A program made the translations under genes and the position numbers. A DNA stretch of 64,000 nucleotides, taken from positions 40,799 through 104,798 of the forward strand of contig CAZGJD010000002.1 of assembly GCA_964526385.1 (NCBI GenBank), read 5' to 3'. Below the pieces are notes generated by a model. The model saw nothing but the letters and a program-made list of their open reading frames with translations. It had not been told where the DNA came from and made no database searches. Positions 1 to 64,000 of this stretch are shown piece by piece. The stretch's first letter is position 1. Each line of letters begins with the position of its first letter. The DNA comes from an uncultured Candidatus Poseidoniales archaeon (lineage in GTDB: Archaea; Thermoplasmatota; Poseidoniia; Poseidoniales; Poseidoniaceae).

Positions 1-1
1 C

Positions 2-586
2 AAAGAAATGAGGGCATTCCCAGTACCCAGTGGAGGACTCTACTTCCCACAGTATTTCAGTGATGGCTCATCAGCATTTCTCGACACATCTCTAAATTGG
101 AATAGACATGAAGCTCAATTCCCAAGCGAGTATTGCCAAATTGACTCTACTGGAGCATTACACTGTGTAAGCCTTGCAGGAACTACATTCACACATCACC
201 TTTCCTTCGATGGAGGATCGACATGGGCTACTCAAAACTACAGCGATGAGTCATGGGCGCAAATCGAAGAATGGGAATTTCAAGCAAATGGGGCGCTAGA
301 CCTTTTCGCTTTGAATGTTAGATACCAATCTGCGGAAGGTCCAGATGTTGACATACTGTACCATGTTAGAGACTATTCTGAATCTATGGAGCCAGACACT
401 TTGACTTACATCGGTTTAGGTGACTTAGATTCGACAAGCGGAGCAGGAAACGATATCAGATTCGATTTCGCTTCTTTAGCAATTCTAAACGATGGAGGAG
501 TAGTTGTTGCTTATCACGATTCAACCGACCCTGACCCTCTATTCGCTGTAGAGGTTGAAATGCCGTACTACGGACCATTAATTTGA
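2..586 (+). CDS. 3' fragment of a secreted BNR/Asp-box repeat (sialidase-like beta-propeller) protein; the 5' end lies outside the window
   Basis: The frame is open to the window edge, with no stop before the first ATG at 8. One Asp-box-like motif (SFDGGSTWA) is present. Nothing else is recognisable. Confidence 0.35.
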   Translation, partial: KEMRAFPVPSGGLYFPQYFSDGSSAFLDTSLNWNRHEAQFPSEYCQIDSTGALHCVSLAGTTFTHHLSFDGGSTWATQNYSDESWAQIEEWEFQANGALDLFALNVRYQSAEGPDVDILYHVRDYSESMEPDTLTYIGLGDLDSTSGAGNDIRFDFASLAILNDGGVVVAYHDSTDPDPLFAVEVEMPYYGPLI

Positions 587-655
587 TTCCAAATACGATT
601 AAATTCATTCGAGGTTACCCTTAACTTCAAAACCTCTTGACAGACATTTTAGCGT

Positions 656-2578
656 ATGGTTCTGAAATCTATACCGGGAGTTGGAGCTAATTTAGCAAAG
701 AAGTTGACCGACCATTTTGGCACGGAAGAAAGAGTAATGCAACTACTCTCTGATGGCCAAACCGAAATCATTGCGGAGGTTGAAGGTGTCTCACTAAACA
801 GAGCCGACAATATAGCACGCTCATTGAACGGGTTAGACGGTTTCCTAGCAACAAAGGAAGCGGTAAGACTGCACAAAGAATTGCTAGCGCACATCGCATC
901 ATATGCATGTAATTCTGGAACAAAATCAAGACTAAAGAACTTGATGCCTATTAAGGAAACAGAGGAAAGACGGGCATTAATATTGCAGGCGATGGAAACA
1001 GATTACAAAATAGAAAATCTGAAAATTCCATCCTCAATTGACACTCATTTTGAGCGCGTTGTCGTTTCTAAAAATCCAATAGATGAATTGAAAAGATATT
1101 GTCGTGTTCTTACACCATCCTCTGAAGAAACATGGAAAGATTACCGTGTATTCAAATCAGTAACCTGGGTTGGGGATGACGGTCCCTCACAAATTCCAGA
1201 AGGATGGTTGGTTTTACCAGAAAATGCATCGATAGATATGATTTTGCCAGAGCGCTGCGTAAAGTGGTTTGAGCTAAATAAACAAACCTTGGAAATAATC
1301 ACACAACTACCTGAAGGTAAAGGATTTTTGAAGAATTTTGATACGATAAGAATTCCACAACTCGCACCACTATTAAACGAATTATCAAACACCTGCGATG
1401 CAGATTCTATTGCACATGTCAGGGACCAAATATGGCCACTTGCCAAGAGTTTAGAGAAAAGAATCCAAAATGAAGTAGATGAATCGATGCAGAATGTAAA
1501 AATGGACTTGTCCGGAGCGGACATGTTACAAGCCTTAGCAGACGCAGCATCACTACAAAGAAAATTAGCCCAGCAAACCAATACTGCAATTGAGCAGGCA
1601 ATAGAATCAGCGACGGACGAAATGGCGAGTTTGCTCAGTGATGTTGGAGTTAAGTGTCCACGAAATATCTTCAAAGCAGAATGGCCAACTAAAGTTGATA
1701 GAAGCATACTTGATGAGATAGATTCACAACTTGAAGAACTATTCAAAACAACTCAGTCTGACAGATTGATTTCACTTGCAAGAAGGCTCTCACCCTTAAA
1801 GGCCAAGTGTGAGGTAGCAATACGAAAACTGATTGAATTAGACCAGTGGCTTACAATTGGAAGATGGGCGAATGATGTGAATGCGACCATGCCTGAATTA
1901 TCTAACTCAGGTATAGTTATCGATGAAGGAAGACACCTCCTGATTGATGGCATGGCTGACCCTGTGTCATATGGTCTCGGTAAGTGTGCGGCTAAAGGCG
2001 ACCAGCAATCGATAGCTCTGTTGACTGGAGCCAATAGCGGAGGTAAGACAACCATGTTGGAATTGCTTGCTCATTGCACAATACTTGCCCACATGGGATT
2101 GCCTGTACCAGCAAAATCAGCAAAGATTGGCCAAATTGAATCTCTTCACGTGCTAGCAAAAGCTGGTGGTACACAATCCGCCGGTGCGCTCGAACAAACC
2201 TTACTACAATTAGCAAATGTAGTATCAAATGATGATTCAAAATTGATTCTTGCGGATGAACTAGAGGCGATTACAGAACCTGGCGCAGGTGCGAGAATTA
2301 TCGCAGGAATGCTCGATGCTGCTGACCGGCATGTTGGAACTTGTATGCTCCTCGTAACTCATCTTGCACCTGCTATTATTGAAGCGGCAGGCAAAGATTT
2401 GCGAACCGATGGAATCGAAGCAAGAGGCTTAGATGACAATTTAGAATTGATAGTTGACAGAACTCCGAGAAGAAATTATCTCGCAAAGTCAACTCCTGAA
2501 CTTATCGTGAGAAGGCTAGTTGAACGGTCGAACGGAAATGCAAAATCAGTTTTCACATCTATCCTAGAAAGGTTCTGA
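656..2578 (+). CDS. MutS-family ATPase (domain V only) with an N-terminal helix-hairpin-helix; archaeal MutS-like paralogue
   Basis: P-loop LLTGANSGGKTTMLE, Walker B LILADELEAITEPG, and LLVTHL. The N-terminus carries an HhH-like segment (IPGVGANLAKKLTDHFG). I saw no mismatch-recognition domain and no Smr domain. Confidence 0.7.
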   Translation: MVLKSIPGVGANLAKKLTDHFGTEERVMQLLSDGQTEIIAEVEGVSLNRADNIARSLNGLDGFLATKEAVRLHKELLAHIASYACNSGTKSRLKNLMPIKETEERRALILQAMETDYKIENLKIPSSIDTHFERVVVSKNPIDELKRYCRVLTPSSEETWKDYRVFKSVTWVGDDGPSQIPEGWLVLPENASIDMILPERCVKWFELNKQTLEIITQLPEGKGFLKNFDTIRIPQLAPLLNELSNTCDADSIAHVRDQIWPLAKSLEKRIQNEVDESMQNVKMDLSGADMLQALADAASLQRKLAQQTNTAIEQAIESATDEMASLLSDVGVKCPRNIFKAEWPTKVDRSILDEIDSQLEELFKTTQSDRLISLARRLSPLKAKCEVAIRKLIELDQWLTIGRWANDVNATMPELSNSGIVIDEGRHLLIDGMADPVSYGLGKCAAKGDQQSIALLTGANSGGKTTMLELLAHCTILAHMGLPVPAKSAKIGQIESLHVLAKAGGTQSAGALEQTLLQLANVVSNDDSKLILADELEAITEPGAGARIIAGMLDAADRHVGTCMLLVTHLAPAIIEAAGKDLRTDGIEARGLDDNLELIVDRTPRRNYLAKSTPELIVRRLVERSNGNAKSVFTSILERF

Positions 2579-4387
2579 TTAGCAAATACGATCGGATTCT
2601 TCACCGTAATTCTGCATAGGCGCTTGGAATAATTCGTCACAGCTACGGTACACAAGTGGTAGAGTTAGTGTGCTTTGTGACCAATCTATCGAATAGTCTC
2701 CAGAAGCTGCTGGACTTGGTACGTAATCTTCACCTGTTTGTGTGACTGTAAACTGTATAGTTTGTCCAGCGGCGAGGAAAACGTCCATCGGCATGAATTC
2801 GACCTTAGCCAAAACTGTAGAGAACGGCGTTATTGTAGCCACTCCATCTCTACCACCGTCATAGAATCTAAGGTCCATAACGGCGTGTCCTAAATGAATT
2901 CCATTACTATCTGTCATCTCGATGAATATGTGGCCATTATTCGTAGTGTGAGGTGTAGCGCTGGTGTGTAACGTAGGCATTCCAGCGATGTAAGTGTCCT
3001 GTTCAAATGGACCATATGAGAAGGTTATCGCACCTCTTCCAGTTCCCATTAAAGCAGATGATGGCTCTAAGGTTGATACATCCACCGAAACAAATTCAGT
3101 GTCTTCAGAAGGCCAAGTCGATTCAAATCTCCATCCTCCTCTATTGTCTTGCATTTCCACACCTAGGGTTGGTGCGCGACCTTCTCCTTTCAGATACCAA
3201 TCAAACCAATACAGCATTTCATCCGCCCAGTCCCACCTCAGAGTGTACGGATAAGCCTCTTGGCCACGCCCTACTCCCTGTGAACTATGTCCTTCAACAC
3301 GGTCTGGATAATCGTGAGCCCACTGCCCTGCAAGAGTTTTAATTTCGATTCCTGCATCGGCCACCTGTTGATGGATCGGGAAAGCCATGTGAGGGTCTAC
3401 GTTCCAGTCTTGCATTCCCTGGATTATGTAAACTGAACCATTGTAGTTGTCCAGAACTCTTCCCAAGAAAGACCTCTCAGTCCAGTAGGTATTGCCGGCG
3501 AAATCAACCATTCCTCCTGTAAAGTAAGCAGCAGGACCGTTTGCATATCCTTCCATGTAACCTTCACAAGCGTTGTCAACATCGTCAGCATCACCATCGA
3601 TTCCAAAAGAGCCGTATACACCGTTGTGCATAATCATTCCACGCGCCTCCATACTGCCATTTCTCCACATTAATTCGTGTACTCCGATTAAACCGGACAT
3701 TGGCACGATTGTAGCAAGATATGGATTACCGAAGGTCGCCGCTTGCCAAGGAGTACTTCCGTCGTAGGATTTCCCGATAATCCCGACTTTACCATTTGAC
3801 CAAGATTGGCTTCCTAACCAAGTTACAGCCGCATCGATTCCCCGTTGTTCATCCGTTCCCATCAAGTCCATACAGTGGTTAGATTCACCCGTGCCGAACA
3901 CTGAAACCTGAGCCACACCATATCCATGAGGTACGTAATTTTCGATTAAGAATCTGCCAAGTCTGTTAGCTGGAGTTAATGCGTCAACGTCTCCGTCGTT
4001 ATAGTATGGACCAATCTCTGCAATAACGGGTACTTTACATTCCTCAGAAATTTCTTCTGTTGTGTAATCACATCCTTCGATTACTGGTAGCCACAAGCCC
4101 AAATGCACCTCTGCATCACCGGTTAGGCCAGCCCCCCCGTCAGCCGCTGTAATCGTGTCAACAGGTACGTATACACTTCTTACTTCATCGATTCCGTGTG
4201 ACCCGTTTACTGTTACTCTACTGAAAACATCCGTATCGAGATATTCTAAATTCGAACGCTCCCAGGGTTCTGGATAATCTATATCTGAAACTGTAATTAA
4301 TACCTCAGAATCTTCACCAAAACAACCTGAGAACATTGCAGGAAGCAGTATCACCAATAGAAACACTGCCTTGCGCATGGAAGCCAC
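2579..4387 (-). CDS. CocE/NonD family hydrolase (peptidase S15, X-Pro dipeptidyl-peptidase-like), probable lipoprotein
   Basis: Nucleophile elbow GKSYDGS. Size (~600 aa) is typical of S15. The N-terminal signal has a lipobox-like LPAMFSGC. Confidence 0.65.
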
Positions 4388-4452
4388 GCCTACTCGATAT
4401 GTTTTGAGATTATCCTTTTACCGGACACATCCAAAATAGGATACTAATTGAT

Positions 4453-6876
4453 GTGCTGAAACAAGCACGATTAACCATGCGCAAGGTACTTGTAGCCTTA
4501 ATGCTACTAACAGCCCTACTTCCTTTAACACCAGTTACAGCAGAAGAAGGCGGAGTTGTAATCGAAGAAATTCTCGTCTCCCCATCGAGTGCATCATACA
4601 ATGGAACCGACTGGAACGGAGATGGTGTTATTGGCTCACAAAGCGATCAGTACATTCAGATTAGGAACACTGGAAGCCAACCAGTAGACATCTCAGATTG
4701 GATACTCGATGATAATATCGGAGAGGGAAGCCCACCTTGTAGGATTGGATGGAATACAACAATCGAAGCCGGTGAAGCAATCGTTTTTTACAGAGCAAAT
4801 ACCGGAATAGAACTCGACTACTTTGATGCAGACAGCGCTAATTTATTCGATATTGATGGTAATCTGATTTCAACTATGTCTTACCCAGCTGAAGATTCAT
4901 GGTGGGATAAGGTATACTCATATGCTGCAAACGGTAGCCTTTGGAAACAAGACCCGAACCCTTCACAAGAACAGGGCTCATGCTACACGCCAAGAGACCA
5001 CATTCACACAGGTTCATACATTCTTCAAGGAAGAATTGTGCCGATGACTGGCCCAAATGACGTTCTTGAGAACGGAAATGTAATGATTGAGAATGGACAG
5101 ATTGTTTCTGTTTGGTCTGATGGTGATATCCCTCCTATCAACACCGACAATGTTTCTACATTCCAGACAAATGGGACCATATATCCTGGGCTAATTGACA
5201 TGCACAATCACTTACACTACAATATTGCACCCCTTTGGGAAATGTCGCCACATAGTTCTAGCCAAACAAACGAATTCGGAGGTTATAATAACAGATACCA
5301 GTGGAAAAACCACCCAGATTACAGCCCCCACGTAACCAAACCCAAATCATTTGTTCACAGTGGTTCTTACTGGAATATGGAAAGTCAAGCAATGAAGTAT
5401 GTGGAGGTAAAGGAAATTGTTGGCGGTACAACGAGCGCACAAGGTGGACCGTCTACGGGCAAAGATTCCTTCGACTCTATACTTGTAAGAAATATCGAGT
5501 ACTATAATTTTGGAGCAGATGAAATTCATACAAAGGTGACAGAACTTGAATCCAGTTACATGGGGAACCATATCAAAACCGGAAATGCGTCGGGGGAACT
5601 CAGAGCTTGGTTTTTGCATCTGGGTGAAGGAATGGATGAATCTAGCAGGGCAGAATTCGACATTCTTGTCCAAAATGACCTACTAGTAGGCGAACTGAAC
5701 TTAATTCACGGAACCGCTCTTACGAAAACCGAGTTCGATAAGATGGGAGAAGTAGGAGCAAACTTGGTGTGGTCTCCACTATCTAACCTACTTCTATACG
5801 GAACTACAACAGATGTGGCCGCCGCAAAAGATGCCGGCGTTAGAATCTCCATCGCCCCAGATTGGGCCCCATCGGGATCAAAATCCCCGCTTCATGAACT
5901 GAAGGTTGCAGATTTGTGGGATGATGAAATGCTTGGGGATATCTTCAATGATTATGAAATGGTCCAAATGGTTACATCAAATCCTGCTAAAGCAATGAAG
6001 TGGGACCAATATGTTGGAACTATTGAGGTAGGAAAAGCCGCTGATTTAGTCGTTCTAGACAACATCAACACTAACCCATATAGAAATATGATAAACGCAA
6101 TCGATACAGATGTTCGACTAACTGTAATCGGTGGCATCCCAATCTATGGTGACGAAGACATAATGTCTGCAATGAAAGGTGACGACTGGGAATCTGTGGG
6201 ATTAGGAAAAGCTCTCGATGTCACATTCATCGGCGTTGAAGATGGTGGTCAAACTTGGGGAGAGATAGTTAGCGATTTAGAGATGGCAATGAGATTTGAT
6301 TATGATGAGATGAAGGACGCCTTCGGAGATGGCATGACTGATTTTGATAACCAAGTAGCAAATATGGTAGATGTTGGTCTAGACCCTGTCCACACCTGGG
6401 GTGATGATAGATATTTCAGAGTGATTAACAATTCCAATTCTGCCAATTCTCAAATCGATATGTCACTATTGTATGACCGTTATTATGACAGGACTGCGAC
6501 CATTGATACAGTTATCGGAGAGGAAGGAAATTATACGGAAAACAATTCTGTTTCTTACACCTATGGATGTATGGATAATACCGCATTGAATTTCAATGCG
6601 GAAGCCACTAAGGATGATGGAAGTTGTACATTCCAACAACAAAACAATACCCAGCAAACAAATAACTCTGATGATAATACCTGTATTGGTATATGCGATG
6701 ATTCATTTTCAGATAGTGTCGAAGATAAGGACGAAGCAAACTTGATTTCTCTATCAATTTTCATGCTGATAATTTTTGGAATTGCGATTGCAGTAATATT
6801 CATTTCAAAAAATAAAGATGATGGGGTTTCATTTGTTCCGGAAATGCCACCTTTAGAGCCACCCAAATCAGATTAA
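4453..6876 (+). CDS. Membrane-anchored extracellular amidohydrolase with an N-terminal lamin-tail (LTD) domain
   Basis: Signal peptide. LTD pattern IEEILVSP...NGDG...QYIQIRNTG...VDISDWILDD. Metal-binding HxH of the amidohydrolase superfamily (IDMHNHLHYN). Cys-bounded CMDNTALNFNAEATKDDGSC module. C-terminal TM helix LISLSIFMLIIFGIAIAVIFI. An alternative start is M9 at 4477. Confidence 0.65.
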   Translation: MLKQARLTMRKVLVALMLLTALLPLTPVTAEEGGVVIEEILVSPSSASYNGTDWNGDGVIGSQSDQYIQIRNTGSQPVDISDWILDDNIGEGSPPCRIGWNTTIEAGEAIVFYRANTGIELDYFDADSANLFDIDGNLISTMSYPAEDSWWDKVYSYAANGSLWKQDPNPSQEQGSCYTPRDHIHTGSYILQGRIVPMTGPNDVLENGNVMIENGQIVSVWSDGDIPPINTDNVSTFQTNGTIYPGLIDMHNHLHYNIAPLWEMSPHSSSQTNEFGGYNNRYQWKNHPDYSPHVTKPKSFVHSGSYWNMESQAMKYVEVKEIVGGTTSAQGGPSTGKDSFDSILVRNIEYYNFGADEIHTKVTELESSYMGNHIKTGNASGELRAWFLHLGEGMDESSRAEFDILVQNDLLVGELNLIHGTALTKTEFDKMGEVGANLVWSPLSNLLLYGTTTDVAAAKDAGVRISIAPDWAPSGSKSPLHELKVADLWDDEMLGDIFNDYEMVQMVTSNPAKAMKWDQYVGTIEVGKAADLVVLDNINTNPYRNMINAIDTDVRLTVIGGIPIYGDEDIMSAMKGDDWESVGLGKALDVTFIGVEDGGQTWGEIVSDLEMAMRFDYDEMKDAFGDGMTDFDNQVANMVDVGLDPVHTWGDDRYFRVINNSNSANSQIDMSLLYDRYYDRTATIDTVIGEEGNYTENNSVSYTYGCMDNTALNFNAEATKDDGSCTFQQQNNTQQTNNSDDNTCIGICDDSFSDSVEDKDEANLISLSIFMLIIFGIAIAVIFISKNKDDGVSFVPEMPPLEPPKSD

Positions 6877-8349
6877 GTCCCATATCGGCCCTTCATCTGT
6901 ATCCGTTACCACCACACCCAATTCGTTCAATTGGTCTCTTATCGAATCGGCTAATACCCAGTCTTTTGCGACTCTAGCATCCGTTCTCTTGGCTATCAAA
7001 CTCTCAACTTGTTCTGCAATCTCTGAACGCCTCGGGTCTTCTTCTGGCTCAGCTAGCACTATTTCTCTTGCTGGCAGTACGCCCAGAACGTCACCAGCAG
7101 TATCCTCCAACCATTCAACGCAGTGAATTGCATATGCGCCTAAATCATCTCCTTCTAATGATGATAGCATCTTGCTCATCTCTTTCAAGGCACCTAAGAC
7201 CTTGGCTACTGCTTCTCTTGAATTAAAATCATCATCCATTGCAATTGCAAAACCCTGAGCCATTTTTTCTAGCAAACCGAGGCTTTTTACAATAGGCACC
7301 TGAGACATCACATCACCTTCTGGAAGAGGTGTAGAATTATCACCCGCCAACTCTAATGCAGCCTTGTAAACTGAAATCAAGCGATTGTAATTTTTTTCAG
7401 CATCCTTCAGTAATTGTTCATTCATATCGATTGGTGAACGATAATGAGCGTTGATCAAGGCGAAACGAAGGACCATAGGGTCGACTTTCTCAAGAATTTC
7501 TTTAATAGTCCAAAAATTTCCAAGAGATTTACTCATTTTTTCTCCATCGATATTGACAAATCCATTGTGAAGCCAATGATGAACCACTGGGCTACAACCA
7601 GTGTGGCATTCACCTTGAAAAATCTCAGCCTCGTGGTGGGGGAAAATCAAATCATGACCTCCACCGTGAATGTCAAATTGCTCTCCAAAGGCATCCATAG
7701 ACATTGCAGTACATTCAATATGCCAACCTGGCCTTCCCAGACCCCAAGGTGATTCCCATGTTGGCTCTCCAGGTTTAGCTGCCTTCCATAATGCGAAATC
7801 CTTGTGGTCGCGCTTACCACTACCAGTACCTTCTACTCTACCTCCGGCACCTCCTCTTACAGCATCTATATTCTGACCGGTTAAATCACCGTACTTTTCG
7901 GGAGCGCTCTCTACTGAAAAGTAAACACCATCATCAGAAGAATAAGCATTACCTTTCTCTATCAAGTCAGAAATGATTCGTATCATATCGTCGACATATT
8001 CAGTACACCTTGGGTATGAATCGGCTCTTAGAATGTTTAACGAATCCATATCATCATAGTAAGTTTGGATATTATCTTCAACCAACTGTTTCCAATCAGC
8101 TCCAGATTCATTTGCACGATTGATGATTTTGTCATCAATGTCAGTGAAATTTTGAACATAATTCACATCATAGCCCGACTTTTCAAGCCATCTATGGATC
8201 AAATCGAATGAAAGATAGCACCTTGCATGCCCTAAGTGACACAAGTCGTAGACTGTTACGCCACACACATACATGTTTACTACGCCTGGGTTGATAGTGG
8301 AGAAGACAACTTTGTCCTTCCTCCTAGTGTCATGAACACGTAGTGGCAT
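6868..8349 (-). CDS. cysS: Cysteine--tRNA ligase
   Basis: Class I signatures HLGHARCY (HIGH) and KMSKSLGN (KMSKS). The N-terminus MPLRVHDT...NMYVCGVTVYD lines up with bacterial CysS, so the ATG at 8349 is preferred over the longest ORF start at 8379. Confidence 0.9.
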   Translation of the reverse strand: MPLRVHDTRRKDKVVFSTINPGVVNMYVCGVTVYDLCHLGHARCYLSFDLIHRWLEKSGYDVNYVQNFTDIDDKIINRANESGADWKQLVEDNIQTYYDDMDSLNILRADSYPRCTEYVDDMIRIISDLIEKGNAYSSDDGVYFSVESAPEKYGDLTGQNIDAVRGGAGGRVEGTGSGKRDHKDFALWKAAKPGEPTWESPWGLGRPGWHIECTAMSMDAFGEQFDIHGGGHDLIFPHHEAEIFQGECHTGCSPVVHHWLHNGFVNIDGEKMSKSLGNFWTIKEILEKVDPMVLRFALINAHYRSPIDMNEQLLKDAEKNYNRLISVYKAALELAGDNSTPLPEGDVMSQVPIVKSLGLLEKMAQGFAIAMDDDFNSREAVAKVLGALKEMSKMLSSLEGDDLGAYAIHCVEWLEDTAGDVLGVLPAREIVLAEPEEDPRRSEIAEQVESLIAKRTDARVAKDWVLADSIRDQLNELGVVVTDTDEGPIWDLI

Positions 8350-8382
8350 CAAATGTCGGGTATAGTCCCTGTTATACAAAGA

Positions 8383-8739
8383 TTAGTTACCAATTACGTT
8401 GTAATCTTCGCTTAGTGGTGTCGCCCCAGTTTCAACCCTGAAAATTTGGCCATCCTTGAACTGATAGAATGTCAATACGGCTTCTGATGTGGAACCGTTT
8501 GCAAAATGAGCGATACAGTGGTCAACTCCTACTTCGTCGTTTTCGTAAAGAATTCGATTGTTTTCGATAGTTACCATTCCTGAACCCATTATTCCAAGCA
8601 TGTCTTGCTTGGTCATTTGCGCATTCCCAACGTGTGGAATGAATATGCAATCGTCGTGAAGTATCGCTTGCATTTGCTCTTTATTTCCCGAGGAAAATGC
8701 TACATGGTAATCTGCTATTAGGCCCATATTAGTGTACAT
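8383..8739 (-). CDS. Small NTF2/SnoaL-like fold protein (hypothetical)
   Basis: A 118-aa soluble ORF in the same direction as cysS. The fold assignment rests only on general size and pattern similarity. Confidence 0.3.
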   Translation of the reverse strand: MYTNMGLIADYHVAFSSGNKEQMQAILHDDCIFIPHVGNAQMTKQDMLGIMGSGMVTIENNRILYENDEVGVDHCIAHFANGSTSEAVLTFYQFKDGQIFRVETGATPLSEDYNVIGN

Positions 8740-8813
8740 GGATTACAGGGTATTAACATTTTATTAAAGAATATTAGATGATTAAGACCGTTCTATCTAT
8801 TACATAGCGCATC

Positions 8814-9479
8814 ATGAGTTTTATCATGAGGCCGGCTCTAATTTCTAAACTGAGTTGGTCTTTTCCGACGGCAACTATACTTCTATCATCTCTTTTACAC
8901 ATAATCTTAGGAGACGCGAGAGATTTTCCATTTTTTATTTCAGAGGCGGACTACCCCGGAATTCAGCGCTATATTTTTACAATAGGTTTTAGCTTGAGTG
9001 GGCTTGTTTTGATTTACTATTCTTGGTTAATTTTCCAATCCACTAAAAATACTGCAAGGTGGTACTGGATGAACATATCCTTATTGATGGGAATTTGGGT
9101 TGGAGGCAACCTGTTCGTAATGTCATTTTACGACATGTACGACCACATTGAGATTCATGTTGCTACCGCATTGAACGTCTTTTACTTTGGCTGGGGATGG
9201 TGCGTAATCACTCACATCGGATTACCAAAAGCCTCAGATTCAGGTAAACGAATAAGAAAAATATCAATGGTTACAGGTTTAATTGGGCTAATTGGAATGG
9301 TTTATTCAATCAGCGTTGGTTTGGATAAATATCCCGAATTCGTTAATAACGAATGGGATTTTGAAAAGATGCAACCATATATTGATTGGGCGGCTCCCAT
9401 GGAATATTTGCTGGCTTTTTCATTCATAGCGACTATTTTTTCGTTTGAGAATGAGATAATTGGAGATGAAGAAGAATGA
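8814..9479 (+). CDS. Integral membrane protein, unknown function (about 6 TM)
   Basis: Multiple hydrophobic helices. The stop overlaps the start of the next gene (ATGA at 9476-9479), which suggests translational coupling. Confidence 0.5.
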   Translation: MSFIMRPALISKLSWSFPTATILLSSLLHIILGDARDFPFFISEADYPGIQRYIFTIGFSLSGLVLIYYSWLIFQSTKNTARWYWMNISLLMGIWVGGNLFVMSFYDMYDHIEIHVATALNVFYFGWGWCVITHIGLPKASDSGKRIRKISMVTGLIGLIGMVYSISVGLDKYPEFVNNEWDFEKMQPYIDWAAPMEYLLAFSFIATIFSFENEIIGDEEE

Positions 9480-10126
9480 AATTACTCGTCGTTGATTTAC
9501 TTGCTGAACGAGTTTCCTTTGGGGAAAAAGGAGTTGAAGAAATAGTCAGACATTTCGAGGGATATGAAGTTCTACTATGGGCGCCACATATCGATAATCC
9601 AAGAGAATATTCCTTTGGGAGAAGAGTAACTGAACCGGAGGAAGTAGATGCGGTTATAATCACTGGAAGCAGAAGAAATGTATCGATATGGGAGCCATGG
9701 ATGGACCAAGTTGCAGAACTTATTCGTAGCTGTAAAACCCCTCTATACGGCATTTGCTTTGGACACCAAATAATCTGTAAGGCCCTTGGTGGAAATGTCG
9801 TAAGAGCCGAAAAAGGATTCCATGAATTCGCAGAGGTAGTGGGCCTAAGTGGCAATAAATACAATCAATTGTTCACCCACCAAGACTTCGTCATTGATGC
9901 AGGAGAGATGGATGTAATAGCCTCATCCGACCACTGTGAAATAGCGGCATGTAAACACCCAACCAGGCCAATTTGGACTGTACAATTTCATCCTGAAGCG
10001 ATACCAGAATTACTTGACTATTCTGTCGAATCTGGTGACATGACAATCGATGAAAGGCTTGCATTTGGAGATAAAATTCAGGATTTAGACGTGACAAATT
10101 CACTCATCTATTCCAAATTATTATGA
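9476..10126 (+). CDS. Class I glutamine amidotransferase-like protein
   Basis: Nucleophile elbow GICFGHQ and the His/Glu region VQFHPE. Confidence 0.7.
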   Translation: MKLLVVDLLAERVSFGEKGVEEIVRHFEGYEVLLWAPHIDNPREYSFGRRVTEPEEVDAVIITGSRRNVSIWEPWMDQVAELIRSCKTPLYGICFGHQIICKALGGNVVRAEKGFHEFAEVVGLSGNKYNQLFTHQDFVIDAGEMDVIASSDHCEIAACKHPTRPIWTVQFHPEAIPELLDYSVESGDMTIDERLAFGDKIQDLDVTNSLIYSKLL

Positions 10127-10132
10127 TCAATA

Positions 10133-12157
10133 TTATTCAGATTTGGCAGCCTGAATCTTTGCGTCATTCGCTTTAATCTGTTCCCACACAATCTCAGCTA
10201 TATCTTTGACTTCCATTTCAGAATTTATGCTAGACAAACCATCTGTAACCATTGTAGAACAGAACGGACATCCCACAGCAACTGTATCGGCTCCAGTTTC
10301 AGCCAATTCTTTTGCTCGAATTACATTGACGCGGTCATATCCTTCGTCGACATGCTCTTCCATCCACATCTGAGCGCCACCTGCTCCACAGCAGAATGAA
10401 TCTCTCGCATTTCTCTCTGTTTCTGTGTCCACTCCACCTATTGCTGAACGAGGTGCTTCGAATTCTCCGCCTATTCGACCTAGATAACAAGGGTCGTGAT
10501 AGGTGATATTGCCATCGTGCTTTGGCTCTGGTAGTTTGCCCTCGTTTTGAAGATGGTTAATCAGTTGCGAGTGATGCATGACTTCGATGTCTTGACCCCC
10601 GTAATCTTTGTACTCTTTGCCAAGGGTATGGAAACAGTGAGGGCATGAAGCAACTATTTTCTTAACTCCTAGTTCATCGAATGTCGATAGGTTAGTTTCA
10701 GCGAGCATCTGGAAGAGATATTCATTTCCGGCCCTCCTTGCAGCGTCTCCACTACAACCTTCCTGCATCCCTAAAATACCTACATCCAACCCTGCTTCTT
10801 TCATGATCGAAATCGTGTCTCTTGCGACCTTTTTATTCCTCTCATCGAAGGAAGCCGCACATCCTGCAAAGTAGATGTATTCGGCCGGTTCTGCAACCTT
10901 TACGTCCAAATCTGCAGCCCAATCTCCTCTCTCGTGCATTGGTATTCCGTAGGGGTTGGAGTCGCTCTCAAGATTCTCAATAGTCATCATAAGAGGCATT
11001 ACCGTCTCTTCTACGGATTCGTCAAATTCCATTCGTTCCATCATCAAATGTCTTCTTGCGTCCGTCAGTTTTGGAACGTGCTCGATGTTAACCGGGCAGA
11101 CATCGACACAGGCGTGGCAGGTTGTACAAGCCCAGATTGCCGCTTCACTAAATCTTGAAATCATGTCTTCTTCAGGTGCTTCACCCTTGAACAACAATTC
11201 AGCATGTTCGTTAGCGTATCCTCTGACATCGTGAACTATTTGCATTGGATTTAGCGCTTTTCCAGAAGCGTATGCTGGGCATACATCTTGGCATCTAGCA
11301 CATGATGTACAAGCCCAACCATCGATAAGGCTCCTCCAAGTCAACTGAGTATAGGATGCTGCTCCGAAAGATTCCAGATCAAGGTCGTCTAGAGGAACCG
11401 CAGTTCCGTTTTCGTCGGTTTGGAGAGGACGCATTTTAGCCATAGGCTGAGTATCAAAAAAGAACACGTTTGGTAAGGCCATTACCAAATGCATGTGTTT
11501 GGAAAGTGGTATCAAGAATAAGAATGTGCATATAGCTAGCATGTGAGCCCAGTATGCCCAGTTTACGAGACTCTGAGTTACAGTAAAGTTTTCAGAAACC
11601 CAGTAACCAATCATTTCGAATGTAGGGTCAGGACCTTCGCCAGCCTCTATAACGAATGAGGTAGTACAAATCGTCATAATTAACAAGAGAATTACATTAC
11701 CTTCAAGTTGACTTTTTCCTTTCAATTTTTCAGGCGTAAACAATACTCTGCGGTTCAGGGCAAGGAAACATCCCACAAGTGCGCTGGTATAACCTAATTC
11801 GACCATTCCATTCCAAATTCCATTGAGGGAGGATGGTAAAATGTGTTCACTGAACCTATTTCCACTAGCTAAGTCCAACATATCGCTAGAAAGCATTAGG
11901 AATCCCCAGAACATCAGTACGTGCATTCCGCCTGCGATTGGATCTTCCAAAACCTTCTTTTGACCCAGCCATACGCTTGCAGTTTCCTTCATTCTTGCAC
12001 CCCAGGAGTCAAACCTGTTGTCCTTAGAACCTAACATAACAAGTCGAGTTGCTTTCTGTACTTGATAACTGAAGAAACCAAGTGAAACTACACCAAGAAT
12101 TAGCAATATGTACCAACCTGAGATACCCGCATAGGTTACATCTAGAGGGTGCTGCAT
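10133..12157 (-). CDS. Membrane-bound HdrD/DsrK/GlpC-like Fe-S oxidoreductase fused to a NarI/DsrM-like cytochrome-b-type membrane domain
   Basis: The N-terminal multi-TM region has conserved His pairs (HVLMFWGF, WAHMLAI...SKHMHLV). Two 4Fe-4S motifs are present (CTSCARCQDVCP, CTTCHACVDVCP). Two CCG-type Cys-rich regions follow (CPHCFHT..., CCGAGG). Confidence 0.7.
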   Translation of the reverse strand: MQHPLDVTYAGISGWYILLILGVVSLGFFSYQVQKATRLVMLGSKDNRFDSWGARMKETASVWLGQKKVLEDPIAGGMHVLMFWGFLMLSSDMLDLASGNRFSEHILPSSLNGIWNGMVELGYTSALVGCFLALNRRVLFTPEKLKGKSQLEGNVILLLIMTICTTSFVIEAGEGPDPTFEMIGYWVSENFTVTQSLVNWAYWAHMLAICTFLFLIPLSKHMHLVMALPNVFFFDTQPMAKMRPLQTDENGTAVPLDDLDLESFGAASYTQLTWRSLIDGWACTSCARCQDVCPAYASGKALNPMQIVHDVRGYANEHAELLFKGEAPEEDMISRFSEAAIWACTTCHACVDVCPVNIEHVPKLTDARRHLMMERMEFDESVEETVMPLMMTIENLESDSNPYGIPMHERGDWAADLDVKVAEPAEYIYFAGCAASFDERNKKVARDTISIMKEAGLDVGILGMQEGCSGDAARRAGNEYLFQMLAETNLSTFDELGVKKIVASCPHCFHTLGKEYKDYGGQDIEVMHHSQLINHLQNEGKLPEPKHDGNITYHDPCYLGRIGGEFEAPRSAIGGVDTETERNARDSFCCGAGGAQMWMEEHVDEGYDRVNVIRAKELAETGADTVAVGCPFCSTMVTDGLSSINSEMEVKDIAEIVWEQIKANDAKIQAAKSE

Positions 12158-12223
12158 TACCTGCTCGAAGTCAATTCACTCCTTCAACCCAACGGCAAAG
12201 TACTTCCTACTATACCGATATCT

Positions 12224-13321
12224 ATGGTGCAGGCAAGTGCCCCCGGCAAATGCATTCTTTTCGGGGAGCATGCTGTCGTTTATGGCCAACCTGCGGTAGC
12301 AGTAGCAATCGACCAGAGGATGACGGTTTCATTGGAAGGAAGCGATGATTGGCGTATAGATGGAATGAAATTCATTTCAAAGCGACATCCCCATGTAAAT
12401 GCGTTAAAGGAAAGATTGTGGAAGGATGGCCCGCCTATGTCGGTAAAAATTCACGGAAGCATTCCTCCTGCAAGTGGCTTAGGTTCATCTGCGGCGTTAT
12501 CAGTAGCCGCCGCTGCTGCATTAAGAGGAGCAAGAGGCCGGCAAATGAAAGATGATGATTGGGCTGAAGGATTTACCGCGGCGAGACCAAACCGAGTCTA
12601 TGAAGGGCCTTGGGAGTCGGTAAAAGGAGATTCAGTTGTTTATGGCAAAGACGCTGTAGACGTTGACGAGTGTGCAATCTTAGCACACGCTGTCGAAGCC
12701 CATGCACAGGGAGGTAGAGCATCACCTCTAGATTCCAGCACTTGTTCACATGGTGGGTGTATCGTATTATCTGAACGGATTGAATCGAATCTGAACTGGC
12801 TATACACACGAGAATTAAACAATGTAACTTGGCAAGTTCATTCTGTAAATCTTTCTTCTCACACCGAAGGCGTATACCTCGTTATCGGCAATACTGAGGT
12901 CCACGCACCAACTTCTGAACAAGTAGCAAAGGTTGCCAAGCTTTTAGCAGAGAATCCTGAAAAAATGAAAGAAATTGAAACGATTGGTATCGTTGCACGC
13001 AGGGGCATAGAATCATTGCTAAAAGGTGACATGGAAAGAGTTGGAATAGCGATGACTGAAAACCATTTACTGTTGAGAAATTTAGGAGTTTCCTCACCAG
13101 AATTGGAGAAATTAATTTCTGCGGCAGCCCCGTCTTCACTGGGAGTGAAACTTACTGGGGCAGGAGGAGGAGGTTGCATGGTCGCCCTTACAAGAAATCC
13201 AAAAGAAACCAGTGAAGCCATAGAGTTAGCAGGTGGAAAAACGTTAATCAGTAAATTAGCAAGTAAAGGATTAGAGTACGAATCTGAAGGAACTTCTGGA
13301 ATTTGGAGTCCTCTAGAATAA
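12224..13321 (+). CDS. mvk: Mevalonate kinase
   Basis: GHMP kinase motifs APGKCILFGEHAVVYG, GLGSSAA and KLTGAGGGGCMVAL. The ATG at 12224 avoids overlap with the divergent gene; the longest ORF starts at 12149. Confidence 0.85.
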   Translation: MVQASAPGKCILFGEHAVVYGQPAVAVAIDQRMTVSLEGSDDWRIDGMKFISKRHPHVNALKERLWKDGPPMSVKIHGSIPPASGLGSSAALSVAAAAALRGARGRQMKDDDWAEGFTAARPNRVYEGPWESVKGDSVVYGKDAVDVDECAILAHAVEAHAQGGRASPLDSSTCSHGGCIVLSERIESNLNWLYTRELNNVTWQVHSVNLSSHTEGVYLVIGNTEVHAPTSEQVAKVAKLLAENPEKMKEIETIGIVARRGIESLLKGDMERVGIAMTENHLLLRNLGVSSPELEKLISAAAPSSLGVKLTGAGGGGCMVALTRNPKETSEAIELAGGKTLISKLASKGLEYESEGTSGIWSPLE

Positions 13322-13330
13322 TTACCTTCC

Positions 13331-13350
13331 TTTAAATAGGGGTTTATAAT
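13331..13350 (+). promoter_or_regulatory. Candidate archaeal TATA box(es) for tbp
   Basis: TTTAAATA (13331-13338) and TTTATAAT (13343-13350) lie 10-29 nt upstream of the ATG at 13360. This spacing fits a leaderless or very short-leader transcript. Confidence 0.4.
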
Positions 13351-13359
13351 CGGCCGTTT

Positions 13360-14127
13360 ATGAACGATGAGGACCGTTTGACTGTTGTTAACGTAGTAGC
13401 AAGCACAAGAGTAGCTGAAGAACTTGATTTGCCAGATATCGCAATCCAATTAAATTGTGAATACGAGCCAGAACAATTCCCTGGTGTCGTTTACAGAGTT
13501 TCAGACCCGAAACTCGCAATCCTAATGTTCAGGTCAGGAAGAGCTGTTTGTACAGGTGGAAAGGATGAAGATAACATTCACACTGGTATCGAGAGAATGA
13601 TTGCAGACCTAAGAGATGCTGGAATCACAACTTGGGACTTGAAAGATGTTGAAATCGAAGTTCAAAACATGGTAGCTACTTATGCGCTACACTATCCAGA
13701 GGATTTCGACGGCATCTCAGACAGAGATTATACCGATCTTTACGTATACGAAACCAAAGATGGTTCCCTAAGAATTTGTACGGAAGAAGAAGAAAAAGAA
13801 GGAAAAGCATACATCGATGCTAACAGAAAGACCTGGAAAGATGAATTCAAAGGCCCTGGTCCTAGATTAATGAGAGAGGGAGACCCACTTGCAGCAATGC
13901 CAAGAAAACTAAACCTAAACAACCTGACATTCCACCTTCCATTCGACAAGGTTGAATACGAGCCAGAGCAATTCCCAGGATTGATTTACAGGTTAGACTA
14001 TCCTAAGGTTGTCTGTCTGATTTTCGGTTCAGGAAAGATGGTAATCACCGGCGCACGACACAAGGACGAGATTCTTGAAGCTGTGCAAATCATACAAGAC
14101 GAGCTGGCTGACCTGCTCTACATGTGA
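13360..14127 (+). CDS. tbp: TATA-box binding protein with a large insertion in repeat 2
   Basis: Two TBP repeats, each containing EYEPEQFPG(V/L)(V/I)YR and the FxSG(K/R)xVxTG(G/A) motif. The protein is 255 aa, against about 180 aa for typical archaeal TBPs. Confidence 0.9.
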   Translation: MNDEDRLTVVNVVASTRVAEELDLPDIAIQLNCEYEPEQFPGVVYRVSDPKLAILMFRSGRAVCTGGKDEDNIHTGIERMIADLRDAGITTWDLKDVEIEVQNMVATYALHYPEDFDGISDRDYTDLYVYETKDGSLRICTEEEEKEGKAYIDANRKTWKDEFKGPGPRLMREGDPLAAMPRKLNLNNLTFHLPFDKVEYEPEQFPGLIYRLDYPKVVCLIFGSGKMVITGARHKDEILEAVQIIQDELADLLYM

Positions 14128-14303
14128 TTTTGATGATTACGTTAGGCCCAAGCTACGTCGATACTAACAGCATTGACTTTGGGATATTATCCCCTACCGG
14201 CGTAGCGTATGACACCCTTTGTGGCAAATCAAAGGGAATTAGAACTATACCTGAAAATTGCATGTTGATTTGCCTTCGGCGTTAATTTCGAGGAGTGAGA
14301 GGT

Positions 14304-15338
14304 ATGATTGGTTGGATAACCACATATGGAATAAAGTGTGGAATCGCAACATACTCAAAATTTCTTATCGAAAAAATGGATGAAGATGTCCTGATAATGT
14401 GTCAATCTGGTGAAGGAGAAGTTGAAGGGGCAGTTCCATGCTGGCAAAGAGATTCAAATTTCTTTGGAGGAATAATCGCTCAAGTCGCAGCAAAAGATAT
14501 CAAAACGATTGTTATTCAACATCAACCAGGTCTGCTGAGATTTTCATACCTCAACGAGTTATTGCTGAAATTACACGACATGGAAGTTAAGATATTCATT
14601 ACATTGCACAATACAAGAGATAGATCACTGGTATTTCCAAGTAAAAGAATCGAGAAAGCAGTATCAGGACTGCAGACATGCTCAAAGGTTATGGTTCACT
14701 CAAATGCAGATGTTGAAAATCTGAAGAAACTCGGAATTGTTGAAAATGTTGTTATGATCCCACATGGAATTTACCCTCCTCCGAAAGATGGTGTTGAATC
14801 CCTTGAGGTGAAAGGAAGGGTAATGGCAACATTTGGGTTTCTATTACCTCACAAAGGGCAAATTGAGTTGGTCGAAGCATTTGCGAGATTACCCGGCTGG
14901 GACCAGTTATTACTACTGTGTGCAACGAGAGAGGGCACTGGAAAAACAGAGAATAAAATCAATTCAATAATCAAGCAAAATCAACTTGAATCTAAAGTAA
15001 GATTAGTTACAGATTTCTTGGATGACGATGTAGCAATTTCAACCCTCTCCAAATGTGAATTGCTCGTTTTTCCATATCAAAAAACCAACGAATCCGCTTC
15101 AGGAGCTGTCCGAATGGGAGTAGCAGCAGGTACTCCAATTGCAGTTTCTCCGATTCCTATCTTTGACGACATAATTGGTTCGATAAAAATGAGAGGAACT
15201 TCCGTTGAGGACATTGTTGCGAGTATTTCTGCAATAACTGATGAACAAATGGTAAACTCTAGAAAGGGTATTGTGGAGTTGAGAGATTCCCTCCAGTGGG
15301 AAACTATCGCTTCAAAGATTCAGTCTTTGCTCAAGTAA
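14304..15338 (+). CDS. Glycosyltransferase, GT4/group 1 family
   Basis: The N-terminus (WITTYGIKCGIATYS) and the C-terminal half (GFLLPHKGQIELVEAF ... E-x7-E-like region FPYQKTNESASGAV) are typical of GT-B group 1 enzymes. The longest ORF starts with GTG at 14295. Confidence 0.6.
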   Translation: MIGWITTYGIKCGIATYSKFLIEKMDEDVLIMCQSGEGEVEGAVPCWQRDSNFFGGIIAQVAAKDIKTIVIQHQPGLLRFSYLNELLLKLHDMEVKIFITLHNTRDRSLVFPSKRIEKAVSGLQTCSKVMVHSNADVENLKKLGIVENVVMIPHGIYPPPKDGVESLEVKGRVMATFGFLLPHKGQIELVEAFARLPGWDQLLLLCATREGTGKTENKINSIIKQNQLESKVRLVTDFLDDDVAISTLSKCELLVFPYQKTNESASGAVRMGVAAGTPIAVSPIPIFDDIIGSIKMRGTSVEDIVASISAITDEQMVNSRKGIVELRDSLQWETIASKIQSLLK

Positions 15339-17212
15339 TCGATTATTAAATCGGCCGCTTCTTCTGCTGTCATCGTCGTCGTGTCGATTCTGATTTCTGG
15401 ATTCATCGGATTTTCATACGGGCTCGAAATTCCGGTGAAATTTGGTAATTCACCCGCCCTTGCCTTTGCATATAATCCCTTGACATCTCTCTTTTCGCAC
15501 TCTTCCAAAGGTGTGTCGATGAATACCTCGATGAATTCATCTGTTTCAAGCAAATTCCTAACCATCTTTCGTTCTGCTTCAAAGGGTGAAATGAATGAGG
15601 TAATGCAAATCAGACCTGCTTCGACCATTAATTTCGAGGTTTCTCCAACCCTCCTAATATTTTCAACTCTGTCGGTTTCGGTAAATCCTAGGTCCTTGTT
15701 CAAACCGTGTCTCACGTTATCACCATCGAGTATGATAGTGTGTCGACCTAGATTATTCAGTTTCTTTTCTAATATGTTTGCAATTGAAGATTTTCCAGAA
15801 CCTGACAATCCTGTAAACCAAATTACTCTGGCCTTCTGACTTTTTTGTTTCGAACGATTTTCTTTGGTAATATCCATGGTTTGCCAGTGGATATTATCAG
15901 AACGTCTGAGTGGGTAATCGATTAATCCCATACCCACGGTATTGTTTGAGATTCTGTCGATAATAATGAAACCGCCCATAGCCGGATCGTCATCGTATGC
16001 ATCAAAGGCTATCCGTTTTGATAATGAAATATTACAAATCCCTATCTCATTCATGTCCAGTTTTTGTGCTGGGATTTCTTCCAGCGTATTTACATCTATT
16101 CTGTGTTTTAATTTTCCTAGTGTCATCGAAGTGCTTTGAGTGTTTGACTTGAATAGATATTCTCTTCCCGGAGCCATAGAATCTGAATCCATCCATAACA
16201 ACCTTGCTCTAAACTGGTCTGCTGTTTGACAGGGGCTTTCTGCGGCGGTTATTATGTCGCCTCTAGAAATATCGATCTCGTCCTCAAGTGTCAATGTGAC
16301 GCCCCGTCCTGCTCCTGCAATCCTTAAGTGTCCATCAGAAGTGATAATTTCCTTGACATTTGATTCAGTCCCGCTGGGGAGAACTCTAATTCTGTCACCT
16401 GGTTTAACCATTCCACTTGCAATCATTCCTGCGAACCCTCTGAATTCTCTGTTAGGTCTATTTACCCACTGGACTGGTAGTCTAAACGGCCTTTCTTGAG
16501 CAGGTGCAGCAACTTCAATCGTTTCTAAATACTCCATAATGGAAGGACCTGAGTACCATGGAGTATTCTTACTACTCCCCACAATGTTATCACCCTTTAG
16601 AGCAGAAATCGGTATGCTGGTTATTTCTTCAAGCTCTAATGCTACAGAAGCAAAATCTAGGTAATCTTGGGTAATCTGCTTGTAGGTCGCCTCAGAGTAG
16701 TCCACAAGGTCGAGTTTGTTTATCGCTAGAATTATTTTTTTGACTCCGACCATTGAAACAATGAATGAATGTCTTCTAGTCTGAGTTAATACACCTTGAC
16801 TAGCATCGACTAGTATTATTGCAACATCTGCTGTAGATGCCCCAGTAGCCATATTTCTCGTGTATTCTTCGTGGCCGGGAGTGTCTGCGACTATGTACTT
16901 TCTTTTGTCTGTTGAGAAAAACCTGTAAGCGACATCGATCGTAATTCCCTGCTCTCTTTCAGCGGCCAGACCATCGACAAGTAATGCGAAATCAATTTCT
17001 CCTTCTTGGGTACCTACTTTTTTTGAATCGGCCTCTAAAGCGGCTAAATGGTCGTCAAACAGCATGTGTGACTCATATAGCATTCTACCGATTAGCGTAG
17101 ACTTACCATCGTCTACAGAACCACAAGTGATGAAACGGAGTAATTCTTTTTGCTCATGGCTAGCAAGATATGAATCTATGTCGGTAGCAATTAAATCGCT
17201 AACGTGAGACAT
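15320..17212 (-). CDS. cysNC: Bifunctional sulfate adenylyltransferase subunit 1 / adenylylsulfate kinase (CysN-CysC fusion)
   Basis: GTPase motifs GSVDDGKSTLIGR, DTPGHEEY and NKLD. The C-terminal APS kinase has the P-loop GLSGSGKSS. Confidence 0.9.
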   Translation of the reverse strand: MSHVSDLIATDIDSYLASHEQKELLRFITCGSVDDGKSTLIGRMLYESHMLFDDHLAALEADSKKVGTQEGEIDFALLVDGLAAEREQGITIDVAYRFFSTDKRKYIVADTPGHEEYTRNMATGASTADVAIILVDASQGVLTQTRRHSFIVSMVGVKKIILAINKLDLVDYSEATYKQITQDYLDFASVALELEEITSIPISALKGDNIVGSSKNTPWYSGPSIMEYLETIEVAAPAQERPFRLPVQWVNRPNREFRGFAGMIASGMVKPGDRIRVLPSGTESNVKEIITSDGHLRIAGAGRGVTLTLEDEIDISRGDIITAAESPCQTADQFRARLLWMDSDSMAPGREYLFKSNTQSTSMTLGKLKHRIDVNTLEEIPAQKLDMNEIGICNISLSKRIAFDAYDDDPAMGGFIIIDRISNNTVGMGLIDYPLRRSDNIHWQTMDITKENRSKQKSQKARVIWFTGLSGSGKSSIANILEKKLNNLGRHTIILDGDNVRHGLNKDLGFTETDRVENIRRVGETSKLMVEAGLICITSFISPFEAERKMVRNLLETDEFIEVFIDTPLEECEKRDVKGLYAKARAGELPNFTGISSPYENPMNPEIRIDTTTMTAEEAADLIIDYLSKD

Positions 17213-18117
17213 TAGAAATACCCCTCTTGCTTTTTCTTTTCCATCGATGCTGAACTATCAAAATCGATGACTCGACCTTGCCTTTCAGAAGTTGTGGTGA
17301 GTAACATCTCTTGAATGATTTGAGGTAAGGTATCAGCATCTGATTCCACCGCTCCAGTTAGCGGATAGCATCCAAGAGTTCTGAACCGCACATTCTTCAT
17401 TTGAGGTACCTCCCCGTCCTTAAGTGGAATTCTATCATCATCAACCATTATTAGAACACCATCCCTCTCAACTACGGGTCTAGGCTTAGAGAAATATAGC
17501 GGAACAATTGGGATTTTTTCCAAATGTATATACTGCCATATGTCTAATTCAGTCCAGTTTGAAAGCGGAAATACTCTTATCGATTCTCCATTCTTCTTCC
17601 TTGAATTGTAAACATTCCATAACTCTGGCCTCTGACTTTTAGGATCCCAATGGTGGTTTTCATTTCTAAAGGAGAAGATTCTTTCTTTGGCTCTAGATTT
17701 TTCTTCATCCCTTCTCGCACCTCCGAAGGCAACATCGAATCCGTGTTTGTCCAATGCTTGCTTGAGACCCTGTGTTTTCATCACGTCGGTGTGCGTTGAA
17801 GATCCGTGTATGAATGGATTCATTCCCATTTCTTTACCTTCGGGATTGATGTGGACAATCAAGTCAAGACCAAGTTCTGTTGCAATGTTATCTCTAAATT
17901 CTACCATTTCAGAGAACTTCCACATCGTGTCAATATGCATTATAGGAAATGGTGGTTTTGCGGGGTAGAATGCTTTCATTGCGATGTGAAGCATTACTGA
18001 AGAATCCTTACCTATCGAATACAACATCACCGGATTTTCTGCTTCTGCGACAACCTCTCTCATGATGTGGATAGCCTCTGCTTCCAATCGTTGTAGATGA
18101 GTCATCTTGTCGCGCAT
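17212..18117 (-). CDS. cysD: Sulfate adenylyltransferase subunit 2
   Basis: PP-loop motif [11 protein letters not shown] and strong overall CysD-like sequence. The stop overlaps the cysNC start. Confidence 0.9.
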
Positions 18118-18135
18118 CTAATCACTTCAGTGGTG

Positions 18136-18999
18136 TTACTGCAAATTGACCTCATTCATCAATTCTGTTATCATTTCTTTTGGTAACAAATCAATGCCTC
18201 CAGCGGTTTCTCTTCCCCCACCACCAAATTTAGCGCAGATTTTTCCAATTCCAGATTGCCCTCTAAGAGAAATTTTCAAGTGGGTTCCAAGATCGATTGC
18301 AATTACGCTTATGCCATCACTCTCGCTGTTTATCCTATGTGCAAAAACACCAACTACTCTTCTTGCCCAAGCCTCATTTGGAAGAATGTAAATCCCATTA
18401 ATCATTTCGACTGACTCAGCATTTGAAATATCCCTCTCAAACCCTTTTTTCAAGATAGCAAAGGCCTCTGATTGCATAAATTGCGAAGGTGTTTCAGCTT
18501 TCAAGCATTCTTTCAACAAATCATCGGGATGGTAATGTAAATCCGAAAGGTCCTCTCCATATCCGTTGTAGTTTAGTAACTCTCCTAATTCTTTGAATTC
18601 CTGCTTTGATGAGTGAATTGACAGACCGTCTCCATGAAGGGCTACTTCTGCCCAATCAGATTCCCTTCCGAGGTATTTCTCAACTAATTTAGCAGTGCAT
18701 ACATCGGCTGATGTATCGATGTAAGAACGAATATTTGCAAGATTATCACCTGCTAGATGGTGGTCAAACCAAATGATATCAATCCCTTTAGATGAAAGGA
18801 TTTTTGCCCGGCCTTGGTTTCTTGCGTGAGAGATATCCATCACAATTAATTCATCTTCAGATTCAGGTTTTACCCTGTCTAATAACATGATATCTCTCTT
18901 AACACCAGTGATGCGTTTACCTTCTATTCCGTGCACTAATCCCCACTGAACCATGGAACAAATACCATCGGCATCGCCGTTGTAGGCAAACCAGCGCAT
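18136..18999 (-). CDS. DHH/DHHA1 phosphoesterase, candidate pAp (3'-phosphoadenosine 5'-phosphate) phosphatase / nanoRNase
   Basis: DHH motifs NGDADGICS and WFDHHLAG, plus the DHHA1-like motif GGGGRETAGG. It is the first gene of the cysD-cysNC transcription unit. Confidence 0.6.
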   Translation of the reverse strand: MRWFAYNGDADGICSMVQWGLVHGIEGKRITGVKRDIMLLDRVKPESEDELIVMDISHARNQGRAKILSSKGIDIIWFDHHLAGDNLANIRSYIDTSADVCTAKLVEKYLGRESDWAEVALHGDGLSIHSSKQEFKELGELLNYNGYGEDLSDLHYHPDDLLKECLKAETPSQFMQSEAFAILKKGFERDISNAESVEMINGIYILPNEAWARRVVGVFAHRINSESDGISVIAIDLGTHLKISLRGQSGIGKICAKFGGGGRETAGGIDLLPKEMITELMNEVNLQ

Positions 19000-19106
19000 G
19001 AATAGCCGAGGTTGACTTCAGAAATGAGACTATTGTCTGAATTTAAAAAATTACATATGATTATATCGCCCTCAATTATATCTATTCCCCTCACTCATGT
19101 AGCACC

Positions 19107-22100
19107 ATGCGCAGAGAAGTCAGCGTTATGCTTCTTCTTCTTTGCTCGACCATTGTAGTCTCCTTTGACGCTAGTGCGATCAATATGGGTGGTGAAGACC
19201 CAGGGGTTAGTGACGTACCAAACTGGAGAGTCGGTGACAAGTGGATTTATTCGGGATCATTTGACCCCAGTGACTTGATTAGGGATGCGGGTGTTGATGC
19301 TACGGTTGGAACGATTACAGGGGATGCTACCACTATTGTAAGGGCTCTTAACACCATTAGCGTAGACGGAAAAGACACACTGGTCTACGAGGTTCGTCAA
19401 AGTGCAAATTTTGACAAAGGAGGAGTGCAACTCGAAAGTTATACTGGAAATCTTTTGATTGAATTCCAAGTCGACGAAGTCAGAAGAGTTTCAGACCTTG
19501 CAAAGATTTCATCAGACTTATCACTCGATGTAAAGTATGTTCCCTACGGAATCTCCTCTCTAACACAGGAAATAGCAGACATAACAATTTCCACAGATTA
19601 TGACCCAATGAGTGAGGCTTATGATTTCCCATTGAGAATCGGTGAAACCTGGAATACATCATACATCTCGTCTACTTCATGGTCAGGTGCATCCGATTAC
19701 ATCACTCCTTTTCCGCAGCCAACAAGCGGTGCTAACCACACTAACTATGAGATAACTGATGTGGGCAAGCCAGTTAGTGAAATTGGAGAGCAAATAGGGT
19801 ACTCGGGTTGTAACGCATCTTATCTGATAAAATCATACGACGATAATGGAACTGAAACTTCATTTGAATGGTTCTGCCCAGAGGTTAGAAGTTTTGCATG
19901 GCTTCATACTGAAGAGGACATTGGCCTAGTAATTGATTTTAGGCTGAAGCAATATTTGCCAGTAGAATCCAATGGGGTTGTGAGCAACGAAAACCCAGGT
20001 AACAGGAATATGAATTTGGATGTTGAGTTATCTACTGAAATCACTGCGCTAAACACACCGGTTGGAGTCTGGGCAAACGTTACGAATTCAGATGGAATGC
20101 CTCAACCCGGATTTGATGTAGAAATACGATATGAAAGCACGGGATTCTCTACAACAGGAACTACTTCATCCAACGGAAGTTTCTGGGCTGAAGTAAATGT
20201 TGGAAGTGCAACTGACACATCTGCTTCCTCAATTGATTGGTCAAGTCTAGGTATTATCGCAAAAAGCGGAAACATGTTAGGAGTCTCGACAATTACTCTC
20301 GATGAAAATATTGTAGGATTAGATATAGTCGCAAGCCTAGAAAGAGCTTCAATTCTCAGAAACAGATCTGGAGATTTATCAACTCTTAACGTCATATCTG
20401 GATTCGATGTACTACCTGGTGACGAATTAAACATTCAACTTCCAGTTTACAATAGAGGGATTACGGATTCGATGGCTAGTACCGTAACTATCACGCTTCC
20501 AGATGGTCAACAGATTGTTGACCAGTTACCAAGTTTGAAACTTTACGAACAGTATATTTTTGAAGTAAATTGGACGATTGATGGAAATAGTGGAATTGAT
20601 AATCAGTCAATTGAATGGGAAGTGGATTCATCTCTCAATCCTACCGACGCAAACAGCACTAATGATAAGGCTGAAATTCCTATTTTCATAGGAACAGCAC
20701 CTACTTTTGTAGCAAATAACATGATAGCTCTTACCAACGAAAAACTACTAATTGATGCTTCACAGAGTTTCGATGAAGACGGTGGAGAGGTTTGGTGCTT
20801 TTTCGACATAGAGTATGATGATGGAACATTTACCACTGCACACAAAAGAATACTCAGAAATGGTTGCTCCATCAATTGGACATGGATAGATGATGGAGTA
20901 TACGAAATTCTAGTTACTTTGACTGATGACGAAGGAGATTCAATCGATGAAAAAATTGAGGTTCAGATTCTGAATCGTGCTCCGAGTGTTTCAATTATTT
21001 CACAAAGAGATAAGGTGAAAGTAGAACACCCTGTAACTCTACATGTCTTTGCTAATGATTCTGATTCTGAAGAAGTATGGCCGGGGGTTGTCGACGTCTA
21101 CTGGCCAAATGTCAATTGCAAAGAAGGATATTACACACGAAAATGCACAACTACGGCTTGGGAGGAGGGCCTCCACACATTTACAGCGGTTGGTGTGGAT
21201 GACGATGGAAACGAAACATATGCTACAATTGATATCGAATTTACCAATATCGCACCTCACGATGTAGCAGTTACAATGTGGGATGAGAATGACAATCTCA
21301 TTCCCGCTGAAGGTCAAATGACTTGGCGAGTTGATGAAGATCAGGTCGTAGAACTCCAAGCAAGAGCCGAAGACTCAATCGATGATTTGTCAACTTTGAG
21401 GTATGAATGGTCGCTTGGCATTGAAACAGATGGTAGAACCTCAGCCATTCCTGCGGTTTGGCAAACTGCTGGAATGAAAACTATACTAGTCAAAGCAATA
21501 GACTCGCAGGACAGCGATAGTGGCTGGGTTGAAAGATGGGTCGATGTTCAAAATGTACAACCAATTATCGAGCCTTTACCGGAAATATTGCCAGTTGCAG
21601 AAGGTCAAACCGTCACTCTTAGTGGTAATGCTTGGGACACAGAATCAGATATGGAGGGCCTCATTATTTGTTGGGACATTGACCCAGGAATGGATTCCGA
21701 TGGAATCGGTTCTGCCGATGATGATTGTGACATCGTAGGAAGTGACCTCTCTTATTCGTGGCAGACCTCTGGAATACACAACATTGTTTTCCACGCTACA
21801 GATAATGATGGAGCTAGAAATTCTTCAACTGCGACTGTAGAAGTTCTGAACTTACCTCCTCTCGTAATAATGAATGTTCCATCAAATGCAATCGCCGGAG
21901 AAACTGTGATTTTGGACTCTTCTGCTACAATAGATTCAGCATTGGATATCGACTATCTAACAGTTGTATGGGATACAGATTGTAGAACAGATAGCGATGG
22001 AGACGGCATAACTGACAATGACGCTGATTTGGTTGGCCCTATTGTTGAACATGAATTCCCAAGAGCTGGAAAATTCACTGTGAAGGCAATAATTTGGGAT

Positions 22101-22493
22101 GAAGAAGTTATGAAACCGAGTAGTCAAACCGCTGTTGTAGAGGTTGATTCACCAGATATGACAGTCTTTGAGGAAGTCATGGCATCCGTGATTGGTAACG
22201 GAGATAATCCGTTCTTCCAATTACTTATGATATCAGGAATAATAGCGCTACTTTTGTTTGTGATCAACAAAACGAGACCTAAACCAAAATCTGCATGGGA
22301 TGATGAAGCGCCTGTTATAGAAGCACCTCTTACTGCACCTAGCATTGACGATTTTGAAAGCACTTCTACCGAAACACCACCACCAATTCCACCTGAAGGT
22401 TTACCTCAAGGTTGGACTGAAGAACAGTGGAATTATTACGGTCACCAGTATATTTCGATGAATGAATCCCAGAATAGTCAGTATGAAATGTGA
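19107..22493 (+). CDS. Giant surface protein with PKD/Ig-like repeats, a C-terminal TM anchor and a proline-rich cytoplasmic tail (paralogue 1)
   Basis: Signal peptide. Conserved N-terminal module (DVPNWRVGDKWIYS ... FEWFCPEVRSFAW). Repeated D-x-D-G / DDDG-containing beta-sandwich units. TM helix LLMISGIIALLLFVI. Tail ...PPPIPPEGLPQGWTEEQWNYYGHQY. Confidence 0.7.
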   Translation: MRREVSVMLLLLCSTIVVSFDASAINMGGEDPGVSDVPNWRVGDKWIYSGSFDPSDLIRDAGVDATVGTITGDATTIVRALNTISVDGKDTLVYEVRQSANFDKGGVQLESYTGNLLIEFQVDEVRRVSDLAKISSDLSLDVKYVPYGISSLTQEIADITISTDYDPMSEAYDFPLRIGETWNTSYISSTSWSGASDYITPFPQPTSGANHTNYEITDVGKPVSEIGEQIGYSGCNASYLIKSYDDNGTETSFEWFCPEVRSFAWLHTEEDIGLVIDFRLKQYLPVESNGVVSNENPGNRNMNLDVELSTEITALNTPVGVWANVTNSDGMPQPGFDVEIRYESTGFSTTGTTSSNGSFWAEVNVGSATDTSASSIDWSSLGIIAKSGNMLGVSTITLDENIVGLDIVASLERASILRNRSGDLSTLNVISGFDVLPGDELNIQLPVYNRGITDSMASTVTITLPDGQQIVDQLPSLKLYEQYIFEVNWTIDGNSGIDNQSIEWEVDSSLNPTDANSTNDKAEIPIFIGTAPTFVANNMIALTNEKLLIDASQSFDEDGGEVWCFFDIEYDDGTFTTAHKRILRNGCSINWTWIDDGVYEILVTLTDDEGDSIDEKIEVQILNRAPSVSIISQRDKVKVEHPVTLHVFANDSDSEEVWPGVVDVYWPNVNCKEGYYTRKCTTTAWEEGLHTFTAVGVDDDGNETYATIDIEFTNIAPHDVAVTMWDENDNLIPAEGQMTWRVDEDQVVELQARAEDSIDDLSTLRYEWSLGIETDGRTSAIPAVWQTAGMKTILVKAIDSQDSDSGWVERWVDVQNVQPIIEPLPEILPVAEGQTVTLSGNAWDTESDMEGLIICWDIDPGMDSDGIGSADDDCDIVGSDLSYSWQTSGIHNIVFHATDNDGARNSSTATVEVLNLPPLVIMNVPSNAIAGETVILDSSATIDSALDIDYLTVVWDTDCRTDSDGDGITDNDADLVGPIVEHEFPRAGKFTVKAIIWDEEVMKPSSQTAVVEVDSPDMTVFEEVMASVIGNGDNPFFQLLMISGIIALLLFVINKTRPKPKSAWDDEAPVIEAPLTAPSIDDFESTSTETPPPIPPEGLPQGWTEEQWNYYGHQYISMNESQNSQYEM

Positions 22494-22512
22494 GTTAGCA
22501 CTGCATAAAACG

Positions 22513-25500
22513 ATGCGAAGTACATTGGTTGCGGTAGCACTTGTTCTTCTGATGGCAAGCGGACCTGTTTCAATGGTCAACAACTTGCAACCAGAAAACA
22601 CAACCAAAAATTCTGCAACATCAACTGGTGTACATGATGTTCCCAATTGGAGAATCGGAGACAAGTGGGTTTACGAGACCAAATTTGATGTTGCACAATT
22701 AATCCAACAAGCAAACGTATCCGCTTCCCTAAATACGTTAACTGGCGACACGGTTATGGAAGTTGTTGACATAAAATTCGAAACAATATTAGGAGTAAAC
22801 ACACTTGTTTACGAGGTAGAAATCGGAGGAGATTTCACCTCTGGAAATAACGGAGCTAATTTCCAGGGTGTATCTGGGAGATTGGACATTCAATACGAAG
22901 GAACGGATATTTTACGAGTTTCAGATTTAGCTGTTTGGAAGTCTGATTTCTTCCTTGGGGTAGACTTCAAACCATTCAACTTGGGTTTACTGAATCAGGA
23001 CCTTGCAGACATAGATTTTGAATCCGTTTACGAACCGCCTCGAGAGAAATATGATTTCCCGCTTAGAAAAGGGGACCAATGGACAAGTAACTACAATACT
23101 GCTACAAATGTAAGCGGGCAATCAGATTATTTTAACGCTTCAGAATTCAATACTCCTTTTTTGGAGGATAATACTACCTACCAAGCCACTGATAATGGCA
23201 CTCCTTTAGAAGGCAGTGAAACAATTTCATATTCAGGATGCTCGGATTCAGTTAAGGTCGAATATTGGAATAACACGGGCACTCCAAGTGGATTTGAATG
23301 GTATTGTCCTGCTGTCAGATCATACGCATGGAGTAGAATAGTAAATACTGCAGGATTCCAAATCGATTGGCTTTTGAAGACATATACTCCTGCACAATCA
23401 ACCGGTTACATTGCTTCTTCTTCTCCCGGATACAGAAATACCGTAATTGAAGTCACACCTGAATTCGTAGCTACCCTTCCAAACGCTACCGAAGCCGTCT
23501 ATGGGCACATGTCTACCAACGCTGGACCAATTGTGAATAGAAACCTGCAGTTGAGGTACGAGGCACAATCAACTATTCTCAGTCTCACAACAAATAGTAG
23601 CGGGAAAGTGGGACCGGACATAAACGTCGGAGGAGATAGAGATAATTCTAACAGTTCTGATGATTGGACTAGCCACGGCGTGATAATATGGGACCCTGTA
23701 TCAAAGGTAATAGGGGCCTCAACTATAGTGATAGACCTATCAGTGGTTGGAGTTGACCTCGTCGCTAAGACCGATTCAATAATCATAAAACGAACGAGAG
23801 ATAATGACACGGTTCAGTTGTCTAGAGCAACCGGTTACAACGCTCTTCCTGGAGACACACTACAATTCTCGGTACCGGCCCAAAATAGGGGAGTTTTGAC
23901 TTCCCCCGCAACTGAAATGCAGGTCACTACTCCCGATGGGAATTCGATCAGAGGGAATCTTCCCGCATTATCACCATATTCAGAAGGGCGAATAGACGTT
24001 AACTGGACCGTGCCTGAAAATGCTCAAATTGGTAATCAGACTCTTTCTTTCTTTGTAGACCCGGATGCAAACGTAACCGCTGATGCAAATCGAAGTAATA
24101 ACGCTGCAAGCCTAGACATCTATATTGGACGTCTGCCTACTGCTATTGTTAATCTTACAGATGGGGTTTACACACATGAAAATGTGACCATCGATGCAAG
24201 TGGTTCTTTCGATAATGATGGAGGTGAAGTTGAATGTTTCTTTGAGGTTCAGGACGGTTTACGACTCCAGTACATAGACGCACCTACTTGCCAAGCTACC
24301 TGGAAATGGGCAGATGATGGAGAATGGAGTATTCTCGTTCGAGTTGTTGATGATGAATTGGATGAAGATATAATCACGGTATATGCGTCAATCTTGAATC
24401 GAAACCCATACGTGAATCTCACAGCAGATACAGTATCTATTCCTGCTGGTTCAAAAATAACTTTTGATGCATCGGACAGTGGAGACATAGACTCGATTTC
24501 ACCACCTGGCCAGGAAGTTGAAATCTCATGGCCTAACTCCTACTGTGACCAAGGATTGTATGGTCCTGAGTGTACTTTTACTGTAGAAGATGAAGGCATC
24601 TATGAGGTAGAAGTATTGGTCACAGATGATGATGGGGCCACGACTTCAGACTTCTGGACATACGAGGTAACTAACGTTCAGCCAACCCTTGGTGATATTG
24701 TCTTCATGATAGACGGAATACCTTACCTAAAAGACATAGATGGCACTTGGACAATCGACGAAGATATCGTAGCAGAATTGTCGATAATTGGTGACGATAC
24801 GCTTTCGGATGTAGATGATTTGATTATATCTTGGCATCCTGACATCGCTGATGTTAACTGGACAGAAACTACCTTTGGGCCCGAATCTGAAATTTCAGTA
24901 TCTTGGCCAACTTCAGGTTTAAAGACAATCAGAGTAATGGCAACGGATGATGATGGCGTAAGTAGCGAAGAAATACTTGGCTACGTAAGGGTCAACAATA
25001 TCGCTCCAGATTTGGGTGTTCTTCCTGCACAACAATCCTTATTCGAGGATGAAACATTGTACCTCAATTCTACTGCGATCGATTTTGCTGATGAAGAAGA
25101 CCTTCGTTTCTGTTGGGATATTTACAGTACAATAGACTCAGACGATAACGGAATATTAATCGATGACTGTGATATTGAAGGGCAGGAATTCGCATTCTCG
25201 TGGACAATAAGTGGAGTCAAAACCGTTACTGCGATTGTATGGGATGACGACAATACATCTGACATGTTTTCAATCGATGTCAATGTTGTTAATAGGCCAC
25301 CTGTAGCAAGCATAACGGTAATTGATGGAATTTATGAAATTACGGAAGGTGACTCTCTAACCTTTAGTGGCGTTGATTCAAGCGACACCTCAACTGATAA
25401 GGGCAAATTGATTTACATCTGGGATGACCCTGCAACAGTTGGTGCAACACAGGATGGATTCGGTTTAAATTACACAATGAAATTTGATAAACCCGGAACC

Positions 25501-26100
25501 TATTCAGTAAATCTGACCGTAACCGACGATGATGGGAAATCAAGCACTGCTACGGTCCAAATAGAGGTCAAAGCAAAACCAACAGAAAGCTTGTTTGGTC
25601 TGCAAAATTCAAGTGCAATAGGCTACGGAATGGGCTTCGTAATCATCATCTTGCTAGCCGTTTTGGCTCTAAGAAGGAGAGGAAATAGCGACGATTATTC
25701 AAAGAGCGAGACGGGTATGTGGGATAGCATGATTCAACCTCAAGTTGAAGCACCTGTCACACCGCCTCAACCAAGTTCATTCGGGGGAGGGCCACAAGTT
25801 CCTGCAATGGGGTTACCACCTGGATGGACAATGGAACAGTGGCAATATTATGGAGATCAATATTTACAACAGAATCCTCAACCAGCAACTTTCCAACAAT
25901 CGCCACCCCCTGTTAATCCGATGGCGTCACAATCTCAGCCAGTGGAAGCATATTCCCCGCCTGTTGTTCAACAGCCCGTGTACAACCAACAACCCTCAGA
26001 ATTGAGTCTTGATTCACTTCCACGGACGATGGTTCAAGAACCCCCACCTACTCCTGCCTCACAAGCCCTAGCAGATTTGTTAGATGACTTAGATTTGTGA
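22513..26100 (+). CDS. Giant surface protein with PKD/Ig-like repeats, a C-terminal TM anchor and a Pro/Gln-rich cytoplasmic tail (paralogue 2)
   Basis: Same architecture as the upstream gene: DVPNWRIGDKWVYE ... FEWYCPAVRSYAW, TM helix GMGFVIIILLAVLAL, and tail GLPPGWTMEQWQYYGDQY. The ATG at 22513 gives a signal peptide (MRSTLVAVALVLLMASGP) and removes the overlap with the upstream gene. The longest ORF starts at 22462. Confidence 0.7.
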   Translation: MRSTLVAVALVLLMASGPVSMVNNLQPENTTKNSATSTGVHDVPNWRIGDKWVYETKFDVAQLIQQANVSASLNTLTGDTVMEVVDIKFETILGVNTLVYEVEIGGDFTSGNNGANFQGVSGRLDIQYEGTDILRVSDLAVWKSDFFLGVDFKPFNLGLLNQDLADIDFESVYEPPREKYDFPLRKGDQWTSNYNTATNVSGQSDYFNASEFNTPFLEDNTTYQATDNGTPLEGSETISYSGCSDSVKVEYWNNTGTPSGFEWYCPAVRSYAWSRIVNTAGFQIDWLLKTYTPAQSTGYIASSSPGYRNTVIEVTPEFVATLPNATEAVYGHMSTNAGPIVNRNLQLRYEAQSTILSLTTNSSGKVGPDINVGGDRDNSNSSDDWTSHGVIIWDPVSKVIGASTIVIDLSVVGVDLVAKTDSIIIKRTRDNDTVQLSRATGYNALPGDTLQFSVPAQNRGVLTSPATEMQVTTPDGNSIRGNLPALSPYSEGRIDVNWTVPENAQIGNQTLSFFVDPDANVTADANRSNNAASLDIYIGRLPTAIVNLTDGVYTHENVTIDASGSFDNDGGEVECFFEVQDGLRLQYIDAPTCQATWKWADDGEWSILVRVVDDELDEDIITVYASILNRNPYVNLTADTVSIPAGSKITFDASDSGDIDSISPPGQEVEISWPNSYCDQGLYGPECTFTVEDEGIYEVEVLVTDDDGATTSDFWTYEVTNVQPTLGDIVFMIDGIPYLKDIDGTWTIDEDIVAELSIIGDDTLSDVDDLIISWHPDIADVNWTETTFGPESEISVSWPTSGLKTIRVMATDDDGVSSEEILGYVRVNNIAPDLGVLPAQQSLFEDETLYLNSTAIDFADEEDLRFCWDIYSTIDSDDNGILIDDCDIEGQEFAFSWTISGVKTVTAIVWDDDNTSDMFSIDVNVVNRPPVASITVIDGIYEITEGDSLTFSGVDSSDTSTDKGKLIYIWDDPATVGATQDGFGLNYTMKFDKPGTYSVNLTVTDDDGKSSTATVQIEVKAKPTESLFGLQNSSAIGYGMGFVIIILLAVLALRRRGNSDDYSKSETGMWDSMIQPQVEAPVTPPQPSSFGGGPQVPAMGLPPGWTMEQWQYYGDQYLQQNPQPATFQQSPPPVNPMASQSQPVEAYSPPVVQQPVYNQQPSELSLDSLPRTMVQEPPPTPASQALADLLDDLDL

Positions 26101-26111
26101 GAGTGAAAAAG

Positions 26112-26690
26112 ATGGGAACACTTTGGCAATTTTTTGGATTCCCCGACCCAGAGGGTACGGTCAATTCCGAACCAGCACCCAAGAAGAAAAAGAAAGAGTC
26201 AAGGCCTGAGCAAGGACAACAATTAACCTTAGTTTCACACGACGCAAACGCTGAAGTTTCTGAATCTGTGGAAGATTTACCTATTCCAGCGCCTGTTAGG
26301 AAAATGCCAGATTTACCCCCTAACTGGAATGGTTTGGTTACCCCGGACGGAATCGCATTCCATGACTTATCGAACTATAACTCCGAAGAAACCGGATTTC
26401 CAGACAGGGCATTGAGATACGTAAGGCCGAACAAAATGCACAGGCTACCAATTCGAGAGATAGAGGGTAGGGTTAGAAGAGGTGATACAATTATTGTCGA
26501 TTTGAACCCACTAATTCACATGGAAACTCAAACCAATGCATGCCGTAGAATATTACAGCAAATGGGATCAGAACTGGGAATTGCTATATTTGCATTGGAT
26601 GAAGAAGATAAGCTTCTACTTGTACCTGGAATAGATGTTACAATGGACGTATCAAAAAATGATTTAGGACTAGCTCCTCTTTTACTCTAA
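26112..26690 (+). CDS. sepF: SepF-like (DUF552) cell-division protein with an extended N-terminal linker
   Basis: The C-terminal core (IREIEGRVRRGDTIIVDLNPLI...CRRILQQMGSELGIAIFALDEEDKLLLVPG) follows the SepF pattern. The N-terminal MGTLWQFFGF resembles the amphipathic membrane-targeting helix. The ATG at 26112 is preferred over the GTG at 26097. Confidence 0.55.
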   Translation: MGTLWQFFGFPDPEGTVNSEPAPKKKKKESRPEQGQQLTLVSHDANAEVSESVEDLPIPAPVRKMPDLPPNWNGLVTPDGIAFHDLSNYNSEETGFPDRALRYVRPNKMHRLPIREIEGRVRRGDTIIVDLNPLIHMETQTNACRRILQQMGSELGIAIFALDEEDKLLLVPGIDVTMDVSKNDLGLAPLLL

Positions 26691-27239
26691 CCCAATTAAT
26701 CTTAGAGCGCTAGGGGCGAATCCCAACACAGTTAGTTCATCACCATCGATTAATTCTACATATTTTTGAGCTAAGCCTGCCAAATCATAAGATCCTGCTT
26801 TTCCAACCCACGATTTTGACTTAATCAATAATTCAATATCATCTGAATTTAATTCTTTGAATTTTACTATGGCAGATTCGATGAAAAAAGTCCAATCACC
26901 AGCAACCTGGACTCCTGTTGCTGACCAAACTCTGTGCCTTCGCCCAGATAGTCGCAGAAGCATAGAAGTCGCTTCAAATTCATCGTGTGCTTTACCCAAA
27001 GAGGAATTAAAGTCGTCAGGGTCTTCTATCATGGTATCTGCAACTAAGACAAATTGATACCCGTGGTCGACCCCGATTTCATTCGCTTTTCTTTTGCAGA
27101 TTTCTAATACCTGATGAGAAACCAATCCAAATGGAGGGGTCTCATCAACACCGTCCAAACTCTTTACCGTGACTTTCCCAAACATATCATGGATAATCTG
27201 GGAGCGTCGCTCTGAAGCACTTGCTAGCCAAATCCCCAT
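26682..27239 (-). CDS. maf: Maf-like nucleoside triphosphate pyrophosphatase (septum formation protein Maf family)
   Basis: N-terminal LASASERRSQI and C-terminal KAGSYDLAGLAQKYVELIDGDELTVLGF match Maf signatures. The ATG at 27239 is preferred, because the longest ORF (to 27332) would overlap the divergent gene. Confidence 0.75.
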   Translation of the reverse strand: MGIWLASASERRSQIIHDMFGKVTVKSLDGVDETPPFGLVSHQVLEICKRKANEIGVDHGYQFVLVADTMIEDPDDFNSSLGKAHDEFEATSMLLRLSGRRHRVWSATGVQVAGDWTFFIESAIVKFKELNSDDIELLIKSKSWVGKAGSYDLAGLAQKYVELIDGDELTVLGFAPSALRLIGLE

Positions 27240-27302
27240 ATCAATCGGATTAAGGGTCACCTTGAAGAGTACATCGCTATTACGTTTACACGAGGGGACA
27301 TT

Positions 27303-28022
27303 ATGGCCACGATTGAAAGAATTCCAACACATATTGACGGATTAGATGAAAATATGCAAGGAGGAATCCCCCAAGGGCACATATGCATTGTCGCAGGGCA
27401 ATCTGGTGCAATGAAATCCTCAGTTACGTTCTCACTTCTGTACAATGCTGTCCTTTACGGTGAGACAAGTGGCATATACGTAACTCTTGAACAAGGAAAA
27501 GATTCACTCAGGTCACATATGTCGAATATGGGAATGAACGTTGACGACCCAAGAGTAAGAAACAGAATCGCTATCATTGACCTATCAGATTTAAGGGTCC
27601 AACTCGATGAACAGGGAATGAGTAACAGGGTCGACTGGATGGGCCAATTAATCAAACAATTAACATCTTACAGACAGTCAATTGGATTTGAATTGCTTGT
27701 TTTCGATTCTCTTGGTGCGTTTTTCACCCTAACAAAAATGGAGAACCCTCGTGACGAAATTTTCAGACTATTCGAAGCATGTAGAAGATTAGAACTGACC
27801 TCGTTCTTCATTTGTGAAATGACTGGTGAGGATCACAAGCAATTCGGAGAATATGGGGTTGAAGATTACCTCTCTGACGGAGTGATGCACCTTACAATGG
27901 AAAGAGTTGGTGATGAAATTACGAGGAAAATTGGAGTAATAAAAATGAGACATACTCACCACAGGCTTGGTTACTCTCCACTTATGTGGAGTCCGTCTGA
28001 CCAAAGATTCAGTGTTAACTAG
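27303..28022 (+). CDS. KaiC/RecA-superfamily single-domain ATPase (COG0467-like)
   Basis: IPTHIDGLDENMQGGIPQGHICIVAGQSGAMKSS (atypical P-loop) and Walker B LLVFDSLGAFF. The ~240 aa size is typical of archaeal KaiC-like proteins. Confidence 0.65.
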   Translation: MATIERIPTHIDGLDENMQGGIPQGHICIVAGQSGAMKSSVTFSLLYNAVLYGETSGIYVTLEQGKDSLRSHMSNMGMNVDDPRVRNRIAIIDLSDLRVQLDEQGMSNRVDWMGQLIKQLTSYRQSIGFELLVFDSLGAFFTLTKMENPRDEIFRLFEACRRLELTSFFICEMTGEDHKQFGEYGVEDYLSDGVMHLTMERVGDEITRKIGVIKMRHTHHRLGYSPLMWSPSDQRFSVN

Positions 28023-29843
28023 TTACTCTACGGTCACAGACTTTGCAAGATTACGAGGTCTATCTACGTCGCATCCCCTTGACAATGCTGTTTCATAAGC
28101 AATCAATTGCGTTGGGATTACAGTAAGCAACGGGGTAAGTAACGAGTCGCAATCTGGTATAGGAATCGAAATATCAGCTTCTGATGCTATTTCATCTCCT
28201 TCAGTGTGTATCAGGATAATTTTTGCGCCTCTAGCCTTACACTCATGGACTGATGACATTGTCTTGTCCCTATGTTTGTCGTTTGGAGCAATTACTACTA
28301 CAGGGCTTCCTTCCTCGAGTAGAGCAATAGGCCCGTGCTTCATTTCCCCTGAAGGGTATGCAAGACATGGGATATATGCGATTTCCATTAGTTTCAAAGC
28401 ACCCTCACTCGCTACTGCGGAAGAGTGTCCTCTACCCAAAAATAGTACACTTTTTGCATCTTTTAGCAATTCTACTGCTTCGTTGATTGGCCCTTGGTTT
28501 GAAAGGTACGATTCCATCAAGTTAGGTATTTTCTCGAAATTTTTGACAATGCTTTGCCCTCTTTCTCTTGAGAAGGAGCGAGTCCTTCCAATTCTTATTG
28601 CAAAGAGAGTAAGTGCAGCCACCATGTTCGTGAAAGCTTTAGTTGACGCAACAGATTGCTCTGGACCGCTGTGAATGTAGACTCCTTGACCACAAAGCCG
28701 TGCAATGCTAGAACCGACCACGTTTACGATACCGTGAACCTCCCCTCCTTTGAGTTGTATTTCTTTGATTGCTGAAATTGTATCTGCAGTTTCACCTGAT
28801 TGTGAAACTGCGAAATGAATAGCGTTTGGATTGATGACTGGGTCCGTATAGCTAAATTCACTAGCTACGTGTTGTACTGCTGGTATCCTAGCTAGGCTCT
28901 CAATAGCCATCTGTCCTATCTTACACGCATTTAGTGCAGTGCCACAACCTATCAACCTAACGTGTGGTGCGGTTCTAAGACGAATTGGGTCGAGATTGAG
29001 ACCACCCAATTTGGAACTGCCATTCGCTAAATCTAATCGACCACTAATGCATCTCCTAATTGCTTCAGGTTGTTCATAAATTTCCTTTAGCATGTAATGC
29101 GGGTATCCCGCAATATCTGCATCACCCCAATCTTCTTCTATTACTGAAAGGGTTGTGTCAGAAACACCTCCTTCTAATCTAGAAATTTCAACTGATGTGG
29201 AGGTTACTGTTGCAAGGTCTCCATCTTCCAGATAATACACATTACTGGTATGTTGTGAAAGTGCATGAGGGTCTGAGGAAATAAAAGTCTCACCGTTCCC
29301 CCTGCCGATAATCAATGGAGACCCGTTTCTTGCGCATATTATTTCATCATGATCTTTGAACAAAACACATAATCCCCATGTTCCAGTAACTCTACGCAAA
29401 GACTGTCTAACAGACTCTAAGGGAGTTTGACCAGATTCGATTCCAATCGAGATCATGTGTACAAGAGCTTCCGAATCCGTATCTGACTTGAACTGATAGC
29501 CCTTTGACATCAGCCGATTCCTAATACCGGTCGCATTATTGATAATACCGTTGTGAACAAGAGCAATTTTTTCATTGCTACACAAGTGAGGATGGGCGTT
29601 CTCATTTGTTACCGAACCATGAGTGGCCCATCTAGTGTGGGCGATTCCTGATTTTCCCTCCAAATGATTTGGGAGAACTTTTGCTAGTTCAGAAACTTTT
29701 CCAACCTTCTTATGAACGTTGAGATAACCATTTTTCACAACTATACCTGATGAGTCATATCCCCTGTACTCAAGACGTCTTAGACCTTCTAGTAGCAAAG
29801 GTGCGGCTGACCGGTTACCAATAAATCCGAATATTCCACACAT
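28023..29843 (-). CDS. glmS: Glutamine--fructose-6-phosphate aminotransferase (isomerizing)
   Basis: N-terminal nucleophile MCGIFGF, two SIS domains, and the characteristic C-terminus LAKSVTVE. Confidence 0.95.
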   Translation of the reverse strand: MCGIFGFIGNRSAAPLLLEGLRRLEYRGYDSSGIVVKNGYLNVHKKVGKVSELAKVLPNHLEGKSGIAHTRWATHGSVTNENAHPHLCSNEKIALVHNGIINNATGIRNRLMSKGYQFKSDTDSEALVHMISIGIESGQTPLESVRQSLRRVTGTWGLCVLFKDHDEIICARNGSPLIIGRGNGETFISSDPHALSQHTSNVYYLEDGDLATVTSTSVEISRLEGGVSDTTLSVIEEDWGDADIAGYPHYMLKEIYEQPEAIRRCISGRLDLANGSSKLGGLNLDPIRLRTAPHVRLIGCGTALNACKIGQMAIESLARIPAVQHVASEFSYTDPVINPNAIHFAVSQSGETADTISAIKEIQLKGGEVHGIVNVVGSSIARLCGQGVYIHSGPEQSVASTKAFTNMVAALTLFAIRIGRTRSFSRERGQSIVKNFEKIPNLMESYLSNQGPINEAVELLKDAKSVLFLGRGHSSAVASEGALKLMEIAYIPCLAYPSGEMKHGPIALLEEGSPVVVIAPNDKHRDKTMSSVHECKARGAKIILIHTEGDEIASEADISIPIPDCDSLLTPLLTVIPTQLIAYETALSRGCDVDRPRNLAKSVTVE

Positions 29844-29852
29844 CTTCGTCCC

Positions 29853-32800
29853 TCAAAGTTTAATCTGTGCTGAACAAATTGGACAATTCATTGTCATGAT
29901 TGTAATATCTTTGATGGTAACACTTGCGCCACATTCTCCACACTTGCCGATTCGTTCTGGAATAGGCAGAGGTGGCAGAGGCATTTCTGCTGGACTTGGG
30001 GGTGCTGGCATGGGTAAATCGGGAGAGGAAATGACGATCTCTTCCTCTTCAACGATTGGCAGTAAGGCACCAGGGACTGGTAAATTCTTAGTTATATTTT
30101 CGAAGATTTCTTTTGCTTCTCTCTCTTCTTTTCTCTTCATTCGTCTTTCTAGACGCTTTGAGCCAGTGCCTGCTTCTACCTTAGCTTCCAGTTCTTCTGA
30201 TAGTGTCAATTCCTCAGGTTCTTCTTCGAGCACTGCTTCGCCAATTGTTACAACGAGGTCATCGCTCTCTTCTTCGAAATCTTCTTCGGTTTCAATTAAT
30301 AACTCAAGGTCACCACTCTCGGCGGAAATCTCAAGTTCCTCTTCATCTGACTGTCGTTTTAGTACAACAACCACGACCAGGAATAAACCGAAAAGGAATA
30401 TTCCGATTCCAGATAAGATCCATAGCTTTTCTACACCTTCTCCCGGAAGCGGAGCCAAAAGATAGTCTAAGAAGCCGTTCTTCTCATCAGATTCTTCCTT
30501 CTGACCCGCAAATAGGAGTTTCTTAGAAGTTACTTGCCCGGATGGGTCAACCATGATTATGAATGCATCGTAACCAATCGAACCTGCTCCTACGATGTAT
30601 CCTTCCGCAATGTTGTTTGAAAGACCGATTTCAGAATCTCCAGCGTTGTAACTACCGTACCTTGTGTATGGTTTTGCTCCTGTAGAGGAAACACCGATTT
30701 CATCATAGAGGAATTTTATTTCTTTGCTTGAAGTTTTGTACAGCACTATCTTCGTGGCACCTGGTGCAGAGATATTCACTGTATTGTCATTTGACCATAT
30801 CGTATTTTGAGCGGCAGCCATAACACTTGTCGAGCGACCAACTCCTTCGATCCATCCGGCGACTAATATGTCCTCCCCTTCGTGCCTCACTATCTCTAAA
30901 TCTTGATTTCTTGCATAATCACCTGCAGGAGCTTGGAAACCGAATGGTGTTTCTGAGATATCTCCGTGGGCGTAAAATAATCCGCTTCTTTCAATGCCGT
31001 TTCCATCATCTCTAATCTGCTGATATAGGAGGTGTATATCATCAGAACCAATTGCAACAGCAATTGCATTACCTTCACTTGGCTTGATATCGATATCGAT
31101 TAAGACATTCATTTTCGTGATCCACGCTGCAGACGAAGAATAGTCATCTTTGTACATCATGAAGACATTGGTGAGGTCATTCCATGACCCACCCGTTTTG
31201 ATGTCCCTATGATATCCTGCTAATACGATTTCATCACCTTTGGAGTGAAGGTCTAAGCCCCAGTATTTCCCCTCCGAGGATTTTAGTGGGTTAAGATGGG
31301 ATGAGACGCTACCCATCTCTCCCAACATGCCAATACTTGCCATACCGACATCGACCATTGTGTAACCAAGTTGGTCTTCGAATCTCTTAGTCCACGCCAT
31401 CTGAACTCTTTCATCATCTCTTAGGGTAAATGCAAATTCGCCAGCCCAATTTTCTTCAACGAGTGTGTCGCTTGGAGTTGAGCCACTTTGAGTAAGGGTT
31501 CTTGCATGGAGTTCCCCGTTGATTGTTGTGAACAACAAACCACCTCCATCAGATGAATCGCCATCCTTTACAGGAATTCCAACAAATCCTAGAATTACCT
31601 CGCCATCAGACAACTGAATTGTACTCTTGGAGGAAACACTGAAATCATCAACGATTACAGTAAACCTGTATTCTGAATATTGTGCTTCAACTCCTGTTCC
31701 TTCCAAGACTGCTCTATATCTGTAGATACCAGTTTCGTCTTTACTGTCGGAAAATTGTGCTTTTGCATAACCAGATGAAATCGATGAACCTGGAACTACC
31801 ATTAATGTTCTAGACTCCATAGGTACCCAATTATCTTCCCATGAATAAAGAGACATCCTGATATTAGTCGCATCATTTTGCCCCAGATTATCGACTCTGA
31901 CATTCATAGTGAACGAATTAATACTATCTCCAAAGTTTGGAGTTGGGATTAATGGAGAAATCGTTACAGCGCTAGTCATAAATCTAAGCATAGGATCTAT
32001 TGGACGTTCTGTAATCATAAACGTAAATGTATACTCATTGTCGGATTGGTCATCATTCGTTACCCCGTTTGGGTCTATTTGTAGTGTTACAGTATGCTCA
32101 CCGGGTTCGGTAGCCCACCACCATAATTTGACCTGAATAGTTTCACCCTCTGAGATTTGAGGTAGTTTACCTTCGCTTGGATAAGTGTTTGATGTTGAAC
32201 CCGGTGCATCTAATCTAAGATGCAAGTCGGAGGCATCAGCGTCGCCGGTATTTACTACTCCAAAATGAACTTCCAAAATTGTGCCAGCCATAGCGGATTG
32301 GGCTGGTAAGTCTTGGTCGTAAACCTGAACAGTTCCTTGGAACCTAAGCTCTGGCGCAGCAGGTAAATTGTCAACCGTAAATGTCCTTCTGGTAATGTCA
32401 GATTCTGTTCCGCTTTCGTTTACCAATCGAATAGAAATTTTGTGTGAACCATCTGGCACTTCTGTTGAATCCCATGTAAATGACCAATCTTGTGGACCAA
32501 AATCCTCCTTATCAAAAGAATACGCATTAAGCCATTCTCCGCTGTTAACTCTGTAAATCAAGTAATCTGGATTTACTCCTTGCGCAGTTCCGCTAAATGT
32601 GGTGTAACCACTTATTATTGAACCGGAGGAAGGAGACCCAAAGTTTGCCACCATTTTTCCGATATTGCCGTATCGAATATCGCTTGATACTAAGTCATCG
32701 ACACCTAATGCCTTGACCTCTATGACGACATTCAATTCCTCGCTGTCATACCACTCGTCCTTGATTAGAACATCTAGATACCAATAGTCATCTTCTCCAC

Positions 32801-34664
32801 CAGCGGTAGTCCAGTCCAATAGGACAACTTCTTCGAAATCTTCCAAGTACTGGACAATTCGGACATTTACATCATTCCAAGGGCCCGTGTTTTCTAATAG
32901 GTTTCCTTCGATTCTGAGTAGTTCATCGGTTACAAACCATGAACCGTTATCTGGAGAGGTTATTTCAACACCCGCTGAGGTATCATTGTCGGGCGGGAGA
33001 ATTACTCCCCCATCTCCGGTTAAGGGAGAACAATTTCTGTCTAGGACAGTATCTACTGCACACGATGCATCAACTAATCCAAATCCCCACTTATCATTCC
33101 AGCGATTGGATACATCCGGTTCGGTTGGGTTTCCCCTCTTCTCGCTTGAATTACGTAGAATGTCTTTGATTTCTTCAGGTGTCAGAGATGAGTCGGCTTG
33201 AAGCATTAAGGCTACAACTCCCGATACCAAAGGTGTAGCCATCGATGTTCCATCCTTTGATTCATAGCCGTCTTCAGCCATTGGTCTAGGAGTTCCAGGT
33301 AGCGAGCCACCAGTTGCCGCTGAGGCTGAAAACATACCGCTTCCGTATGAGGTTACGTCAGGCTTCAATTCATCCCAATCATCGTTATCACTGTCACTTT
33401 CCCTTGGCCCATAATTTGAGTAAGAGGCGACGAAATCATCTGTTCTGTTAATTGAATCAGCATCATCTATCGCACCAACAGTTATTGCGCCATCAGCACT
33501 ACCTGGTGAAGCAATTCGATTGCGTCCATCATTACCAGCAGCTACAACGCAGGTGATCCCGTTTTCTGTAGCGTTATTGACCAATCTTGCTTCAGCACCC
33601 GTTCCGTTGTCACCGCTGTCGTTAGGGTCGAATACGTTCCCAATAGAGCCAAATGACATTTGCCCTATTTGGATGCCTTTTGCTCCGTCACCCCAATTAG
33701 TGTCTCTGTTGTTAATCATCCACTGGATTCCATTTAGTGAGTTTTGAGAATTTGTTCCGCCACTATCTGTTAGGACTTTTACATCAACAAGGTAAGCTCC
33801 AGGAGCGCCTCCGATGTGAACTCTTGATGAATCCCCTGTCCCCAGAGCGATTCCCGCAACGTGGGTCCCGTGCCCCTGACCATCATCAGGGTCTTGTGAA
33901 CCATCCGGATTTGATGCTTGAGAGGTAGCATCGAAACCTGCAACCCATTTCTGATCGTCGTATGAATTTGGATCTAAATCTGGTGCATCGTCTTGGTCGT
34001 CAAAATCATTTAGCGACCTGTGCTCGTTGTCGACACCGCTATCCAATACTGCAATGACTATTCCTTCTCCAGTGTATCCTCTATCGTAAACGGTTCCAGA
34101 ATATACCTCAGATGGCTGGATTCTTGTTGCTGGATTTGCGTTTGCGAGGAAAGGAACCATGACATTCTGCATCTCAACTACAACGACAGATTCGATTGCG
34201 TGAATCTCCCAAAGAGCACTAACTGGGACGTGGTCAACCACTATTGAATCGATTGAATCCATAATTTGAAACCATGAACCTTCGGCTTCCCATCCGTGTT
34301 TCTTCAATACTGCAAGCAATTCCTCAACCTCAACTTCGGTTGGATGCCAAGCAAAGTCTACGACGATAGCAACCGTTTTTCGTCCATCTGAACCGATTAT
34401 TGAGGTGGTTGAAATTGATTCATGGGCCCCTGAAATTACTACTTCTAATCGGTCATCCATACCGTCAAAATTAACATCTGGGCCGTAACTAAACCACCAG
34501 CCATAATCCTCGGACGCAAATCTCCCATCCCTTGATGGAAGCCGGTCTTTGACATCCTCGATTAAGTCGTTTTCAATTTGGCTTGCGGTTGCAAGTGAAC
34601 TCATGGTTGAGAGCAGAAATATCGCAACCAATGCAATCGATTTCACACTCTTCACATAACTCAC
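29853..34664 (-). CDS. Very large membrane-anchored subtilisin-like serine protease (peptidase S8) with CARDB/Ig-like domains, an acidic cytoplasmic tail and a C-terminal zinc ribbon
   Basis: Signal peptide. Catalytic triad contexts VLDSGVD, HGTHVAG and GTSMATP. CARDB-like NTGDADA / NLGQNDA segments. TM helix LWILSGIGIFLFGLFLVVVVVL. Glu-rich tail. The terminal sequence is CGECGASVTIKDITIMTMNCPICSAQIKL. The start codon is GTG. Confidence 0.85.
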   Translation of the reverse strand: MSYVKSVKSIALVAIFLLSTMSSLATASQIENDLIEDVKDRLPSRDGRFASEDYGWWFSYGPDVNFDGMDDRLEVVISGAHESISTTSIIGSDGRKTVAIVVDFAWHPTEVEVEELLAVLKKHGWEAEGSWFQIMDSIDSIVVDHVPVSALWEIHAIESVVVVEMQNVMVPFLANANPATRIQPSEVYSGTVYDRGYTGEGIVIAVLDSGVDNEHRSLNDFDDQDDAPDLDPNSYDDQKWVAGFDATSQASNPDGSQDPDDGQGHGTHVAGIALGTGDSSRVHIGGAPGAYLVDVKVLTDSGGTNSQNSLNGIQWMINNRDTNWGDGAKGIQIGQMSFGSIGNVFDPNDSGDNGTGAEARLVNNATENGITCVVAAGNDGRNRIASPGSADGAITVGAIDDADSINRTDDFVASYSNYGPRESDSDNDDWDELKPDVTSYGSGMFSASAATGGSLPGTPRPMAEDGYESKDGTSMATPLVSGVVALMLQADSSLTPEEIKDILRNSSEKRGNPTEPDVSNRWNDKWGFGLVDASCAVDTVLDRNCSPLTGDGGVILPPDNDTSAGVEITSPDNGSWFVTDELLRIEGNLLENTGPWNDVNVRIVQYLEDFEEVVLLDWTTAGGEDDYWYLDVLIKDEWYDSEELNVVIEVKALGVDDLVSSDIRYGNIGKMVANFGSPSSGSIISGYTTFSGTAQGVNPDYLIYRVNSGEWLNAYSFDKEDFGPQDWSFTWDSTEVPDGSHKISIRLVNESGTESDITRRTFTVDNLPAAPELRFQGTVQVYDQDLPAQSAMAGTILEVHFGVVNTGDADASDLHLRLDAPGSTSNTYPSEGKLPQISEGETIQVKLWWWATEPGEHTVTLQIDPNGVTNDDQSDNEYTFTFMITERPIDPMLRFMTSAVTISPLIPTPNFGDSINSFTMNVRVDNLGQNDATNIRMSLYSWEDNWVPMESRTLMVVPGSSISSGYAKAQFSDSKDETGIYRYRAVLEGTGVEAQYSEYRFTVIVDDFSVSSKSTIQLSDGEVILGFVGIPVKDGDSSDGGGLLFTTINGELHARTLTQSGSTPSDTLVEENWAGEFAFTLRDDERVQMAWTKRFEDQLGYTMVDVGMASIGMLGEMGSVSSHLNPLKSSEGKYWGLDLHSKGDEIVLAGYHRDIKTGGSWNDLTNVFMMYKDDYSSSAAWITKMNVLIDIDIKPSEGNAIAVAIGSDDIHLLYQQIRDDGNGIERSGLFYAHGDISETPFGFQAPAGDYARNQDLEIVRHEGEDILVAGWIEGVGRSTSVMAAAQNTIWSNDNTVNISAPGATKIVLYKTSSKEIKFLYDEIGVSSTGAKPYTRYGSYNAGDSEIGLSNNIAEGYIVGAGSIGYDAFIIMVDPSGQVTSKKLLFAGQKEESDEKNGFLDYLLAPLPGEGVEKLWILSGIGIFLFGLFLVVVVVLKRQSDEEELEISAESGDLELLIETEEDFEEESDDLVVTIGEAVLEEEPEELTLSEELEAKVEAGTGSKRLERRMKRKEEREAKEIFENITKNLPVPGALLPIVEEEEIVISSPDLPMPAPPSPAEMPLPPLPIPERIGKCGECGASVTIKDITIMTMNCPICSAQIKL

Positions 34665-34680
34665 CCGCCCTACGGGCGGG
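34664..34680 (-). promoter_or_regulatory. GC-rich stem-loop (7-bp stem, 3-nt loop) abutting the GTG start of the subtilisin gene
   Basis: Plus strand CCCGCCC-TAC-GGGCGGG. The arms at 34664-34670 and 34674-34680 are perfectly complementary. It lies 46 nt downstream of the rhomboid stop, and its last base is the first base of the start codon. Confidence 0.4.
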
Positions 34681-34725
34681 CATCATATCAAATGAACCTT
34701 GGGTGAGTTAGATTACACTTTTTGG

Positions 34726-35619
34726 CTAAGGCCATACGAAATGTGATGATGCGGACTTACATCTAATTCGCATTTTCTTCATTTCTAATCCTGATTGGCA
34801 AACTGGACATTTTGCTCGGTCTGTAATTTCCTCAAGCCAAGCCTGTCTGGTCTCTTTTTCATCACCCTCCTCGATTAATCTCTTGACTAAATCATCTACT
34901 CCCACAAGCGGGCAATTTGGTGAAATTTCTGTGAGTTCTGCCTCTGACTCCCATTCAATTCCCCGCTTGAGTATTGGCAAAAAGGCATATGCTGCTATGA
35001 AACCGCCTAGGTGAGCTACATGAGCGACATGAGAAATTTCTGATAAGCCATAAACCTGATATGCTTTTACTATTTCAAGTCCAAAGTAAATCAGAGCGAT
35101 GAATTGTACTGGCCACTTTCTAATCAAAATAAATGGGAAGAACACTTCATCCTTAGGCCAGCCACAAAGATAGGCACCAAGTATCCCAAATGCCGCACCT
35201 GATGCACCCACAGCGGGTGTGTAAGATCCTGAATTTGCTATTGTCCAACAAATTGAGCCACCAAGAAGGCCAATCATGTATGAGATTAACCACTTATTTC
35301 GCCCTAACCTTTCTTCAAGTGGAATGCCAACTAAAGCGATAATTATGATGTTACTCAAGACGTGTAGAGCATCTCCTGGTGAATGAACGAACCCACTGGT
35401 TATCAAAGTGTGAAAACTACCCTGTTCGACAAATGCAGGAACCATAATTACGTAACCATACAAAATATATGCCCCAAAAAAATTCCATATTAGTTGAACG
35501 ATATATCCAAACAAAAGCGATAGTGTCATCGCCATTGCAATCGATGCTTTGTTGTAATATGCCCAAGCAAGAGGAGCAATAATTGCGGATATCCAAATCA
35601 CAAATAATACTCCCTCCAT
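34726..35619 (-). CDS. Rhomboid family intramembrane serine protease with a Cys-rich cytoplasmic C-terminal extension
   Basis: Catalytic Ser motif GASGAAFG and His motif HVAHLGG in TM helices. The C-terminal tail contains CPLVG...CPVCQSG...RC...H. The ATG at 35619 is preferred, because the longest ORF (35688) overlaps the divergent ABC gene. Confidence 0.8.
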   Translation of the reverse strand: MEGVLFVIWISAIIAPLAWAYYNKASIAMAMTLSLLFGYIVQLIWNFFGAYILYGYVIMVPAFVEQGSFHTLITSGFVHSPGDALHVLSNIIIIALVGIPLEERLGRNKWLISYMIGLLGGSICWTIANSGSYTPAVGASGAAFGILGAYLCGWPKDEVFFPFILIRKWPVQFIALIYFGLEIVKAYQVYGLSEISHVAHVAHLGGFIAAYAFLPILKRGIEWESEAELTEISPNCPLVGVDDLVKRLIEEGDEKETRQAWLEEITDRAKCPVCQSGLEMKKMRIRCKSASSHFVWP

Positions 35620-35673
35620 GTATAGGCGGAGGAGTAGGTGCTTTGAAGCCAATGCGGTGTTTGGAGTGGAATA

Positions 35674-36849
35674 ATGGGAATTATCCAACTATCTGATGTG
35701 ACCGTCCAACGAGGGCGTTCAACGGTATTGGATAATTGGTCAATAACGGTAGACAGCGGAGAAGTTGTTTGCTTATTTGGAGAAAATGGTTGTGGAAAAT
35801 CTACAGTAATTGAAACCGCTGCCGGTTTGCTACCGATGGAGAACGGTGTTGCCACCATTTCAGGACAATTAATCAGGGATTCGGCCGGAAGAAGAGGCAG
35901 AACTCTATTCGGATTATGCTTGCAAAGCGATTGCGTAATGGGTGATGAATTAGTTGGAGAGCGATTGTTGGATGTAGCAGGGGTTAAATTCGACGTTGAA
36001 TCACTACTCAAACAGTGGGGTTTAGACCACAGAATGTATGACAGAGTTGCAATGTTATCTGGAGGTCAGAGAAGAAAATTAGCAGTTTTATCAGCTATAG
36101 TCCCGGCTTTGATTTCCGGCGAAAATACGGCAATTTTACTTGATGAGCCGGATAGTGGACTTGATTCAAAGTCGGTAGACTTGTTGTGTAAAACCTTGCG
36201 CAATTTAGCGGCAGGGGGCCATTCAATCCTGATTTCAAGCCATAGTTCGAAAATTCAAAAATGTTCAGATAAAACGGTTTCATTTCCGTTCGAGATTAAG
36301 GAAAATGAATGCCAAAAGGGAGTATTTGAAAAAATTGAAACCACTTCCCCTCACAAAGGTAATATTGGCCACAGGCTCAATATTAGGACCTTGGCTGGAT
36401 TAGCAAACAACGGAATTTCAGGACTGTTAGTTCTTGGCGCAATGTTAGCACTGCTTGACCCCGCTAATCTAGATTCAAGGACGGAAATTGCATTCATCCT
36501 TGCTCCTGCATTAGCCGCTGGATTGACGGGAAATCCAATTCATAAACTGACTATGGAAAATCGTACATTTGCATGGTGGAAAACAAGATCTTCAATTCCA
36601 CCTAACGCTTTACTACACTCTTTCATTTTATGTGGGTTGTTGACAATGTTAGCATCAACCATCACGGGAGAATTCAATGTTGAATTGATTTTAGTGGGAG
36701 CATTACTCGGTGCGATTACAGAGGCAGTAGTAGGTTGGATTTCTCACTCAACGCTTTCGTTAGCGAGACCAAATGCAGTAATGATAAGATTGTTGACTCC
36801 AATTCTAATCTTGCCTTGGGCTATAATCGTCGATACTCTATCATCGTGA
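35674..36849 (+). CDS. ABC transporter ATPase fused to a C-terminal multi-TM domain; CcmA(-B)-like by context
   Basis: Walker A GENGCGKST, signature LSGGQRRKL and Walker B LLDEPDSGLD. The C-terminal ~170 aa has about 4 hydrophobic helices. The gene lies immediately upstream of ccmC. Confidence 0.6.
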   Translation: MGIIQLSDVTVQRGRSTVLDNWSITVDSGEVVCLFGENGCGKSTVIETAAGLLPMENGVATISGQLIRDSAGRRGRTLFGLCLQSDCVMGDELVGERLLDVAGVKFDVESLLKQWGLDHRMYDRVAMLSGGQRRKLAVLSAIVPALISGENTAILLDEPDSGLDSKSVDLLCKTLRNLAAGGHSILISSHSSKIQKCSDKTVSFPFEIKENECQKGVFEKIETTSPHKGNIGHRLNIRTLAGLANNGISGLLVLGAMLALLDPANLDSRTEIAFILAPALAAGLTGNPIHKLTMENRTFAWWKTRSSIPPNALLHSFILCGLLTMLASTITGEFNVELILVGALLGAITEAVVGWISHSTLSLARPNAVMIRLLTPILILPWAIIVDTLSS

Positions 36850-36852
36850 ACA

Positions 36853-37581
36853 TTGAATAATGAAACCTTGTGTGGTCCAAACATGAGAAACTGGGGTCAA
36901 TCCCTTGCTATTATCGGTCTAACCGGTGCTGGATTGACATTATGGTTAGGATTTATGTGGGCTCCATCCGTTTCGATTGATGCTTTCAAAGCTCCTGAAG
37001 CACAGCGAATTTTCTATTGGCACGTGCCTAGTGCTTGGGCCGCAATGATTTCTTTTACTACGTTATTTATAGGCTCAGTTGTTTGGTTTTTCAAAAGGAG
37101 TGAATGGGCCTGGAGAATGCATGTTGCAAGCACAGAAGCAGGTTTGGCTACAGGTATGATGGCGGTTTGGTCTGGTTGTATATGGGGCGCTGCTGAATGG
37201 GGAGTTCCATGGGATTGGACTGATGTAAGATTGAACACTTTTGCTATACTAACTCTACTTTCCCTATACCTAGTGTTGGGCAGAAAGTCACAGCCAGACG
37301 GCATTGAAACAAGAGACACATTTTCTGCATTTGGAATGTACGGATTCATCCTTGTTCCGGTGACATATATCGCTACAAGACTTTGGCAAATTCGCCACCC
37401 TGGACCGGTTGTTGCTACTTCAGAAGGTTCCTTGAATTCTGACATGGGTATCGTTTTATTGGTTGGAGGAATTTCATTTTCAATATTGGTGATTGGGCAC
37501 ATAATTTCAGGGATGCGTTTAACAAAACTACAAATGCAATTTGAAGAGTTACAGGCTAAGTACGAGGGGGCAGTAAAGTGA
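36853..37581 (+). CDS. ccmC: Heme exporter protein C (System I cytochrome c maturation)
   Basis: RIFYWHVPSAW, the WWD-type tryptophan-rich motif WGAAEWGVPWDWTDVRLN, and the distal His RLWQIRHPG. Confidence 0.85.
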   Translation: MNNETLCGPNMRNWGQSLAIIGLTGAGLTLWLGFMWAPSVSIDAFKAPEAQRIFYWHVPSAWAAMISFTTLFIGSVVWFFKRSEWAWRMHVASTEAGLATGMMAVWSGCIWGAAEWGVPWDWTDVRLNTFAILTLLSLYLVLGRKSQPDGIETRDTFSAFGMYGFILVPVTYIATRLWQIRHPGPVVATSEGSLNSDMGIVLLVGGISFSILVIGHIISGMRLTKLQMQFEELQAKYEGAVK

Positions 37582-37727
37582 ATGACGTAACATATCTCGC
37601 TGTAGCTTACCTCGGCATGGTTGCAGGTATAGCCGTTTGGACTTGGACCGTTTTCGCAAGGTCGAAATCCCTTGAGGAGAAGATTCGTTCTTTGGAGAAG
37701 GCTATTACCAATGATGAGTCAGAGTAA
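37578..37727 (+). CDS. ccmD: CcmD-like small single-TM protein (not in the supplied ORF track)
   Basis: The GTG at 37578 overlaps the ccmC stop (GTGA). The 49 codons read VNDVTYLAVAYLGMVAGIAVWTWTVFARSKSLEEKIRSLEKAITNDESE, one TM helix followed by a charged tail. Both its position and its size match CcmD. Confidence 0.55.
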   Translation: MNDVTYLAVAYLGMVAGIAVWTWTVFARSKSLEEKIRSLEKAITNDESE

Positions 37728-37746
37728 ATCAATCGCAGGTGATTGA

Positions 37747-38802
37747 ATGGACCTCGGAGATGAATTCTGTCTTATATGTGGGGACACATCTCCTCTTTAT
37801 GCAGACAGAATGTGCGAAAAATGTACTCGTGAAAGAGTATCGTTAGTTGATGTGCCAAAGAACGTGCCATGGACTAAGTGTGCACGCTGTGGCATGATAG
37901 ATTTTCAAGGAAAATGGACGAATGTTGAGCCGGATGACCTCTGGCACGAACTCGTCCAAAGGAATGTAGGATTCCATCCTGAAGTTGAGGACCTTGAGTT
38001 AGGTTTGCAAGCACAAGAAGTAGATGGTAGACACACTTTGATCCATATTCAAATCGAAGGAATTATTGATAATCTTCTATACTCTGAACAAAAGACCATG
38101 CGGGCAAGAATGTCTAATGGCGTATGTTTGACATGCACACGAAGGGCTGGGAACTACTTCGAGGCAACCGTACAATTACGCTCATCGGCAAGGAGATTAT
38201 CAGAAGAAGAGTTCAACCAATTGCGGAAAACCCTCGACCACGTTATTGAAGAAATGGCAGATGACCCTATGTTTTTCATAACCAAAGAAGGCCCAGTCAC
38301 TGGTGGATACGACGTAATCCTTGGCTCCAAAGCACTAGCAAAATCGTGGGGCAAACACCTCGTTTCGAATTACGGAGGACAAATCACCACAACGACCTCA
38401 GTCGTTGGAAGGAAGGATGGAGTAGACCTAACCAGATTGACGCTATTGTACAGAAAACCAGGCTATGATTTGGGAGATGTTATTCAGTGGCGTGGAGACC
38501 TATGGCGCCCAACTACTTGGAGTGGTGATGGTGCTGTTTTGGAAAAAGTTGAGCGAAAAGAACGATGTGGTGCTACTTGGAGAGACTTGGAAAGTGCACA
38601 TGTCAAGGCTAGATTAGGGGAATTATTGTATGTAGAACCAATGAACGAAGATTCATCGGTAGGTGAATTCTTGGACCCAAATAATTGGAAAATGACTGCA
38701 GTAAGACTTCCTTATGACCACAAGTTGGGGAGGAAATTGCTCGTAGCAAGGATAGAAAGCGAATGGTACGCTCTACCTTATCTTGGATTGGATGGTGATT
38801 GA
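37747..38802 (+). CDS. nmd3: NMD3 family ribosomal large-subunit export/biogenesis factor homologue
   Basis: N-terminal CxxC clusters (CLICGD...CEKC...CARCG...CLTC) and the ATVQLR segment typical of Nmd3. Confidence 0.8.
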   Translation: MDLGDEFCLICGDTSPLYADRMCEKCTRERVSLVDVPKNVPWTKCARCGMIDFQGKWTNVEPDDLWHELVQRNVGFHPEVEDLELGLQAQEVDGRHTLIHIQIEGIIDNLLYSEQKTMRARMSNGVCLTCTRRAGNYFEATVQLRSSARRLSEEEFNQLRKTLDHVIEEMADDPMFFITKEGPVTGGYDVILGSKALAKSWGKHLVSNYGGQITTTTSVVGRKDGVDLTRLTLLYRKPGYDLGDVIQWRGDLWRPTTWSGDGAVLEKVERKERCGATWRDLESAHVKARLGELLYVEPMNEDSSVGEFLDPNNWKMTAVRLPYDHKLGRKLLVARIESEWYALPYLGLDGD

Positions 38803-39873
38803 GTGGACGATGGCATCAATAGATTAGCGGCTGCTTTAGACCAAAGCGGAATGATTGAATTCACTCGCTTTTTCATGAACGATTTCGTCGAGGGATACAA
38901 TTCAATTAACGACGAATTACAACCATGGTTATCTGAACTCGACTACGGTTGGGAAGGCGTCCTATTCATTGGCATGGGTGGCTCAGCAGCAGGAGGAGAT
39001 TTCATTTCCTCTCTTTCTGATAATGCTGGAGGTTTACCAATCAAGTGTCATCGTTCGTATGGTTTGCCAAATTGGTGGAACCAAAATTGGTTGGTAGTAG
39101 CGACTTCCTATTCGGGGAATACTGAAGAAACTGTTGAAACCACAGAACAGGTCATTCGCCTTGGAGGAACTGTCGTTGTCATATCGAGTGGTGGAATTTT
39201 ATCAGGTCTTTGCGAATTATCAAATTCTGCATACTTGATTTCCTGCCCTTCAGGACAACCACCCCGGTCTGCTTTTGGACACATATTTTCTCGCCAATTA
39301 GGTCTCATGAATCAGTTAGGAATTTTGCAAACAGAATTATCTCAGTCAGCCGTGATGAGATTGAAACAAGCGGTGAAAGATTGCGACATTACTGAGAATC
39401 CTGAAGGAGATGTTGCAAGTTTGGCCCTAAATCTAATTGAAAACCCAATATCAATTATCGGACCCTCCGAATTATCGCCTGCTCTTACAAGATTCAAAAA
39501 TCAGATCAATGAAAACGCTGCAAGATTCGCTAGAGTCGCAGAGGTCCCCGAGATGAACCACAACGAGATTATCGCATGGGGAGGAGTTGGGAAGTACCAA
39601 GATTTCGAATCTCCAAATCAGGCTGTGTTAATCGTTTCTTGGCCGGGAATGAATGAACGCGTTGTGCATCGCATGGACTGGTTTGTCGCAAATTGTCCAA
39701 CAGACCTGGCCTGGCGAATTCAGGGAGAGGGTGAAAACCTACTCGAATGTCTACTACACATTTGCATTATGATGGATTGGCTTTCGATAGCATTAGCTTT
39801 ACTCTCTGGAAAGGACCCAACGGCTATTGATTCGATCATTTCACTGAAAGAATTCCTCTCCCAAATCGATTAG
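38803..39873 (+). CDS. Bifunctional phosphoglucose/phosphomannose isomerase (SIS domain, archaeal PGI/PMI type)
   Basis: GMGGSAAGGD and the SYSGNTEET motif. The size is ~350 aa. A GTG start follows directly after the nmd3 stop. Confidence 0.7.
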   Translation: MDDGINRLAAALDQSGMIEFTRFFMNDFVEGYNSINDELQPWLSELDYGWEGVLFIGMGGSAAGGDFISSLSDNAGGLPIKCHRSYGLPNWWNQNWLVVATSYSGNTEETVETTEQVIRLGGTVVVISSGGILSGLCELSNSAYLISCPSGQPPRSAFGHIFSRQLGLMNQLGILQTELSQSAVMRLKQAVKDCDITENPEGDVASLALNLIENPISIIGPSELSPALTRFKNQINENAARFARVAEVPEMNHNEIIAWGGVGKYQDFESPNQAVLIVSWPGMNERVVHRMDWFVANCPTDLAWRIQGEGENLLECLLHICIMMDWLSIALALLSGKDPTAIDSIISLKEFLSQID

Positions 39874-40439
39874 TAGATTGGTCCCAAAACAATCCTTGGG
39901 TCGGGATATAAACGTAAGGCATCATCCCTATCTTCGATAGCGACCACTCCAGGCATGTCATTATTTTTTGGCTCGGACCAGCTTAATTGGAAATGGACAT
40001 GCGGCTCCCAACCACCGTTTTCATCTTTCGAGCCAACTTTTGCAATTATTTGGCCTTCTTCTACGACATCACCTACTTTCACCATTTCAAGTGAATCATG
40101 GGAAAGGTGACCGTACAGTGCCCATATTGGTTTCCCTTCTAACTCGTATTGAACAATTATTGTGGGACCATAAGAACCAGCTTCTGGATTGACTCCTTTT
40201 GAGAATACGACTCCCCTAGCGTAGGAATGTACTGGTTCCCCAACAGGAGCTCCCAAATCGATACCGACGTGATGATTTCTTCCACCTTCAAAAAGTTCGA
40301 AATCATACATCCCCGGTCTTGTTTCATCATATCTTCCGATTTGATAGGGAAAAGGGCAAACGAATTCAGGGTCAATACCTTTGGAGAAATCGTACACCCA
40401 GTATTCCTCCGGTAGGATGATGACTTCTGCCATATCCAT
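39870..40439 (-). CDS. Peptidase M23 family protein (no signal peptide)
   Basis: Metal-ligand motifs HHVGIDLGAP (HxxxD) and HVHFQL (HxH). Confidence 0.7.
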   Translation of the reverse strand: MDMAEVIILPEEYWVYDFSKGIDPEFVCPFPYQIGRYDETRPGMYDFELFEGGRNHHVGIDLGAPVGEPVHSYARGVVFSKGVNPEAGSYGPTIIVQYELEGKPIWALYGHLSHDSLEMVKVGDVVEEGQIIAKVGSKDENGGWEPHVHFQLSWSEPKNNDMPGVVAIEDRDDALRLYPDPRIVLGPIY

Positions 40440-40505
40440 TGCGAAAAGGCTTCAATTCATCATTGTTCGCAAATGGTTTGAAAACTAAAATGCGAACCCC
40501 GAAGT

Positions 40506-42539
40506 ATGGTTCTCGGCCTGATAATGGCAATCCTTCCGGGATATGCGATTGCAAGAAGGCTTGATAATAAAGGTGACAATAAGAGGCACTTTCTACTAAC
40601 TCCAGCCTTGGGATTGTTAACACTGTATGCGATTTCAGGATTTTCTTTTTACGTTGGATTTGAAACTGAGACTATTACCACATTGGTTTTCCTGGCAAAC
40701 ATTATTGCATTTGCAGCGATAAGAGTTGAAATCCATCCAATAATGGAAGATGACACTATTAACAGAAGTCCATGGTTCTGGATTTTCACATTAATTGCAG
40801 TGTATATTGCCATCACTCCACTTACATATTATTCTCCTATGGGAGTTGATTGGATAGGATTCACATTCCTTGCTGAAAGTTACGCAAATTACTCTTCGTT
40901 TACAATATCAAGTCCATCGAGTGGCTATTGGTTGTATCCACCGGCTTTTCCGGTTTTAGCCGCGTGGTTAGGTAACGAAATTTACCTATCTGTTTTCATT
41001 CTAGGCGTGCTTAGTTTTGTGGCATTATTACTTGGAATTGCGGCCATAGGTGATAAGTTAGGTTGTGGACACTGGACAATTTTAGCGATGTTGCTCGCAC
41101 CGGCTTTATTTGCAAAGAACCTAGACTCTGGGTTTCCAACCGTTGCTAGTCAATTAGGCCTAATTGTTATGTTATTAATTCATCAAGAGAGACTGCGCTG
41201 GGGAGTTATTTCGATTACTGCCGTTTCGGTAATGATGATTCATCCAACTGGTTTGGTATACCTTGTAACTTTAATTTTTGCCAGAGCATTAGTTGAGAGA
41301 ACAAAACGGGTAAACATGGCGGAAAAAATGCAAATTCAAATTGCGACAATCAGCTTAATTGTCCTAACTTTAATCGCAGGTAGCCAGTTTGACGGCGATG
41401 CAATTTTCGCTGAATATGGATGGCAAGGAGGGTCGCCTATGGTTTTGTACTCCGGGCTCCTATTACCGTTCGCAATATGGGCTGCATGGAGTATGAAAGG
41501 CGACCTAACGGCCCGTGTGTTCATAGTTTGGATCTTGATTAACTGGTTAATTTCGATGTTATATTTACTTGAAGGTTATTCGGGTGTAGCGATAATATCT
41601 ATGGCATCGTATGTGCTTTATTCCATGAGTATGCATGCATTCCACATTCCATTAGCGCTCTTGGTAGGTTTAAGATTCTCTAAAATCGAAAATGGAATCT
41701 CATCAGATGGTGGTCGAGCGATAATGATTGCAGCATTGGTCATAAGTGGAATTGCACACAGCGCACTTTCTGAACTTTCAGAACATGGCGAATTGCACGT
41801 TTTGTCGGAAGGAGATATTACCCTAATTGGCATGTTAGAAGAACTGCCTCACGACTCGATAGTCTACACTGAAAATGAACACTGGGGGCATATTTTTGCT
41901 CATAGTGAATCATATGGAATCACAGCAATACCTACACTTGGAGTACTAAAACAAGACCATTCTATTCAAAATTCTGCAACGACTGCTATTCGCTTCGATG
42001 ATACTGAAAGAATAGAAAATTTGGGACTTACCCACGCTCTCGCATCGCCAAAAGGAGTAATGATTCATTACCTTCTATCTTCAACAAATTGGAAAAAGGT
42101 TTGGGAAAGTGATGGCTCAATTCTGTTTTCATTTGGAAAGGATGGATTGCATTCTACCTTTACACCGTTTATAGGAGATAACATGAGAATCGACCCTTGG
42201 GCTAAATTACGTACACAAGACCCGTTTGAAATAGGTGATTACAAGCATTATATCACTGAAAAATCAACAAATATAGCGGTAAACGAATCTTCCGCATTTA
42301 TGGTTTGCATAATGCTTGAATTTGTTGGTGACATCACTGCTACAGTGAATAATAATTTGTATTCGGGTTCTGGTTGGCATAACGTTTGCAAATACCCAGA
42401 TAGTCAAGGTTTTGAAATTACTTTGGAGAGTGATTTGGAATATTGGCTTAATCCATTGGGCGCATCAGGAAGAGGTGATACTTTCATCGACACTACTGGA
42501 ATTAGGGTTCACTGGGTCGAAAAGGTGTACTTTGCGTGA
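40506..42539 (+). CDS. Large polytopic membrane protein with a C-terminal soluble domain; possible GT-C-type (ArnT/PMT-like) glycosyltransferase
   Basis: About 12 predicted TM helices followed by a ~250-aa hydrophilic domain. A Dol-P-sugar-synthase-like GT2 gene is adjacent. No WWDxG motif is present, so it is not an obvious AglB. Confidence 0.35.
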   Translation: MVLGLIMAILPGYAIARRLDNKGDNKRHFLLTPALGLLTLYAISGFSFYVGFETETITTLVFLANIIAFAAIRVEIHPIMEDDTINRSPWFWIFTLIAVYIAITPLTYYSPMGVDWIGFTFLAESYANYSSFTISSPSSGYWLYPPAFPVLAAWLGNEIYLSVFILGVLSFVALLLGIAAIGDKLGCGHWTILAMLLAPALFAKNLDSGFPTVASQLGLIVMLLIHQERLRWGVISITAVSVMMIHPTGLVYLVTLIFARALVERTKRVNMAEKMQIQIATISLIVLTLIAGSQFDGDAIFAEYGWQGGSPMVLYSGLLLPFAIWAAWSMKGDLTARVFIVWILINWLISMLYLLEGYSGVAIISMASYVLYSMSMHAFHIPLALLVGLRFSKIENGISSDGGRAIMIAALVISGIAHSALSELSEHGELHVLSEGDITLIGMLEELPHDSIVYTENEHWGHIFAHSESYGITAIPTLGVLKQDHSIQNSATTAIRFDDTERIENLGLTHALASPKGVMIHYLLSSTNWKKVWESDGSILFSFGKDGLHSTFTPFIGDNMRIDPWAKLRTQDPFEIGDYKHYITEKSTNIAVNESSAFMVCIMLEFVGDITATVNNNLYSGSGWHNVCKYPDSQGFEITLESDLEYWLNPLGASGRGDTFIDTTGIRVHWVEKVYFA

Positions 42540-42581
42540 ATTATGCGAAAATCTTGACAACAGAAACAACCACCGACCAAC

Positions 42582-43292
42582 ATGCCAAGTATTCTCATAA
42601 CGTTACCGACGTTAGACGAGGAACTGGCTATTGAGGATGTTATCTCTCGAATACCTATGAGGAAAATAGAGGAGATTGGATTTGATACAAGCATACTTGT
42701 TATCGATGGCGGATCTACTGATAATACTATGAAAATAGCACGTGAATTAGGTGCCGAAGTTATTGAACAATGGGGTGATGGAAAAGGATTAGCAATTAGG
42801 CAAGCCTTCGAATTTTTCTTGGATTCTAGTCACGACTACATGATAATGTTAGACTCTGACGGCACCTACTGGCCAGAAGAGATACCGAATATTCTTTCAT
42901 CAATACCAAAAGGAGGAATTGCGATCGGTGACCGTCTAAGAGGAAATCTTGCAAAGGACGCGATGACGGCAACAAATTGGATTGGAAATCATCTTTTGAC
43001 TTGGCTAGCCGTTGCCTTACACGGCAGGCCAATCAATGATTTGTGTTCAGGATTTTGGGGTTTTTCTAGAAATGCTGTTCAGAGATTAGAACTCAATAGT
43101 CTACGATTTGAAATCGAAGCCGAAATGTACACATCTTGTGTAAATAGACGCATCCCGATTTCTCATGTCGCAATTAGTTATTCTAAAAGGAAAGGTGAGC
43201 CGAAACTTGGAAGCGTAAAAGATGGTGCTTCTATTGCTAGAAAACTCATCATCAGGAAAATCTTCCCAACACCGTATGAGGAGATTCGATGA
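42582..43292 (+). CDS. Glycosyltransferase family 2, dolichyl/polyprenyl-phosphate sugar synthase-like
   Basis: ITLPTLDEE...VIDGGSTDNT...DSDGTY (DxD). The ~235 aa size is typical of DPM1/GtrB-like enzymes. Confidence 0.7.
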   Translation: MPSILITLPTLDEELAIEDVISRIPMRKIEEIGFDTSILVIDGGSTDNTMKIARELGAEVIEQWGDGKGLAIRQAFEFFLDSSHDYMIMLDSDGTYWPEEIPNILSSIPKGGIAIGDRLRGNLAKDAMTATNWIGNHLLTWLAVALHGRPINDLCSGFWGFSRNAVQRLELNSLRFEIEAEMYTSCVNRRIPISHVAISYSKRKGEPKLGSVKDGASIARKLIIRKIFPTPYEEIR

Positions 43293-44251
43293 CGAAATAT
43301 TCTGTGGCCATACTTGGAGCAACCGGCTTGGTTGGCCAAAGGCTTCAGGAACTCCTGTGGAGACACCCCCTATTCGAAGTGGAAGCAATAGCAGGTTCAC
43401 CAAGTAATGTTGGGCTGATGTTTGAGGAACTGGAATGGAGGTTAGATTCCCCTAAACCCATCTATGACATACTCATCTGTTCAATGAGTGATATTCCCGA
43501 TGTTGATATAGCGTTCTCAGCTTTACCGAATAACGTAGCAGAAGTCGTTGAACCATCCTTGGTCGCCAGAGGAATTCACGTTTTTTCTAACGCTAGTTCA
43601 TTCCGTAGAGTTGCTGGAGTACCTCTTGTTATTCCAGAAATTAATCCAAAAGCAATGAAACAATATGACGGACATGCATGCGCCACAAACTGTACAGTAG
43701 TGCCTGTGGCTACATCCTTAGCAGGATTGAGAACCCTAGGAATCAAATCAATTACTATTTTCACGAGGCAGGCATTATCAGGCGCTGGCTGGAAACTTTT
43801 GTTTGATGAAAAGGCACTTTCGGGAGACGTAAATCCTCTGATTCCGGGCGAAGAGGACAAATTGGTTGCTGAGTTGAAACATTTACTCGAAATTGATGTG
43901 CCAATACTCGCCACCTGTAACAGAGTCGCAGAAAAAGATGGTCATATGGTCACCTGTGGTGTAGAATTAGAAAATGATACGACAATTGAAGAAGTAATAT
44001 CGCTTATGAAAATACCATCTTTGCACCTCCCTTCATCCCCAAGAAACGTAAATGAAATTATTCGTGAGTCTCCATCGCGAGATAAACACCTCTGGGCTGG
44101 CAATGGCATGTCAACAACTATTGGAAATATACGAGTGGAAAATAACGTAGTAAGGTTCGACGCACTTTCACACAATACTGTCAGGGGAGCTGCTGGAGGA
44201 GTTATTCTACTAGCTGAATTTGCCATCCAAGAAGCATACATCACCAAATAG
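43289..44251 (+). CDS. asd: Aspartate-semialdehyde dehydrogenase
   Basis: Rossmann motif VAILGATGLVGQR, PEINP, the active-site Cys region ATNCTVVP, and the C-terminal SHNTVRGAAGG. Confidence 0.7.
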   Translation: MTKYSVAILGATGLVGQRLQELLWRHPLFEVEAIAGSPSNVGLMFEELEWRLDSPKPIYDILICSMSDIPDVDIAFSALPNNVAEVVEPSLVARGIHVFSNASSFRRVAGVPLVIPEINPKAMKQYDGHACATNCTVVPVATSLAGLRTLGIKSITIFTRQALSGAGWKLLFDEKALSGDVNPLIPGEEDKLVAELKHLLEIDVPILATCNRVAEKDGHMVTCGVELENDTTIEEVISLMKIPSLHLPSSPRNVNEIIRESPSRDKHLWAGNGMSTTIGNIRVENNVVRFDALSHNTVRGAAGGVILLAEFAIQEAYITK

Positions 44252-44281
44252 GTAACCTCTCTTGGCCTACATGGTGGTTGC

Positions 44282-45295
44282 ATGGGCGTCACGGCAATGA
44301 TTCCAAATATGACATTCCAACAACTCAAGGATGAAGCTACTGCTAAGTGGGGAGAAATATGGGACCCAACAGCAGATAGACTAGAAATTCTCCTTCTGTG
44401 TCCTAGAAAAGAAAGGAAGTTATTGGAACTCCACGGCGACATGATCGACCATGGCCAACCAGTCATGGGCATTTTTCACAGACCTCGGGGAGCAGAAGAG
44501 CTTCTGGCTGAACAAGGATTTGACCATAGAGATGCTTCTTTCCAATTTATCAACATTGCAAATTCCGACATGGGAATTTGGATGCAGCAACTCGTTACTC
44601 AGGAAGGATGGCTGAGAAGTACAGTCGAAATCCATCCAACTCCATTTGCAGTTGGAATTCCAAACCAGCGTGCATTTGAGAAACACAGTATCCTATGTTT
44701 TAGACATCCAAGCCTGCCTAATTTGGACAGATATTTCCTTCCGTACCCCGTTTTCGCACTGGTTGGAAAGGCGTTTGTTTCTCTCCCAAGAAGGCAGGCT
44801 GCAGAACTTGCAAGACAGCAAGCGGAAATTCTTGGAGTTGGATTAGCAAAGCCTGAGCCAGAAATTGTGGAAGTCCGTGTCGTTGAACCTAAACCTGTAG
44901 TTGAGGAGAGTAACGTTGTTGATGAGATGGAAAAGGCGTTTATTGAAGAGATGAAACCCGAACCAGAAAGCGTACCTTTGCCTGCGGAAACGCCCACCGA
45001 AGAGTCCGCAAATGACTCGATCGTGGAAGAAGTTACCGTTTCAGAAGATGCAAAGCCTGTTCTTGAGGAGGATGGGGTTTCCAATGAAGAACCTATTCCG
45101 CTCCCTGAATCACAACCAGAAGAAAGCGATATGCCTGAAATTGAAAAGGAATTCAGGGATTTAGTTAGCGAGTTATTGGCACAAGGGGTAGACCCGTCAG
45201 AAATGATGACAGATGAACGCATGGAAGATATAAATGAACGTGCTTTAGCACAGAATTTTGAAACTTGGCCAGTGTTTATGCAAATGGTAAGTTAA
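44282..45295 (+). CDS. Hypothetical protein with a Glu/Pro-rich acidic C-terminal half
   Basis: Long ORF whose codon usage looks like that of its neighbours. No family motif recognised. Confidence 0.4.
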   Translation: MGVTAMIPNMTFQQLKDEATAKWGEIWDPTADRLEILLLCPRKERKLLELHGDMIDHGQPVMGIFHRPRGAEELLAEQGFDHRDASFQFINIANSDMGIWMQQLVTQEGWLRSTVEIHPTPFAVGIPNQRAFEKHSILCFRHPSLPNLDRYFLPYPVFALVGKAFVSLPRRQAAELARQQAEILGVGLAKPEPEIVEVRVVEPKPVVEESNVVDEMEKAFIEEMKPEPESVPLPAETPTEESANDSIVEEVTVSEDAKPVLEEDGVSNEEPIPLPESQPEESDMPEIEKEFRDLVSELLAQGVDPSEMMTDERMEDINERALAQNFETWPVFMQMVS

Positions 45296-45332
45296 TGCGA
45301 GGGTTCAAAGACGAGTTAGTGTTGGGATTATC

Positions 45333-45548
45333 ATGGCATTCTGTACAACATGTGGACAAATGCAAGCAGACGGGACAAGATTCTGCCGTTTCTGTGGTGG
45401 TCAGCAACCGAATGACCAATTGATTGCAGCTTTGAGAAGAGAAGCAGAAGCAATTCGATTCCAAATACAACAAATTCAAGCCCAACAAATGCAGGCTCAA
45501 CAGATGAGACAGATGGGTTATGGAAATCAACAACAAAGACAATGGTGA
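45333..45548 (+). CDS. Small zinc-ribbon protein with a Gln-rich coiled-coil tail
   Basis: CTTCG-x9-CRFCGG ribbon followed by QIQQIQAQQMQAQQMRQ. The stop overlaps the start of the next gene. Confidence 0.5.
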   Translation: MAFCTTCGQMQADGTRFCRFCGGQQPNDQLIAALRREAEAIRFQIQQIQAQQMQAQQMRQMGYGNQQQRQW

Positions 45549-46102
45549 TTGGAATGAAACTTCGCCAACTGGCGATTCAATTATCTAAATTGCCACCGCA
45601 TCCTTGCAACGTTATTAATTTAGAACAATATCAAACTGAGGGAGAACTCGCAGCGTTATGGTTAGCTCAAATCGATGGCTATGATGGCCTTGAAGGAAAG
45701 AAAGTCATTGACTTAGGTGCTGGAAACGGCATTTTAGGGTATGGCGCACAATTGCTAGGTGCTGATGTGACGTTCGTGGAGTGCGATGTGGATGCCGCTG
45801 AATTGTGTAAAAAATTAGGCGATACGATCGTCGGAAGAGTCGGTGAAGTTGAAATTGGTGAGGCTGATATCGTGATAATGAACCCACCTTGGGGTGTACA
45901 AAAAAAGGGTGCTGACCGCATATTTATCGCAACTGCAATGGAAATTGCGCCCGTAGTTCATATTTTGCATAGCGCAAATGCGACACACTTACCAGAAGGA
46001 GAGGTAATTCTAGAAGGCGAGTTCAGAATGCCTGCTACATATAGCCATCACACATCAAGAATGGGTGCTACCAAGATTAAGTGTTGGAGAATAACTCGAT
46101 GA
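45542..46102 (+). CDS. SAM-dependent methyltransferase of the METTL5 / COG2263 predicted RNA N6-adenine methylase type
   Basis: SAM motif I VIDLGAGNGILG and the catalytic NPPWG tetrad (VIMNPPWGVQ). Confidence 0.65.
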   Translation: MVIGMKLRQLAIQLSKLPPHPCNVINLEQYQTEGELAALWLAQIDGYDGLEGKKVIDLGAGNGILGYGAQLLGADVTFVECDVDAAELCKKLGDTIVGRVGEVEIGEADIVIMNPPWGVQKKGADRIFIATAMEIAPVVHILHSANATHLPEGEVILEGEFRMPATYSHHTSRMGATKIKCWRITR

Positions 46103-46189
46103 GAGGGGTTCAAGAACAAGGACCAACCGCATCATACTATCCAATTCCATTCACCAGTAGGTGAACCCCAAAAAAGCGAGAGTGAGAAT

Positions 46190-47542
46190 ATGGCGAGCAT
46201 CGTCACCCCAGGAACAGTAATCGGAAATGCAGATGAGTTTTCATCTGGAGAAGGAACAGAAGAAAGAAACGGTGAACTAATCGCCTTATTGACAGGATTG
46301 GTTGTTGAAGTTGATGGTGTTCTGACAATCCAATCACACAACGAACTCCTAAGACTAGAAGTCGGAGATTACGTCATTGGACAGGTTTCAAGACTCCACG
46401 AAAAATCCGGAGAAATACGAGTCATGAGCGTTGATGGTAAGCCAAATCGCTCGATTATGGAAGACCAAATGTATGCTCAAATTCACGTAACCGGTATTTG
46501 TGACAGATTCCTTCACAATACTGCGGATGCCATGCGTGTGCGAGACATCGTGCGTGCTAAGGTTACTGAAACAGGAAACGTGGTCAGAGTCGACATGCGA
46601 AGCGAAGACAACTGTGGAGTTCTTTGGGCGATTTGCCCTCCGTGTGGTTCTGAATTCAAAGCAGAGCAAAACGGAGATTGGAATGTTGCTTGCCCAACAT
46701 GTGATAATCGAGCCTTCAGGGCAATGGCAGATGACTTCGGGGGTTCAACCGGAATGGCCGCACTCAATGGTGGAAACAAAAGATGGAGTGGAGATGCTGA
46801 AGCACTATTCGCAAAGGGGAGTGCGGGCAGGGCCACATACATAGCTGAGGATGTGAGAGAAGATGGCACACCTCGTCAGTACTTCAGATTCGAAGATTCA
46901 GGAGGAAGAGGAGGAGGAAAGCAAAGAGCACCACCCGGTTGTAAATTATTCGTTGGAGGGTTACCAAACGATGTTACCGATGATGAAATTAAATCACTAT
47001 TCGAGCCTCATGGCGACATTACAGATTTTGCTATCATGAAGGACGACGAAGGAAATAACCGAGGATTCGGATTCATCACATATGCGACCAAGGATATGGC
47101 TACTACAGCATCAAAAGCTTTGGATGGACACAGGATCAAGGGCAGGAGAATTGGAGTAAGAGACGCTGACGCTCCACGTGATAAAAAGCCAAAAAGAGAG
47201 AGACCTAAGGGTTGCAGATTGTATGTAGGAAACCTTCCATTTGATGCAAGTGATGACGACTTGGCAAAATTATTCAATGACCATTGCGATTCAGTTCACG
47301 TTCAGTGGGCTACAGACAGAGGTGGAAAAAGGAAGGCATTCGCATTCGTAACAATCCAACCAGAGAGTGCTGGTGAAGAGGTTGTTTCCAAGCTTAATGG
47401 AACTGACTTCATGTCAAGAAACATCAAGGTCGACATCGCCAAACCAAGTGAAAAGAAGGGTGGCAAATCCGCAAGAGAACTTAGAGCAATAGCTGAGGAA
47501 GAAGCATCGGGAAAGAAAAAAGGCCGCAGACCAAGAAATTGA
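46190..47542 (+). CDS. csl4: Exosome complex RNA-binding protein Csl4 fused to two RRM domains
   Basis: aa 1-185 carry the Csl4 N-terminal domain, an S1 barrel and a zinc ribbon (CPPCGSEF...CPTCDN). aa 251-325 and 342-418 are RRMs, with RNP2/RNP1 pairs KLFVGGL/RGFGFITY and RLYVGNL/KAFAFVTI. A Gly/Arg linker and a Lys/Arg tail are also present. Confidence 0.8.
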   Translation: MASIVTPGTVIGNADEFSSGEGTEERNGELIALLTGLVVEVDGVLTIQSHNELLRLEVGDYVIGQVSRLHEKSGEIRVMSVDGKPNRSIMEDQMYAQIHVTGICDRFLHNTADAMRVRDIVRAKVTETGNVVRVDMRSEDNCGVLWAICPPCGSEFKAEQNGDWNVACPTCDNRAFRAMADDFGGSTGMAALNGGNKRWSGDAEALFAKGSAGRATYIAEDVREDGTPRQYFRFEDSGGRGGGKQRAPPGCKLFVGGLPNDVTDDEIKSLFEPHGDITDFAIMKDDEGNNRGFGFITYATKDMATTASKALDGHRIKGRRIGVRDADAPRDKKPKRERPKGCRLYVGNLPFDASDDDLAKLFNDHCDSVHVQWATDRGGKRKAFAFVTIQPESAGEEVVSKLNGTDFMSRNIKVDIAKPSEKKGGKSARELRAIAEEEASGKKKGRRPRN

Positions 47543-47547
47543 GGTGA
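47541..47547 (+). promoter_or_regulatory. Shine-Dalgarno-like GAGGTGA upstream of the TTG start of the radical SAM gene
   Basis: GAGGTGA lies 4 nt before the TTG at 47552 and overlaps the csl4 stop codon. Confidence 0.45.
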
Positions 47548-47551
47548 TTGA

Positions 47552-49279
47552 TTGGTAGAGCCAACTCCAAAATGGCTCATTATCGATGGGTATGAAGATG
47601 AACCGGCGGCATTTGGTGTACCGCCTTACATTGGATTTCACATTCGATACATTTGTGGAGTTTTGGAACAGAAAAATATCGATTACGATTATTGTACAAT
47701 AGATTCGTTTCGAATAAATCCTCAGAGCCTAGAAAACAGACTAGGAGTAGTCATCCTTGCTGGTGCAATAGTGCCAGGTAAATACCTTAGAGGCACCCCC
47801 ATATCTCTGAAGGAAACTCGAGATATCATTTCAAAAACTCCAAGAAACATTCCATTACTTTGTGGAGGCTGGGCGATTAGAGGATGGAGGCAACAAGGAT
47901 GGAATCCACTTCAGACAAATCTATTTCTAGCCTTGCAAGACACAGATGCTACACTAAACTACTACCTTGAAAATAATTCATGGAAGCACCAAAGACGAAG
48001 TCCCGAACAGTGGACTATCTGGGCCCGTCACGGGGCTAAATCAAAATCGGTAACACAAAACCCTGACCTAAACGGCCCGCTGACCTATGAAGTTGAGGTA
48101 TACCAGGGATGTGTAAGATACAAGCGAGGTTGTAAGTTCTGTATCGAGCCCAAAAAAGGGGTTCCGATTTGGAGAACCCCTGAAGACATAATTGAGGAGG
48201 TGAAAATCGCTCATGAAATGGGTGTTGAGCACGTCAGGTTGGGAGGTATGACTGACACATATACCTACATGGCAGAAGGTGTTGTGGAGTTAGAATACCC
48301 AGTTCCTAATCCCGAACCAATAGCGAAGTTACTACACGGATTAAGAGAAGATGAGAGATTGAAAATCCTTCATACCGATAACGGCAATCCGTCTATAATA
48401 GCAGAAAACTTGGAGCCCTCTGAAGAGATTACAAAGACGCTGACAGAGACGCTTTCAGACGGTGCTGTCTTATCGTTTGGCTTAGAGTCTGCTGATCCTT
48501 CAGTACATCAGGCCAACTGGTTAAATTGTGACTCGAATCAACTCAAAACGGCTATCTCTCTAATCAATAAATACGGTAAGGAAAAAGGTGAAAGAGGATT
48601 ACCAAAGTTACTCCCAGGGTTGAACTTTATTGCAGGGCTAAATGGGGAGACTGACCAAACGTATGATATCAATTTGCAACTCTTGAGAGAATTGAAACGT
48701 GAAGGACATATGATTCGCAGGGTAAATATTCGTCAGGTAGAGGGAGAAGGTTTCCAAGAAATAAATAACGAAAGATTCCAACAATTCAAAACAACCGTTC
48801 GAGACGAATTTGATGGCCCGTTGTTGGCAGATATGCTCCCGACTGGAACTATCTTGAAAGATGTGTATTGGGAATCTCACGAGGGAAGGACCCGGCTACC
48901 TCGTCACCTTTTACCCGAAGCCAGAAATGAAGAAATTAGAGGCAAACCAGGTATTACATTTGGCAGACAAATAGGAGCGTATCCAATTTTAGTAGGTATG
49001 AATTACCTCGCTCCTTTGGAATCATTTTCTGAAATTATGGTGACTGGTCACGGCGCCCGTTCCATAACTGGAATTGAGACTGGCATCAAATGGAATACAG
49101 CTACAGAAAAGCAATTGTCTGCAATCCCTGGCATTTCCGCTAAAGGTGCTTGGAATTTAATCGGAGCAAGGGCAAAAGCTCAATCAAAGGGCAGAAGCTT
49201 TGACACAATAGAAGATTGGTTCAAAGCCACAAACCTTCAGTTGCCAACTAAAGTTGATATAGAGAAAATCTTAGTTTGA
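47552..49279 (+). CDS. Radical SAM domain protein with a C-terminal helix-hairpin-helix
   Basis: Cys cluster CVRYKRGCKFC. TIM-barrel-like downstream motifs (GGMTD, GLESAD, NFIAGLNGET). C-terminal LSAIPGISAKGAWNLIG HhH. Confidence 0.6.
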   Translation: MVEPTPKWLIIDGYEDEPAAFGVPPYIGFHIRYICGVLEQKNIDYDYCTIDSFRINPQSLENRLGVVILAGAIVPGKYLRGTPISLKETRDIISKTPRNIPLLCGGWAIRGWRQQGWNPLQTNLFLALQDTDATLNYYLENNSWKHQRRSPEQWTIWARHGAKSKSVTQNPDLNGPLTYEVEVYQGCVRYKRGCKFCIEPKKGVPIWRTPEDIIEEVKIAHEMGVEHVRLGGMTDTYTYMAEGVVELEYPVPNPEPIAKLLHGLREDERLKILHTDNGNPSIIAENLEPSEEITKTLTETLSDGAVLSFGLESADPSVHQANWLNCDSNQLKTAISLINKYGKEKGERGLPKLLPGLNFIAGLNGETDQTYDINLQLLRELKREGHMIRRVNIRQVEGEGFQEINNERFQQFKTTVRDEFDGPLLADMLPTGTILKDVYWESHEGRTRLPRHLLPEARNEEIRGKPGITFGRQIGAYPILVGMNYLAPLESFSEIMVTGHGARSITGIETGIKWNTATEKQLSAIPGISAKGAWNLIGARAKAQSKGRSFDTIEDWFKATNLQLPTKVDIEKILV

Positions 49280-50824
49280 TTAATTTTCTATCCAAGCATA
49301 GGTTCGAAGGCCTTCTTCAACGCCCTCTTCTCCGACGTCTACCAGGGCAAATTCACCCTTTGGCGTAACAACGGATTCTGTAGCAAGCCCCTTGTGGAGT
49401 GCTTCATAGGTTAGTTTGTCGATAGCAATTCTACCCTCCAGCCTTTCGAACAAGTTCCAACGGCTGGCTATTTGTCGCCATGTCGGTTGTACCTCTGCTT
49501 CGAATACCTTTGCTTTCGCTCCAGACCCGTATCCACACAGACCAAAAACAACATCCTCGATTCTCGCATTCTCTTCATAATCTGCCTCAAAAGTGGACAT
49601 TAATGCTAAGAAAATAGAACCTGTGTATTGATTACCGATTAGTGAACTTGCTCTCTGGCCTTTTTCGATTCTATCCTCGACGAATTGCTTGAAAGATTCT
49701 GTTTTAGAAATCGCTCTCCTGTATGAATCCATTGCTCTTTCCCATTCATCTTCATTTTCATAATCAGATTCTTCGGGAGCAGGTCCAATCTCATCCTCAA
49801 TGATTTTCCACTCCTCTAGGTCTTGCCTATCGTGCCTGAACACATCGGGGAACATTCTTTTTGCTTGGAAAGCATAAGGTAGATGCATGATAATTCGTGC
49901 CCATTGTTCGGTCAGATTTTCATCCATTTCAGGGTCAAACCTTCCTTGGTCTATCGCTTTTTTACTGAAATGAGTAAACGCTTGCTTGACGGCCTCCCTG
50001 TAACATCTATTCGAAAATTGGCCATCGAAAACTGGTTCATCTCTGTGAACCTTGACGTTTTCTTCCCCGTGCGCAAAAATACCGAGTCTTCTAACCGTTG
50101 ACTCAGGAAGATGTTTAATCATGGCTTCCGCCATTCCATCTCTAATAGTCGCTCCAGCTTCAGCAGCCAATTGCAAAACGTTCTCAATTACGCTCTGAAT
50201 TGAAACCATTCTTCTTGGTTTGAAAAAATCGTGGACAGGAGTTGTTGAAACTCCCCATCTATCAGGAATTGCTACCAATCTTGGGTTATGACGGATTAAG
50301 AGAGCACCTCCACCGGCTCCTTGAGTGTATTCGCCAGATGATTCTAAGTCGTATTTTGCGTTATCAGAGAATACAACAATCCCCATTCTGTTTTCATCTT
50401 CTCCCCCTCTTGCAACCCAGTCTAGAGTATTGTGCAATGCGTCAACTGCACCAATACAAGCGAAAGTCATGTCCACTACGTCGCATCCTCTAAAGCAGTC
50501 TTCTCCATAGATGTCACCATATCTGTGAGTTAGCATATCAACGATGTATGTTGCAGTTGGTTTAGCGCCGTCCAAGGCAGATTCGGTCCCCAGGTATATT
50601 CTACCAATGTCTCTAGGATCTAATCCATTTCTATCAATCAGCCTGCAAACTGCATTAGCTCCCATTGTAGCTGTGTCCTCGTGTACGTCAGGAATAGACA
50701 TTGCTGCGAGTCCAAGGCCTTTATTCAGCTTTGAATAATCCGCACCTCGCATTGCTGCGAAATCCTCCATATCCATGTACAATCGAGGAAAATGAATCGC
50801 CATATCGTCGATTCCTACCTTCAT
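49280..50824 (-). CDS. Hydroxymethylglutaryl-CoA synthase (long form)
   Basis: GTESALDGAKP, the catalytic Cys context DMTFACIGAVDAL, and the thiolase-fold C-terminal GYGSGAKA. The ATG at 50824 (MKVGIDD) is preferred over the longest ORF start at 50863. Confidence 0.8.
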   Translation of the reverse strand: MKVGIDDMAIHFPRLYMDMEDFAAMRGADYSKLNKGLGLAAMSIPDVHEDTATMGANAVCRLIDRNGLDPRDIGRIYLGTESALDGAKPTATYIVDMLTHRYGDIYGEDCFRGCDVVDMTFACIGAVDALHNTLDWVARGGEDENRMGIVVFSDNAKYDLESSGEYTQGAGGGALLIRHNPRLVAIPDRWGVSTTPVHDFFKPRRMVSIQSVIENVLQLAAEAGATIRDGMAEAMIKHLPESTVRRLGIFAHGEENVKVHRDEPVFDGQFSNRCYREAVKQAFTHFSKKAIDQGRFDPEMDENLTEQWARIIMHLPYAFQAKRMFPDVFRHDRQDLEEWKIIEDEIGPAPEESDYENEDEWERAMDSYRRAISKTESFKQFVEDRIEKGQRASSLIGNQYTGSIFLALMSTFEADYEENARIEDVVFGLCGYGSGAKAKVFEAEVQPTWRQIASRWNLFERLEGRIAIDKLTYEALHKGLATESVVTPKGEFALVDVGEEGVEEGLRTYAWIEN

Positions 50825-50991
50825 TCCCATCCTTCTCCGGCTAAATCGAGACATATATGACAAGTTCCCCTATTTTTAATATAAAAACCAGTGTTGCCGG
50901 CTACACCTTCTATACCCACTGAATTTTACAATTTCCACGAACAATTGAGACAAATTTTCTCAATCAAGATAATCAATATCCAACTATTGCA

Positions 50992-51678
50992 ATGCTCATG
51001 GCGACATGGGTTATTACCGGAGCAAATAGGGGCATTGGATTAGAGTTTGTAGAAACTTTACTGAAAGATGGACATCGTATTTTTGCCGGGATGAGAGATG
51101 TTTCTAATTTTGAATTACAACACGATAATTTGACCGTTTTACCATTAGATGTTAGTGATACTTCATCTGCAATACGTTTCGCAAATGAGATCACTTCGAA
51201 AACTGAAACTGTAGATGTACTCGTTAATAATGCCGGGATGATGGATGGAAGATGGCAAAATTTTGAGCAAGTCGACATGGAAGAATCGCTTCAAGTGCTA
51301 AATGTAAACACGATAGGCCCTATGAGAGTAACACAATCTCTCTGGCATATTTTGAAATCAACGCCTAACTCAAAGGTAGCAATGATTACGAGTTTAATGG
51401 GCTCGATAGATGATTGTGCAAGCGGTCGTTCTTATGCTTACAGAACAAGTAAAACAGGATTGAATATGATAACAAAGGTCCTTTCGATTGAGGGAAAAGA
51501 TTGTGACATATCTGTAACTTGCTATCACCCAGGCTGGGTTAAAACAGATATGGGAGGAGATATGGCACCCGTGACAAAAAGCCAATCCGTAGCCGGATTA
51601 AGAAATCTCATAGAAAACCAAAACCAAGAGACTTCTGGTCGTTTCTTCGAATATACTGGAGCAGAATTTCCATGGTGA
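50992..51678 (+). CDS. Short-chain dehydrogenase/reductase (SDR)
   Basis: VITGANRGIG, NNAG, and the catalytic YRTSK. Confidence 0.8.
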   Translation: MLMATWVITGANRGIGLEFVETLLKDGHRIFAGMRDVSNFELQHDNLTVLPLDVSDTSSAIRFANEITSKTETVDVLVNNAGMMDGRWQNFEQVDMEESLQVLNVNTIGPMRVTQSLWHILKSTPNSKVAMITSLMGSIDDCASGRSYAYRTSKTGLNMITKVLSIEGKDCDISVTCYHPGWVKTDMGGDMAPVTKSQSVAGLRNLIENQNQETSGRFFEYTGAEFPW

Positions 51679-52406
51679 AACCATTAATTGAAATCGCAAG
51701 AACCCTTTCTGACGAGTGCGACAAATTAATTCCTAAATTATTGAAAATAAAGGTTTTACATCACGTTACAAATCCCCTCGACTACGCAAAAGAATATCAT
51801 GACTCTTACATAGAGCAATACTCCGGACTTGGCGCCAAAACACTACTTTTAGGGATGAATCCAGGACCGTACGGAATGGCGCAGTGTGGCGTTCCGTTTG
51901 GGGCTACCAGTATCGCAAGAGATTTCCTGGGTATAGAAGGTGAATTTAGGGACCCAAAGGGAAGACATCCAAAAAGGCCAATCGAAGGATTAGACTTTGA
52001 AAGGCAAGAAATCAGTGGAACTAGATTATGGGGTCTTTTGAAGGATATTTACAAGACTCCGGATGAAATTCATAAAAATGTGTACCTGGTAAATCACTGC
52101 CCTTTGTTGTTACTAGGAGAGACGGGCAAAAATATCACCCCGGATAATATCTCAGGACCAGCAGTAAAAAAACTAATTCAAGTTTGTGATAATCATCTCA
52201 AAGAAGTAGTAACCACTCTTGGAATAGAACGAGTAATTGGGGTAGGTAAATATGCAGAAAAAAGAGCAAAAATAGCTCTGAAAGGCTTTGATATTGAGAT
52301 TACAACGTGCTGGCATCCTTCACCTGCGTCACCTCTAGCTAACAGAAATGATGGAGAAGATTGGCGAAAAAACGTGCGGTCTATATTGCTTAGAGAGAAT
52401 TATTAG
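51672..52406 (+). CDS. SMUG1-type (family 3) uracil-DNA glycosylase
   Basis: LLLGMNPGPYGMAQCGVPFG and HPSPASPLANRN closely follow the two SMUG1 signature motifs (GMNPGPxGMAQTGVPFG; HPSPRNPxAN). Confidence 0.75.
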   Translation: MVKPLIEIARTLSDECDKLIPKLLKIKVLHHVTNPLDYAKEYHDSYIEQYSGLGAKTLLLGMNPGPYGMAQCGVPFGATSIARDFLGIEGEFRDPKGRHPKRPIEGLDFERQEISGTRLWGLLKDIYKTPDEIHKNVYLVNHCPLLLLGETGKNITPDNISGPAVKKLIQVCDNHLKEVVTTLGIERVIGVGKYAEKRAKIALKGFDIEITTCWHPSPASPLANRNDGEDWRKNVRSILLRENY

Positions 52407-52428
52407 GTCGAGGCGAATCTGACTACAC

Positions 52429-54324
52429 ATGCCCGAAATGGCTTGGCCTAGACAACCCACCGACCGACAGTGGATTAAACCCGAAGGAGATGACCCAAGA
52501 ACGCTTTACCAAATGCTAATGGTTAGTCAGGAGAAGTTTGGTGATAATCCATGTTTTGGATACATCCCGAACCCAGGAATGCAAAGAGTACATCTAACTT
52601 ACAACGAGTTCGGCGACCTGTCAACCGCAGTTGCTAAGGGTCTCAGAGATATTGGGGTCGTAAAAGATGACAGAGTTGCGATCATCGTCGACAATTCTGT
52701 GGAATGGGCCGCATTATCCTATGGCGCAAACGCATTGGGAGCAGCATACACCGCAATGTACACACATCAGCACGGCAAAGATTGGGCTTTTATTCTGGAA
52801 GATTCCACTCCAAAGGTTGTCGCAGTAGCAAATACCGAAGTTCTGGACAAACTTTGTGATGCACTTGGCGATAGTGGATGGCCAGCATCTGGTGTTATCC
52901 TACTCGGTGACGAACCGGCTAACAAATTACCTCCAGAAGGCATCGAGGTTAGAATGTGGTCTGGATTCGTTTCAATGGGTCGCAATGCAAGTGATTTGGA
53001 AGGTTTTAATGACGACCACACCTCTCTTTCAACCCTGATTTACACCTCAGGAACAACTGGTAATCCTAAGGGTGTTATGCTATCGAATTGGAACACATTA
53101 TCAAACGTACTTTGTGTTCAAGGAGTATTCGAATTATATCCTGGTGACAAGAATGCTGCGTTCCTTCCATGGGCGCATTCATTCGGTTCAACCTTCGACC
53201 TTCACTGGATGATTAGAATGGGAGTCCACATCAACCTAATTTCAGACCTAACAAGAATCGCAGACGAATGCATTGAGATTCAACCTGCAGCCCTATTGGC
53301 TGTTCCAAGAGTTTGGAACAAGTTCTACGACAGAGTAAACGGACAATTCGAGGCGGCAACCGGATTAAAGGCTAAATTCATCGCTAACGCACAGAAATCC
53401 GCAGAAAAGAGAATTGCAAAAGCAGGCGTACAGTGTGACGCCGTGCCTCCAAATGGATTCTTTGACAAGCTTTGGGACAAATTGGTTTGGAAGAAAGTTC
53501 GAGCCCGGTTTGGTGGAAAAATTAGATTCTGTATGTCCGGCGCTGCAGCGTTATCTCCTGATGTAGCAGCATTTGTTCAAAAAGTAGGTTTCAACTGTTA
53601 TGAAGGATACGGATTAACCGAAACTAGTCCTCTAGTTTCCGCAAACGGATGGATGGGCAAAGGCATGTCAAGGCTAAACACTGTAGGTATGCCTGCAAAT
53701 GGCGTACGTGTTGAGATCGATAAAAGCGCATGGGATGACCCAGACCGCCCAGATGAAGGAGAAATCATTGTTTATGGGCCAAACGTAATGCAAGGATACT
53801 GGAACCTTCCTGAAGCGACTGCAGAAGTAATGACTGAAGACGGCGGATTCAGAACTGGTGACCTAGGAAAGATGGTCGATGGATATCTATCAATTACTGG
53901 ACGTGTAAAGAGCCAATTCAAGTTGGAAAATGGAAAATACGTTTCACCAGCACCGCTAGAAGAAAATCTCAAACTAAGCCCACTCGTTGAGCAGGCAGTC
54001 TTGGATGGACGTAACATGAAGAATACATTCCTAATCGTTCATCCATCCGCTGATGCTCTAAGAGCTGAAGCATCAAAGGCAGGAGTTGCCGTTCCTGATG
54101 ACAATGTCGCTATGTGCAATGATGATGGAGTCAAATCTTGGTTCCTATCCCACCTGCAAGAAAACAACATGCTTGCTCCAAAATGGAAAGGATATGAAGT
54201 TGCACGGAATATTATTCTCGACCCAGAAGAGTGGACCGTTGACAATGATATGATGACTCCATCTCTAAAGGTGAAGCTACGAAACCTATTGGCTCACCAC
54301 GACGAGGCAATAAAATCCCTTTGA
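52429..54324 (+). CDS. Long-chain-fatty-acid--CoA ligase (AMP-forming)
   Basis: AMP-binding motif YTSGTTGNPKGV, plus GYGLTET and TGDLG. Confidence 0.85.
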   Translation: MPEMAWPRQPTDRQWIKPEGDDPRTLYQMLMVSQEKFGDNPCFGYIPNPGMQRVHLTYNEFGDLSTAVAKGLRDIGVVKDDRVAIIVDNSVEWAALSYGANALGAAYTAMYTHQHGKDWAFILEDSTPKVVAVANTEVLDKLCDALGDSGWPASGVILLGDEPANKLPPEGIEVRMWSGFVSMGRNASDLEGFNDDHTSLSTLIYTSGTTGNPKGVMLSNWNTLSNVLCVQGVFELYPGDKNAAFLPWAHSFGSTFDLHWMIRMGVHINLISDLTRIADECIEIQPAALLAVPRVWNKFYDRVNGQFEAATGLKAKFIANAQKSAEKRIAKAGVQCDAVPPNGFFDKLWDKLVWKKVRARFGGKIRFCMSGAAALSPDVAAFVQKVGFNCYEGYGLTETSPLVSANGWMGKGMSRLNTVGMPANGVRVEIDKSAWDDPDRPDEGEIIVYGPNVMQGYWNLPEATAEVMTEDGGFRTGDLGKMVDGYLSITGRVKSQFKLENGKYVSPAPLEENLKLSPLVEQAVLDGRNMKNTFLIVHPSADALRAEASKAGVAVPDDNVAMCNDDGVKSWFLSHLQENNMLAPKWKGYEVARNIILDPEEWTVDNDMMTPSLKVKLRNLLAHHDEAIKSL

Positions 54325-54325
54325 A

Positions 54326-54625
54326 TTACTCAAAGGCTGTAAAAGCACTCCCAGTGCGTGCCTTAGAGCGTAGCATTCGCTTTCTCGTTTGTTCAGCAAG
54401 CCTTCTTGCCTTTAATTCACTCTTCATCCCAGGTGAAGCCAAGAGACAAACACTAATTCCCAAAAACAATCCAACAAGTACGGAAGGGTAAAATGAAATT
54501 CCTAAGAAATGTGAGTTAATTCCACCAGCAAATAATCCGATAATTGCGCCTATTCCTAGAGGCTTTTCGGCGATTTTGATTAAAGTAGCACTACCTTTGA
54601 TTACTTCTCTCAGAGGTTTTGACAT
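54326..54625 (-). CDS. Small membrane protein (2-3 TM), unknown function
   Basis: Hydrophobic 99-aa ORF with a basic C-terminal tail. It fills the gap exactly. Confidence 0.4.
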   Translation of the reverse strand: MSKPLREVIKGSATLIKIAEKPLGIGAIIGLFAGGINSHFLGISFYPSVLVGLFLGISVCLLASPGMKSELKARRLAEQTRKRMLRSKARTGSAFTAFE

Positions 54626-54939
54626 TAGTATAAAGTTAGAAAGACGGTAAATAAACTAACCTTTTATCTCACCCACATTTTTTGCGTTTAGACTGTTTGA
54701 CCTAATATCGGGTGGTTTTCTTATATTTTTTATGAGATTGTCTCACAATTAACATTCTATAAGCCCAAACATATTCAATTATGCACTACCGTTGTCCTCA
54801 GGATAACTCCTCGGCGGAGTTCGGAATGGTATGTGAAACCCGTGTAAAACCTAGGGTTTTTGAACCCCCTGTGCAGTTTTTACAGGAATAATTTTAGACC
54901 GTTAAAATAGACTGCAAACTCTCAGGGGTGAAAAGAGAT

Positions 54940-55518
54940 ATGGACACGTTTGATGATTACCAAGAAACATACGATGAGATAGCTGAAATGAACTATGAAA
55001 TCTTTTTTGAGGACGTAGATTTTGAAGTAGATTATGATGAATATCTACTGAAGGTAGATGTTGCATATCGTGTTGAATACGGCATTTTCCCGATTGGTGA
55101 CCAAGAGATAGAAACTAGGCTCGATGAAATCTGCGAAAGAGTAGCGTACGAGTACATTCGACAAAACGCAATTGCCGAAGCAATGGCCGAGGAGTACGAA
55201 AACAATGAAGAAGAAGATGAGGATGAAGAATTATTCGATTCTGTCGAATATGACATGCTCAGAGAAAAACTTCTGGATCTGATAGAAATGTTCCTTAAAC
55301 AAAAGAGCAAAATGCACGACCAAGAATATCCGCAAAGTCGAATGTTCAAGCGCAAAGATTTCTGGATGATTCAACACATAGAATACGCTCACGATATGAT
55401 TGATTCCCCACACGCTTACATGGAGATTTTCAAGGACCTAATCAAGGAAGGATATTATGTTCCTAAAGAGAAAGGTGGCGACCCAAAGCATGACATATTT
55501 TATGCAGAATTAGTCTAA
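54940..55518 (+). CDS. Highly acidic hypothetical protein
   Basis: The ORF is preceded by the SD-like GGGGTGA (54925-54931), 8 nt before the ATG at 54940. Asp/Glu/Tyr-rich, with no recognised family. Confidence 0.45.
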   Translation: MDTFDDYQETYDEIAEMNYEIFFEDVDFEVDYDEYLLKVDVAYRVEYGIFPIGDQEIETRLDEICERVAYEYIRQNAIAEAMAEEYENNEEEDEDEELFDSVEYDMLREKLLDLIEMFLKQKSKMHDQEYPQSRMFKRKDFWMIQHIEYAHDMIDSPHAYMEIFKDLIKEGYYVPKEKGGDPKHDIFYAELV

Positions 55519-55547
55519 TTGGAATTTTAAATTTCCAATTGGAATTT
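55517..55547. repeat. Paired AATTGGAATTT / CCAATTGGAATTT element (hairpin-capable) between convergent stop codons
   Basis: The arms AATTGGAA (55517-55524) and TTCCAATT (55533-55540) are perfectly complementary. The half-sites recur with a 20-bp period. The element overlaps both stop codons (55516-55518 and 55546-55548). Confidence 0.6.
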
Positions 55548-56100
55548 ACCACGGGAATTTCGCTGACCAAACTATCAGGTCGTTCACTATAACCTGGATG
55601 CCTAGGGCGATGGAACCAATCAACATCCAACCAGCACCGTCTACTCCATCTTGGTAGGCAGTGAATGCCAATAGAATGTACATTACATTAGCAACTGAAA
55701 CGATTGCAAGGATTCCTACTACTAGGTATGGAGTCCACGAATAATCATTATTCATGTGGAATATTGTGCTGTCAATCCAAAGAGCAGAGGGAATCAGAAA
55801 TAGTGCATATGCCCAAAACAACCTGTTCAATCCCATACCATCACCGGATTCTTGCCACGGCCACCTTAGTGATTCTAATGTGGAAACATCGAGTTGGAAT
55901 AGAGCAACCCACCAGTAAACCAGCCAGCCTGCTGCTGCTAAGAACATAAACGGCGCAATGTACGTTATCCAGGATTGTGGGATTCCTCCCCACAGAGCCA
56001 TCTTGTCATCTAGTCGGGATAGTGCATATGCATAGCTGATCAGGACTAGAGGACCTGCTACAAATGTAAATGTCCTGATTGCTTCTTTTGTAATATCCAT
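55546..56100 (-). CDS. Integral membrane protein, unknown function (about 5-6 TM, Trp-rich)
   Basis: Hydrophobic 184-aa ORF. No family motif recognised. Confidence 0.45.
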   Translation of the reverse strand: MDITKEAIRTFTFVAGPLVLISYAYALSRLDDKMALWGGIPQSWITYIAPFMFLAAAGWLVYWWVALFQLDVSTLESLRWPWQESGDGMGLNRLFWAYALFLIPSALWIDSTIFHMNNDYSWTPYLVVGILAIVSVANVMYILLAFTAYQDGVDGAGWMLIGSIALGIQVIVNDLIVWSAKFPW

Positions 56101-56236
56101 GCTAACTCCAATTCCACATTATTGATAACATCTTGTTCGATATTAATAGAGAAATCACGGTTTCAAAATCGTTGAATTAAATGCAAGTATCTGAAAGCAA
56201 AAACATCGTAAAATCAATATATTTGGGTCGGGATTT

Positions 56237-56270
56237 TCCAATTGGATTATTAAATATCCAATTAGAATTT
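56237..56270. repeat. Second copy of the paired CCAATTGG-type element
   Basis: TCCAATTGGA (56237-56246) and TCCAATTAGA (56257-56266) sit 20 bp apart and can pair 9/10. The element lies in the 209-nt gap upstream of the 184-aa membrane protein gene. Confidence 0.55.
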
Positions 56271-56309
56271 TTCCGCAAATTTCTACTATTTTTGGCCTGA
56301 CAAAAGTCG

Positions 56310-57206
56310 TCATTCTTCCATATTTGGCAGAGACGTTTCCTCGGCCGAACCAGAATTCCAGTCATAAATTCCCTTACCAGATTTCTTCCCTAATCTACCT
56401 TCGGAAACCAACCTTTCTAGCAAAGGATGAGGTGTGTAAGAATCATCTCCAAATGATTCTTTCAGGTTAAGTAAAATGTCTCTTCTTACATCAAGACCAA
56501 CAAGGTCGGTTAGTGCCAATGGGCCCATTGGATGCTTGTATCCAAGAACCATCGCAGTATCGATATCCTTTGCGCTGGCTACACCATCTGCCAACATCCT
56601 AATGGCTTCGTTCCCAAGAACAACTCCAAGTCGAGATGTTGCGAAACCAGGAACATCTTTTACCAAAATTGTTGTTTTATTCATCAATTTACCGGCTTCT
56701 TTTGCAAATGCGATAGTTTCTTCTGAACATTCATCATGCTTCACCAATTCTAGAAGTTTCATTATTGGGACTGGATTAAAAAAATGCATGCCGATGACAT
56801 TTTGAGGACGACCTGAGGCGTTTGCGATATCCTTTATCGATAAAGAAGAGGTATTTGTCCCTAGGATACAATCATCTTTGGTCAGCTTACCTAAATCAGA
56901 GAATATCTTGTGCTTTAGATCTGGAATTTCTGGCACAGCCTCTATTACGAGGTCTACATCTGAAACGGCGTCCTCAAGAGATGATAGTGCAAACAAATTT
57001 TCGCTCCAATTCGCCTTTTGCTCTGGAGTGGTTTTTCCCCTTTCTATTCCTTTATCCCAAAATGCATGAATGGATTTAATTCCTTTTTCCAAGCCTTCTG
57101 GAAATGCGTCATAGAGATTGGTTTTCCAACCTGCTTGAGCGCAAACCTGGGCTATACCAGCACCCATAGTCCCAGCACCGATTACAGCAACTGAACTTAT
57201 TCCCAT
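56310..57206 (-). CDS. hbd: 3-hydroxyacyl/3-hydroxybutyryl-CoA dehydrogenase
   Basis: VAVIGAGTMGAGIAQV Rossmann motif and overall Hbd/FadB C-terminal-type sequence. Confidence 0.85.
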   Translation of the reverse strand: MGISSVAVIGAGTMGAGIAQVCAQAGWKTNLYDAFPEGLEKGIKSIHAFWDKGIERGKTTPEQKANWSENLFALSSLEDAVSDVDLVIEAVPEIPDLKHKIFSDLGKLTKDDCILGTNTSSLSIKDIANASGRPQNVIGMHFFNPVPIMKLLELVKHDECSEETIAFAKEAGKLMNKTTILVKDVPGFATSRLGVVLGNEAIRMLADGVASAKDIDTAMVLGYKHPMGPLALTDLVGLDVRRDILLNLKESFGDDSYTPHPLLERLVSEGRLGKKSGKGIYDWNSGSAEETSLPNMEE

Positions 57207-57214
57207 GGTGTAGC

Positions 57215-58126
57215 CTAAGCGTCACGAGTTGATGATGCTTGCTTTGACTGAGCAAGATACACACCACCTGCAATCAACAAGAAAGATATGGCTAGGGAGA
57301 AACCTAATTTCTCATCAAGTAGTATAAATCCACTGAATATTCCAAAGATAGGAACCAAATAAACGTAGAATGAGGCTCTTGCCGCACCTATTTTCTTGAT
57401 ACCGTCTGCAAACCACACATAGCTCAAAACCGTAGAGCCAATGGCTAGAAAAATTAGCCAAAACCATGCTTCAGTAGATACATTGATCTCGAATCCAACA
57501 TAAGATATCTCTACTAGAGCGACGGGAGTCTGTATTAACAAACCAATTGCACTCGTCCAAACTGTGAGATGTAGCGGAGATAATGCATTTTCACCAGACA
57601 TTAATTTCTTCATCAAAATGGTTGCACCTGCCCAAGACAGTGCGGCTAATCCAATTAGTGCATCGCCGAGTAATCTTTCGTTGTTGGGTATGTCTACATT
57701 AGGAGAATACCATCCAAGCACCGCCACACCACTAAAAGCCAACAACACACCCAAACCAAGTTGTGTGTCGAATTTCTCTCCTAGGAAAGGTATTGCAAGA
57801 AGTGCGGTGAACAACGGATTGAATGTAATCATTAGCGAAGCATCGCCCGCAGCAGTATATTTCATCCCGTACATGAAAAATGCCTGATAAACAAAAGTGG
57901 AGAGAAACCCTATCTGAGCTAAAGAATACCATTGGTCTTTACTCGGTAATTTCCAATGATTGGTGATTTTAAGAAAAGTGAGAAAACACGCAACTGCTAT
58001 GATGTATCTAATCCATCCCGCAGTAAATGGAGGTATCTCTTGTGCTACTACTCTTCCAGCAACCCAACCTATGCCCCAGATAAAGGCCACGAGCAATAAC
58101 TTGCCGTGGACTGAGGCGTTTTGCAT
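57215..58126 (-). CDS. DMT superfamily (EamA-like) transporter
   Basis: Ten hydrophobic helices arranged as two EamA-like halves. Confidence 0.7.
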   Translation of the reverse strand: MQNASVHGKLLLVAFIWGIGWVAGRVVAQEIPPFTAGWIRYIIAVACFLTFLKITNHWKLPSKDQWYSLAQIGFLSTFVYQAFFMYGMKYTAAGDASLMITFNPLFTALLAIPFLGEKFDTQLGLGVLLAFSGVAVLGWYSPNVDIPNNERLLGDALIGLAALSWAGATILMKKLMSGENALSPLHLTVWTSAIGLLIQTPVALVEISYVGFEINVSTEAWFWLIFLAIGSTVLSYVWFADGIKKIGAARASFYVYLVPIFGIFSGFILLDEKLGFSLAISFLLIAGGVYLAQSKQASSTRDA

Positions 58127-58659
58127 TAAAATCGCTCCAAACCTAACTGAAGAATTCTTGCCCTTGGCAAACCGATTTCTGGCATTCCGTCAGCAGGTGC
58201 GTGGATTTTGAGTCCTTCCAATCGTTGGACATAAAGCCCGTAGGATGCAATGTCTTCTGGCCTGTATGGTGTGGGCAAACCAAGTTTTGCAAGCCCTTCA
58301 CAGGCTTTTTCAGAGTAAATCGGGTACACGTTTGTCTCAAAATGCATCCAAATTGAAACTCTCTTACAATCGATATTTTCCAGAGTCAATAAGTGCTCTA
58401 AAAGGCCAACATCCGGATACTTGATTGTCTGAATAGCCATATCGACCTCCATTGCTATTTCTTCTTGCCAAGCGAACGGAGTATGATTTGCCCAGGTATC
58501 GGATAGTCCAATGTGCTCGATAACATCGTCTCCGGTAATCGAAAACAATGTTTCCTGATAGGGCCTATCCTCATAGGCATCGCTAACCAAACCTGGCAGG
58601 GCTGAATAAAACTCCTGTAATCGAGCCTCTTCTGCCCCATAAAGAGAGACAGGAATCAA
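58126..58659 (-). CDS. Hypothetical soluble protein co-transcribed with the diiron oxygenase
   Basis: 177-aa ORF. The stop/start overlaps the transporter gene, and it lies 9 nt downstream of the oxygenase gene. No motif recognised. Confidence 0.4.
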   Translation of the reverse strand: MIPVSLYGAEEARLQEFYSALPGLVSDAYEDRPYQETLFSITGDDVIEHIGLSDTWANHTPFAWQEEIAMEVDMAIQTIKYPDVGLLEHLLTLENIDCKRVSIWMHFETNVYPIYSEKACEGLAKLGLPTPYRPEDIASYGLYVQRLEGLKIHAPADGMPEIGLPRARILQLGLERF

Positions 58660-58668
58660 GTTCCCACC

Positions 58669-59832
58669 TCAAGCAGTTGCGCCGATTCCGCTAGCAAGTT
58701 GGCGAGGAGTCAACGGTTTGTCTTCAATCCACTGTTGCTTGAAAATCTCTTTGAGCGCCTCTTCATCTTCAGGAGTAGGTAGAACCGTTTGCAAGTATGC
58801 TTGATATTCTTCATCGCTACCTTCGAATTCCGTACCGTCTGTGTAGCACTTCTTTCCAGCGAATGCCCCGATATCTCTGTTAAAGTTCTCGTGGGCGACG
58901 AAAAGTTTGACTCCGCAATCTTCTGGCAGATATCCGTTCAGCTTCTCAACCTCACGAACGATTTCATCGTGATAGTGACCACGGCTCTCTTCGTTTAGTA
59001 CCTGTTTGTCAACATCAATTCCGCCTTCGAGTTTCTTCCTTTCATCCCAGCGACCTTTCACTCCCCAGACGTATGCCCAGTGTGCAGAGGTTGATGAGTC
59101 AGTTCCGAACAAGTCGTGTGCTGTTGCTACCCACTTGTTCATGTATCTTTGAAGCATGTCGAGGGGAATTACTCCTGCCTTGATTATTCTTCTGAGTCCG
59201 TTTGATCCGGTACCAAGGTGGAATGATTCTTCCTTGAGCATAGGACCCATTGATGCAGCCAATGGCTTGAAAGCGGAGGTTGATAACATACCAAGTTGGA
59301 ATTTACCATCTCTGTCAACGAACATTGTGTAACAAAAGAAATCCAGCCAGTGTGGCATTGGCCTGTTGAATGCACCAAGTAGCCTGTCACCATCTTGTGC
59401 ATTTCTTTCGAGTAACTTCTGTGCTTCTCTTCTTCCCTGCTGTCCAAAGTAGGTCATCAATAGGTAAGCCATTTGCCAACCGTGTCTCTGCTCTTCAGCC
59501 ATAATTCTTGCAGCAGCATATCTATCATAATCAGTAGGAGCGCTTGCAAGAAGGTGTCTCTGCTGTTCAACGGAAGCAAATTCGGTATCGCCCTGCACAG
59601 TAATCATTGAGATTAGTGCATCTCTGATGTTTTGATGAGGGACCTGTAATGCTCTTTCCCACTTTGTCCGACCTGAATAGTCGCCAAATTCAATCACGTC
59701 ACCAGCTCTGTCCCAATCGAACAATATTGAAAGGTCAAAATCGCCGAGCCATTCTCTATCGAAACCGACTCTGTCTTGCCAATCTTCGAAGTTTGAAATC
59801 CATTCTTCCCATGTTTTAGGTAGTTCGCCCAT
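58669..59832 (-). CDS. Ferritin-like diiron oxygenase of the PaaA/BoxB family (benzoyl-CoA or phenylacetyl-CoA epoxidase subunit-like)
   Basis: Two E-x-x-H diiron motifs (MAEEQRHGW, LKEESFHLG). The segments VQGDTEFASVEQQRHL and FVDRDGKFQL look to me like BoxB-type sequences, from memory and not searched. Confidence 0.55.
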   Translation of the reverse strand: MGELPKTWEEWISNFEDWQDRVGFDREWLGDFDLSILFDWDRAGDVIEFGDYSGRTKWERALQVPHQNIRDALISMITVQGDTEFASVEQQRHLLASAPTDYDRYAAARIMAEEQRHGWQMAYLLMTYFGQQGRREAQKLLERNAQDGDRLLGAFNRPMPHWLDFFCYTMFVDRDGKFQLGMLSTSAFKPLAASMGPMLKEESFHLGTGSNGLRRIIKAGVIPLDMLQRYMNKWVATAHDLFGTDSSTSAHWAYVWGVKGRWDERKKLEGGIDVDKQVLNEESRGHYHDEIVREVEKLNGYLPEDCGVKLFVAHENFNRDIGAFAGKKCYTDGTEFEGSDEEYQAYLQTVLPTPEDEEALKEIFKQQWIEDKPLTPRQLASGIGATA

Positions 59833-59867
59833 GATTACCGCATGGATAACTACCTAATGTAAAATTT

Positions 59868-59892
59868 GCGAACATGTTCGCACGAACATGTT
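59868..59892 (-). promoter_or_regulatory. Perfect 14-bp palindrome GCGAACATGTTCGC plus an adjacent CGAACATGTT repeat; candidate operator abutting a TATA-like box
   Basis: The palindrome spans 59868-59881, and CGAACATGTT repeats at 59883-59892. In gene orientation it sits at about -49 to -36 from the oxygenase ATG, directly upstream of AAATTTTA. Confidence 0.5.
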
Positions 59893-60511
59893 AGGAGTTC
59901 TTCCTCACATCATCCGAAAATGTGTTGATTATAGTGCCCTCTATTTTGTGAAGATGTACGGATAGTGTTGATTTACTTATATCGAGTAATTCGGCCAACG
60001 CACTAAGTGTTATCCTTCGTGGAGTATCCCAATATCCTTCATTTATCGCAGTGTCAAAAATAATCCTCTGTCTTGAGGTAAGCATTCGAGAACCACTTGA
60101 TCTTGTTGAAACAACTCTGTAAGGGACGTCGCCTTCGCGAAGTAGATTTATCAATTCTCTACTCTTTTCAGCGGAACACTCGATAGTCCAGTCGACCCAA
60201 CCATCCCTTACTTCGAAAGGAGACTGAGGAATAACTCCAACTTCACGAATCGGTTTGATATAACCTCCCCCACCAGGAGCAATGTCTACTTCGAAGCGGT
60301 TGCCACCTAATTCTCTGACCTCATCTACGCCTGAATGTGCTTCCAATTCGTCCGCTAAATTTGAGGTTGTGGAAAACCTAGCGGTACCTCTCCCTCTACC
60401 CAGTGGCATAGTTTCTTCGATTCGCAATACTGCTTCAGGCCTAGATCTTGAAACATCTCCAGACCAGTGTCCTTCTGGAAGTCGAACCTCGATCCTTATT
60501 TGGTTTACCAT
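59891..60511 (-). CDS. HTH_10 (bacterio-opsin activator-type) transcriptional regulator
   Basis: C-terminal LTSRQRIIFDTAINEGYWDTPRRITLSALAELLDISKSTLSVHLHKIE. The ATG at 60511 avoids overlap with glpX; the longest ORF starts at 60565. Confidence 0.7.
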   Translation of the reverse strand: MVNQIRIEVRLPEGHWSGDVSRSRPEAVLRIEETMPLGRGRGTARFSTTSNLADELEAHSGVDEVRELGGNRFEVDIAPGGGGYIKPIREVGVIPQSPFEVRDGWVDWTIECSAEKSRELINLLREGDVPYRVVSTRSSGSRMLTSRQRIIFDTAINEGYWDTPRRITLSALAELLDISKSTLSVHLHKIEGTIINTFSDDVRKNS

Positions 60512-60515
60512 AGTA

Positions 60516-61469
60516 TCACAATGGGTGTATCTTGTCGTGTCTTGAAACTGTGCCTGCTTGGACATCGATTAATTCGGCGAAGGTCTTGATAGAATCCTCT
60601 CCGATTACAACTCCCGGCAAATAGCCATCACAAACACCCGACGCTGCAAAAATTGCATCGTCGCTTCTGCACAAATCCTTTGCATCCCAAAGTCTTGTTA
60701 AATCATCGTTTACCATCTTCGCGGCTCTCTTTTCCTCTTCATCGGACCTGAAGACTAGACGGCCTTCGAATACTCCTCCGATGCCACGTATTGCCGCTGC
60801 CGTAATTACGCCTTCAGGAGCAGCGCCAATTCCTAACAACATATCGTACGGACCTTCTGGCCTGGCAGCCCATAATGCTGCGGAAACGTCTCCATCACCC
60901 ATTAGGTGAAGTTGAGCGCCTGCCTCCCTTACCTCTTTGAAAAGCTGGGCGTGCCTCTCTCTATCGAGTGCTACAACTCTGACTTCTGAAATCGGCTTGT
61001 CCAAGACCTCGGACGCTTGTTCAAGGTTGTATGCGACTCCACCGTCTAGACTAACATGGCCTGCTAATTCTGGGCCTGTAGCGATTTTATCCATGTAACA
61101 ATCAGGAGCATGAAGGAGAGTCCCCCTTGGAGCAGCAGCTAATACTGCAATTGAATTTGGTGAATTACTTGCACAATTATTTGTGCATTCTAGTGGATCT
61201 ACTGCTATATCTATCTGTAATGCTGATTCGACCCCGACTTGGTTTCCAAGTTCTTCGCCAATAAACAGCATAGGAGCCTCGTCACGCTCGCCCTCGCCAA
61301 TAGCAACCCGTCCATCAAATGGAACTTTATCGAATGTTTTTCGCATAGCTTCTACAGCTGCAGCATCAGCGGCATTTTTGTCGCCTTTACCACGCCAGTA
61401 TGCGCTTGCTATGGCCGCTTGGTCTACCGCTTCTAAGAAGTGATGTGCTAACTCTGCAGTTCTCGCCAT
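60516..61469 (-). CDS. glpX: Class II fructose-1,6-bisphosphatase (GlpX type)
   Basis: N-terminal MARTAELAHHFLEAVDQAAIASAYWRGKGDKNAADAAAVEAMR and GEGERDEAPMLFIGE parallel E. coli GlpX. The ATG at 61469 is preferred over the GTG at 61511. Confidence 0.85.
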   Translation of the reverse strand: MARTAELAHHFLEAVDQAAIASAYWRGKGDKNAADAAAVEAMRKTFDKVPFDGRVAIGEGERDEAPMLFIGEELGNQVGVESALQIDIAVDPLECTNNCASNSPNSIAVLAAAPRGTLLHAPDCYMDKIATGPELAGHVSLDGGVAYNLEQASEVLDKPISEVRVVALDRERHAQLFKEVREAGAQLHLMGDGDVSAALWAARPEGPYDMLLGIGAAPEGVITAAAIRGIGGVFEGRLVFRSDEEEKRAAKMVNDDLTRLWDAKDLCRSDDAIFAASGVCDGYLPGVVIGEDSIKTFAELIDVQAGTVSRHDKIHPL

Positions 61470-61507
61470 ATTTGTTCCCACCTGCTTTAACTCAATAATA
61501 ACACAGG

Positions 61508-61957
61508 TCACTGACCCTTGAATTTTTGAACGACTTTAATATCCGAAATTGTGGTTTCAGGATACTGGCCCTGTTCGTCTTTTTCAAACGATTTGACCAT
61601 ATCTAAAGCGCAAAGCAAACCAGCGCTAACACCAGTTAATGCTTCCATTTCAATTCCGGTTTTGTAATTCGCTTTGACTTCCACTGTACAGCGTAAGTCA
61701 TTGCCTTCCCATGACCAATCTACTTTGCAAGATTCCAACGGAATAGGGTGGCAATGCGGGATTATTCTTGGCGTTTCTTTTACTGCCTGAATCGCCGCTA
61801 TTGTCGAAGCCTCAATCACGTTTCCTTTCTTAACATTATCATCGACTATCGCTTTTTTTGATTTGTCATTCAAGGTGACTATTCCGGTTGCAGACGCAAT
61901 TCGCTCGACAACCGGTTTTTCGCTGATATCTACTACTCCCTGTATGCTTTTTTCCAT
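61508..61957 (-). CDS. moaC: Cyclic pyranopterin monophosphate synthase
   Basis: MoaC-like sequence (IPHCHPIPL, GIEMEALTGVSAGLLCALDMVK). The ATG at 61957 is preferred. Confidence 0.85.
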   Translation of the reverse strand: MEKSIQGVVDISEKPVVERIASATGIVTLNDKSKKAIVDDNVKKGNVIEASTIAAIQAVKETPRIIPHCHPIPLESCKVDWSWEGNDLRCTVEVKANYKTGIEMEALTGVSAGLLCALDMVKSFEKDEQGQYPETTISDIKVVQKFKGQ

Positions 61958-61961
61958 ATTA

Positions 61962-62399
61962 TCAACCCAATCCTGCTTTCCATTCTGTACCGCTTGCACG
62001 CACTTCTTTTTTCCACAGTGGTGCTTGTTGCTTTAATTCGTCGATAAGCCAAGAACATCCTTCAAATGCTTCTTTCCTATGCGGGCTTGCTACGTGGATT
62101 GCGACTATATTTTCTCCAGGTCCAACCGACCCAATTCTGTGAGCCATTGCTACTGAGTGAATTGAGAATTTTTCAATTGCAGATTCGGCTAATCCGTAAA
62201 GGGTTGCACTCAGTTTCTCTTGCCAAGCATCAAATTCCAACCTAAAAACTTCGTCGTCGCCTTCCATTCCTCTGGTTATTCCGAGAAACGATACGATAGC
62301 GCCACAGTTTTCTGTATCCAATTCGTTCCTTAGAGCATCAACATCTAGGTTTTCAATCGCTTCCTTGATGATGATTTTGCCCTCCATGTAGTAGCGCAC
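61962..62399 (-). CDS. moaE: Molybdopterin synthase catalytic subunit
   Basis: GAIVSFLGITR, HRIGSVGPGENIV, SPHRKEAFEGCSWLIDELKQQAPLWKKE. Confidence 0.85.
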   Translation of the reverse strand: MRYYMEGKIIIKEAIENLDVDALRNELDTENCGAIVSFLGITRGMEGDDEVFRLEFDAWQEKLSATLYGLAESAIEKFSIHSVAMAHRIGSVGPGENIVAIHVASPHRKEAFEGCSWLIDELKQQAPLWKKEVRASGTEWKAGLG

Positions 62400-62441
62400 A
62401 AGTTCCGCATCCTTGAAACCATCTTTGCCTGTGTGTGAATC

Positions 62442-63674
62442 ATGGCCGAGGTGGGTCCGGTGAAAATTAAGGGCGCAGGCCTGTCCGGATTAGCCACTGC
62501 TACCATACTCGCACGAGCAGGAGTTGAAGTTCACGTCCACGACGTCAGAGAAGATTCTGGTAAGCGTTTTGATGGGGATTTTCAAGCACTTGAAAATTGG
62601 TCGATGGATGCAGATTTTTTCGACCAGTTACGCGAATGGGGATTCGACCCTGATGAATTCAAATATACGGAATTTAATGAGGTGGATTTAATTCATCCAG
62701 ATGATGAAATATCCAAGACATTCTCACCAAAAGTAGCATACAGGATTGTAGAGAGAGGGACTTCTGAACACACAATCGACCAGGGTTTCAAACGAATGGC
62801 AATCGCAGCTGGAGCAAAATTACACTACAAAAGTCGGGTGAAAGAAGAAGATTGTCAGATTATTGCTTGCGGGCCCAAGGGAACTTCAGCGGTTGCCTAC
62901 GGTGAAATTTTCAAAACTAAACATCCTAACCATATCGCTTTTCAGTTGAATGACAAATTAGCACCAGGGGCATATTCATATCTAATTATCATAGATGGAG
63001 TCGGTTTGATTTGTACCTGCTTGTGGAGAAAACAAAAAGGTACAGATCGATTCCTCAATGAAACAATAGCTTGGTATCAGGAACATTATCCAGACATCGA
63101 TATGGAACCTATCAAGAGAGTTGGCGGAAAAGGTGACTTTACAATCAACAAGAGATACTTCCAAGACGATAGATACTACGTTGGAGAGTCAGGTGGACTT
63201 CAGGACTTCATGTGGGGATTTGGAATGCGGATGGCAGTTTGGTCTGGCTATCTTGCTGCTCAAGACATATTGGGCAAATGTAACTATGAAAAAGAGGTTA
63301 GAAAGCAACTAATGCCGTATGTCAGAACCTCTGTCGCAAACAGGTTCTTGATGAATCGAGTTGGAGACAAGACCTTCAAATTCATGTGTAAATCGTGGAT
63401 GAAAGACCAACATAAAAGACAAGATGGTTTGGTTTGGATTGGAAAGTTGTTCCGTCCTAAGTTTTACAAAACGGCGATTTACTATCTCATCAATCCATTC
63501 ATTTTGAAGAAAGACCCCAAGGCTCACGGCCGAGGTGTTCGACGACTACCGTTTAGAAAAGCGCTCAAAAGAGACATCTGGACCCAGTCTGAAGAGGCTT
63601 CGAAAATTGCTGAAAGGTGGGATTCAATACGTAGAGGTGGCGGTACGACATCATTCTCTGAAAACAGCGATTGA
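62442..63674 (+). CDS. FAD-dependent oxidoreductase, geranylgeranyl reductase-like
   Basis: N-terminal dinucleotide-binding motif IKGAGLSGLATATILARAG. The ~400 aa size fits. The specific substrate is not inferable. Confidence 0.5.
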   Translation: MAEVGPVKIKGAGLSGLATATILARAGVEVHVHDVREDSGKRFDGDFQALENWSMDADFFDQLREWGFDPDEFKYTEFNEVDLIHPDDEISKTFSPKVAYRIVERGTSEHTIDQGFKRMAIAAGAKLHYKSRVKEEDCQIIACGPKGTSAVAYGEIFKTKHPNHIAFQLNDKLAPGAYSYLIIIDGVGLICTCLWRKQKGTDRFLNETIAWYQEHYPDIDMEPIKRVGGKGDFTINKRYFQDDRYYVGESGGLQDFMWGFGMRMAVWSGYLAAQDILGKCNYEKEVRKQLMPYVRTSVANRFLMNRVGDKTFKFMCKSWMKDQHKRQDGLVWIGKLFRPKFYKTAIYYLINPFILKKDPKAHGRGVRRLPFRKALKRDIWTQSEEASKIAERWDSIRRGGGTTSFSENSD

Positions 63675-63703
63675 CTCATTAAGCGAATCTGTTTGGCAGG
63701 TGT

Positions 63704-64000
63704 ATGAGCGACCTTTACGGATTAAAACTCGAACCATTGACAAACCGCCTAGTTAACTACGGTACAACAGATAACGGTATCGCAGTCATTGAATTAGCAT
63801 CTGATTCAGCAGGTGCGCCCCTCGAAGGAGATGCAATGGGCCCTAACACGTACACACACGGTATGATGAGAGATATCGATGAAGCAATTATCAAAGCAAG
63901 ATTCGACGATGATGTAACCGTGATTGTAATAACAGGAAACGGGTCGAAATTTTTCTCTGCGGGTGCATCAATTCAAATGCTAAACAGCGTTTCCCCCGGA
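63704..64000 (+). CDS. Enoyl-CoA hydratase/isomerase (crotonase) family protein, 5' fragment running off the window
   Basis: ATG at 63704. VIVITGNGSKFFSAGASIQML matches the crotonase oxyanion-hole region. The frame is open to the window end, and the ORF is not in the supplied track. Confidence 0.65.
   Translation, partial: MSDLYGLKLEPLTNRLVNYGTTDNGIAVIELASDSAGAPLEGDAMGPNTYTHGMMRDIDEAIIKARFDDDVTVIVITGNGSKFFSAGASIQMLNSVSPG

What the first reader, a model, noticed from the sequence alone, without database searches (positions are those of the whole stretch)
19107..26100. Tandem giant paralogous surface proteins sharing a conserved cytoplasmic tail motif
Two adjacent genes (1128 and about 1195 aa) share the same architecture. 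Each has a signal peptide and a conserved N-terminal module (DVPNWR[VI]GDKW[IV]Y ... FEW[FY]CP[EA]VRS[FY]AW). Each then has many PKD/Ig-like units, one TM helix and a Pro-rich cytoplasmic tail. The tails are otherwise divergent, yet both contain GLP(Q/P)GWT(E/M)EQW(N/Q)YYG(H/D)QY (nt 22398-22451 and 25810-25863). Conservation of an intracellular motif in extracellular adhesin-like proteins implies a shared cytoplasmic partner for sorting, anchoring or signalling.
Basis: seen in the sequence. Interest (0 to 1): 0.65.

Follow-up and report, generated by a model that had tools for sequence, protein, structure and literature searches.

The report
Archaeal surface proteins' shared inner tail tag
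Two neighbouring giant surface proteins of a Marine Group II ocean archaeon end, inside the cell, in a roughly 25-residue proline/tryptophan module that I found in no database or paper. Almost every genome of that order puts the same module on many unrelated surface proteins, and the second protein also carries an acidic end-peptide and always sits directly before a very divergent SepF cell-division gene.

Summary
P0001 (19107-22493) and P0002 (22462/22513-26100) are 35% identical type I membrane proteins: signal peptide, unknown N-module, CARDB, five PKD-like repeats, one TM helix and a Pro-rich tail. The motif lies at 22398-22451 and 25810-25863.

The motif is not private to this pair. It is the core of a module, PP[LIV]PxxGLPxGWT[M]EQWx[YHW]YGxx[YW]L.
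- Eight proteins in this genome carry it, from seven unrelated ectodomain families.
- 254 of 256 sampled Poseidoniales genomes have it; 0 of 45 sister-order genomes do.
- It sits 34-140 residues after the TM helix, on the positive-inside side.
- In one type II protein it lies between a SAP domain and the TM helix.
- AlphaFold2 models it as ordered (core pLDDT 90-92).
- Pfam and NCBIfam do not match it, and I found no paper on it.

P0002 orthologues also end in DD[LF]D[LF]-COOH, which resembles the part of the FtsZ tail that SepF grips. The next gene (26112-26690) is the order's single, highly diverged SepF.

Best reading: the tails are tethered cytoplasmic docking handles. The partner of the Trp module is unidentified, and SepF is the candidate partner of the acidic end. 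No binding has been tested. Earlier notes of this scan reached similar conclusions on other genomes.

The parts
19107..22493 (+). P0001: 1128-aa type I surface protein. It has a signal peptide (aa 1-25), an N-module of unknown fold (about aa 35-290), weak CarboxypepD_reg-like and CARDB-like Ig domains, 5 PKD-like repeats, a TM helix and a 75-aa tail.
20691..22151 (+). Five tandem PKD-like repeats of P0001 (aa 529-1015)
   Evidence: Pfam PKD_4 E 2e-15; iterated HMM
22209..22265 (+). TM helix of P0001 (aa 1035-1053, PFFQLLMISGIIALLLFVI), followed by NKTRPKPK
22380..22454 (+). Trp-rich cytoplasmic tail module of P0001 (aa 1092-1116, PPIPPEGLPQGWTEEQWNYYGHQYI), 12 residues from the C-terminus
22462..26100 (+). 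P0002: 1212-aa paralogue (1195 aa if it starts at Met18, nt 22513) with the same architecture. Its tail is 142 aa and carries two conserved elements.
24127..25572 (+). Five tandem PKD-like repeats of P0002 (aa 556-1037)
   Evidence: Pfam PKD_4 E 7e-19
25615..25671 (+). TM helix of P0002 (aa 1052-1070), followed by RRRGN
25792..25866 (+). Trp-rich cytoplasmic tail module of P0002 (aa 1111-1135, PQVPAMGLPPGWTMEQWQYYGDQYL)
26077..26097 (+). Extreme C-terminal acidic peptide LLDDLDL-COOH of P0002. It is conserved in all P0002 orthologues of the family and resembles the SepF-binding part of FtsZ tails.
   Evidence: PMC8178401
26112..26690 (+). P0003: the divergent SepF orthologue (192 aa from the ATG; an alternative GTG at 26097 overlaps the P0002 stop). 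It has an N-terminal amphipathic MGTLWQFFGF, a basic patch, a linker, a conserved FHDL segment and a SepF-fold core at about aa 100-172.

Best explanation
Shown.
- P0001 and P0002 are an old tandem duplicate of a Poseidoniales-specific, membrane-anchored PKD/CARDB surface protein. There are two copies in the window's own family and one in the other large family.
- Each tail ends in a lineage-wide, roughly 25-residue module on a 34-140-residue Pro/Ala/Glu-rich tether. The module is a proline stretch (PP[LIV]P..GLP) followed by an amphipathic Trp/Tyr helix (GWT.EQW..YG..[YW]L).
- The module lies on the cytoplasmic side of the membrane and is attached to many unrelated surface proteins.

Inferred.
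- The module is a small, self-ordered docking handle. Through it much of the surface proteome is held by one conserved, still unidentified cytoplasmic partner. The proline stretch and the aromatic face of the helix would pack on each other. The invariant polar residues Thr, Glu/Asp and Gln would be left for recognition.
- P0002 has a second handle. Its acidic, hydrophobic C-terminal peptide LLDDLDL mimics the LDDFI / DLDV segment of FtsZ tails that lies in the alpha2/beta3 groove of SepF. The co-transcribed, membrane-binding SepF orthologue encoded immediately downstream would bind it. That would couple this envelope protein to the FtsZ/SepF division apparatus.
For: Discrete family. Exactly 8 ORFs in this genome match the tail HMM, with a sharp E-value gap. 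Only P0001 and P0002 are related in their ectodomains. The other carriers include an S8 subtilase with CARDB and a beta-propeller protein.

Distribution.
- At least 120 loci in the GTDB species genomes match the pattern, nearly all labelled Poseidoniales.
- 254 of 256 order genomes match, against 0 of 45 in the sister order.
- By HMM there are 8-12 copies per genome in the window's own family and 1-7 in the other large family.
- 657 of 1.84 billion representative proteins match, almost always at their C-terminus.

Conservation. Positions that the search pattern did not fix are also conserved: P-10 118/129, P-7 126/129, G-4 126/129, L-3 121/129, [YW]+13 123/129.

Topology. The positive-inside rule holds in 113 of 122 carriers and is never reversed. 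L047 has the order SAP domain, module, TM helix, ectodomain.

Fold of the module. The AlphaFold2 model from an 81-sequence alignment has mean pLDDT 82, with 90-92 over residues 11-30 including the non-helical proline part, and a helix at 22-40.

SepF.
- The core of P0003 is modelled at pLDDT about 88-90. The top 17 Foldseek PDB hits are all SepF, with target TM-scores 0.64-0.82.
- It is single-copy in 250 of 256 order genomes.
- Members in the other large family reach PF04472 weakly at the same coordinates, while the sister order has a canonical SepF.

Linkage and the acidic end.
- In all 20 sampled genomes of the own family, a DD[LF]D[LF]-stop lies 3-30 nt before the SepF gene.
- Genera of the other family end this protein in EDDLDLDF, DPWEFDL or SEEE.
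- The same pentapeptide is conserved at the C-terminus of two further unrelated protein families.
- The SepF groove binds LDDFI / DLDV (PMC8178401).
Against: - No binding was tested, and no partner for the Trp module was found.
- SepF adjacency concerns one carrier only.
- One genus of the other family (g22) keeps the SepF linkage but has lost the Trp module from that protein. The two elements are therefore separable, and SepF is probably not the Trp-module receptor.
- Archaeal FtsZ tails centre on a GID motif that LLDDLDL lacks.
- Any order-specific gene shares the phyletic pattern, so co-occurrence is weak evidence.
- Sequence-level homology of P0003 to SepF is weak: there is no Pfam hit in this genome, and hhalign against sister-order SepF gives probability 3.4%.
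- I could not inspect the coordinates of the AlphaFold2 model, so the packing of the proline stretch on the helix is inferred from pLDDT alone.
- Foldseek found no analogue for the 41-residue model.
Confidence: 0.6

Rival explanations
1. The Trp module has no protein partner. It is an interfacial membrane anchor: the amphipathic Trp/Tyr helix folds back onto the inner leaflet, as Trp-rich membrane-proximal regions do. This would tune the tilt, clustering or lipid environment of surface proteins.
For: The helix TMEQWQYYGHQWL places M, W, Y, W and L on one face (logo; helix 22-40). Trp and Tyr favour membrane interfaces (established knowledge). No partner was found.
Against: Generic lipid binding would not need the invariant polar residues T, E/D, Q and G, nor the near-invariant PP[LIV]P..GLP stretch. 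The module hangs on a 34-140-residue acidic, Pro-rich tether rather than next to the membrane. It contains no basic residues to pair with anionic lipids.
Confidence: 0.13
2. The module is a homotypic or heterotypic association domain. Tails of different surface proteins bind each other and co-cluster the ectoproteins into a coat, without a separate receptor.
For: The same module sits on 8-12 surface proteins per cell in the window's own family. The ordered mini-fold has an aromatic face. Mini-proteins with a polyproline stretch plus a helix, such as the pancreatic-polypeptide fold, dimerise (from memory).
Against: Reduced genomes keep only one carrier (genus g16), where heterotypic clustering has no point. 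No oligomer was modelled.
Confidence: 0.1
3. The module is a transient sorting, quality-control or turnover signal. A cytoplasmic chaperone, insertase-associated factor or protease would read it, rather than a structural anchor holding it.
For: It is a proteome-wide tag near the C-terminus of exported proteins, and so formally resembles prokaryotic sorting tags. A rhomboid protease gene lies 9 kb away in the window.
Against: Known sorting tags have the order motif, TM helix, basic tail and are cut outside the membrane. Here the order is TM helix, tether, module, and NCBIfam models do not match. The module also works N-terminal to a TM helix (L047) and with 35-81 residues after it, so a free C-terminus is not needed. 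Rhomboid genes are not linked to carriers in general.
Confidence: 0.1
4. The shared motif is a relic of recent duplication or gene conversion between the two neighbouring genes, or it lies outside the cell. These are the reader's own refutation scenarios.
For: The genes are adjacent paralogues.
Against: The motif is on seven unrelated families and in 254 of 256 order genomes. The synonymous sites of the two copies differ. The tandem pair itself is present in 27 of 30 genomes of the family. The positive-inside rule and L047 place the module inside.
Confidence: 0.02

Closest known systems
FtsZ C-terminal peptide on its disordered linker, docking on SepF (M. smithii 7AL2, C. glutamicum 6SAT/6SCP; PMC8178401)
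   Same: Both are short conserved peptides at the end of a long disordered cytoplasmic tether. P0002's LLDDLDL resembles the groove-binding LDDFI / DLDV segment. The SepF orthologue is encoded immediately downstream.
   Different: Here the carrier is a 1200-aa transmembrane surface protein, not a tubulin homologue. It has no GID motif. Binding is untested. The Trp module has no counterpart in FtsZ.
Proteome-wide C-terminal sorting tags of prokaryotic surface proteins (PGF-CTERM/archaeosortase, PEP-CTERM/exosortase, LPXTG/sortase, GlyGly-CTERM/rhombosortase)
   Same: A lineage-specific tag near the C-terminus is shared by many unrelated surface proteins in one genome.
   Different: Those tags are a motif, then a TM helix, then a basic tail, and they are processed at the outer face. 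This module lies 34-140 residues after the TM helix on the cytoplasmic side. It also occurs N-terminal to a TM helix, and no NCBIfam model matches it.
Cytoplasmic tail motifs of eukaryotic type I receptors (for example integrin NPxY, YxxPhi) and the NWETF pentapeptide of bacterial chemoreceptors
   Same: Short tail peptides on flexible tethers recruit cytoplasmic adaptors to membrane proteins.
   Different: The sequences are unrelated and the organism is an archaeon. This module is longer (about 25 residues) and is predicted to be ordered on its own.
WW domain (PF00397) and mini-proteins with a polyproline stretch plus a helix (pancreatic-polypeptide fold, Trp-cage)
   Same: LPxGW is how a WW domain starts. 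A proline stretch followed by an aromatic helix is the design of the PP-fold (from memory).
   Different: There is no Pfam WW hit at E <= 10. The model is helical, not a three-stranded sheet. No structural match was found. The resemblance to the PP-fold is an analogy only.
Archaeal SepF (PF04472; 3ZIE, 3ZIG, 7AL1)
   Same: P0003 has the SepF core fold, an N-terminal amphipathic helix and a linker. It is single-copy and replaces the canonical SepF that the sister order has.
   Different: Pfam does not recognise the sequence in this family. The protein is 60-80 residues longer than the sister-order SepF. It is always fused in an operon to a giant surface-protein gene.

Membership tests
PKD domain (PF18911 / PF00801) | Match to the Pfam model above the gathering score | tested here: met
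   PKD_4 scores 56.9 and 68.1 bits against a cut-off of 27. There are five repeats per protein by iterated HMM.
CARDB (PF07705) | Match above the gathering score (22.7 bits) | tested here: inconclusive
   P0002 scores 28.1 bits (met). P0001 scores 19.6 bits (below the cut-off), but it aligns to the same region of P0002.
SepF (PF04472), for P0003 | Sequence match to the SepF HMM | tested here: not met
   There is no hit at E <= 10 in the protein or in the whole genome. Orthologues in the other large family reach E 3.5e-6 to 5e-3 at the same loci.
SepF (PF04472), for P0003 | SepF core fold (beta-alpha-beta-alpha-beta-beta sandwich) | tested here: met
   AlphaFold2 core pLDDT is about 88-90. The top 17 Foldseek PDB hits are all SepF, probability 1.00, target TM-score 0.64-0.82.
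SepF (PF04472), for P0003 | N-terminal amphipathic membrane-targeting helix plus a flexible linker | tested here: met
   M(A/G)NLWQFFGLPDPE is invariant in 9 orthologues. The model has a helix at 4-8 and a low-pLDDT linker at 16-63. Membrane binding itself was not tested.
SepF (PF04472), for P0003 | Binds the FtsZ C-terminal domain | not testable with these tools
   FtsZ1, FtsZ2 and a third tubulin-like gene are present. No complex prediction tool was available.
WW domain (PF00397), for the Trp module | Match to the model; three-stranded sheet with two Trp about 20-22 residues apart and a terminal Pro | tested here: not met
   No Pfam hit at E <= 10. The model is a single helix. The Trp residues are 5 apart.
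Archaeosortase/exosortase-type C-terminal sorting tags (PGF-CTERM and others) | Signature motif immediately followed by a TM helix and a basic cluster at the extreme C-terminus; match to an NCBIfam/TIGRFAM model | tested here: not met
   The order here is TM helix, tether, module. There is no NCBIfam hit at E <= 1.
SepF-binding C-terminal peptide (FtsZ-CTD type), for LLDDLDL | Acidic/hydrophobic peptide at the end of a disordered tail, resembling LDDFI / DLDV | tested here: met
   literature. This is a resemblance only.
SepF-binding C-terminal peptide (FtsZ-CTD type), for LLDDLDL | Near-invariant archaeal GID motif; demonstrated binding in the SepF groove | tested here: not met
   GID is absent from P0002 and its orthologues. 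Binding is not testable here.

The most novel reading that the evidence does not exclude
Poseidoniales run a eukaryote-like 'tail code'. Disordered cytoplasmic tails of type I (and some type II) surface proteins carry separable short modules that plug the surface proteome into distinct internal machines.
- The Trp module is one such module.
- DD[LF]D[LF]-COOH is a second.
- C4 zinc ribbons on other ectoproteins are a third.

The DDLDL tag would be an FtsZ-tail mimic bound by the co-evolved SepF. That would give these apparently wall-less archaea a direct transmembrane link between the envelope and the division ring. The Trp module would bind a still unknown internal scaffold. The 936-aa coiled-coil rod encoded next to one carrier is a candidate.
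Probability: 0.25. Interest if true: 0.85.

Novelty: new variant of a known kind. Interest (0 to 1): 0.7.

Why it matters
Poseidoniales are among the most abundant archaea of the surface ocean and have never been cultured. How their envelope is built, held and divided is unknown.

A single, nearly invariant cytoplasmic module on most large surface proteins points to an internal system that organises the surface proteome. That kind of organisation is familiar from eukaryotic receptors and is hardly known in prokaryotes.

The obligate gene linkage of one carrier to a strongly diverged SepF, together with an FtsZ-tail-like end peptide, gives a concrete hypothesis for envelope-divisome coupling in archaea. 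It can be tested with peptides and recombinant protein, without a culture. The module is also a clean sequence marker for Poseidoniales surface proteins and for mis-binned contigs.

Tried and rejected
- Pfam and NCBIfam on the tails found nothing.
- PDB sequence searches with P0001 and with the P0003 profile gave no usable hit.
- Foldseek of the 41-residue tail model found nothing.
- The IMG/VR viral contigs have no match to the motif pattern, so there is no sign that viruses copy the tag.
- Weak HMM hits in sister-order genus g27 turned out to be 30-aa Pro-rich ORFs that match only the proline half. I rejected them.
- hhalign of the P0003 family against sister-order SepF aligns the expected alpha1-beta2-alpha2 segment, but with probability only 3.4%.
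- The sister-order protein upstream of SepF shares only PKD-level similarity with P0002, so orthology is not claimed.
- The sigma-70 promoter and terminator scan was uninformative for an archaeon, with counts at or below the shuffle level.
- No archaeal 16S was found in the assembly. Taxonomy rests on the record titles of related loci.
- Literature searches found no description: Poseidoniales plus motif, Marine Group II plus 'cytoplasmic tail', 'GWTMEQW', and Poseidoniales plus SepF.
- WW-domain and sorting-tag membership were considered and rejected (see the membership tests).
Full report
OBSERVATION

The two ORFs are 19107-22493 (P0001, 1128 aa) and 22462-26100 (P0002, 1212 aa, or 1195 aa from Met18). 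BLASTP aligns them end to end at 35% identity, E = 0.

Pfam finds PKD_4 in both proteins. CARDB is above the cut-off in P0002 and just below it in P0001, and there is a weak CarboxypepD_reg-like hit. An HMM iterated from the Pfam-detected repeat finds five PKD-like repeats in each protein, aa 529-1015 and 556-1037. The N-module (about aa 35-290) matches nothing in Pfam, NCBIfam or PDB sequences.

Each protein has an N-terminal signal-type hydrophobic segment and one TM helix, aa 1035-1053 and 1052-1070. Basic residues follow each helix. N-x-S/T sequons are enriched in the ectodomains: 14 and 23, against shuffle means of 9.5 and 11. The tails are almost free of them.

THE MOTIF IS A LINEAGE-WIDE MODULE

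A regular expression and then an HMM were run over all six-frame ORFs of the 1.66-Mb assembly. They find exactly eight carriers, with E from 1e-11 to 4e-17; the next hit has E = 0.24.

All eight carriers have the same layout:
- a signal peptide;
- a large ectodomain;
- one TM helix;
- a Pro/Ala/Glu-rich tether;
- the module 8-16 residues from the C-terminus. P0002 is the exception, with 81 residues after it.

Only P0001 and P0002 are related in their ectodomains. The other carriers include an S8 subtilase with CARDB, a beta-propeller protein with Ca-binding-type repeats, and proteins with no Pfam match.

I back-translated P.GWT.[DE]QW..YG and searched the GTDB species genomes. Nearly all are labelled Poseidoniales, Poseidoniaceae or Thalassarchaeaceae. 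Three contigs carry bacterial labels but encode typical Poseidoniales carrier proteins, so they look mis-binned.

Distribution across the class:
- 254 of 256 genomes of the order match, against 0 of 45 in the sister order. The reversed-pattern control gave 0 everywhere.
- With the HMM, the window's own family has 8-12 copies per genome (30 of 30 genomes). Record titles suggest this family is Poseidoniaceae.
- The other large family has 1-7 copies (16 of 16 genomes).
- The sister order has none. Its marginal hits are 30-aa Pro-rich ORFs.
- Among 1.84 billion representative proteins, 657 match at E <= 1e-3 and 419 at E <= 1e-10, almost always at their C-terminal end.
- IMG/VR viral contigs have none.

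Positions that the search pattern did not fix are nearly invariant too: P-10, P-9, [LIV]-8, P-7, G-4, L-3, M+3, [YW]+13 and L+14. The consensus is PP[LIV]PxxGLPxGWT[M]EQWx[YHW]YGxx[YW]L. Third codon positions vary freely among copies, so selection acts on the peptide.

TOPOLOGY

In 122 carriers, K+R averages 3.03 in the 15 residues after the TM helix and 0.47 before it. After exceeds before in 113 carriers and is never lower. The distance from the TM helix to the module is 34-140 residues, median 75.

L047 encodes the reverse arrangement: a SAP domain (PF02037, E 5e-9), then the module, an acidic linker, a TM helix and a large C-terminal domain. The orthologue in this genome (C13:32234-34264) lacks the module. 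The module is therefore portable and stays on the cytoplasmic side whichever end it is on.

STRUCTURE OF THE MODULE

AlphaFold2 on an 81-sequence tail alignment gives mean pLDDT 82.4 and pTM 0.55. Residues 11-30 score 90-92, and they include the non-helical proline stretch. A helix runs from the Thr of GWT to the end.

On that helix M, W, Y, W and L fall on one face, with the invariant Gly in its centre. Thr, Glu/Asp and Gln are invariant and polar. I infer a mini-fold in which the proline stretch packs on the aromatic face, leaving T, E and Q for recognition. Foldseek found no analogue.

THE NEIGHBOUR IS SEPF, AND P0002 HAS A SECOND TAG

The next ORF is P0003 (26112-26690). An alternative GTG start at 26097 overlaps the P0002 stop. 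It has no Pfam hit.

Eight orthologues lie directly after P0002 orthologues in the fetched loci. The family shares M(A/G)NLWQFFGLPDPE, a basic patch, a variable linker, a conserved FHDL segment and a conserved core.

AlphaFold2 models the core (aa 100-172) as beta-alpha-beta-alpha-beta-beta with pLDDT about 88-90. The top 17 Foldseek PDB hits are all SepF, from A. fulgidus, P. furiosus, M. smithii, B. subtilis and C. glutamicum, with probability 1.00 and target TM-scores 0.64-0.82.

The family is present in 250 of 256 order genomes, in single copy in nearly all of them, and in 0 of 45 sister-order genomes. Pfam SepF (PF04472) behaves as follows:
- it finds nothing in this genome;
- it finds nothing in 30 of 30 genomes of the window's own family;
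- it gives weak hits in the other large family at the same coordinates as P0003 orthologues;
- it finds a canonical 116-135-aa SepF in most sister-order genomes.

P0003 is therefore the diverged SepF orthologue of the order. FtsZ1, FtsZ2 and a third tubulin-like gene are present.

All P0002 orthologues continue 35-81 residues past the Trp module and end in ...LLDD[LF]D[LF]-COOH. In all 20 sampled genomes of the own family, such an end lies 3-30 nt before sepF. The N-module search shows two tandem copies in 27 of 30 genomes of the own family, one full-length copy in the other large family, and none in the sister order.

In the other large family the single copy also precedes sepF. Its C-terminus varies by genus:
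- g21 ends in EDDLDLDF;
- g13 ends in DPWEFDL;
- g22 ends in ...SEEE and has no Trp module.

The acidic end is thus the constant of the SepF-linked protein, and the Trp module is separable from it.

DDLDL-COOH also ends two further proteins of this genome, and their orthologues keep it at 30-66% overall identity:
- a 796-aa type I membrane protein (C3:17372-19762);
- a roughly 230-aa cytosolic CxxC protein (C5:14104-14808).

Pende et al. (PMC8178401) report that the SepF groove between alpha2 and beta3 binds the LDDFI (M. smithii) or DLDV (C. glutamicum) part of the FtsZ tail through Asp-Arg/Lys pairs. LLDDLDL resembles both, and helix alpha2 of P0003 keeps an invariant Arg. Archaeal FtsZ tails, however, centre on a GID motif, which is absent here.

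In the sister order, canonical SepF also follows a PKD/CARDB type I protein, but that protein's tail is only about 7 residues long. It shares only PKD-level similarity with P0002. This hints that the linkage is old and that the tail elaboration and the SepF divergence arose together in Poseidoniales. It is not proven.

INTERPRETATION

Shown:
- the architecture of the two proteins;
- the module, its order-wide distribution and its cytoplasmic side;
- the SepF fold, orthology and linkage of P0003;
- the conserved acidic end of P0002.

Inferred:
- the Trp module is a docking handle for one conserved cytoplasmic partner (confidence about 0.6);
- the acidic end is a SepF ligand (about 0.4).

Rivals are an interfacial membrane anchor, self-association, and a transient sorting or turnover signal. 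A duplication relic and an extracellular location are excluded.

One candidate scaffold was noticed but not tested. It is a 936-aa charged coiled-coil protein encoded directly upstream of the beta-propeller carrier.

In the most reduced genus (g16) the retained carrier is the orthologue of C22:9528-12977. The Trp module is therefore not specific to the SepF-linked protein.

RELATION TO EARLIER NOTES OF THIS SCAN

After I had found SepF and the acidic tag, look-ups showed that agents working on other Poseidoniales genomes had described the same Trp module and the same SepF linkage. These are unchecked AI notes on related genomes. My tests here agree with them.

This report adds:
- genome counts for the order against the sister order;
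- the type II (SAP) case;
- positive-inside statistics;
- the three conserved DDLDL families;
- the variants of the acidic end by genus;
- the sister-order synteny.

Noticed in passing
window 29853-34664 (-): A 1603-aa S8 subtilase with CARDB. It has a TM helix, a roughly 170-aa acidic cytoplasmic tail and a C-terminal C4 zinc ribbon (CGECG...CPIC). This is a third kind of conserved cytoplasmic tail element on an ectoprotein.
   Followed up: partly
L047:1141-3468 (+); own genome C13:32234-34264 (+): A type II membrane protein with an N-terminal SAP domain (PF02037, E 5e-9), then the Trp module, then the TM helix and an ectodomain. The orthologue in this genome lacks the module, so the module is gained and lost as a cassette.
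   Followed up: partly
own genome C3:17372-19762 (+) and C5:14104-14808 (+): Two further unrelated proteins end in DDLDL-COOH. One is a 796-aa type I membrane protein and the other a roughly 230-aa cytosolic CxxC..CxxC protein. Their orthologues in other genera keep the tag. Neither has a Pfam match.
   Followed up: partly
own genome C12:40026-42836 (-): A 936-aa highly charged coiled-coil protein (E 16%, R 9%, K 7%) with a Pro/Val-rich acidic tail. It is encoded 20 nt upstream of the beta-propeller Trp-module carrier C12:37514-40006. It is a possible internal scaffold.
   Followed up: no
own genome C4:106286-107344 (-); L038, L065: The smallest carrier (about 350 aa) has a CX3CH string (C[AG]GSCH) just after its signal peptide. 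Its orthologues carry a variant module, DDPRRPxGWTDEQWxHYGP, without the PP[LIV]P..GLP stretch.
   Followed up: no
L124, L125, L126 (sister-order genomes G003, G083, G039): A canonical 116-118-aa SepF lies directly downstream of a PKD/CARDB type I membrane protein whose cytoplasmic tail is only about 7 residues long. The sequence before the SepF core has NFLDLRRW, which resembles the FHDLG segment of P0003.
   Followed up: partly
L038, L041, L053: Contigs in MAGs labelled Flammeovirgaceae, Verrucomicrobiales and Yoonia encode typical Poseidoniales Trp-module proteins. They are probably mis-binned archaeal contigs.
   Followed up: no
own genome C4:~28073-28555 (+), C8:32436-32915 (-), C9:54933-55394 (-): FtsZ1 ends ...LRALKSRNIEFVN and FtsZ2 ends ...DQLGDLLRLTRTKVKSTGSVGFQRFD. 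Neither shows the GID motif reported as near-invariant in archaeal FtsZ tails. A third, shorter tubulin-family gene is present.
   Followed up: no
L175, L177 (genomes G166, G014, genus g16): In the most reduced genus, only one or two Trp-module carriers remain. The constant one is the orthologue of own C22:9528-12977, a 1145-aa protein with a WCGPC thioredoxin-like string near its N-terminus.
   Followed up: partly
window 27303-28022 (+) and 34726-35688 (-): A KaiC/RadA-like ATPase and a rhomboid protease gene flank the region. No evidence links them to the tails.
   Followed up: no

What the first reader, a model, noticed from the sequence alone, without database searches (positions are those of the whole stretch)
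46190..47542. Exosome cap protein Csl4 fused to two canonical RRM domains
The first ~185 aa show complete Csl4 architecture: an N-terminal domain, an S1 barrel and a CxxC...CxxC zinc ribbon (CPPCGSEF...CPTCDN). A Gly/Arg linker (GGRGGGKQR) follows. Next come two textbook RRMs (nt 46940-47443) with RNP2/RNP1 pairs KLFVGGL/RGFGFITY and RLYVGNL/KAFAFVTI, and then a Lys/Arg-rich tail. RRMs are abundant in eukaryotes and occur in bacteria. To my knowledge they are rare in archaea, and I know of no described Csl4-RRM fusion. Such a fusion would give the archaeal exosome cap a eukaryote-like substrate-recruitment module.
Basis: partly seen in the sequence, partly recalled or inferred. Interest (0 to 1): 0.8.

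Follow-up and report, generated by a model that had tools for sequence, protein, structure and literature searches.

The report
Archaeal exosome cap protein carrying RRMs
The gene is real: it is the Csl4 RNA-exosome cap subunit of Marine Group II ocean archaea, permanently extended by a conserved segment of unknown function, two canonical RNA-recognition motifs and a conserved tail, an architecture common in public genomes that I could not find described in any paper.

Summary
ORF 46190-47542 (+) is one intact 450-aa protein. Residues 4-184 are a full-length Csl4, scoring 110.8 bits against a curated cut-off of 90 and matching the A. fulgidus Csl4 structure. Residues 250-328 and 342-418 are two canonical RRMs (Pfam RRM_1, E 4e-35) whose RNP1/RNP2 aromatic residues are invariant across the family.

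It is not an assembly artefact. The same single-ORF architecture occurs in all 80 retrieved species genomes of Poseidoniales, out of 182 matched. It always sits in the same gene neighbourhood: small methyltransferase, then Csl4-RRM, then radical-SAM enzyme. It is under strong purifying selection (dN/dS 0.04). The methyltransferase-Csl4 pair is also found in other archaea, so this gene is the positional Csl4 ortholog.

The supposed linker contains the most conserved part of the protein (aa 185-236, no known family, predicted disordered). The tail carries a conserved KSxRELRAxxEE helix.

Sister lineages carry other RNA-binding modules at the same position: a zinc finger plus one RRM, or two zinc fingers plus RGG repeats.

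The most likely function is in-cis recruitment of single-stranded RNA to the exosome cap. This is inferred, not shown. The architecture is auto-annotated in databases, but I found no paper describing it.

The parts
46190..47542 (+). Whole Csl4-RRM gene (450 aa plus stop)
   Evidence: Intact ORF. More than 428 homologous 90%-identity clusters share the same Pfam content. 80/80 related loci have the same architecture.
46190..46345 (+). Csl4 N-terminal domain (aa 1-52), the ring-contacting domain in solved exosomes
   Evidence: Pfam ECR1_N covers aa 4-39 at 37.7 bits against a cut-off of 27. It aligns to 2ba1_A. The AF2 model is beta-rich with pLDDT 74-87.
46346..46609 (+). S1/OB barrel of Csl4 (aa 53-140)
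   Evidence: NF034126 covers aa 4-183. Foldseek matches 2ba1_A (E 7.6e-17, TM 0.65) and human EXOSC1 2nn6_I (TM 0.70).
46610..46741 (+). Zinc ribbon (aa 141-184) with C149, C152, C168 and C171. Canonical Csl4 ends here.
   Evidence: C149, C152 and C168 are invariant and C171 is >=90% conserved in 73 sequences. A. fulgidus Csl4 ends at the position aligned with aa 184.
46742..46897 (+). Lineage-specific conserved segment (aa 185-236): ...LNG.GKRW..AEALFAKGSAGRATFIAEDVREDGRER.YFRFEG
   Evidence: This is the most conserved part of the protein. Mean pairwise identity is 72% for aa 177-210 and 84.5% for aa 211-236. Many columns are invariant. It has no Pfam or PDB match. AF2 predicts two short helices, then pLDDT <50 for aa 211-246.
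46898..46936 (+). Gly/Arg-rich flexible linker (aa 237-249)
   Evidence: Length and sequence vary in the alignment. pLDDT is <50.
46937..47173 (+). RRM1 (aa 250-328). RNP2 is KLFVGGL and RNP1 is RGFGFITY.
   Evidence: Pfam RRM_1 covers aa 253-321. AF2 gives the beta-alpha-beta-beta-alpha-beta order with pLDDT ~77-85. L253, F254, G256, G257, G292, F293, F295 and T297 are invariant.
47174..47212 (+). Basic inter-RRM linker (aa 329-341)
   Evidence: Conservation is low, 44%. pLDDT dips at aa 332-335.
47213..47443 (+). RRM2 (aa 342-418). RNP2 is RLYVGNL and RNP1 is KAFAFVTI.
   Evidence: It is the second RRM_1 domain. The NCBIfam Rbp_regulator domain covers aa 344-419. Y345, G347, N348, P350, F351, K382, F384 and F386 are invariant. 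AF2 gives the RRM fold.
47444..47539 (+). C-terminal tail (aa 419-450). It holds the conserved motif K-S-x-R-E-L-R-A-x-x-E-E (aa 425-438, nt 47462-47503), followed by a K/R-rich end.
   Evidence: K426, R429, E430, A433, E436 and E437 are invariant, and the motif shows 79% mean identity. AF2 predicts a helix at aa 428-438 with low confidence. A related RE..A..EEG ending occurs in the distant variants P0123-P0125, P0135, P0152 and P0162.
45542..46102 (+). Upstream small SAM-dependent methyltransferase (MTS family). It is the conserved partner gene of Csl4.
   Evidence: Pfam MTS. It lies immediately upstream in 80/80 loci. The same holds in the MGIIb variant, the P0162 lineage, an RGG-tailed Csl4 and cultured Methanolapillus.
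47552..49279 (+). Downstream radical-SAM protein (575 aa), 9 bp after the Csl4-RRM stop codon and probably co-transcribed
   Evidence: Pfam Radical_SAM. It lies downstream in 77/80 loci. Orthologs carry a weak HHH_3 hit.

Best explanation
This is the orthologous Csl4 subunit of the RNA-exosome cap in a Poseidoniaceae (Marine Group II, Thermoplasmatota) archaeon. A canonical Csl4 occupies aa 1-184: an N-terminal ring-binding domain, an S1 barrel that lines the RNA entry pore, and a peripheral zinc ribbon. A 266-residue extension has been added permanently to its C-terminus. The extension has four parts: a lineage-specific conserved segment that probably folds only on a partner, a flexible G/R linker, two canonical RRMs, and a conserved acidic helix with a basic end. 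The proposed mechanism is inferred. Csl4 sits on the Rrp41/Rrp42 ring as usual. The tethered tandem RRMs bind roughly 6-10 nt of single-stranded RNA through their RNP1/RNP2 aromatic platforms and hold substrates next to the S1 pore. This would raise affinity and possibly give sequence preference for 3'-5' phosphorolysis or for the reverse tailing reaction. In Sulfolobus that role is supplied in trans by DnaG, which docks on Csl4. What is shown: domain identity, orthology by position, conservation and selection. What is inferred: ring association, RNA binding by the RRMs, and the recruitment role.
For: Csl4 identity rests on NF034126 at 110.8 bits against a cut-off of 90, the 2ba1_A sequence match, and Foldseek hits to archaeal, human and yeast Csl4.

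RRM identity rests on RRM_1 at E 4e-35 with two domains, the AF2 RRM folds, Foldseek hits to Sxl, HuD, HuR and hnRNP A1 tandem RRMs, and invariant RNP aromatic residues in 73 sequences.

The gene is real and conserved. There are 428 clusters. The scan matched 182 GTDB species genomes, and 80/80 retrieved loci have the full architecture once contig ends and one frameshift are allowed for. dN/dS is 0.039, and below 0.07 in every segment.

Orthology is supported by the methyltransferase-Csl4 adjacency in this window, in all 80 loci, in variant lineages and in Methanolapillus, where the order is MTase-Csl4-RpoL.

Sister lineages carry other RNA-binding modules at the same position: zf_Tbcl_2 plus one RRM, or 2x zf_Tbcl_2 plus RGG. 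Other archaeal Csl4 proteins carry RGG tails. This points to recurrent selection for extra RNA binding on Csl4.

In the literature, S. solfataricus Csl4 itself shows no poly(A) preference, and DnaG binds the exosome through Csl4 to recruit A-rich RNA (PMC3672285, PMC4227792).
Against: No rrp41, rrp42, rrp4 or dnaG gene lies in the 64-kb window, and I could not inspect a whole Poseidoniales genome, so presence of the ring is assumed. The N-terminal (ring-contacting) domain is the least conserved folded part, at 48% mean identity. RNA binding and specificity of the RRMs are untested. The most conserved segments (aa 211-236 and aa 425-438) have no assigned role in this model. AF2 gives no confident placement of the RRMs relative to the Csl4 body (pTM 0.41).
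Confidence: 0.65

Rival explanations
1. The extension is mainly a protein-docking or regulatory module rather than a substrate recruiter. The conserved disordered segment (aa 185-236) and the C-terminal helix would bind a partner such as the ring, DnaG, the ribosome or another RNase. Alternatively they would fold back on the RRMs or the pore to gate access, with the RRMs acting as protein-interaction domains.
For: The most conserved parts are not the RRMs. They are aa 211-236 (84.5%) and aa 425-438 (79%). Both are predicted disordered or of low confidence in the monomer, which is typical of segments that fold on a partner. Csl4 is a known docking hub for DnaG (PMC3672285) and for aRNase J through its C-terminal domain (PMC7144898). 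The RE..A..EEG ending persists in variants that lack RRMs (P0162).
Against: The RNP1/RNP2 aromatic residues that contact RNA are invariant in both RRMs, which is not expected for purely protein-binding RRMs. The modules swapped in by sister lineages (zinc finger, RGG) are also nucleic-acid binders. Docking and recruitment are not mutually exclusive.
Confidence: 0.17
2. The protein works independently of an exosome ring. It would be a free S1 plus RRM RNA chaperone or RNA-binding protein, comparable to bacterial cold-shock-type RRM proteins, with the Csl4 part reused as a generic RNA-binding module.
For: Exosome core genes were not found in the window, and their presence in the genome was not checked. 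Exosome composition does vary among archaea: some DPANN lineages lack Csl4 (PMC7414124), and Halobacteria lack the exosome altogether (PMC7144898). The N-terminal domain is the least conserved part.
Against: The protein matches the full-length Csl4 equivalog model above its curated cut-off, including the N-terminal domain. It occupies the ancestral methyltransferase-Csl4 position. All Csl4 domains are under strong purifying selection, with omega 0.067. No second, plain Csl4 appeared among the homologs from this lineage.
Confidence: 0.12
3. The fusion is an artefact: a chimeric assembly join, or two adjacent genes merged by a sequencing error.
For: None was found. The suspicion rested only on the unusual domain combination.
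Against: One uninterrupted ORF carries the architecture in 76/80 independent species-level genomes. The other four are explained by contig ends or a frameshift in one polished long-read contig. Hundreds of clusters come from independent projects. Composition is uniform across the junction. The junction segment is itself the most conserved part.
Confidence: 0.01

Closest known systems
Archaeal Csl4 (A. fulgidus AF0206, PDB 2ba1/3m7n; S. solfataricus and P. abyssi Csl4)
   Same: It has the same three domains in the same order (N-terminal, S1, four-Cys zinc ribbon). It aligns end to end with AF0206 (aa 4-184 to 3-175 of 179). It passes the NCBIfam equivalog cut-off and has the same upstream methyltransferase neighbour as other archaeal csl4 genes.
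   Different: It carries 266 extra C-terminal residues that no characterised Csl4 has: a conserved novel segment, two RRMs and a conserved tail.
Archaeal DnaG as a Csl4-bound RNA-binding accessory of the exosome cap (PMC3672285, PMC4227792)
   Same: The proposed role is the same: an additional RNA-binding surface attached through Csl4 that recruits single-stranded, A-rich RNA and supports tailing.
   Different: DnaG is a separate protein with a Toprim/primase fold that binds non-covalently. Here the extra module is covalently fused and consists of RRMs. There is no homology, and the analogy is by function only.
Eukaryotic tandem-RRM proteins (chloroplast RNPs cp28/29/31/CP31B, ELAV/HuR, Sxl, hnRNP A1, PABP RRM1-2)
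   Same: The cassette has two canonical RRMs joined by a short basic linker. The window's RRM pair aligns collinearly to a conifer (Picea) tandem-RRM protein from the group of hits that includes chloroplast RNPs, at 38% identity over 176 aa. A distant fusion member reaches 38-44% over 98% of its RRM pair against plant proteins that include named chloroplast RNPs. Foldseek matches Sxl, HuD, HuR and UP1.
   Different: Those proteins are free RNA-binding proteins and are not part of a nuclease subunit. The RNA specificity here is unknown, and common descent by gene transfer is not demonstrated.
Bacterial PNPase (RNase PH-like ring with KH and S1 domains fused in cis); stated from general knowledge
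   Same: A phosphorolytic ring nuclease whose RNA-capturing domains are covalently attached above the pore.
   Different: In PNPase the RNA-binding domains are fused to the catalytic ring polypeptide. Here RRMs are added to a separate cap subunit that already carries an S1 domain.
Sister variants in class Poseidoniia, and RGG-tailed Csl4 of other archaea
   Same: They share the Csl4 core, the methyltransferase neighbour, and the first part of the extension (LN..GKRW..AE).
   Different: The MGIIb/Thalassarchaeaceae form has one zf_Tbcl_2 zinc finger plus one RRM (P0138, P0338). A rare lineage has two zinc fingers plus RGG repeats (P0162, P0335). Other archaea have only RGG/RG tails (P0344, P0346, P0347, P0349). 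Methanolapillus has an N-terminal RG-rich extension (P0345).

Membership tests
Csl4 (archaeal exosome cap subunit; NCBIfam NF034126 / PRK09521) | Whole-protein HMM score above the curated equivalog cut-off | tested here: met
   110.8 bits against a cut-off of 90, covering aa 4-183 and model positions 2-178 of 180.
Csl4 (archaeal exosome cap subunit; NCBIfam NF034126 / PRK09521) | N-terminal domain shared with Rrp4 (ECR1_N) | tested here: met
   PF14382 scores 37.7 bits against a cut-off of 27, at aa 4-39.
Csl4 (archaeal exosome cap subunit; NCBIfam NF034126 / PRK09521) | Central S1/OB barrel | tested here: met
   The AF2 model has beta strands at aa 61-135. Foldseek matches 2ba1_A (E 7.6e-17) and 2nn6_I (TM 0.70). 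The Pfam S1 and EXOSC1 models themselves gave no significant hit for this protein.
Csl4 (archaeal exosome cap subunit; NCBIfam NF034126 / PRK09521) | C-terminal zinc ribbon with four Cys ligands | tested here: met
   C149-x2-C152 and C168-x2-C171 are present. They are invariant or nearly invariant in 73 homologs and align with the Cys pairs of AF0206.
Csl4 (archaeal exosome cap subunit; NCBIfam NF034126 / PRK09521) | Conserved genomic position of archaeal csl4, directly downstream of a small MTS-family methyltransferase | tested here: met
   Seen in the window, in 80/80 loci, in variant lineages and in Methanolapillus CP131060.1.
Csl4 (archaeal exosome cap subunit; NCBIfam NF034126 / PRK09521) | Rrp41/Rrp42 ring genes present in the same genome | not tested
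   No RNase PH-like gene was found among the ORFs of the window that I scanned; four ORFs of 606-1,603 aa and the 242-aa ORF at 36853-37581 were not scanned or gave no hit.
Csl4 (archaeal exosome cap subunit; NCBIfam NF034126 / PRK09521) | Physical assembly on the Rrp41/Rrp42 hexamer | not testable with these tools
   This needs reconstitution or a multimer structure prediction.
RRM (Pfam PF00076 RRM_1) | HMM score above the gathering threshold, for each of two domains | tested here: met
   119.9 bits against a threshold of 20.7, with two stretches, E 4.1e-35.
RRM (Pfam PF00076 RRM_1) | Beta1-alpha1-beta2-beta3-alpha2-beta4 fold | tested here: met
   In the AF2 model, RRM1 has E252-256, H264-274, E277-284, E290-298, H301-311 and E322-325. 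RRM2 has E342-347, H355-363, E368-375, E381-390, H392-402 and E413-416. Foldseek matches tandem RRM structures.
RRM (Pfam PF00076 RRM_1) | RNP2 and RNP1 motifs with RNA-stacking aromatic residues | tested here: met
   The motifs are KLFVGGL / RGFGFITY and RLYVGNL / KAFAFVTI. F254, F293, F295, Y345, F384 and F386 are invariant in 73 sequences.
RRM (Pfam PF00076 RRM_1) | Binding of single-stranded RNA | not testable with these tools
   This needs EMSA, RNA Bind-n-Seq or similar assays.
Chloroplast-RNP-like or ELAV-like tandem-RRM proteins (considered as the source of the cassette) | Collinear RRM1-linker-RRM2 similarity and phylogenetic nesting within the eukaryotic clade | tested here: inconclusive
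   Collinear alignments reach 38-45% identity, and the named nearest relatives are algae and plants. No bacterial RRMs were in the comparison set and no tree was built. The database is biased toward eukaryotes.

The most novel reading that the evidence does not exclude
The tandem-RRM cassette was captured as a unit from a photosynthetic eukaryote, as a chloroplast-RNP-like or algal tandem-RRM gene, by an ancestor of the phytoplankton-associated Marine Group II archaea. It was then welded onto the exosome cap. This would give these archaea a eukaryote-derived, sequence-selective RNA-decay or tailing adaptor. The conserved disordered segment (aa 185-236) and the C-terminal helix would be new docking elements for a partner that is still unknown.
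Probability: 0.2. Interest if true: 0.75.

Novelty: new variant of a known kind. Interest (0 to 1): 0.6.

Why it matters
The archaeal exosome is the model for how the eukaryotic exosome works. How its cap selects substrates is still unsettled: Rrp4 and DnaG prefer poly(A), while Csl4 alone does not.

Here the Csl4 of one of the most abundant archaeal groups in the surface ocean carries two RRMs, the hallmark RNA-binding domain of eukaryotes. Work on eukaryotic RRM origins names bacteria as the prokaryotic source (PMC9887622). Sister lineages have swapped in zinc fingers or RGG repeats at the same position.

Three consequences follow:
- It provides a natural series of cap variants for testing how appended RNA-binding modules set exosome specificity.
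- It is a clear case of RRMs integrated into core archaeal RNA metabolism.
- It raises a possible eukaryote-to-archaeon transfer.

It also flags two strongly conserved segments with no known function.

Tried and rejected
- **Assembly chimera or hidden frameshift:** rejected.
- **Stand-alone RRM gene in the lineage:** the 115-aa 'RNA-binding protein' P0303 looked like one. It is the tail of a full fusion cut by a contig start.
- **Natural Csl4-plus-segment-only forms:** P0132 and P0334 (277-281 aa) looked like these. Their C-termini are out-of-frame readings of the RRM region.
- **Recent internal duplication of the RRM:** rejected. RRM1 and RRM2 are only 32% identical, and each is closer to foreign RRMs.
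- **Known domain in aa 172-250:** none was found in Pfam or by profile search against PDB; the best E-value was 0.28, which is chance level.
- **Exosome core genes in the window:** none among the ORFs scanned.
- **First genome scan:** a 13-sequence alignment that included the most distant variants failed because no stretch was conserved enough. The successful scan used a motif from aa 217-226, so it does not sample variants that lack that motif (MGIIb, P0135, P0162).
- **Search with the RRM pair of P0125:** the word prefilter was saturated by eukaryotic proteins, and the query's own family was not even listed. It shows similarity to plant chloroplast RNPs but is not a fair ranking.
- **Literature:** searches for a description of the fusion, or for exosome genes in MGII, found nothing.
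- **Checking rrp41 or dnaG in Poseidoniales genomes:** this was not possible with the remaining tool quotas.
Full report
**Observation.** The window holds one uninterrupted ORF at 46190-47542 on the + strand. It starts with ATG and encodes 450 aa. Pfam finds two RRM_1 domains (E 4.1e-35; best stretch aa 253-321) and the ECR1_N domain (aa 4-39, above its gathering score). The NCBIfam Csl4 equivalog model NF034126 scores 110.8 bits against a curated cut-off of 90 and covers aa 4-183. The sequence of the solved A. fulgidus Csl4 (2ba1_A, 179 aa) aligns to aa 4-184 and ends at '...DYG', opposite the window's 'DDFG'. Canonical Csl4 therefore ends at aa 184, and the remaining 266 residues are an extension. 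GC content is flat across the junction.

**Structure.** I built an AlphaFold2 model from a 73-sequence alignment (mean pLDDT 74, pTM 0.41).
- The Csl4 body is confident (pLDDT about 80-89).
- Both RRMs are confident and have the textbook beta-alpha-beta-beta-alpha-beta order.
- Two short helices lie at aa 190-208.
- Residues 211-246 have pLDDT below 50.
- A helix at aa 428-438 is predicted with low confidence.

Foldseek against the PDB returns archaeal Csl4 first (2ba1_A, E 7.6e-17). It then returns human, yeast and Chaetomium Csl4 inside exosome structures, and for the C-terminal half the tandem RRMs of Sxl, HuD, HuR and hnRNP A1.

**The fusion is real and conserved.**
- A search of 5.8 billion proteins gave 428 clusters at E<=1e-5. 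The best 120 are nearly all 440-520 aa (a few are shorter fragments) and carry the same Pfam domains. The named ones are from Candidatus Poseidoniaceae, Poseidonia or Poseidoniales.
- A scan of one genome per GTDB species found 182 genomes encoding a relative. The scan used a motif from the conserved middle segment.
- Of the best 80 loci, 76 show csl4, middle segment, RRM1, RRM2 and tail in a single ORF. Three are cut by contig ends. One (L062) has a frameshift in a polished long-read contig, with RRM2 and the tail intact in the next frame.
- Against the 93%-identical ortholog L001, dN/dS is 0.039 overall and below 0.07 in every segment.
- No other RRM is encoded in the window.

**It is the Csl4 ortholog by position.**
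- In the window the gene lies 87 bp downstream of a small MTS-family methyltransferase (45542-46102) and 9 bp upstream of a radical-SAM gene (47552-49279).
- The methyltransferase is upstream in 80/80 loci and the radical-SAM gene downstream in 77/80. The wider block asd, hypothetical gene, zinc-ribbon gene, methyltransferase, Csl4-RRM, radical SAM is shared.
- The same methyltransferase-Csl4 pair occurs in a divergent two-RRM lineage (P0124), the zinc-finger variants (P0338, P0162) and an RGG-tailed Csl4 (P0347). P0135 has an unannotated 225-aa gene in the methyltransferase position. In the cultured methanogen Methanolapillus millepedarum the order is methyltransferase, Csl4, RpoL.
- No plain second Csl4 from this lineage appeared in either large search.

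The stretch between the zinc ribbon and the GGRGGG linker is not a linker. Its consensus is LNG.GKRW..AEALFAKGSAGRATFIAEDVREDGRER.YFRFEG, and it is the most conserved part of the protein.

| Segment | Mean pairwise identity |
|---|---|
| aa 211-236 | 84.5% |
| C-terminal motif, aa 425-438 | 79% |
| aa 177-210 | 72% |
| RRM1 | 67.5% |
| S1 | 64% |
| RRM2 | 57% |
| N-terminal domain | 48% |

This segment has no Pfam family and no significant PDB match. Half of it is predicted disordered in the monomer. Taken together, this suggests a segment that folds on a partner. The tail is also more than Lys/Arg-rich. K426, R429, E430, A433, E436 and E437 are invariant, and a related RE..A..EEG ending is kept in distant variants, including one without RRMs.

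**Variants at the same position.** The exhaustive representative search and follow-ups showed that relatives carry different RNA-binding modules on the same Csl4 core and the same first part of the extension.
- One zf_Tbcl_2 (CxxC-x17-CxxC) zinc finger plus one RRM in Thalassarchaeaceae/MGIIb (P0138, P0338).
- Two zinc fingers plus long RGG repeats in a rare lineage on a 3.0-Mb contig (P0162, P0335).
- A shortened middle segment in P0135 and P0152.
- In unrelated archaea, Csl4 with plain RGG/RG tails (P0344, P0346, P0347, P0349), or an N-terminal RG-rich extension in Methanolapillus (P0345).

The C-terminus of Csl4 is thus a recurrent site for adding RNA-binding modules. The window shows the tandem-RRM solution, which is typical of Poseidoniaceae.

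**Origin of the RRMs.**
- RRM1 and RRM2 are only 32% identical to each other. Each is closer (39-48%) to RRMs of non-fusion proteins, so a recent internal duplication is unlikely.
- The nearest non-fusion tandem-RRM relatives that carry names are from stramenopile algae: Tribonema, Phaeothamnion and Striatella.
- With the RRM pair of the distant member P0125 as query, the best hits are plant proteins, many named chloroplast RNPs (cp28/29/31, CP31B), plus a green alga, at 38-44% identity over 98% of the query.
- The window's own RRM pair aligns collinearly at 38% identity over 176 aa to one of these plant proteins (Picea, P0359). That is about as close as it is to distant fusion members, at 40-43%.
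- This fits capture of a eukaryotic tandem cassette. It is not proof, for three reasons: eukaryotic sequences dominate the databases, the word prefilter was saturated, and no bacterial RRMs were in the comparison.

**Mechanism.** Established work shows that the archaeal cap is a trimer of Rrp4 and/or Csl4 whose S1 domains line the entry pore. S. solfataricus Csl4 lacks the poly(A) preference of Rrp4. DnaG docks on the exosome through Csl4 and supplies A-rich RNA binding and tailing support (PMC3672285, PMC4227792, PMC7144898).

The simplest reading is that Poseidoniales build an RNA-capturing module directly into Csl4. Two canonical RRMs hang on a flexible tether from the peripheral zinc ribbon, giving up to six RRMs per complex. 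They would hold single-stranded RNA next to the pore for phosphorolysis or tailing.

Domain identities, orthology and selection are shown. Ring association, RNA binding and the recruitment role are inferred. The two most conserved segments remain unexplained and may be docking elements, which is the main rival view. An exosome-independent role cannot be excluded until ring genes are confirmed in these genomes. They are not in this window, and whole genomes could not be searched here.

**Novelty.** Automated pipelines already label these proteins. NCBI uses 'exosome complex RNA-binding protein Csl4'. JGI uses 'RNA recognition motif-containing protein/exosome complex RNA-binding protein Csl4', and sometimes 'nucleolin'. 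The sequences and the architecture are therefore public.

Full-text searches of about 8.3 million papers and preprints found no description of a Csl4-RRM fusion, nor of the exosome in Marine Group II. A recent analysis of RRM origins names bacteria as the prokaryotic source (PMC9887622). I rate this as a new variant of a known kind, of moderate to high interest to RNA-decay and archaeal-evolution specialists.

Noticed in passing
window 43289-49279; loci L001-L080, L081, L087, L088: A conserved block surrounds csl4 across Poseidoniia. Its order is aspartate-semialdehyde-dehydrogenase-like gene, a 337-aa acidic hypothetical protein, a 71-aa zinc-ribbon/Gln-rich protein, the methyltransferase, Csl4-RRM, and a 575-aa radical-SAM protein whose orthologs show a weak HHH_3 hit. 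The radical-SAM gene starts 9 bp after csl4, and its function is unknown.
   Followed up: partly
L053 (NZEQ01000079.1): A contig carrying the archaeal asd, methyltransferase, Csl4-RRM, radical-SAM block is deposited under 'Verrucomicrobiales bacterium isolate ARS100'. It is probably a mis-binned contig.
   Followed up: no
L062 4001-5700; proteins P0132, P0334: Long-read or polished contigs carry frameshifts inside the Csl4-RRM gene, which produce apparent truncated or odd-tailed proteins. P0303, a 115-aa 'RNA-binding protein' with four NCBI accessions, is the C-terminal piece of a fusion cut by a contig start.
   Followed up: yes
proteins P0306, P0308, P0310, P0311, P0092: JGI annotates several of these archaeal Csl4-RRM proteins as 'nucleolin', which is a misleading automated name.
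   Followed up: no
L084 (Methanolapillus millepedarum CP131060.1), protein P0345: The Csl4 of a cultured methanogen has an N-terminal low-complexity RG-rich extension of about 170 aa. Several uncultured archaeal Csl4 proteins have C-terminal RGG tails of 80-130 aa. I have not seen these extensions discussed either.
   Followed up: partly
window 19107-26100 and 29853-34664: Three very large ORFs (1128, 1212 and 1603 aa) were not examined.
   Followed up: no
window 13360-14127, 12149-13321, 49280-50863, 59891-60565: Archaeal markers in the window fit a Thermoplasmatota/Poseidoniales origin: TBP, a GHMP-family kinase (candidate mevalonate kinase), HMG-CoA synthase and an HTH_10 regulator.
   Followed up: partly
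(search with the RRM pair of P0125): The word-indexed protein search did not return the query's own family, because the 8000-candidate prefilter was filled by eukaryotic RRM proteins. Rankings from that tool for abundant domains should be read with care.
   Followed up: no
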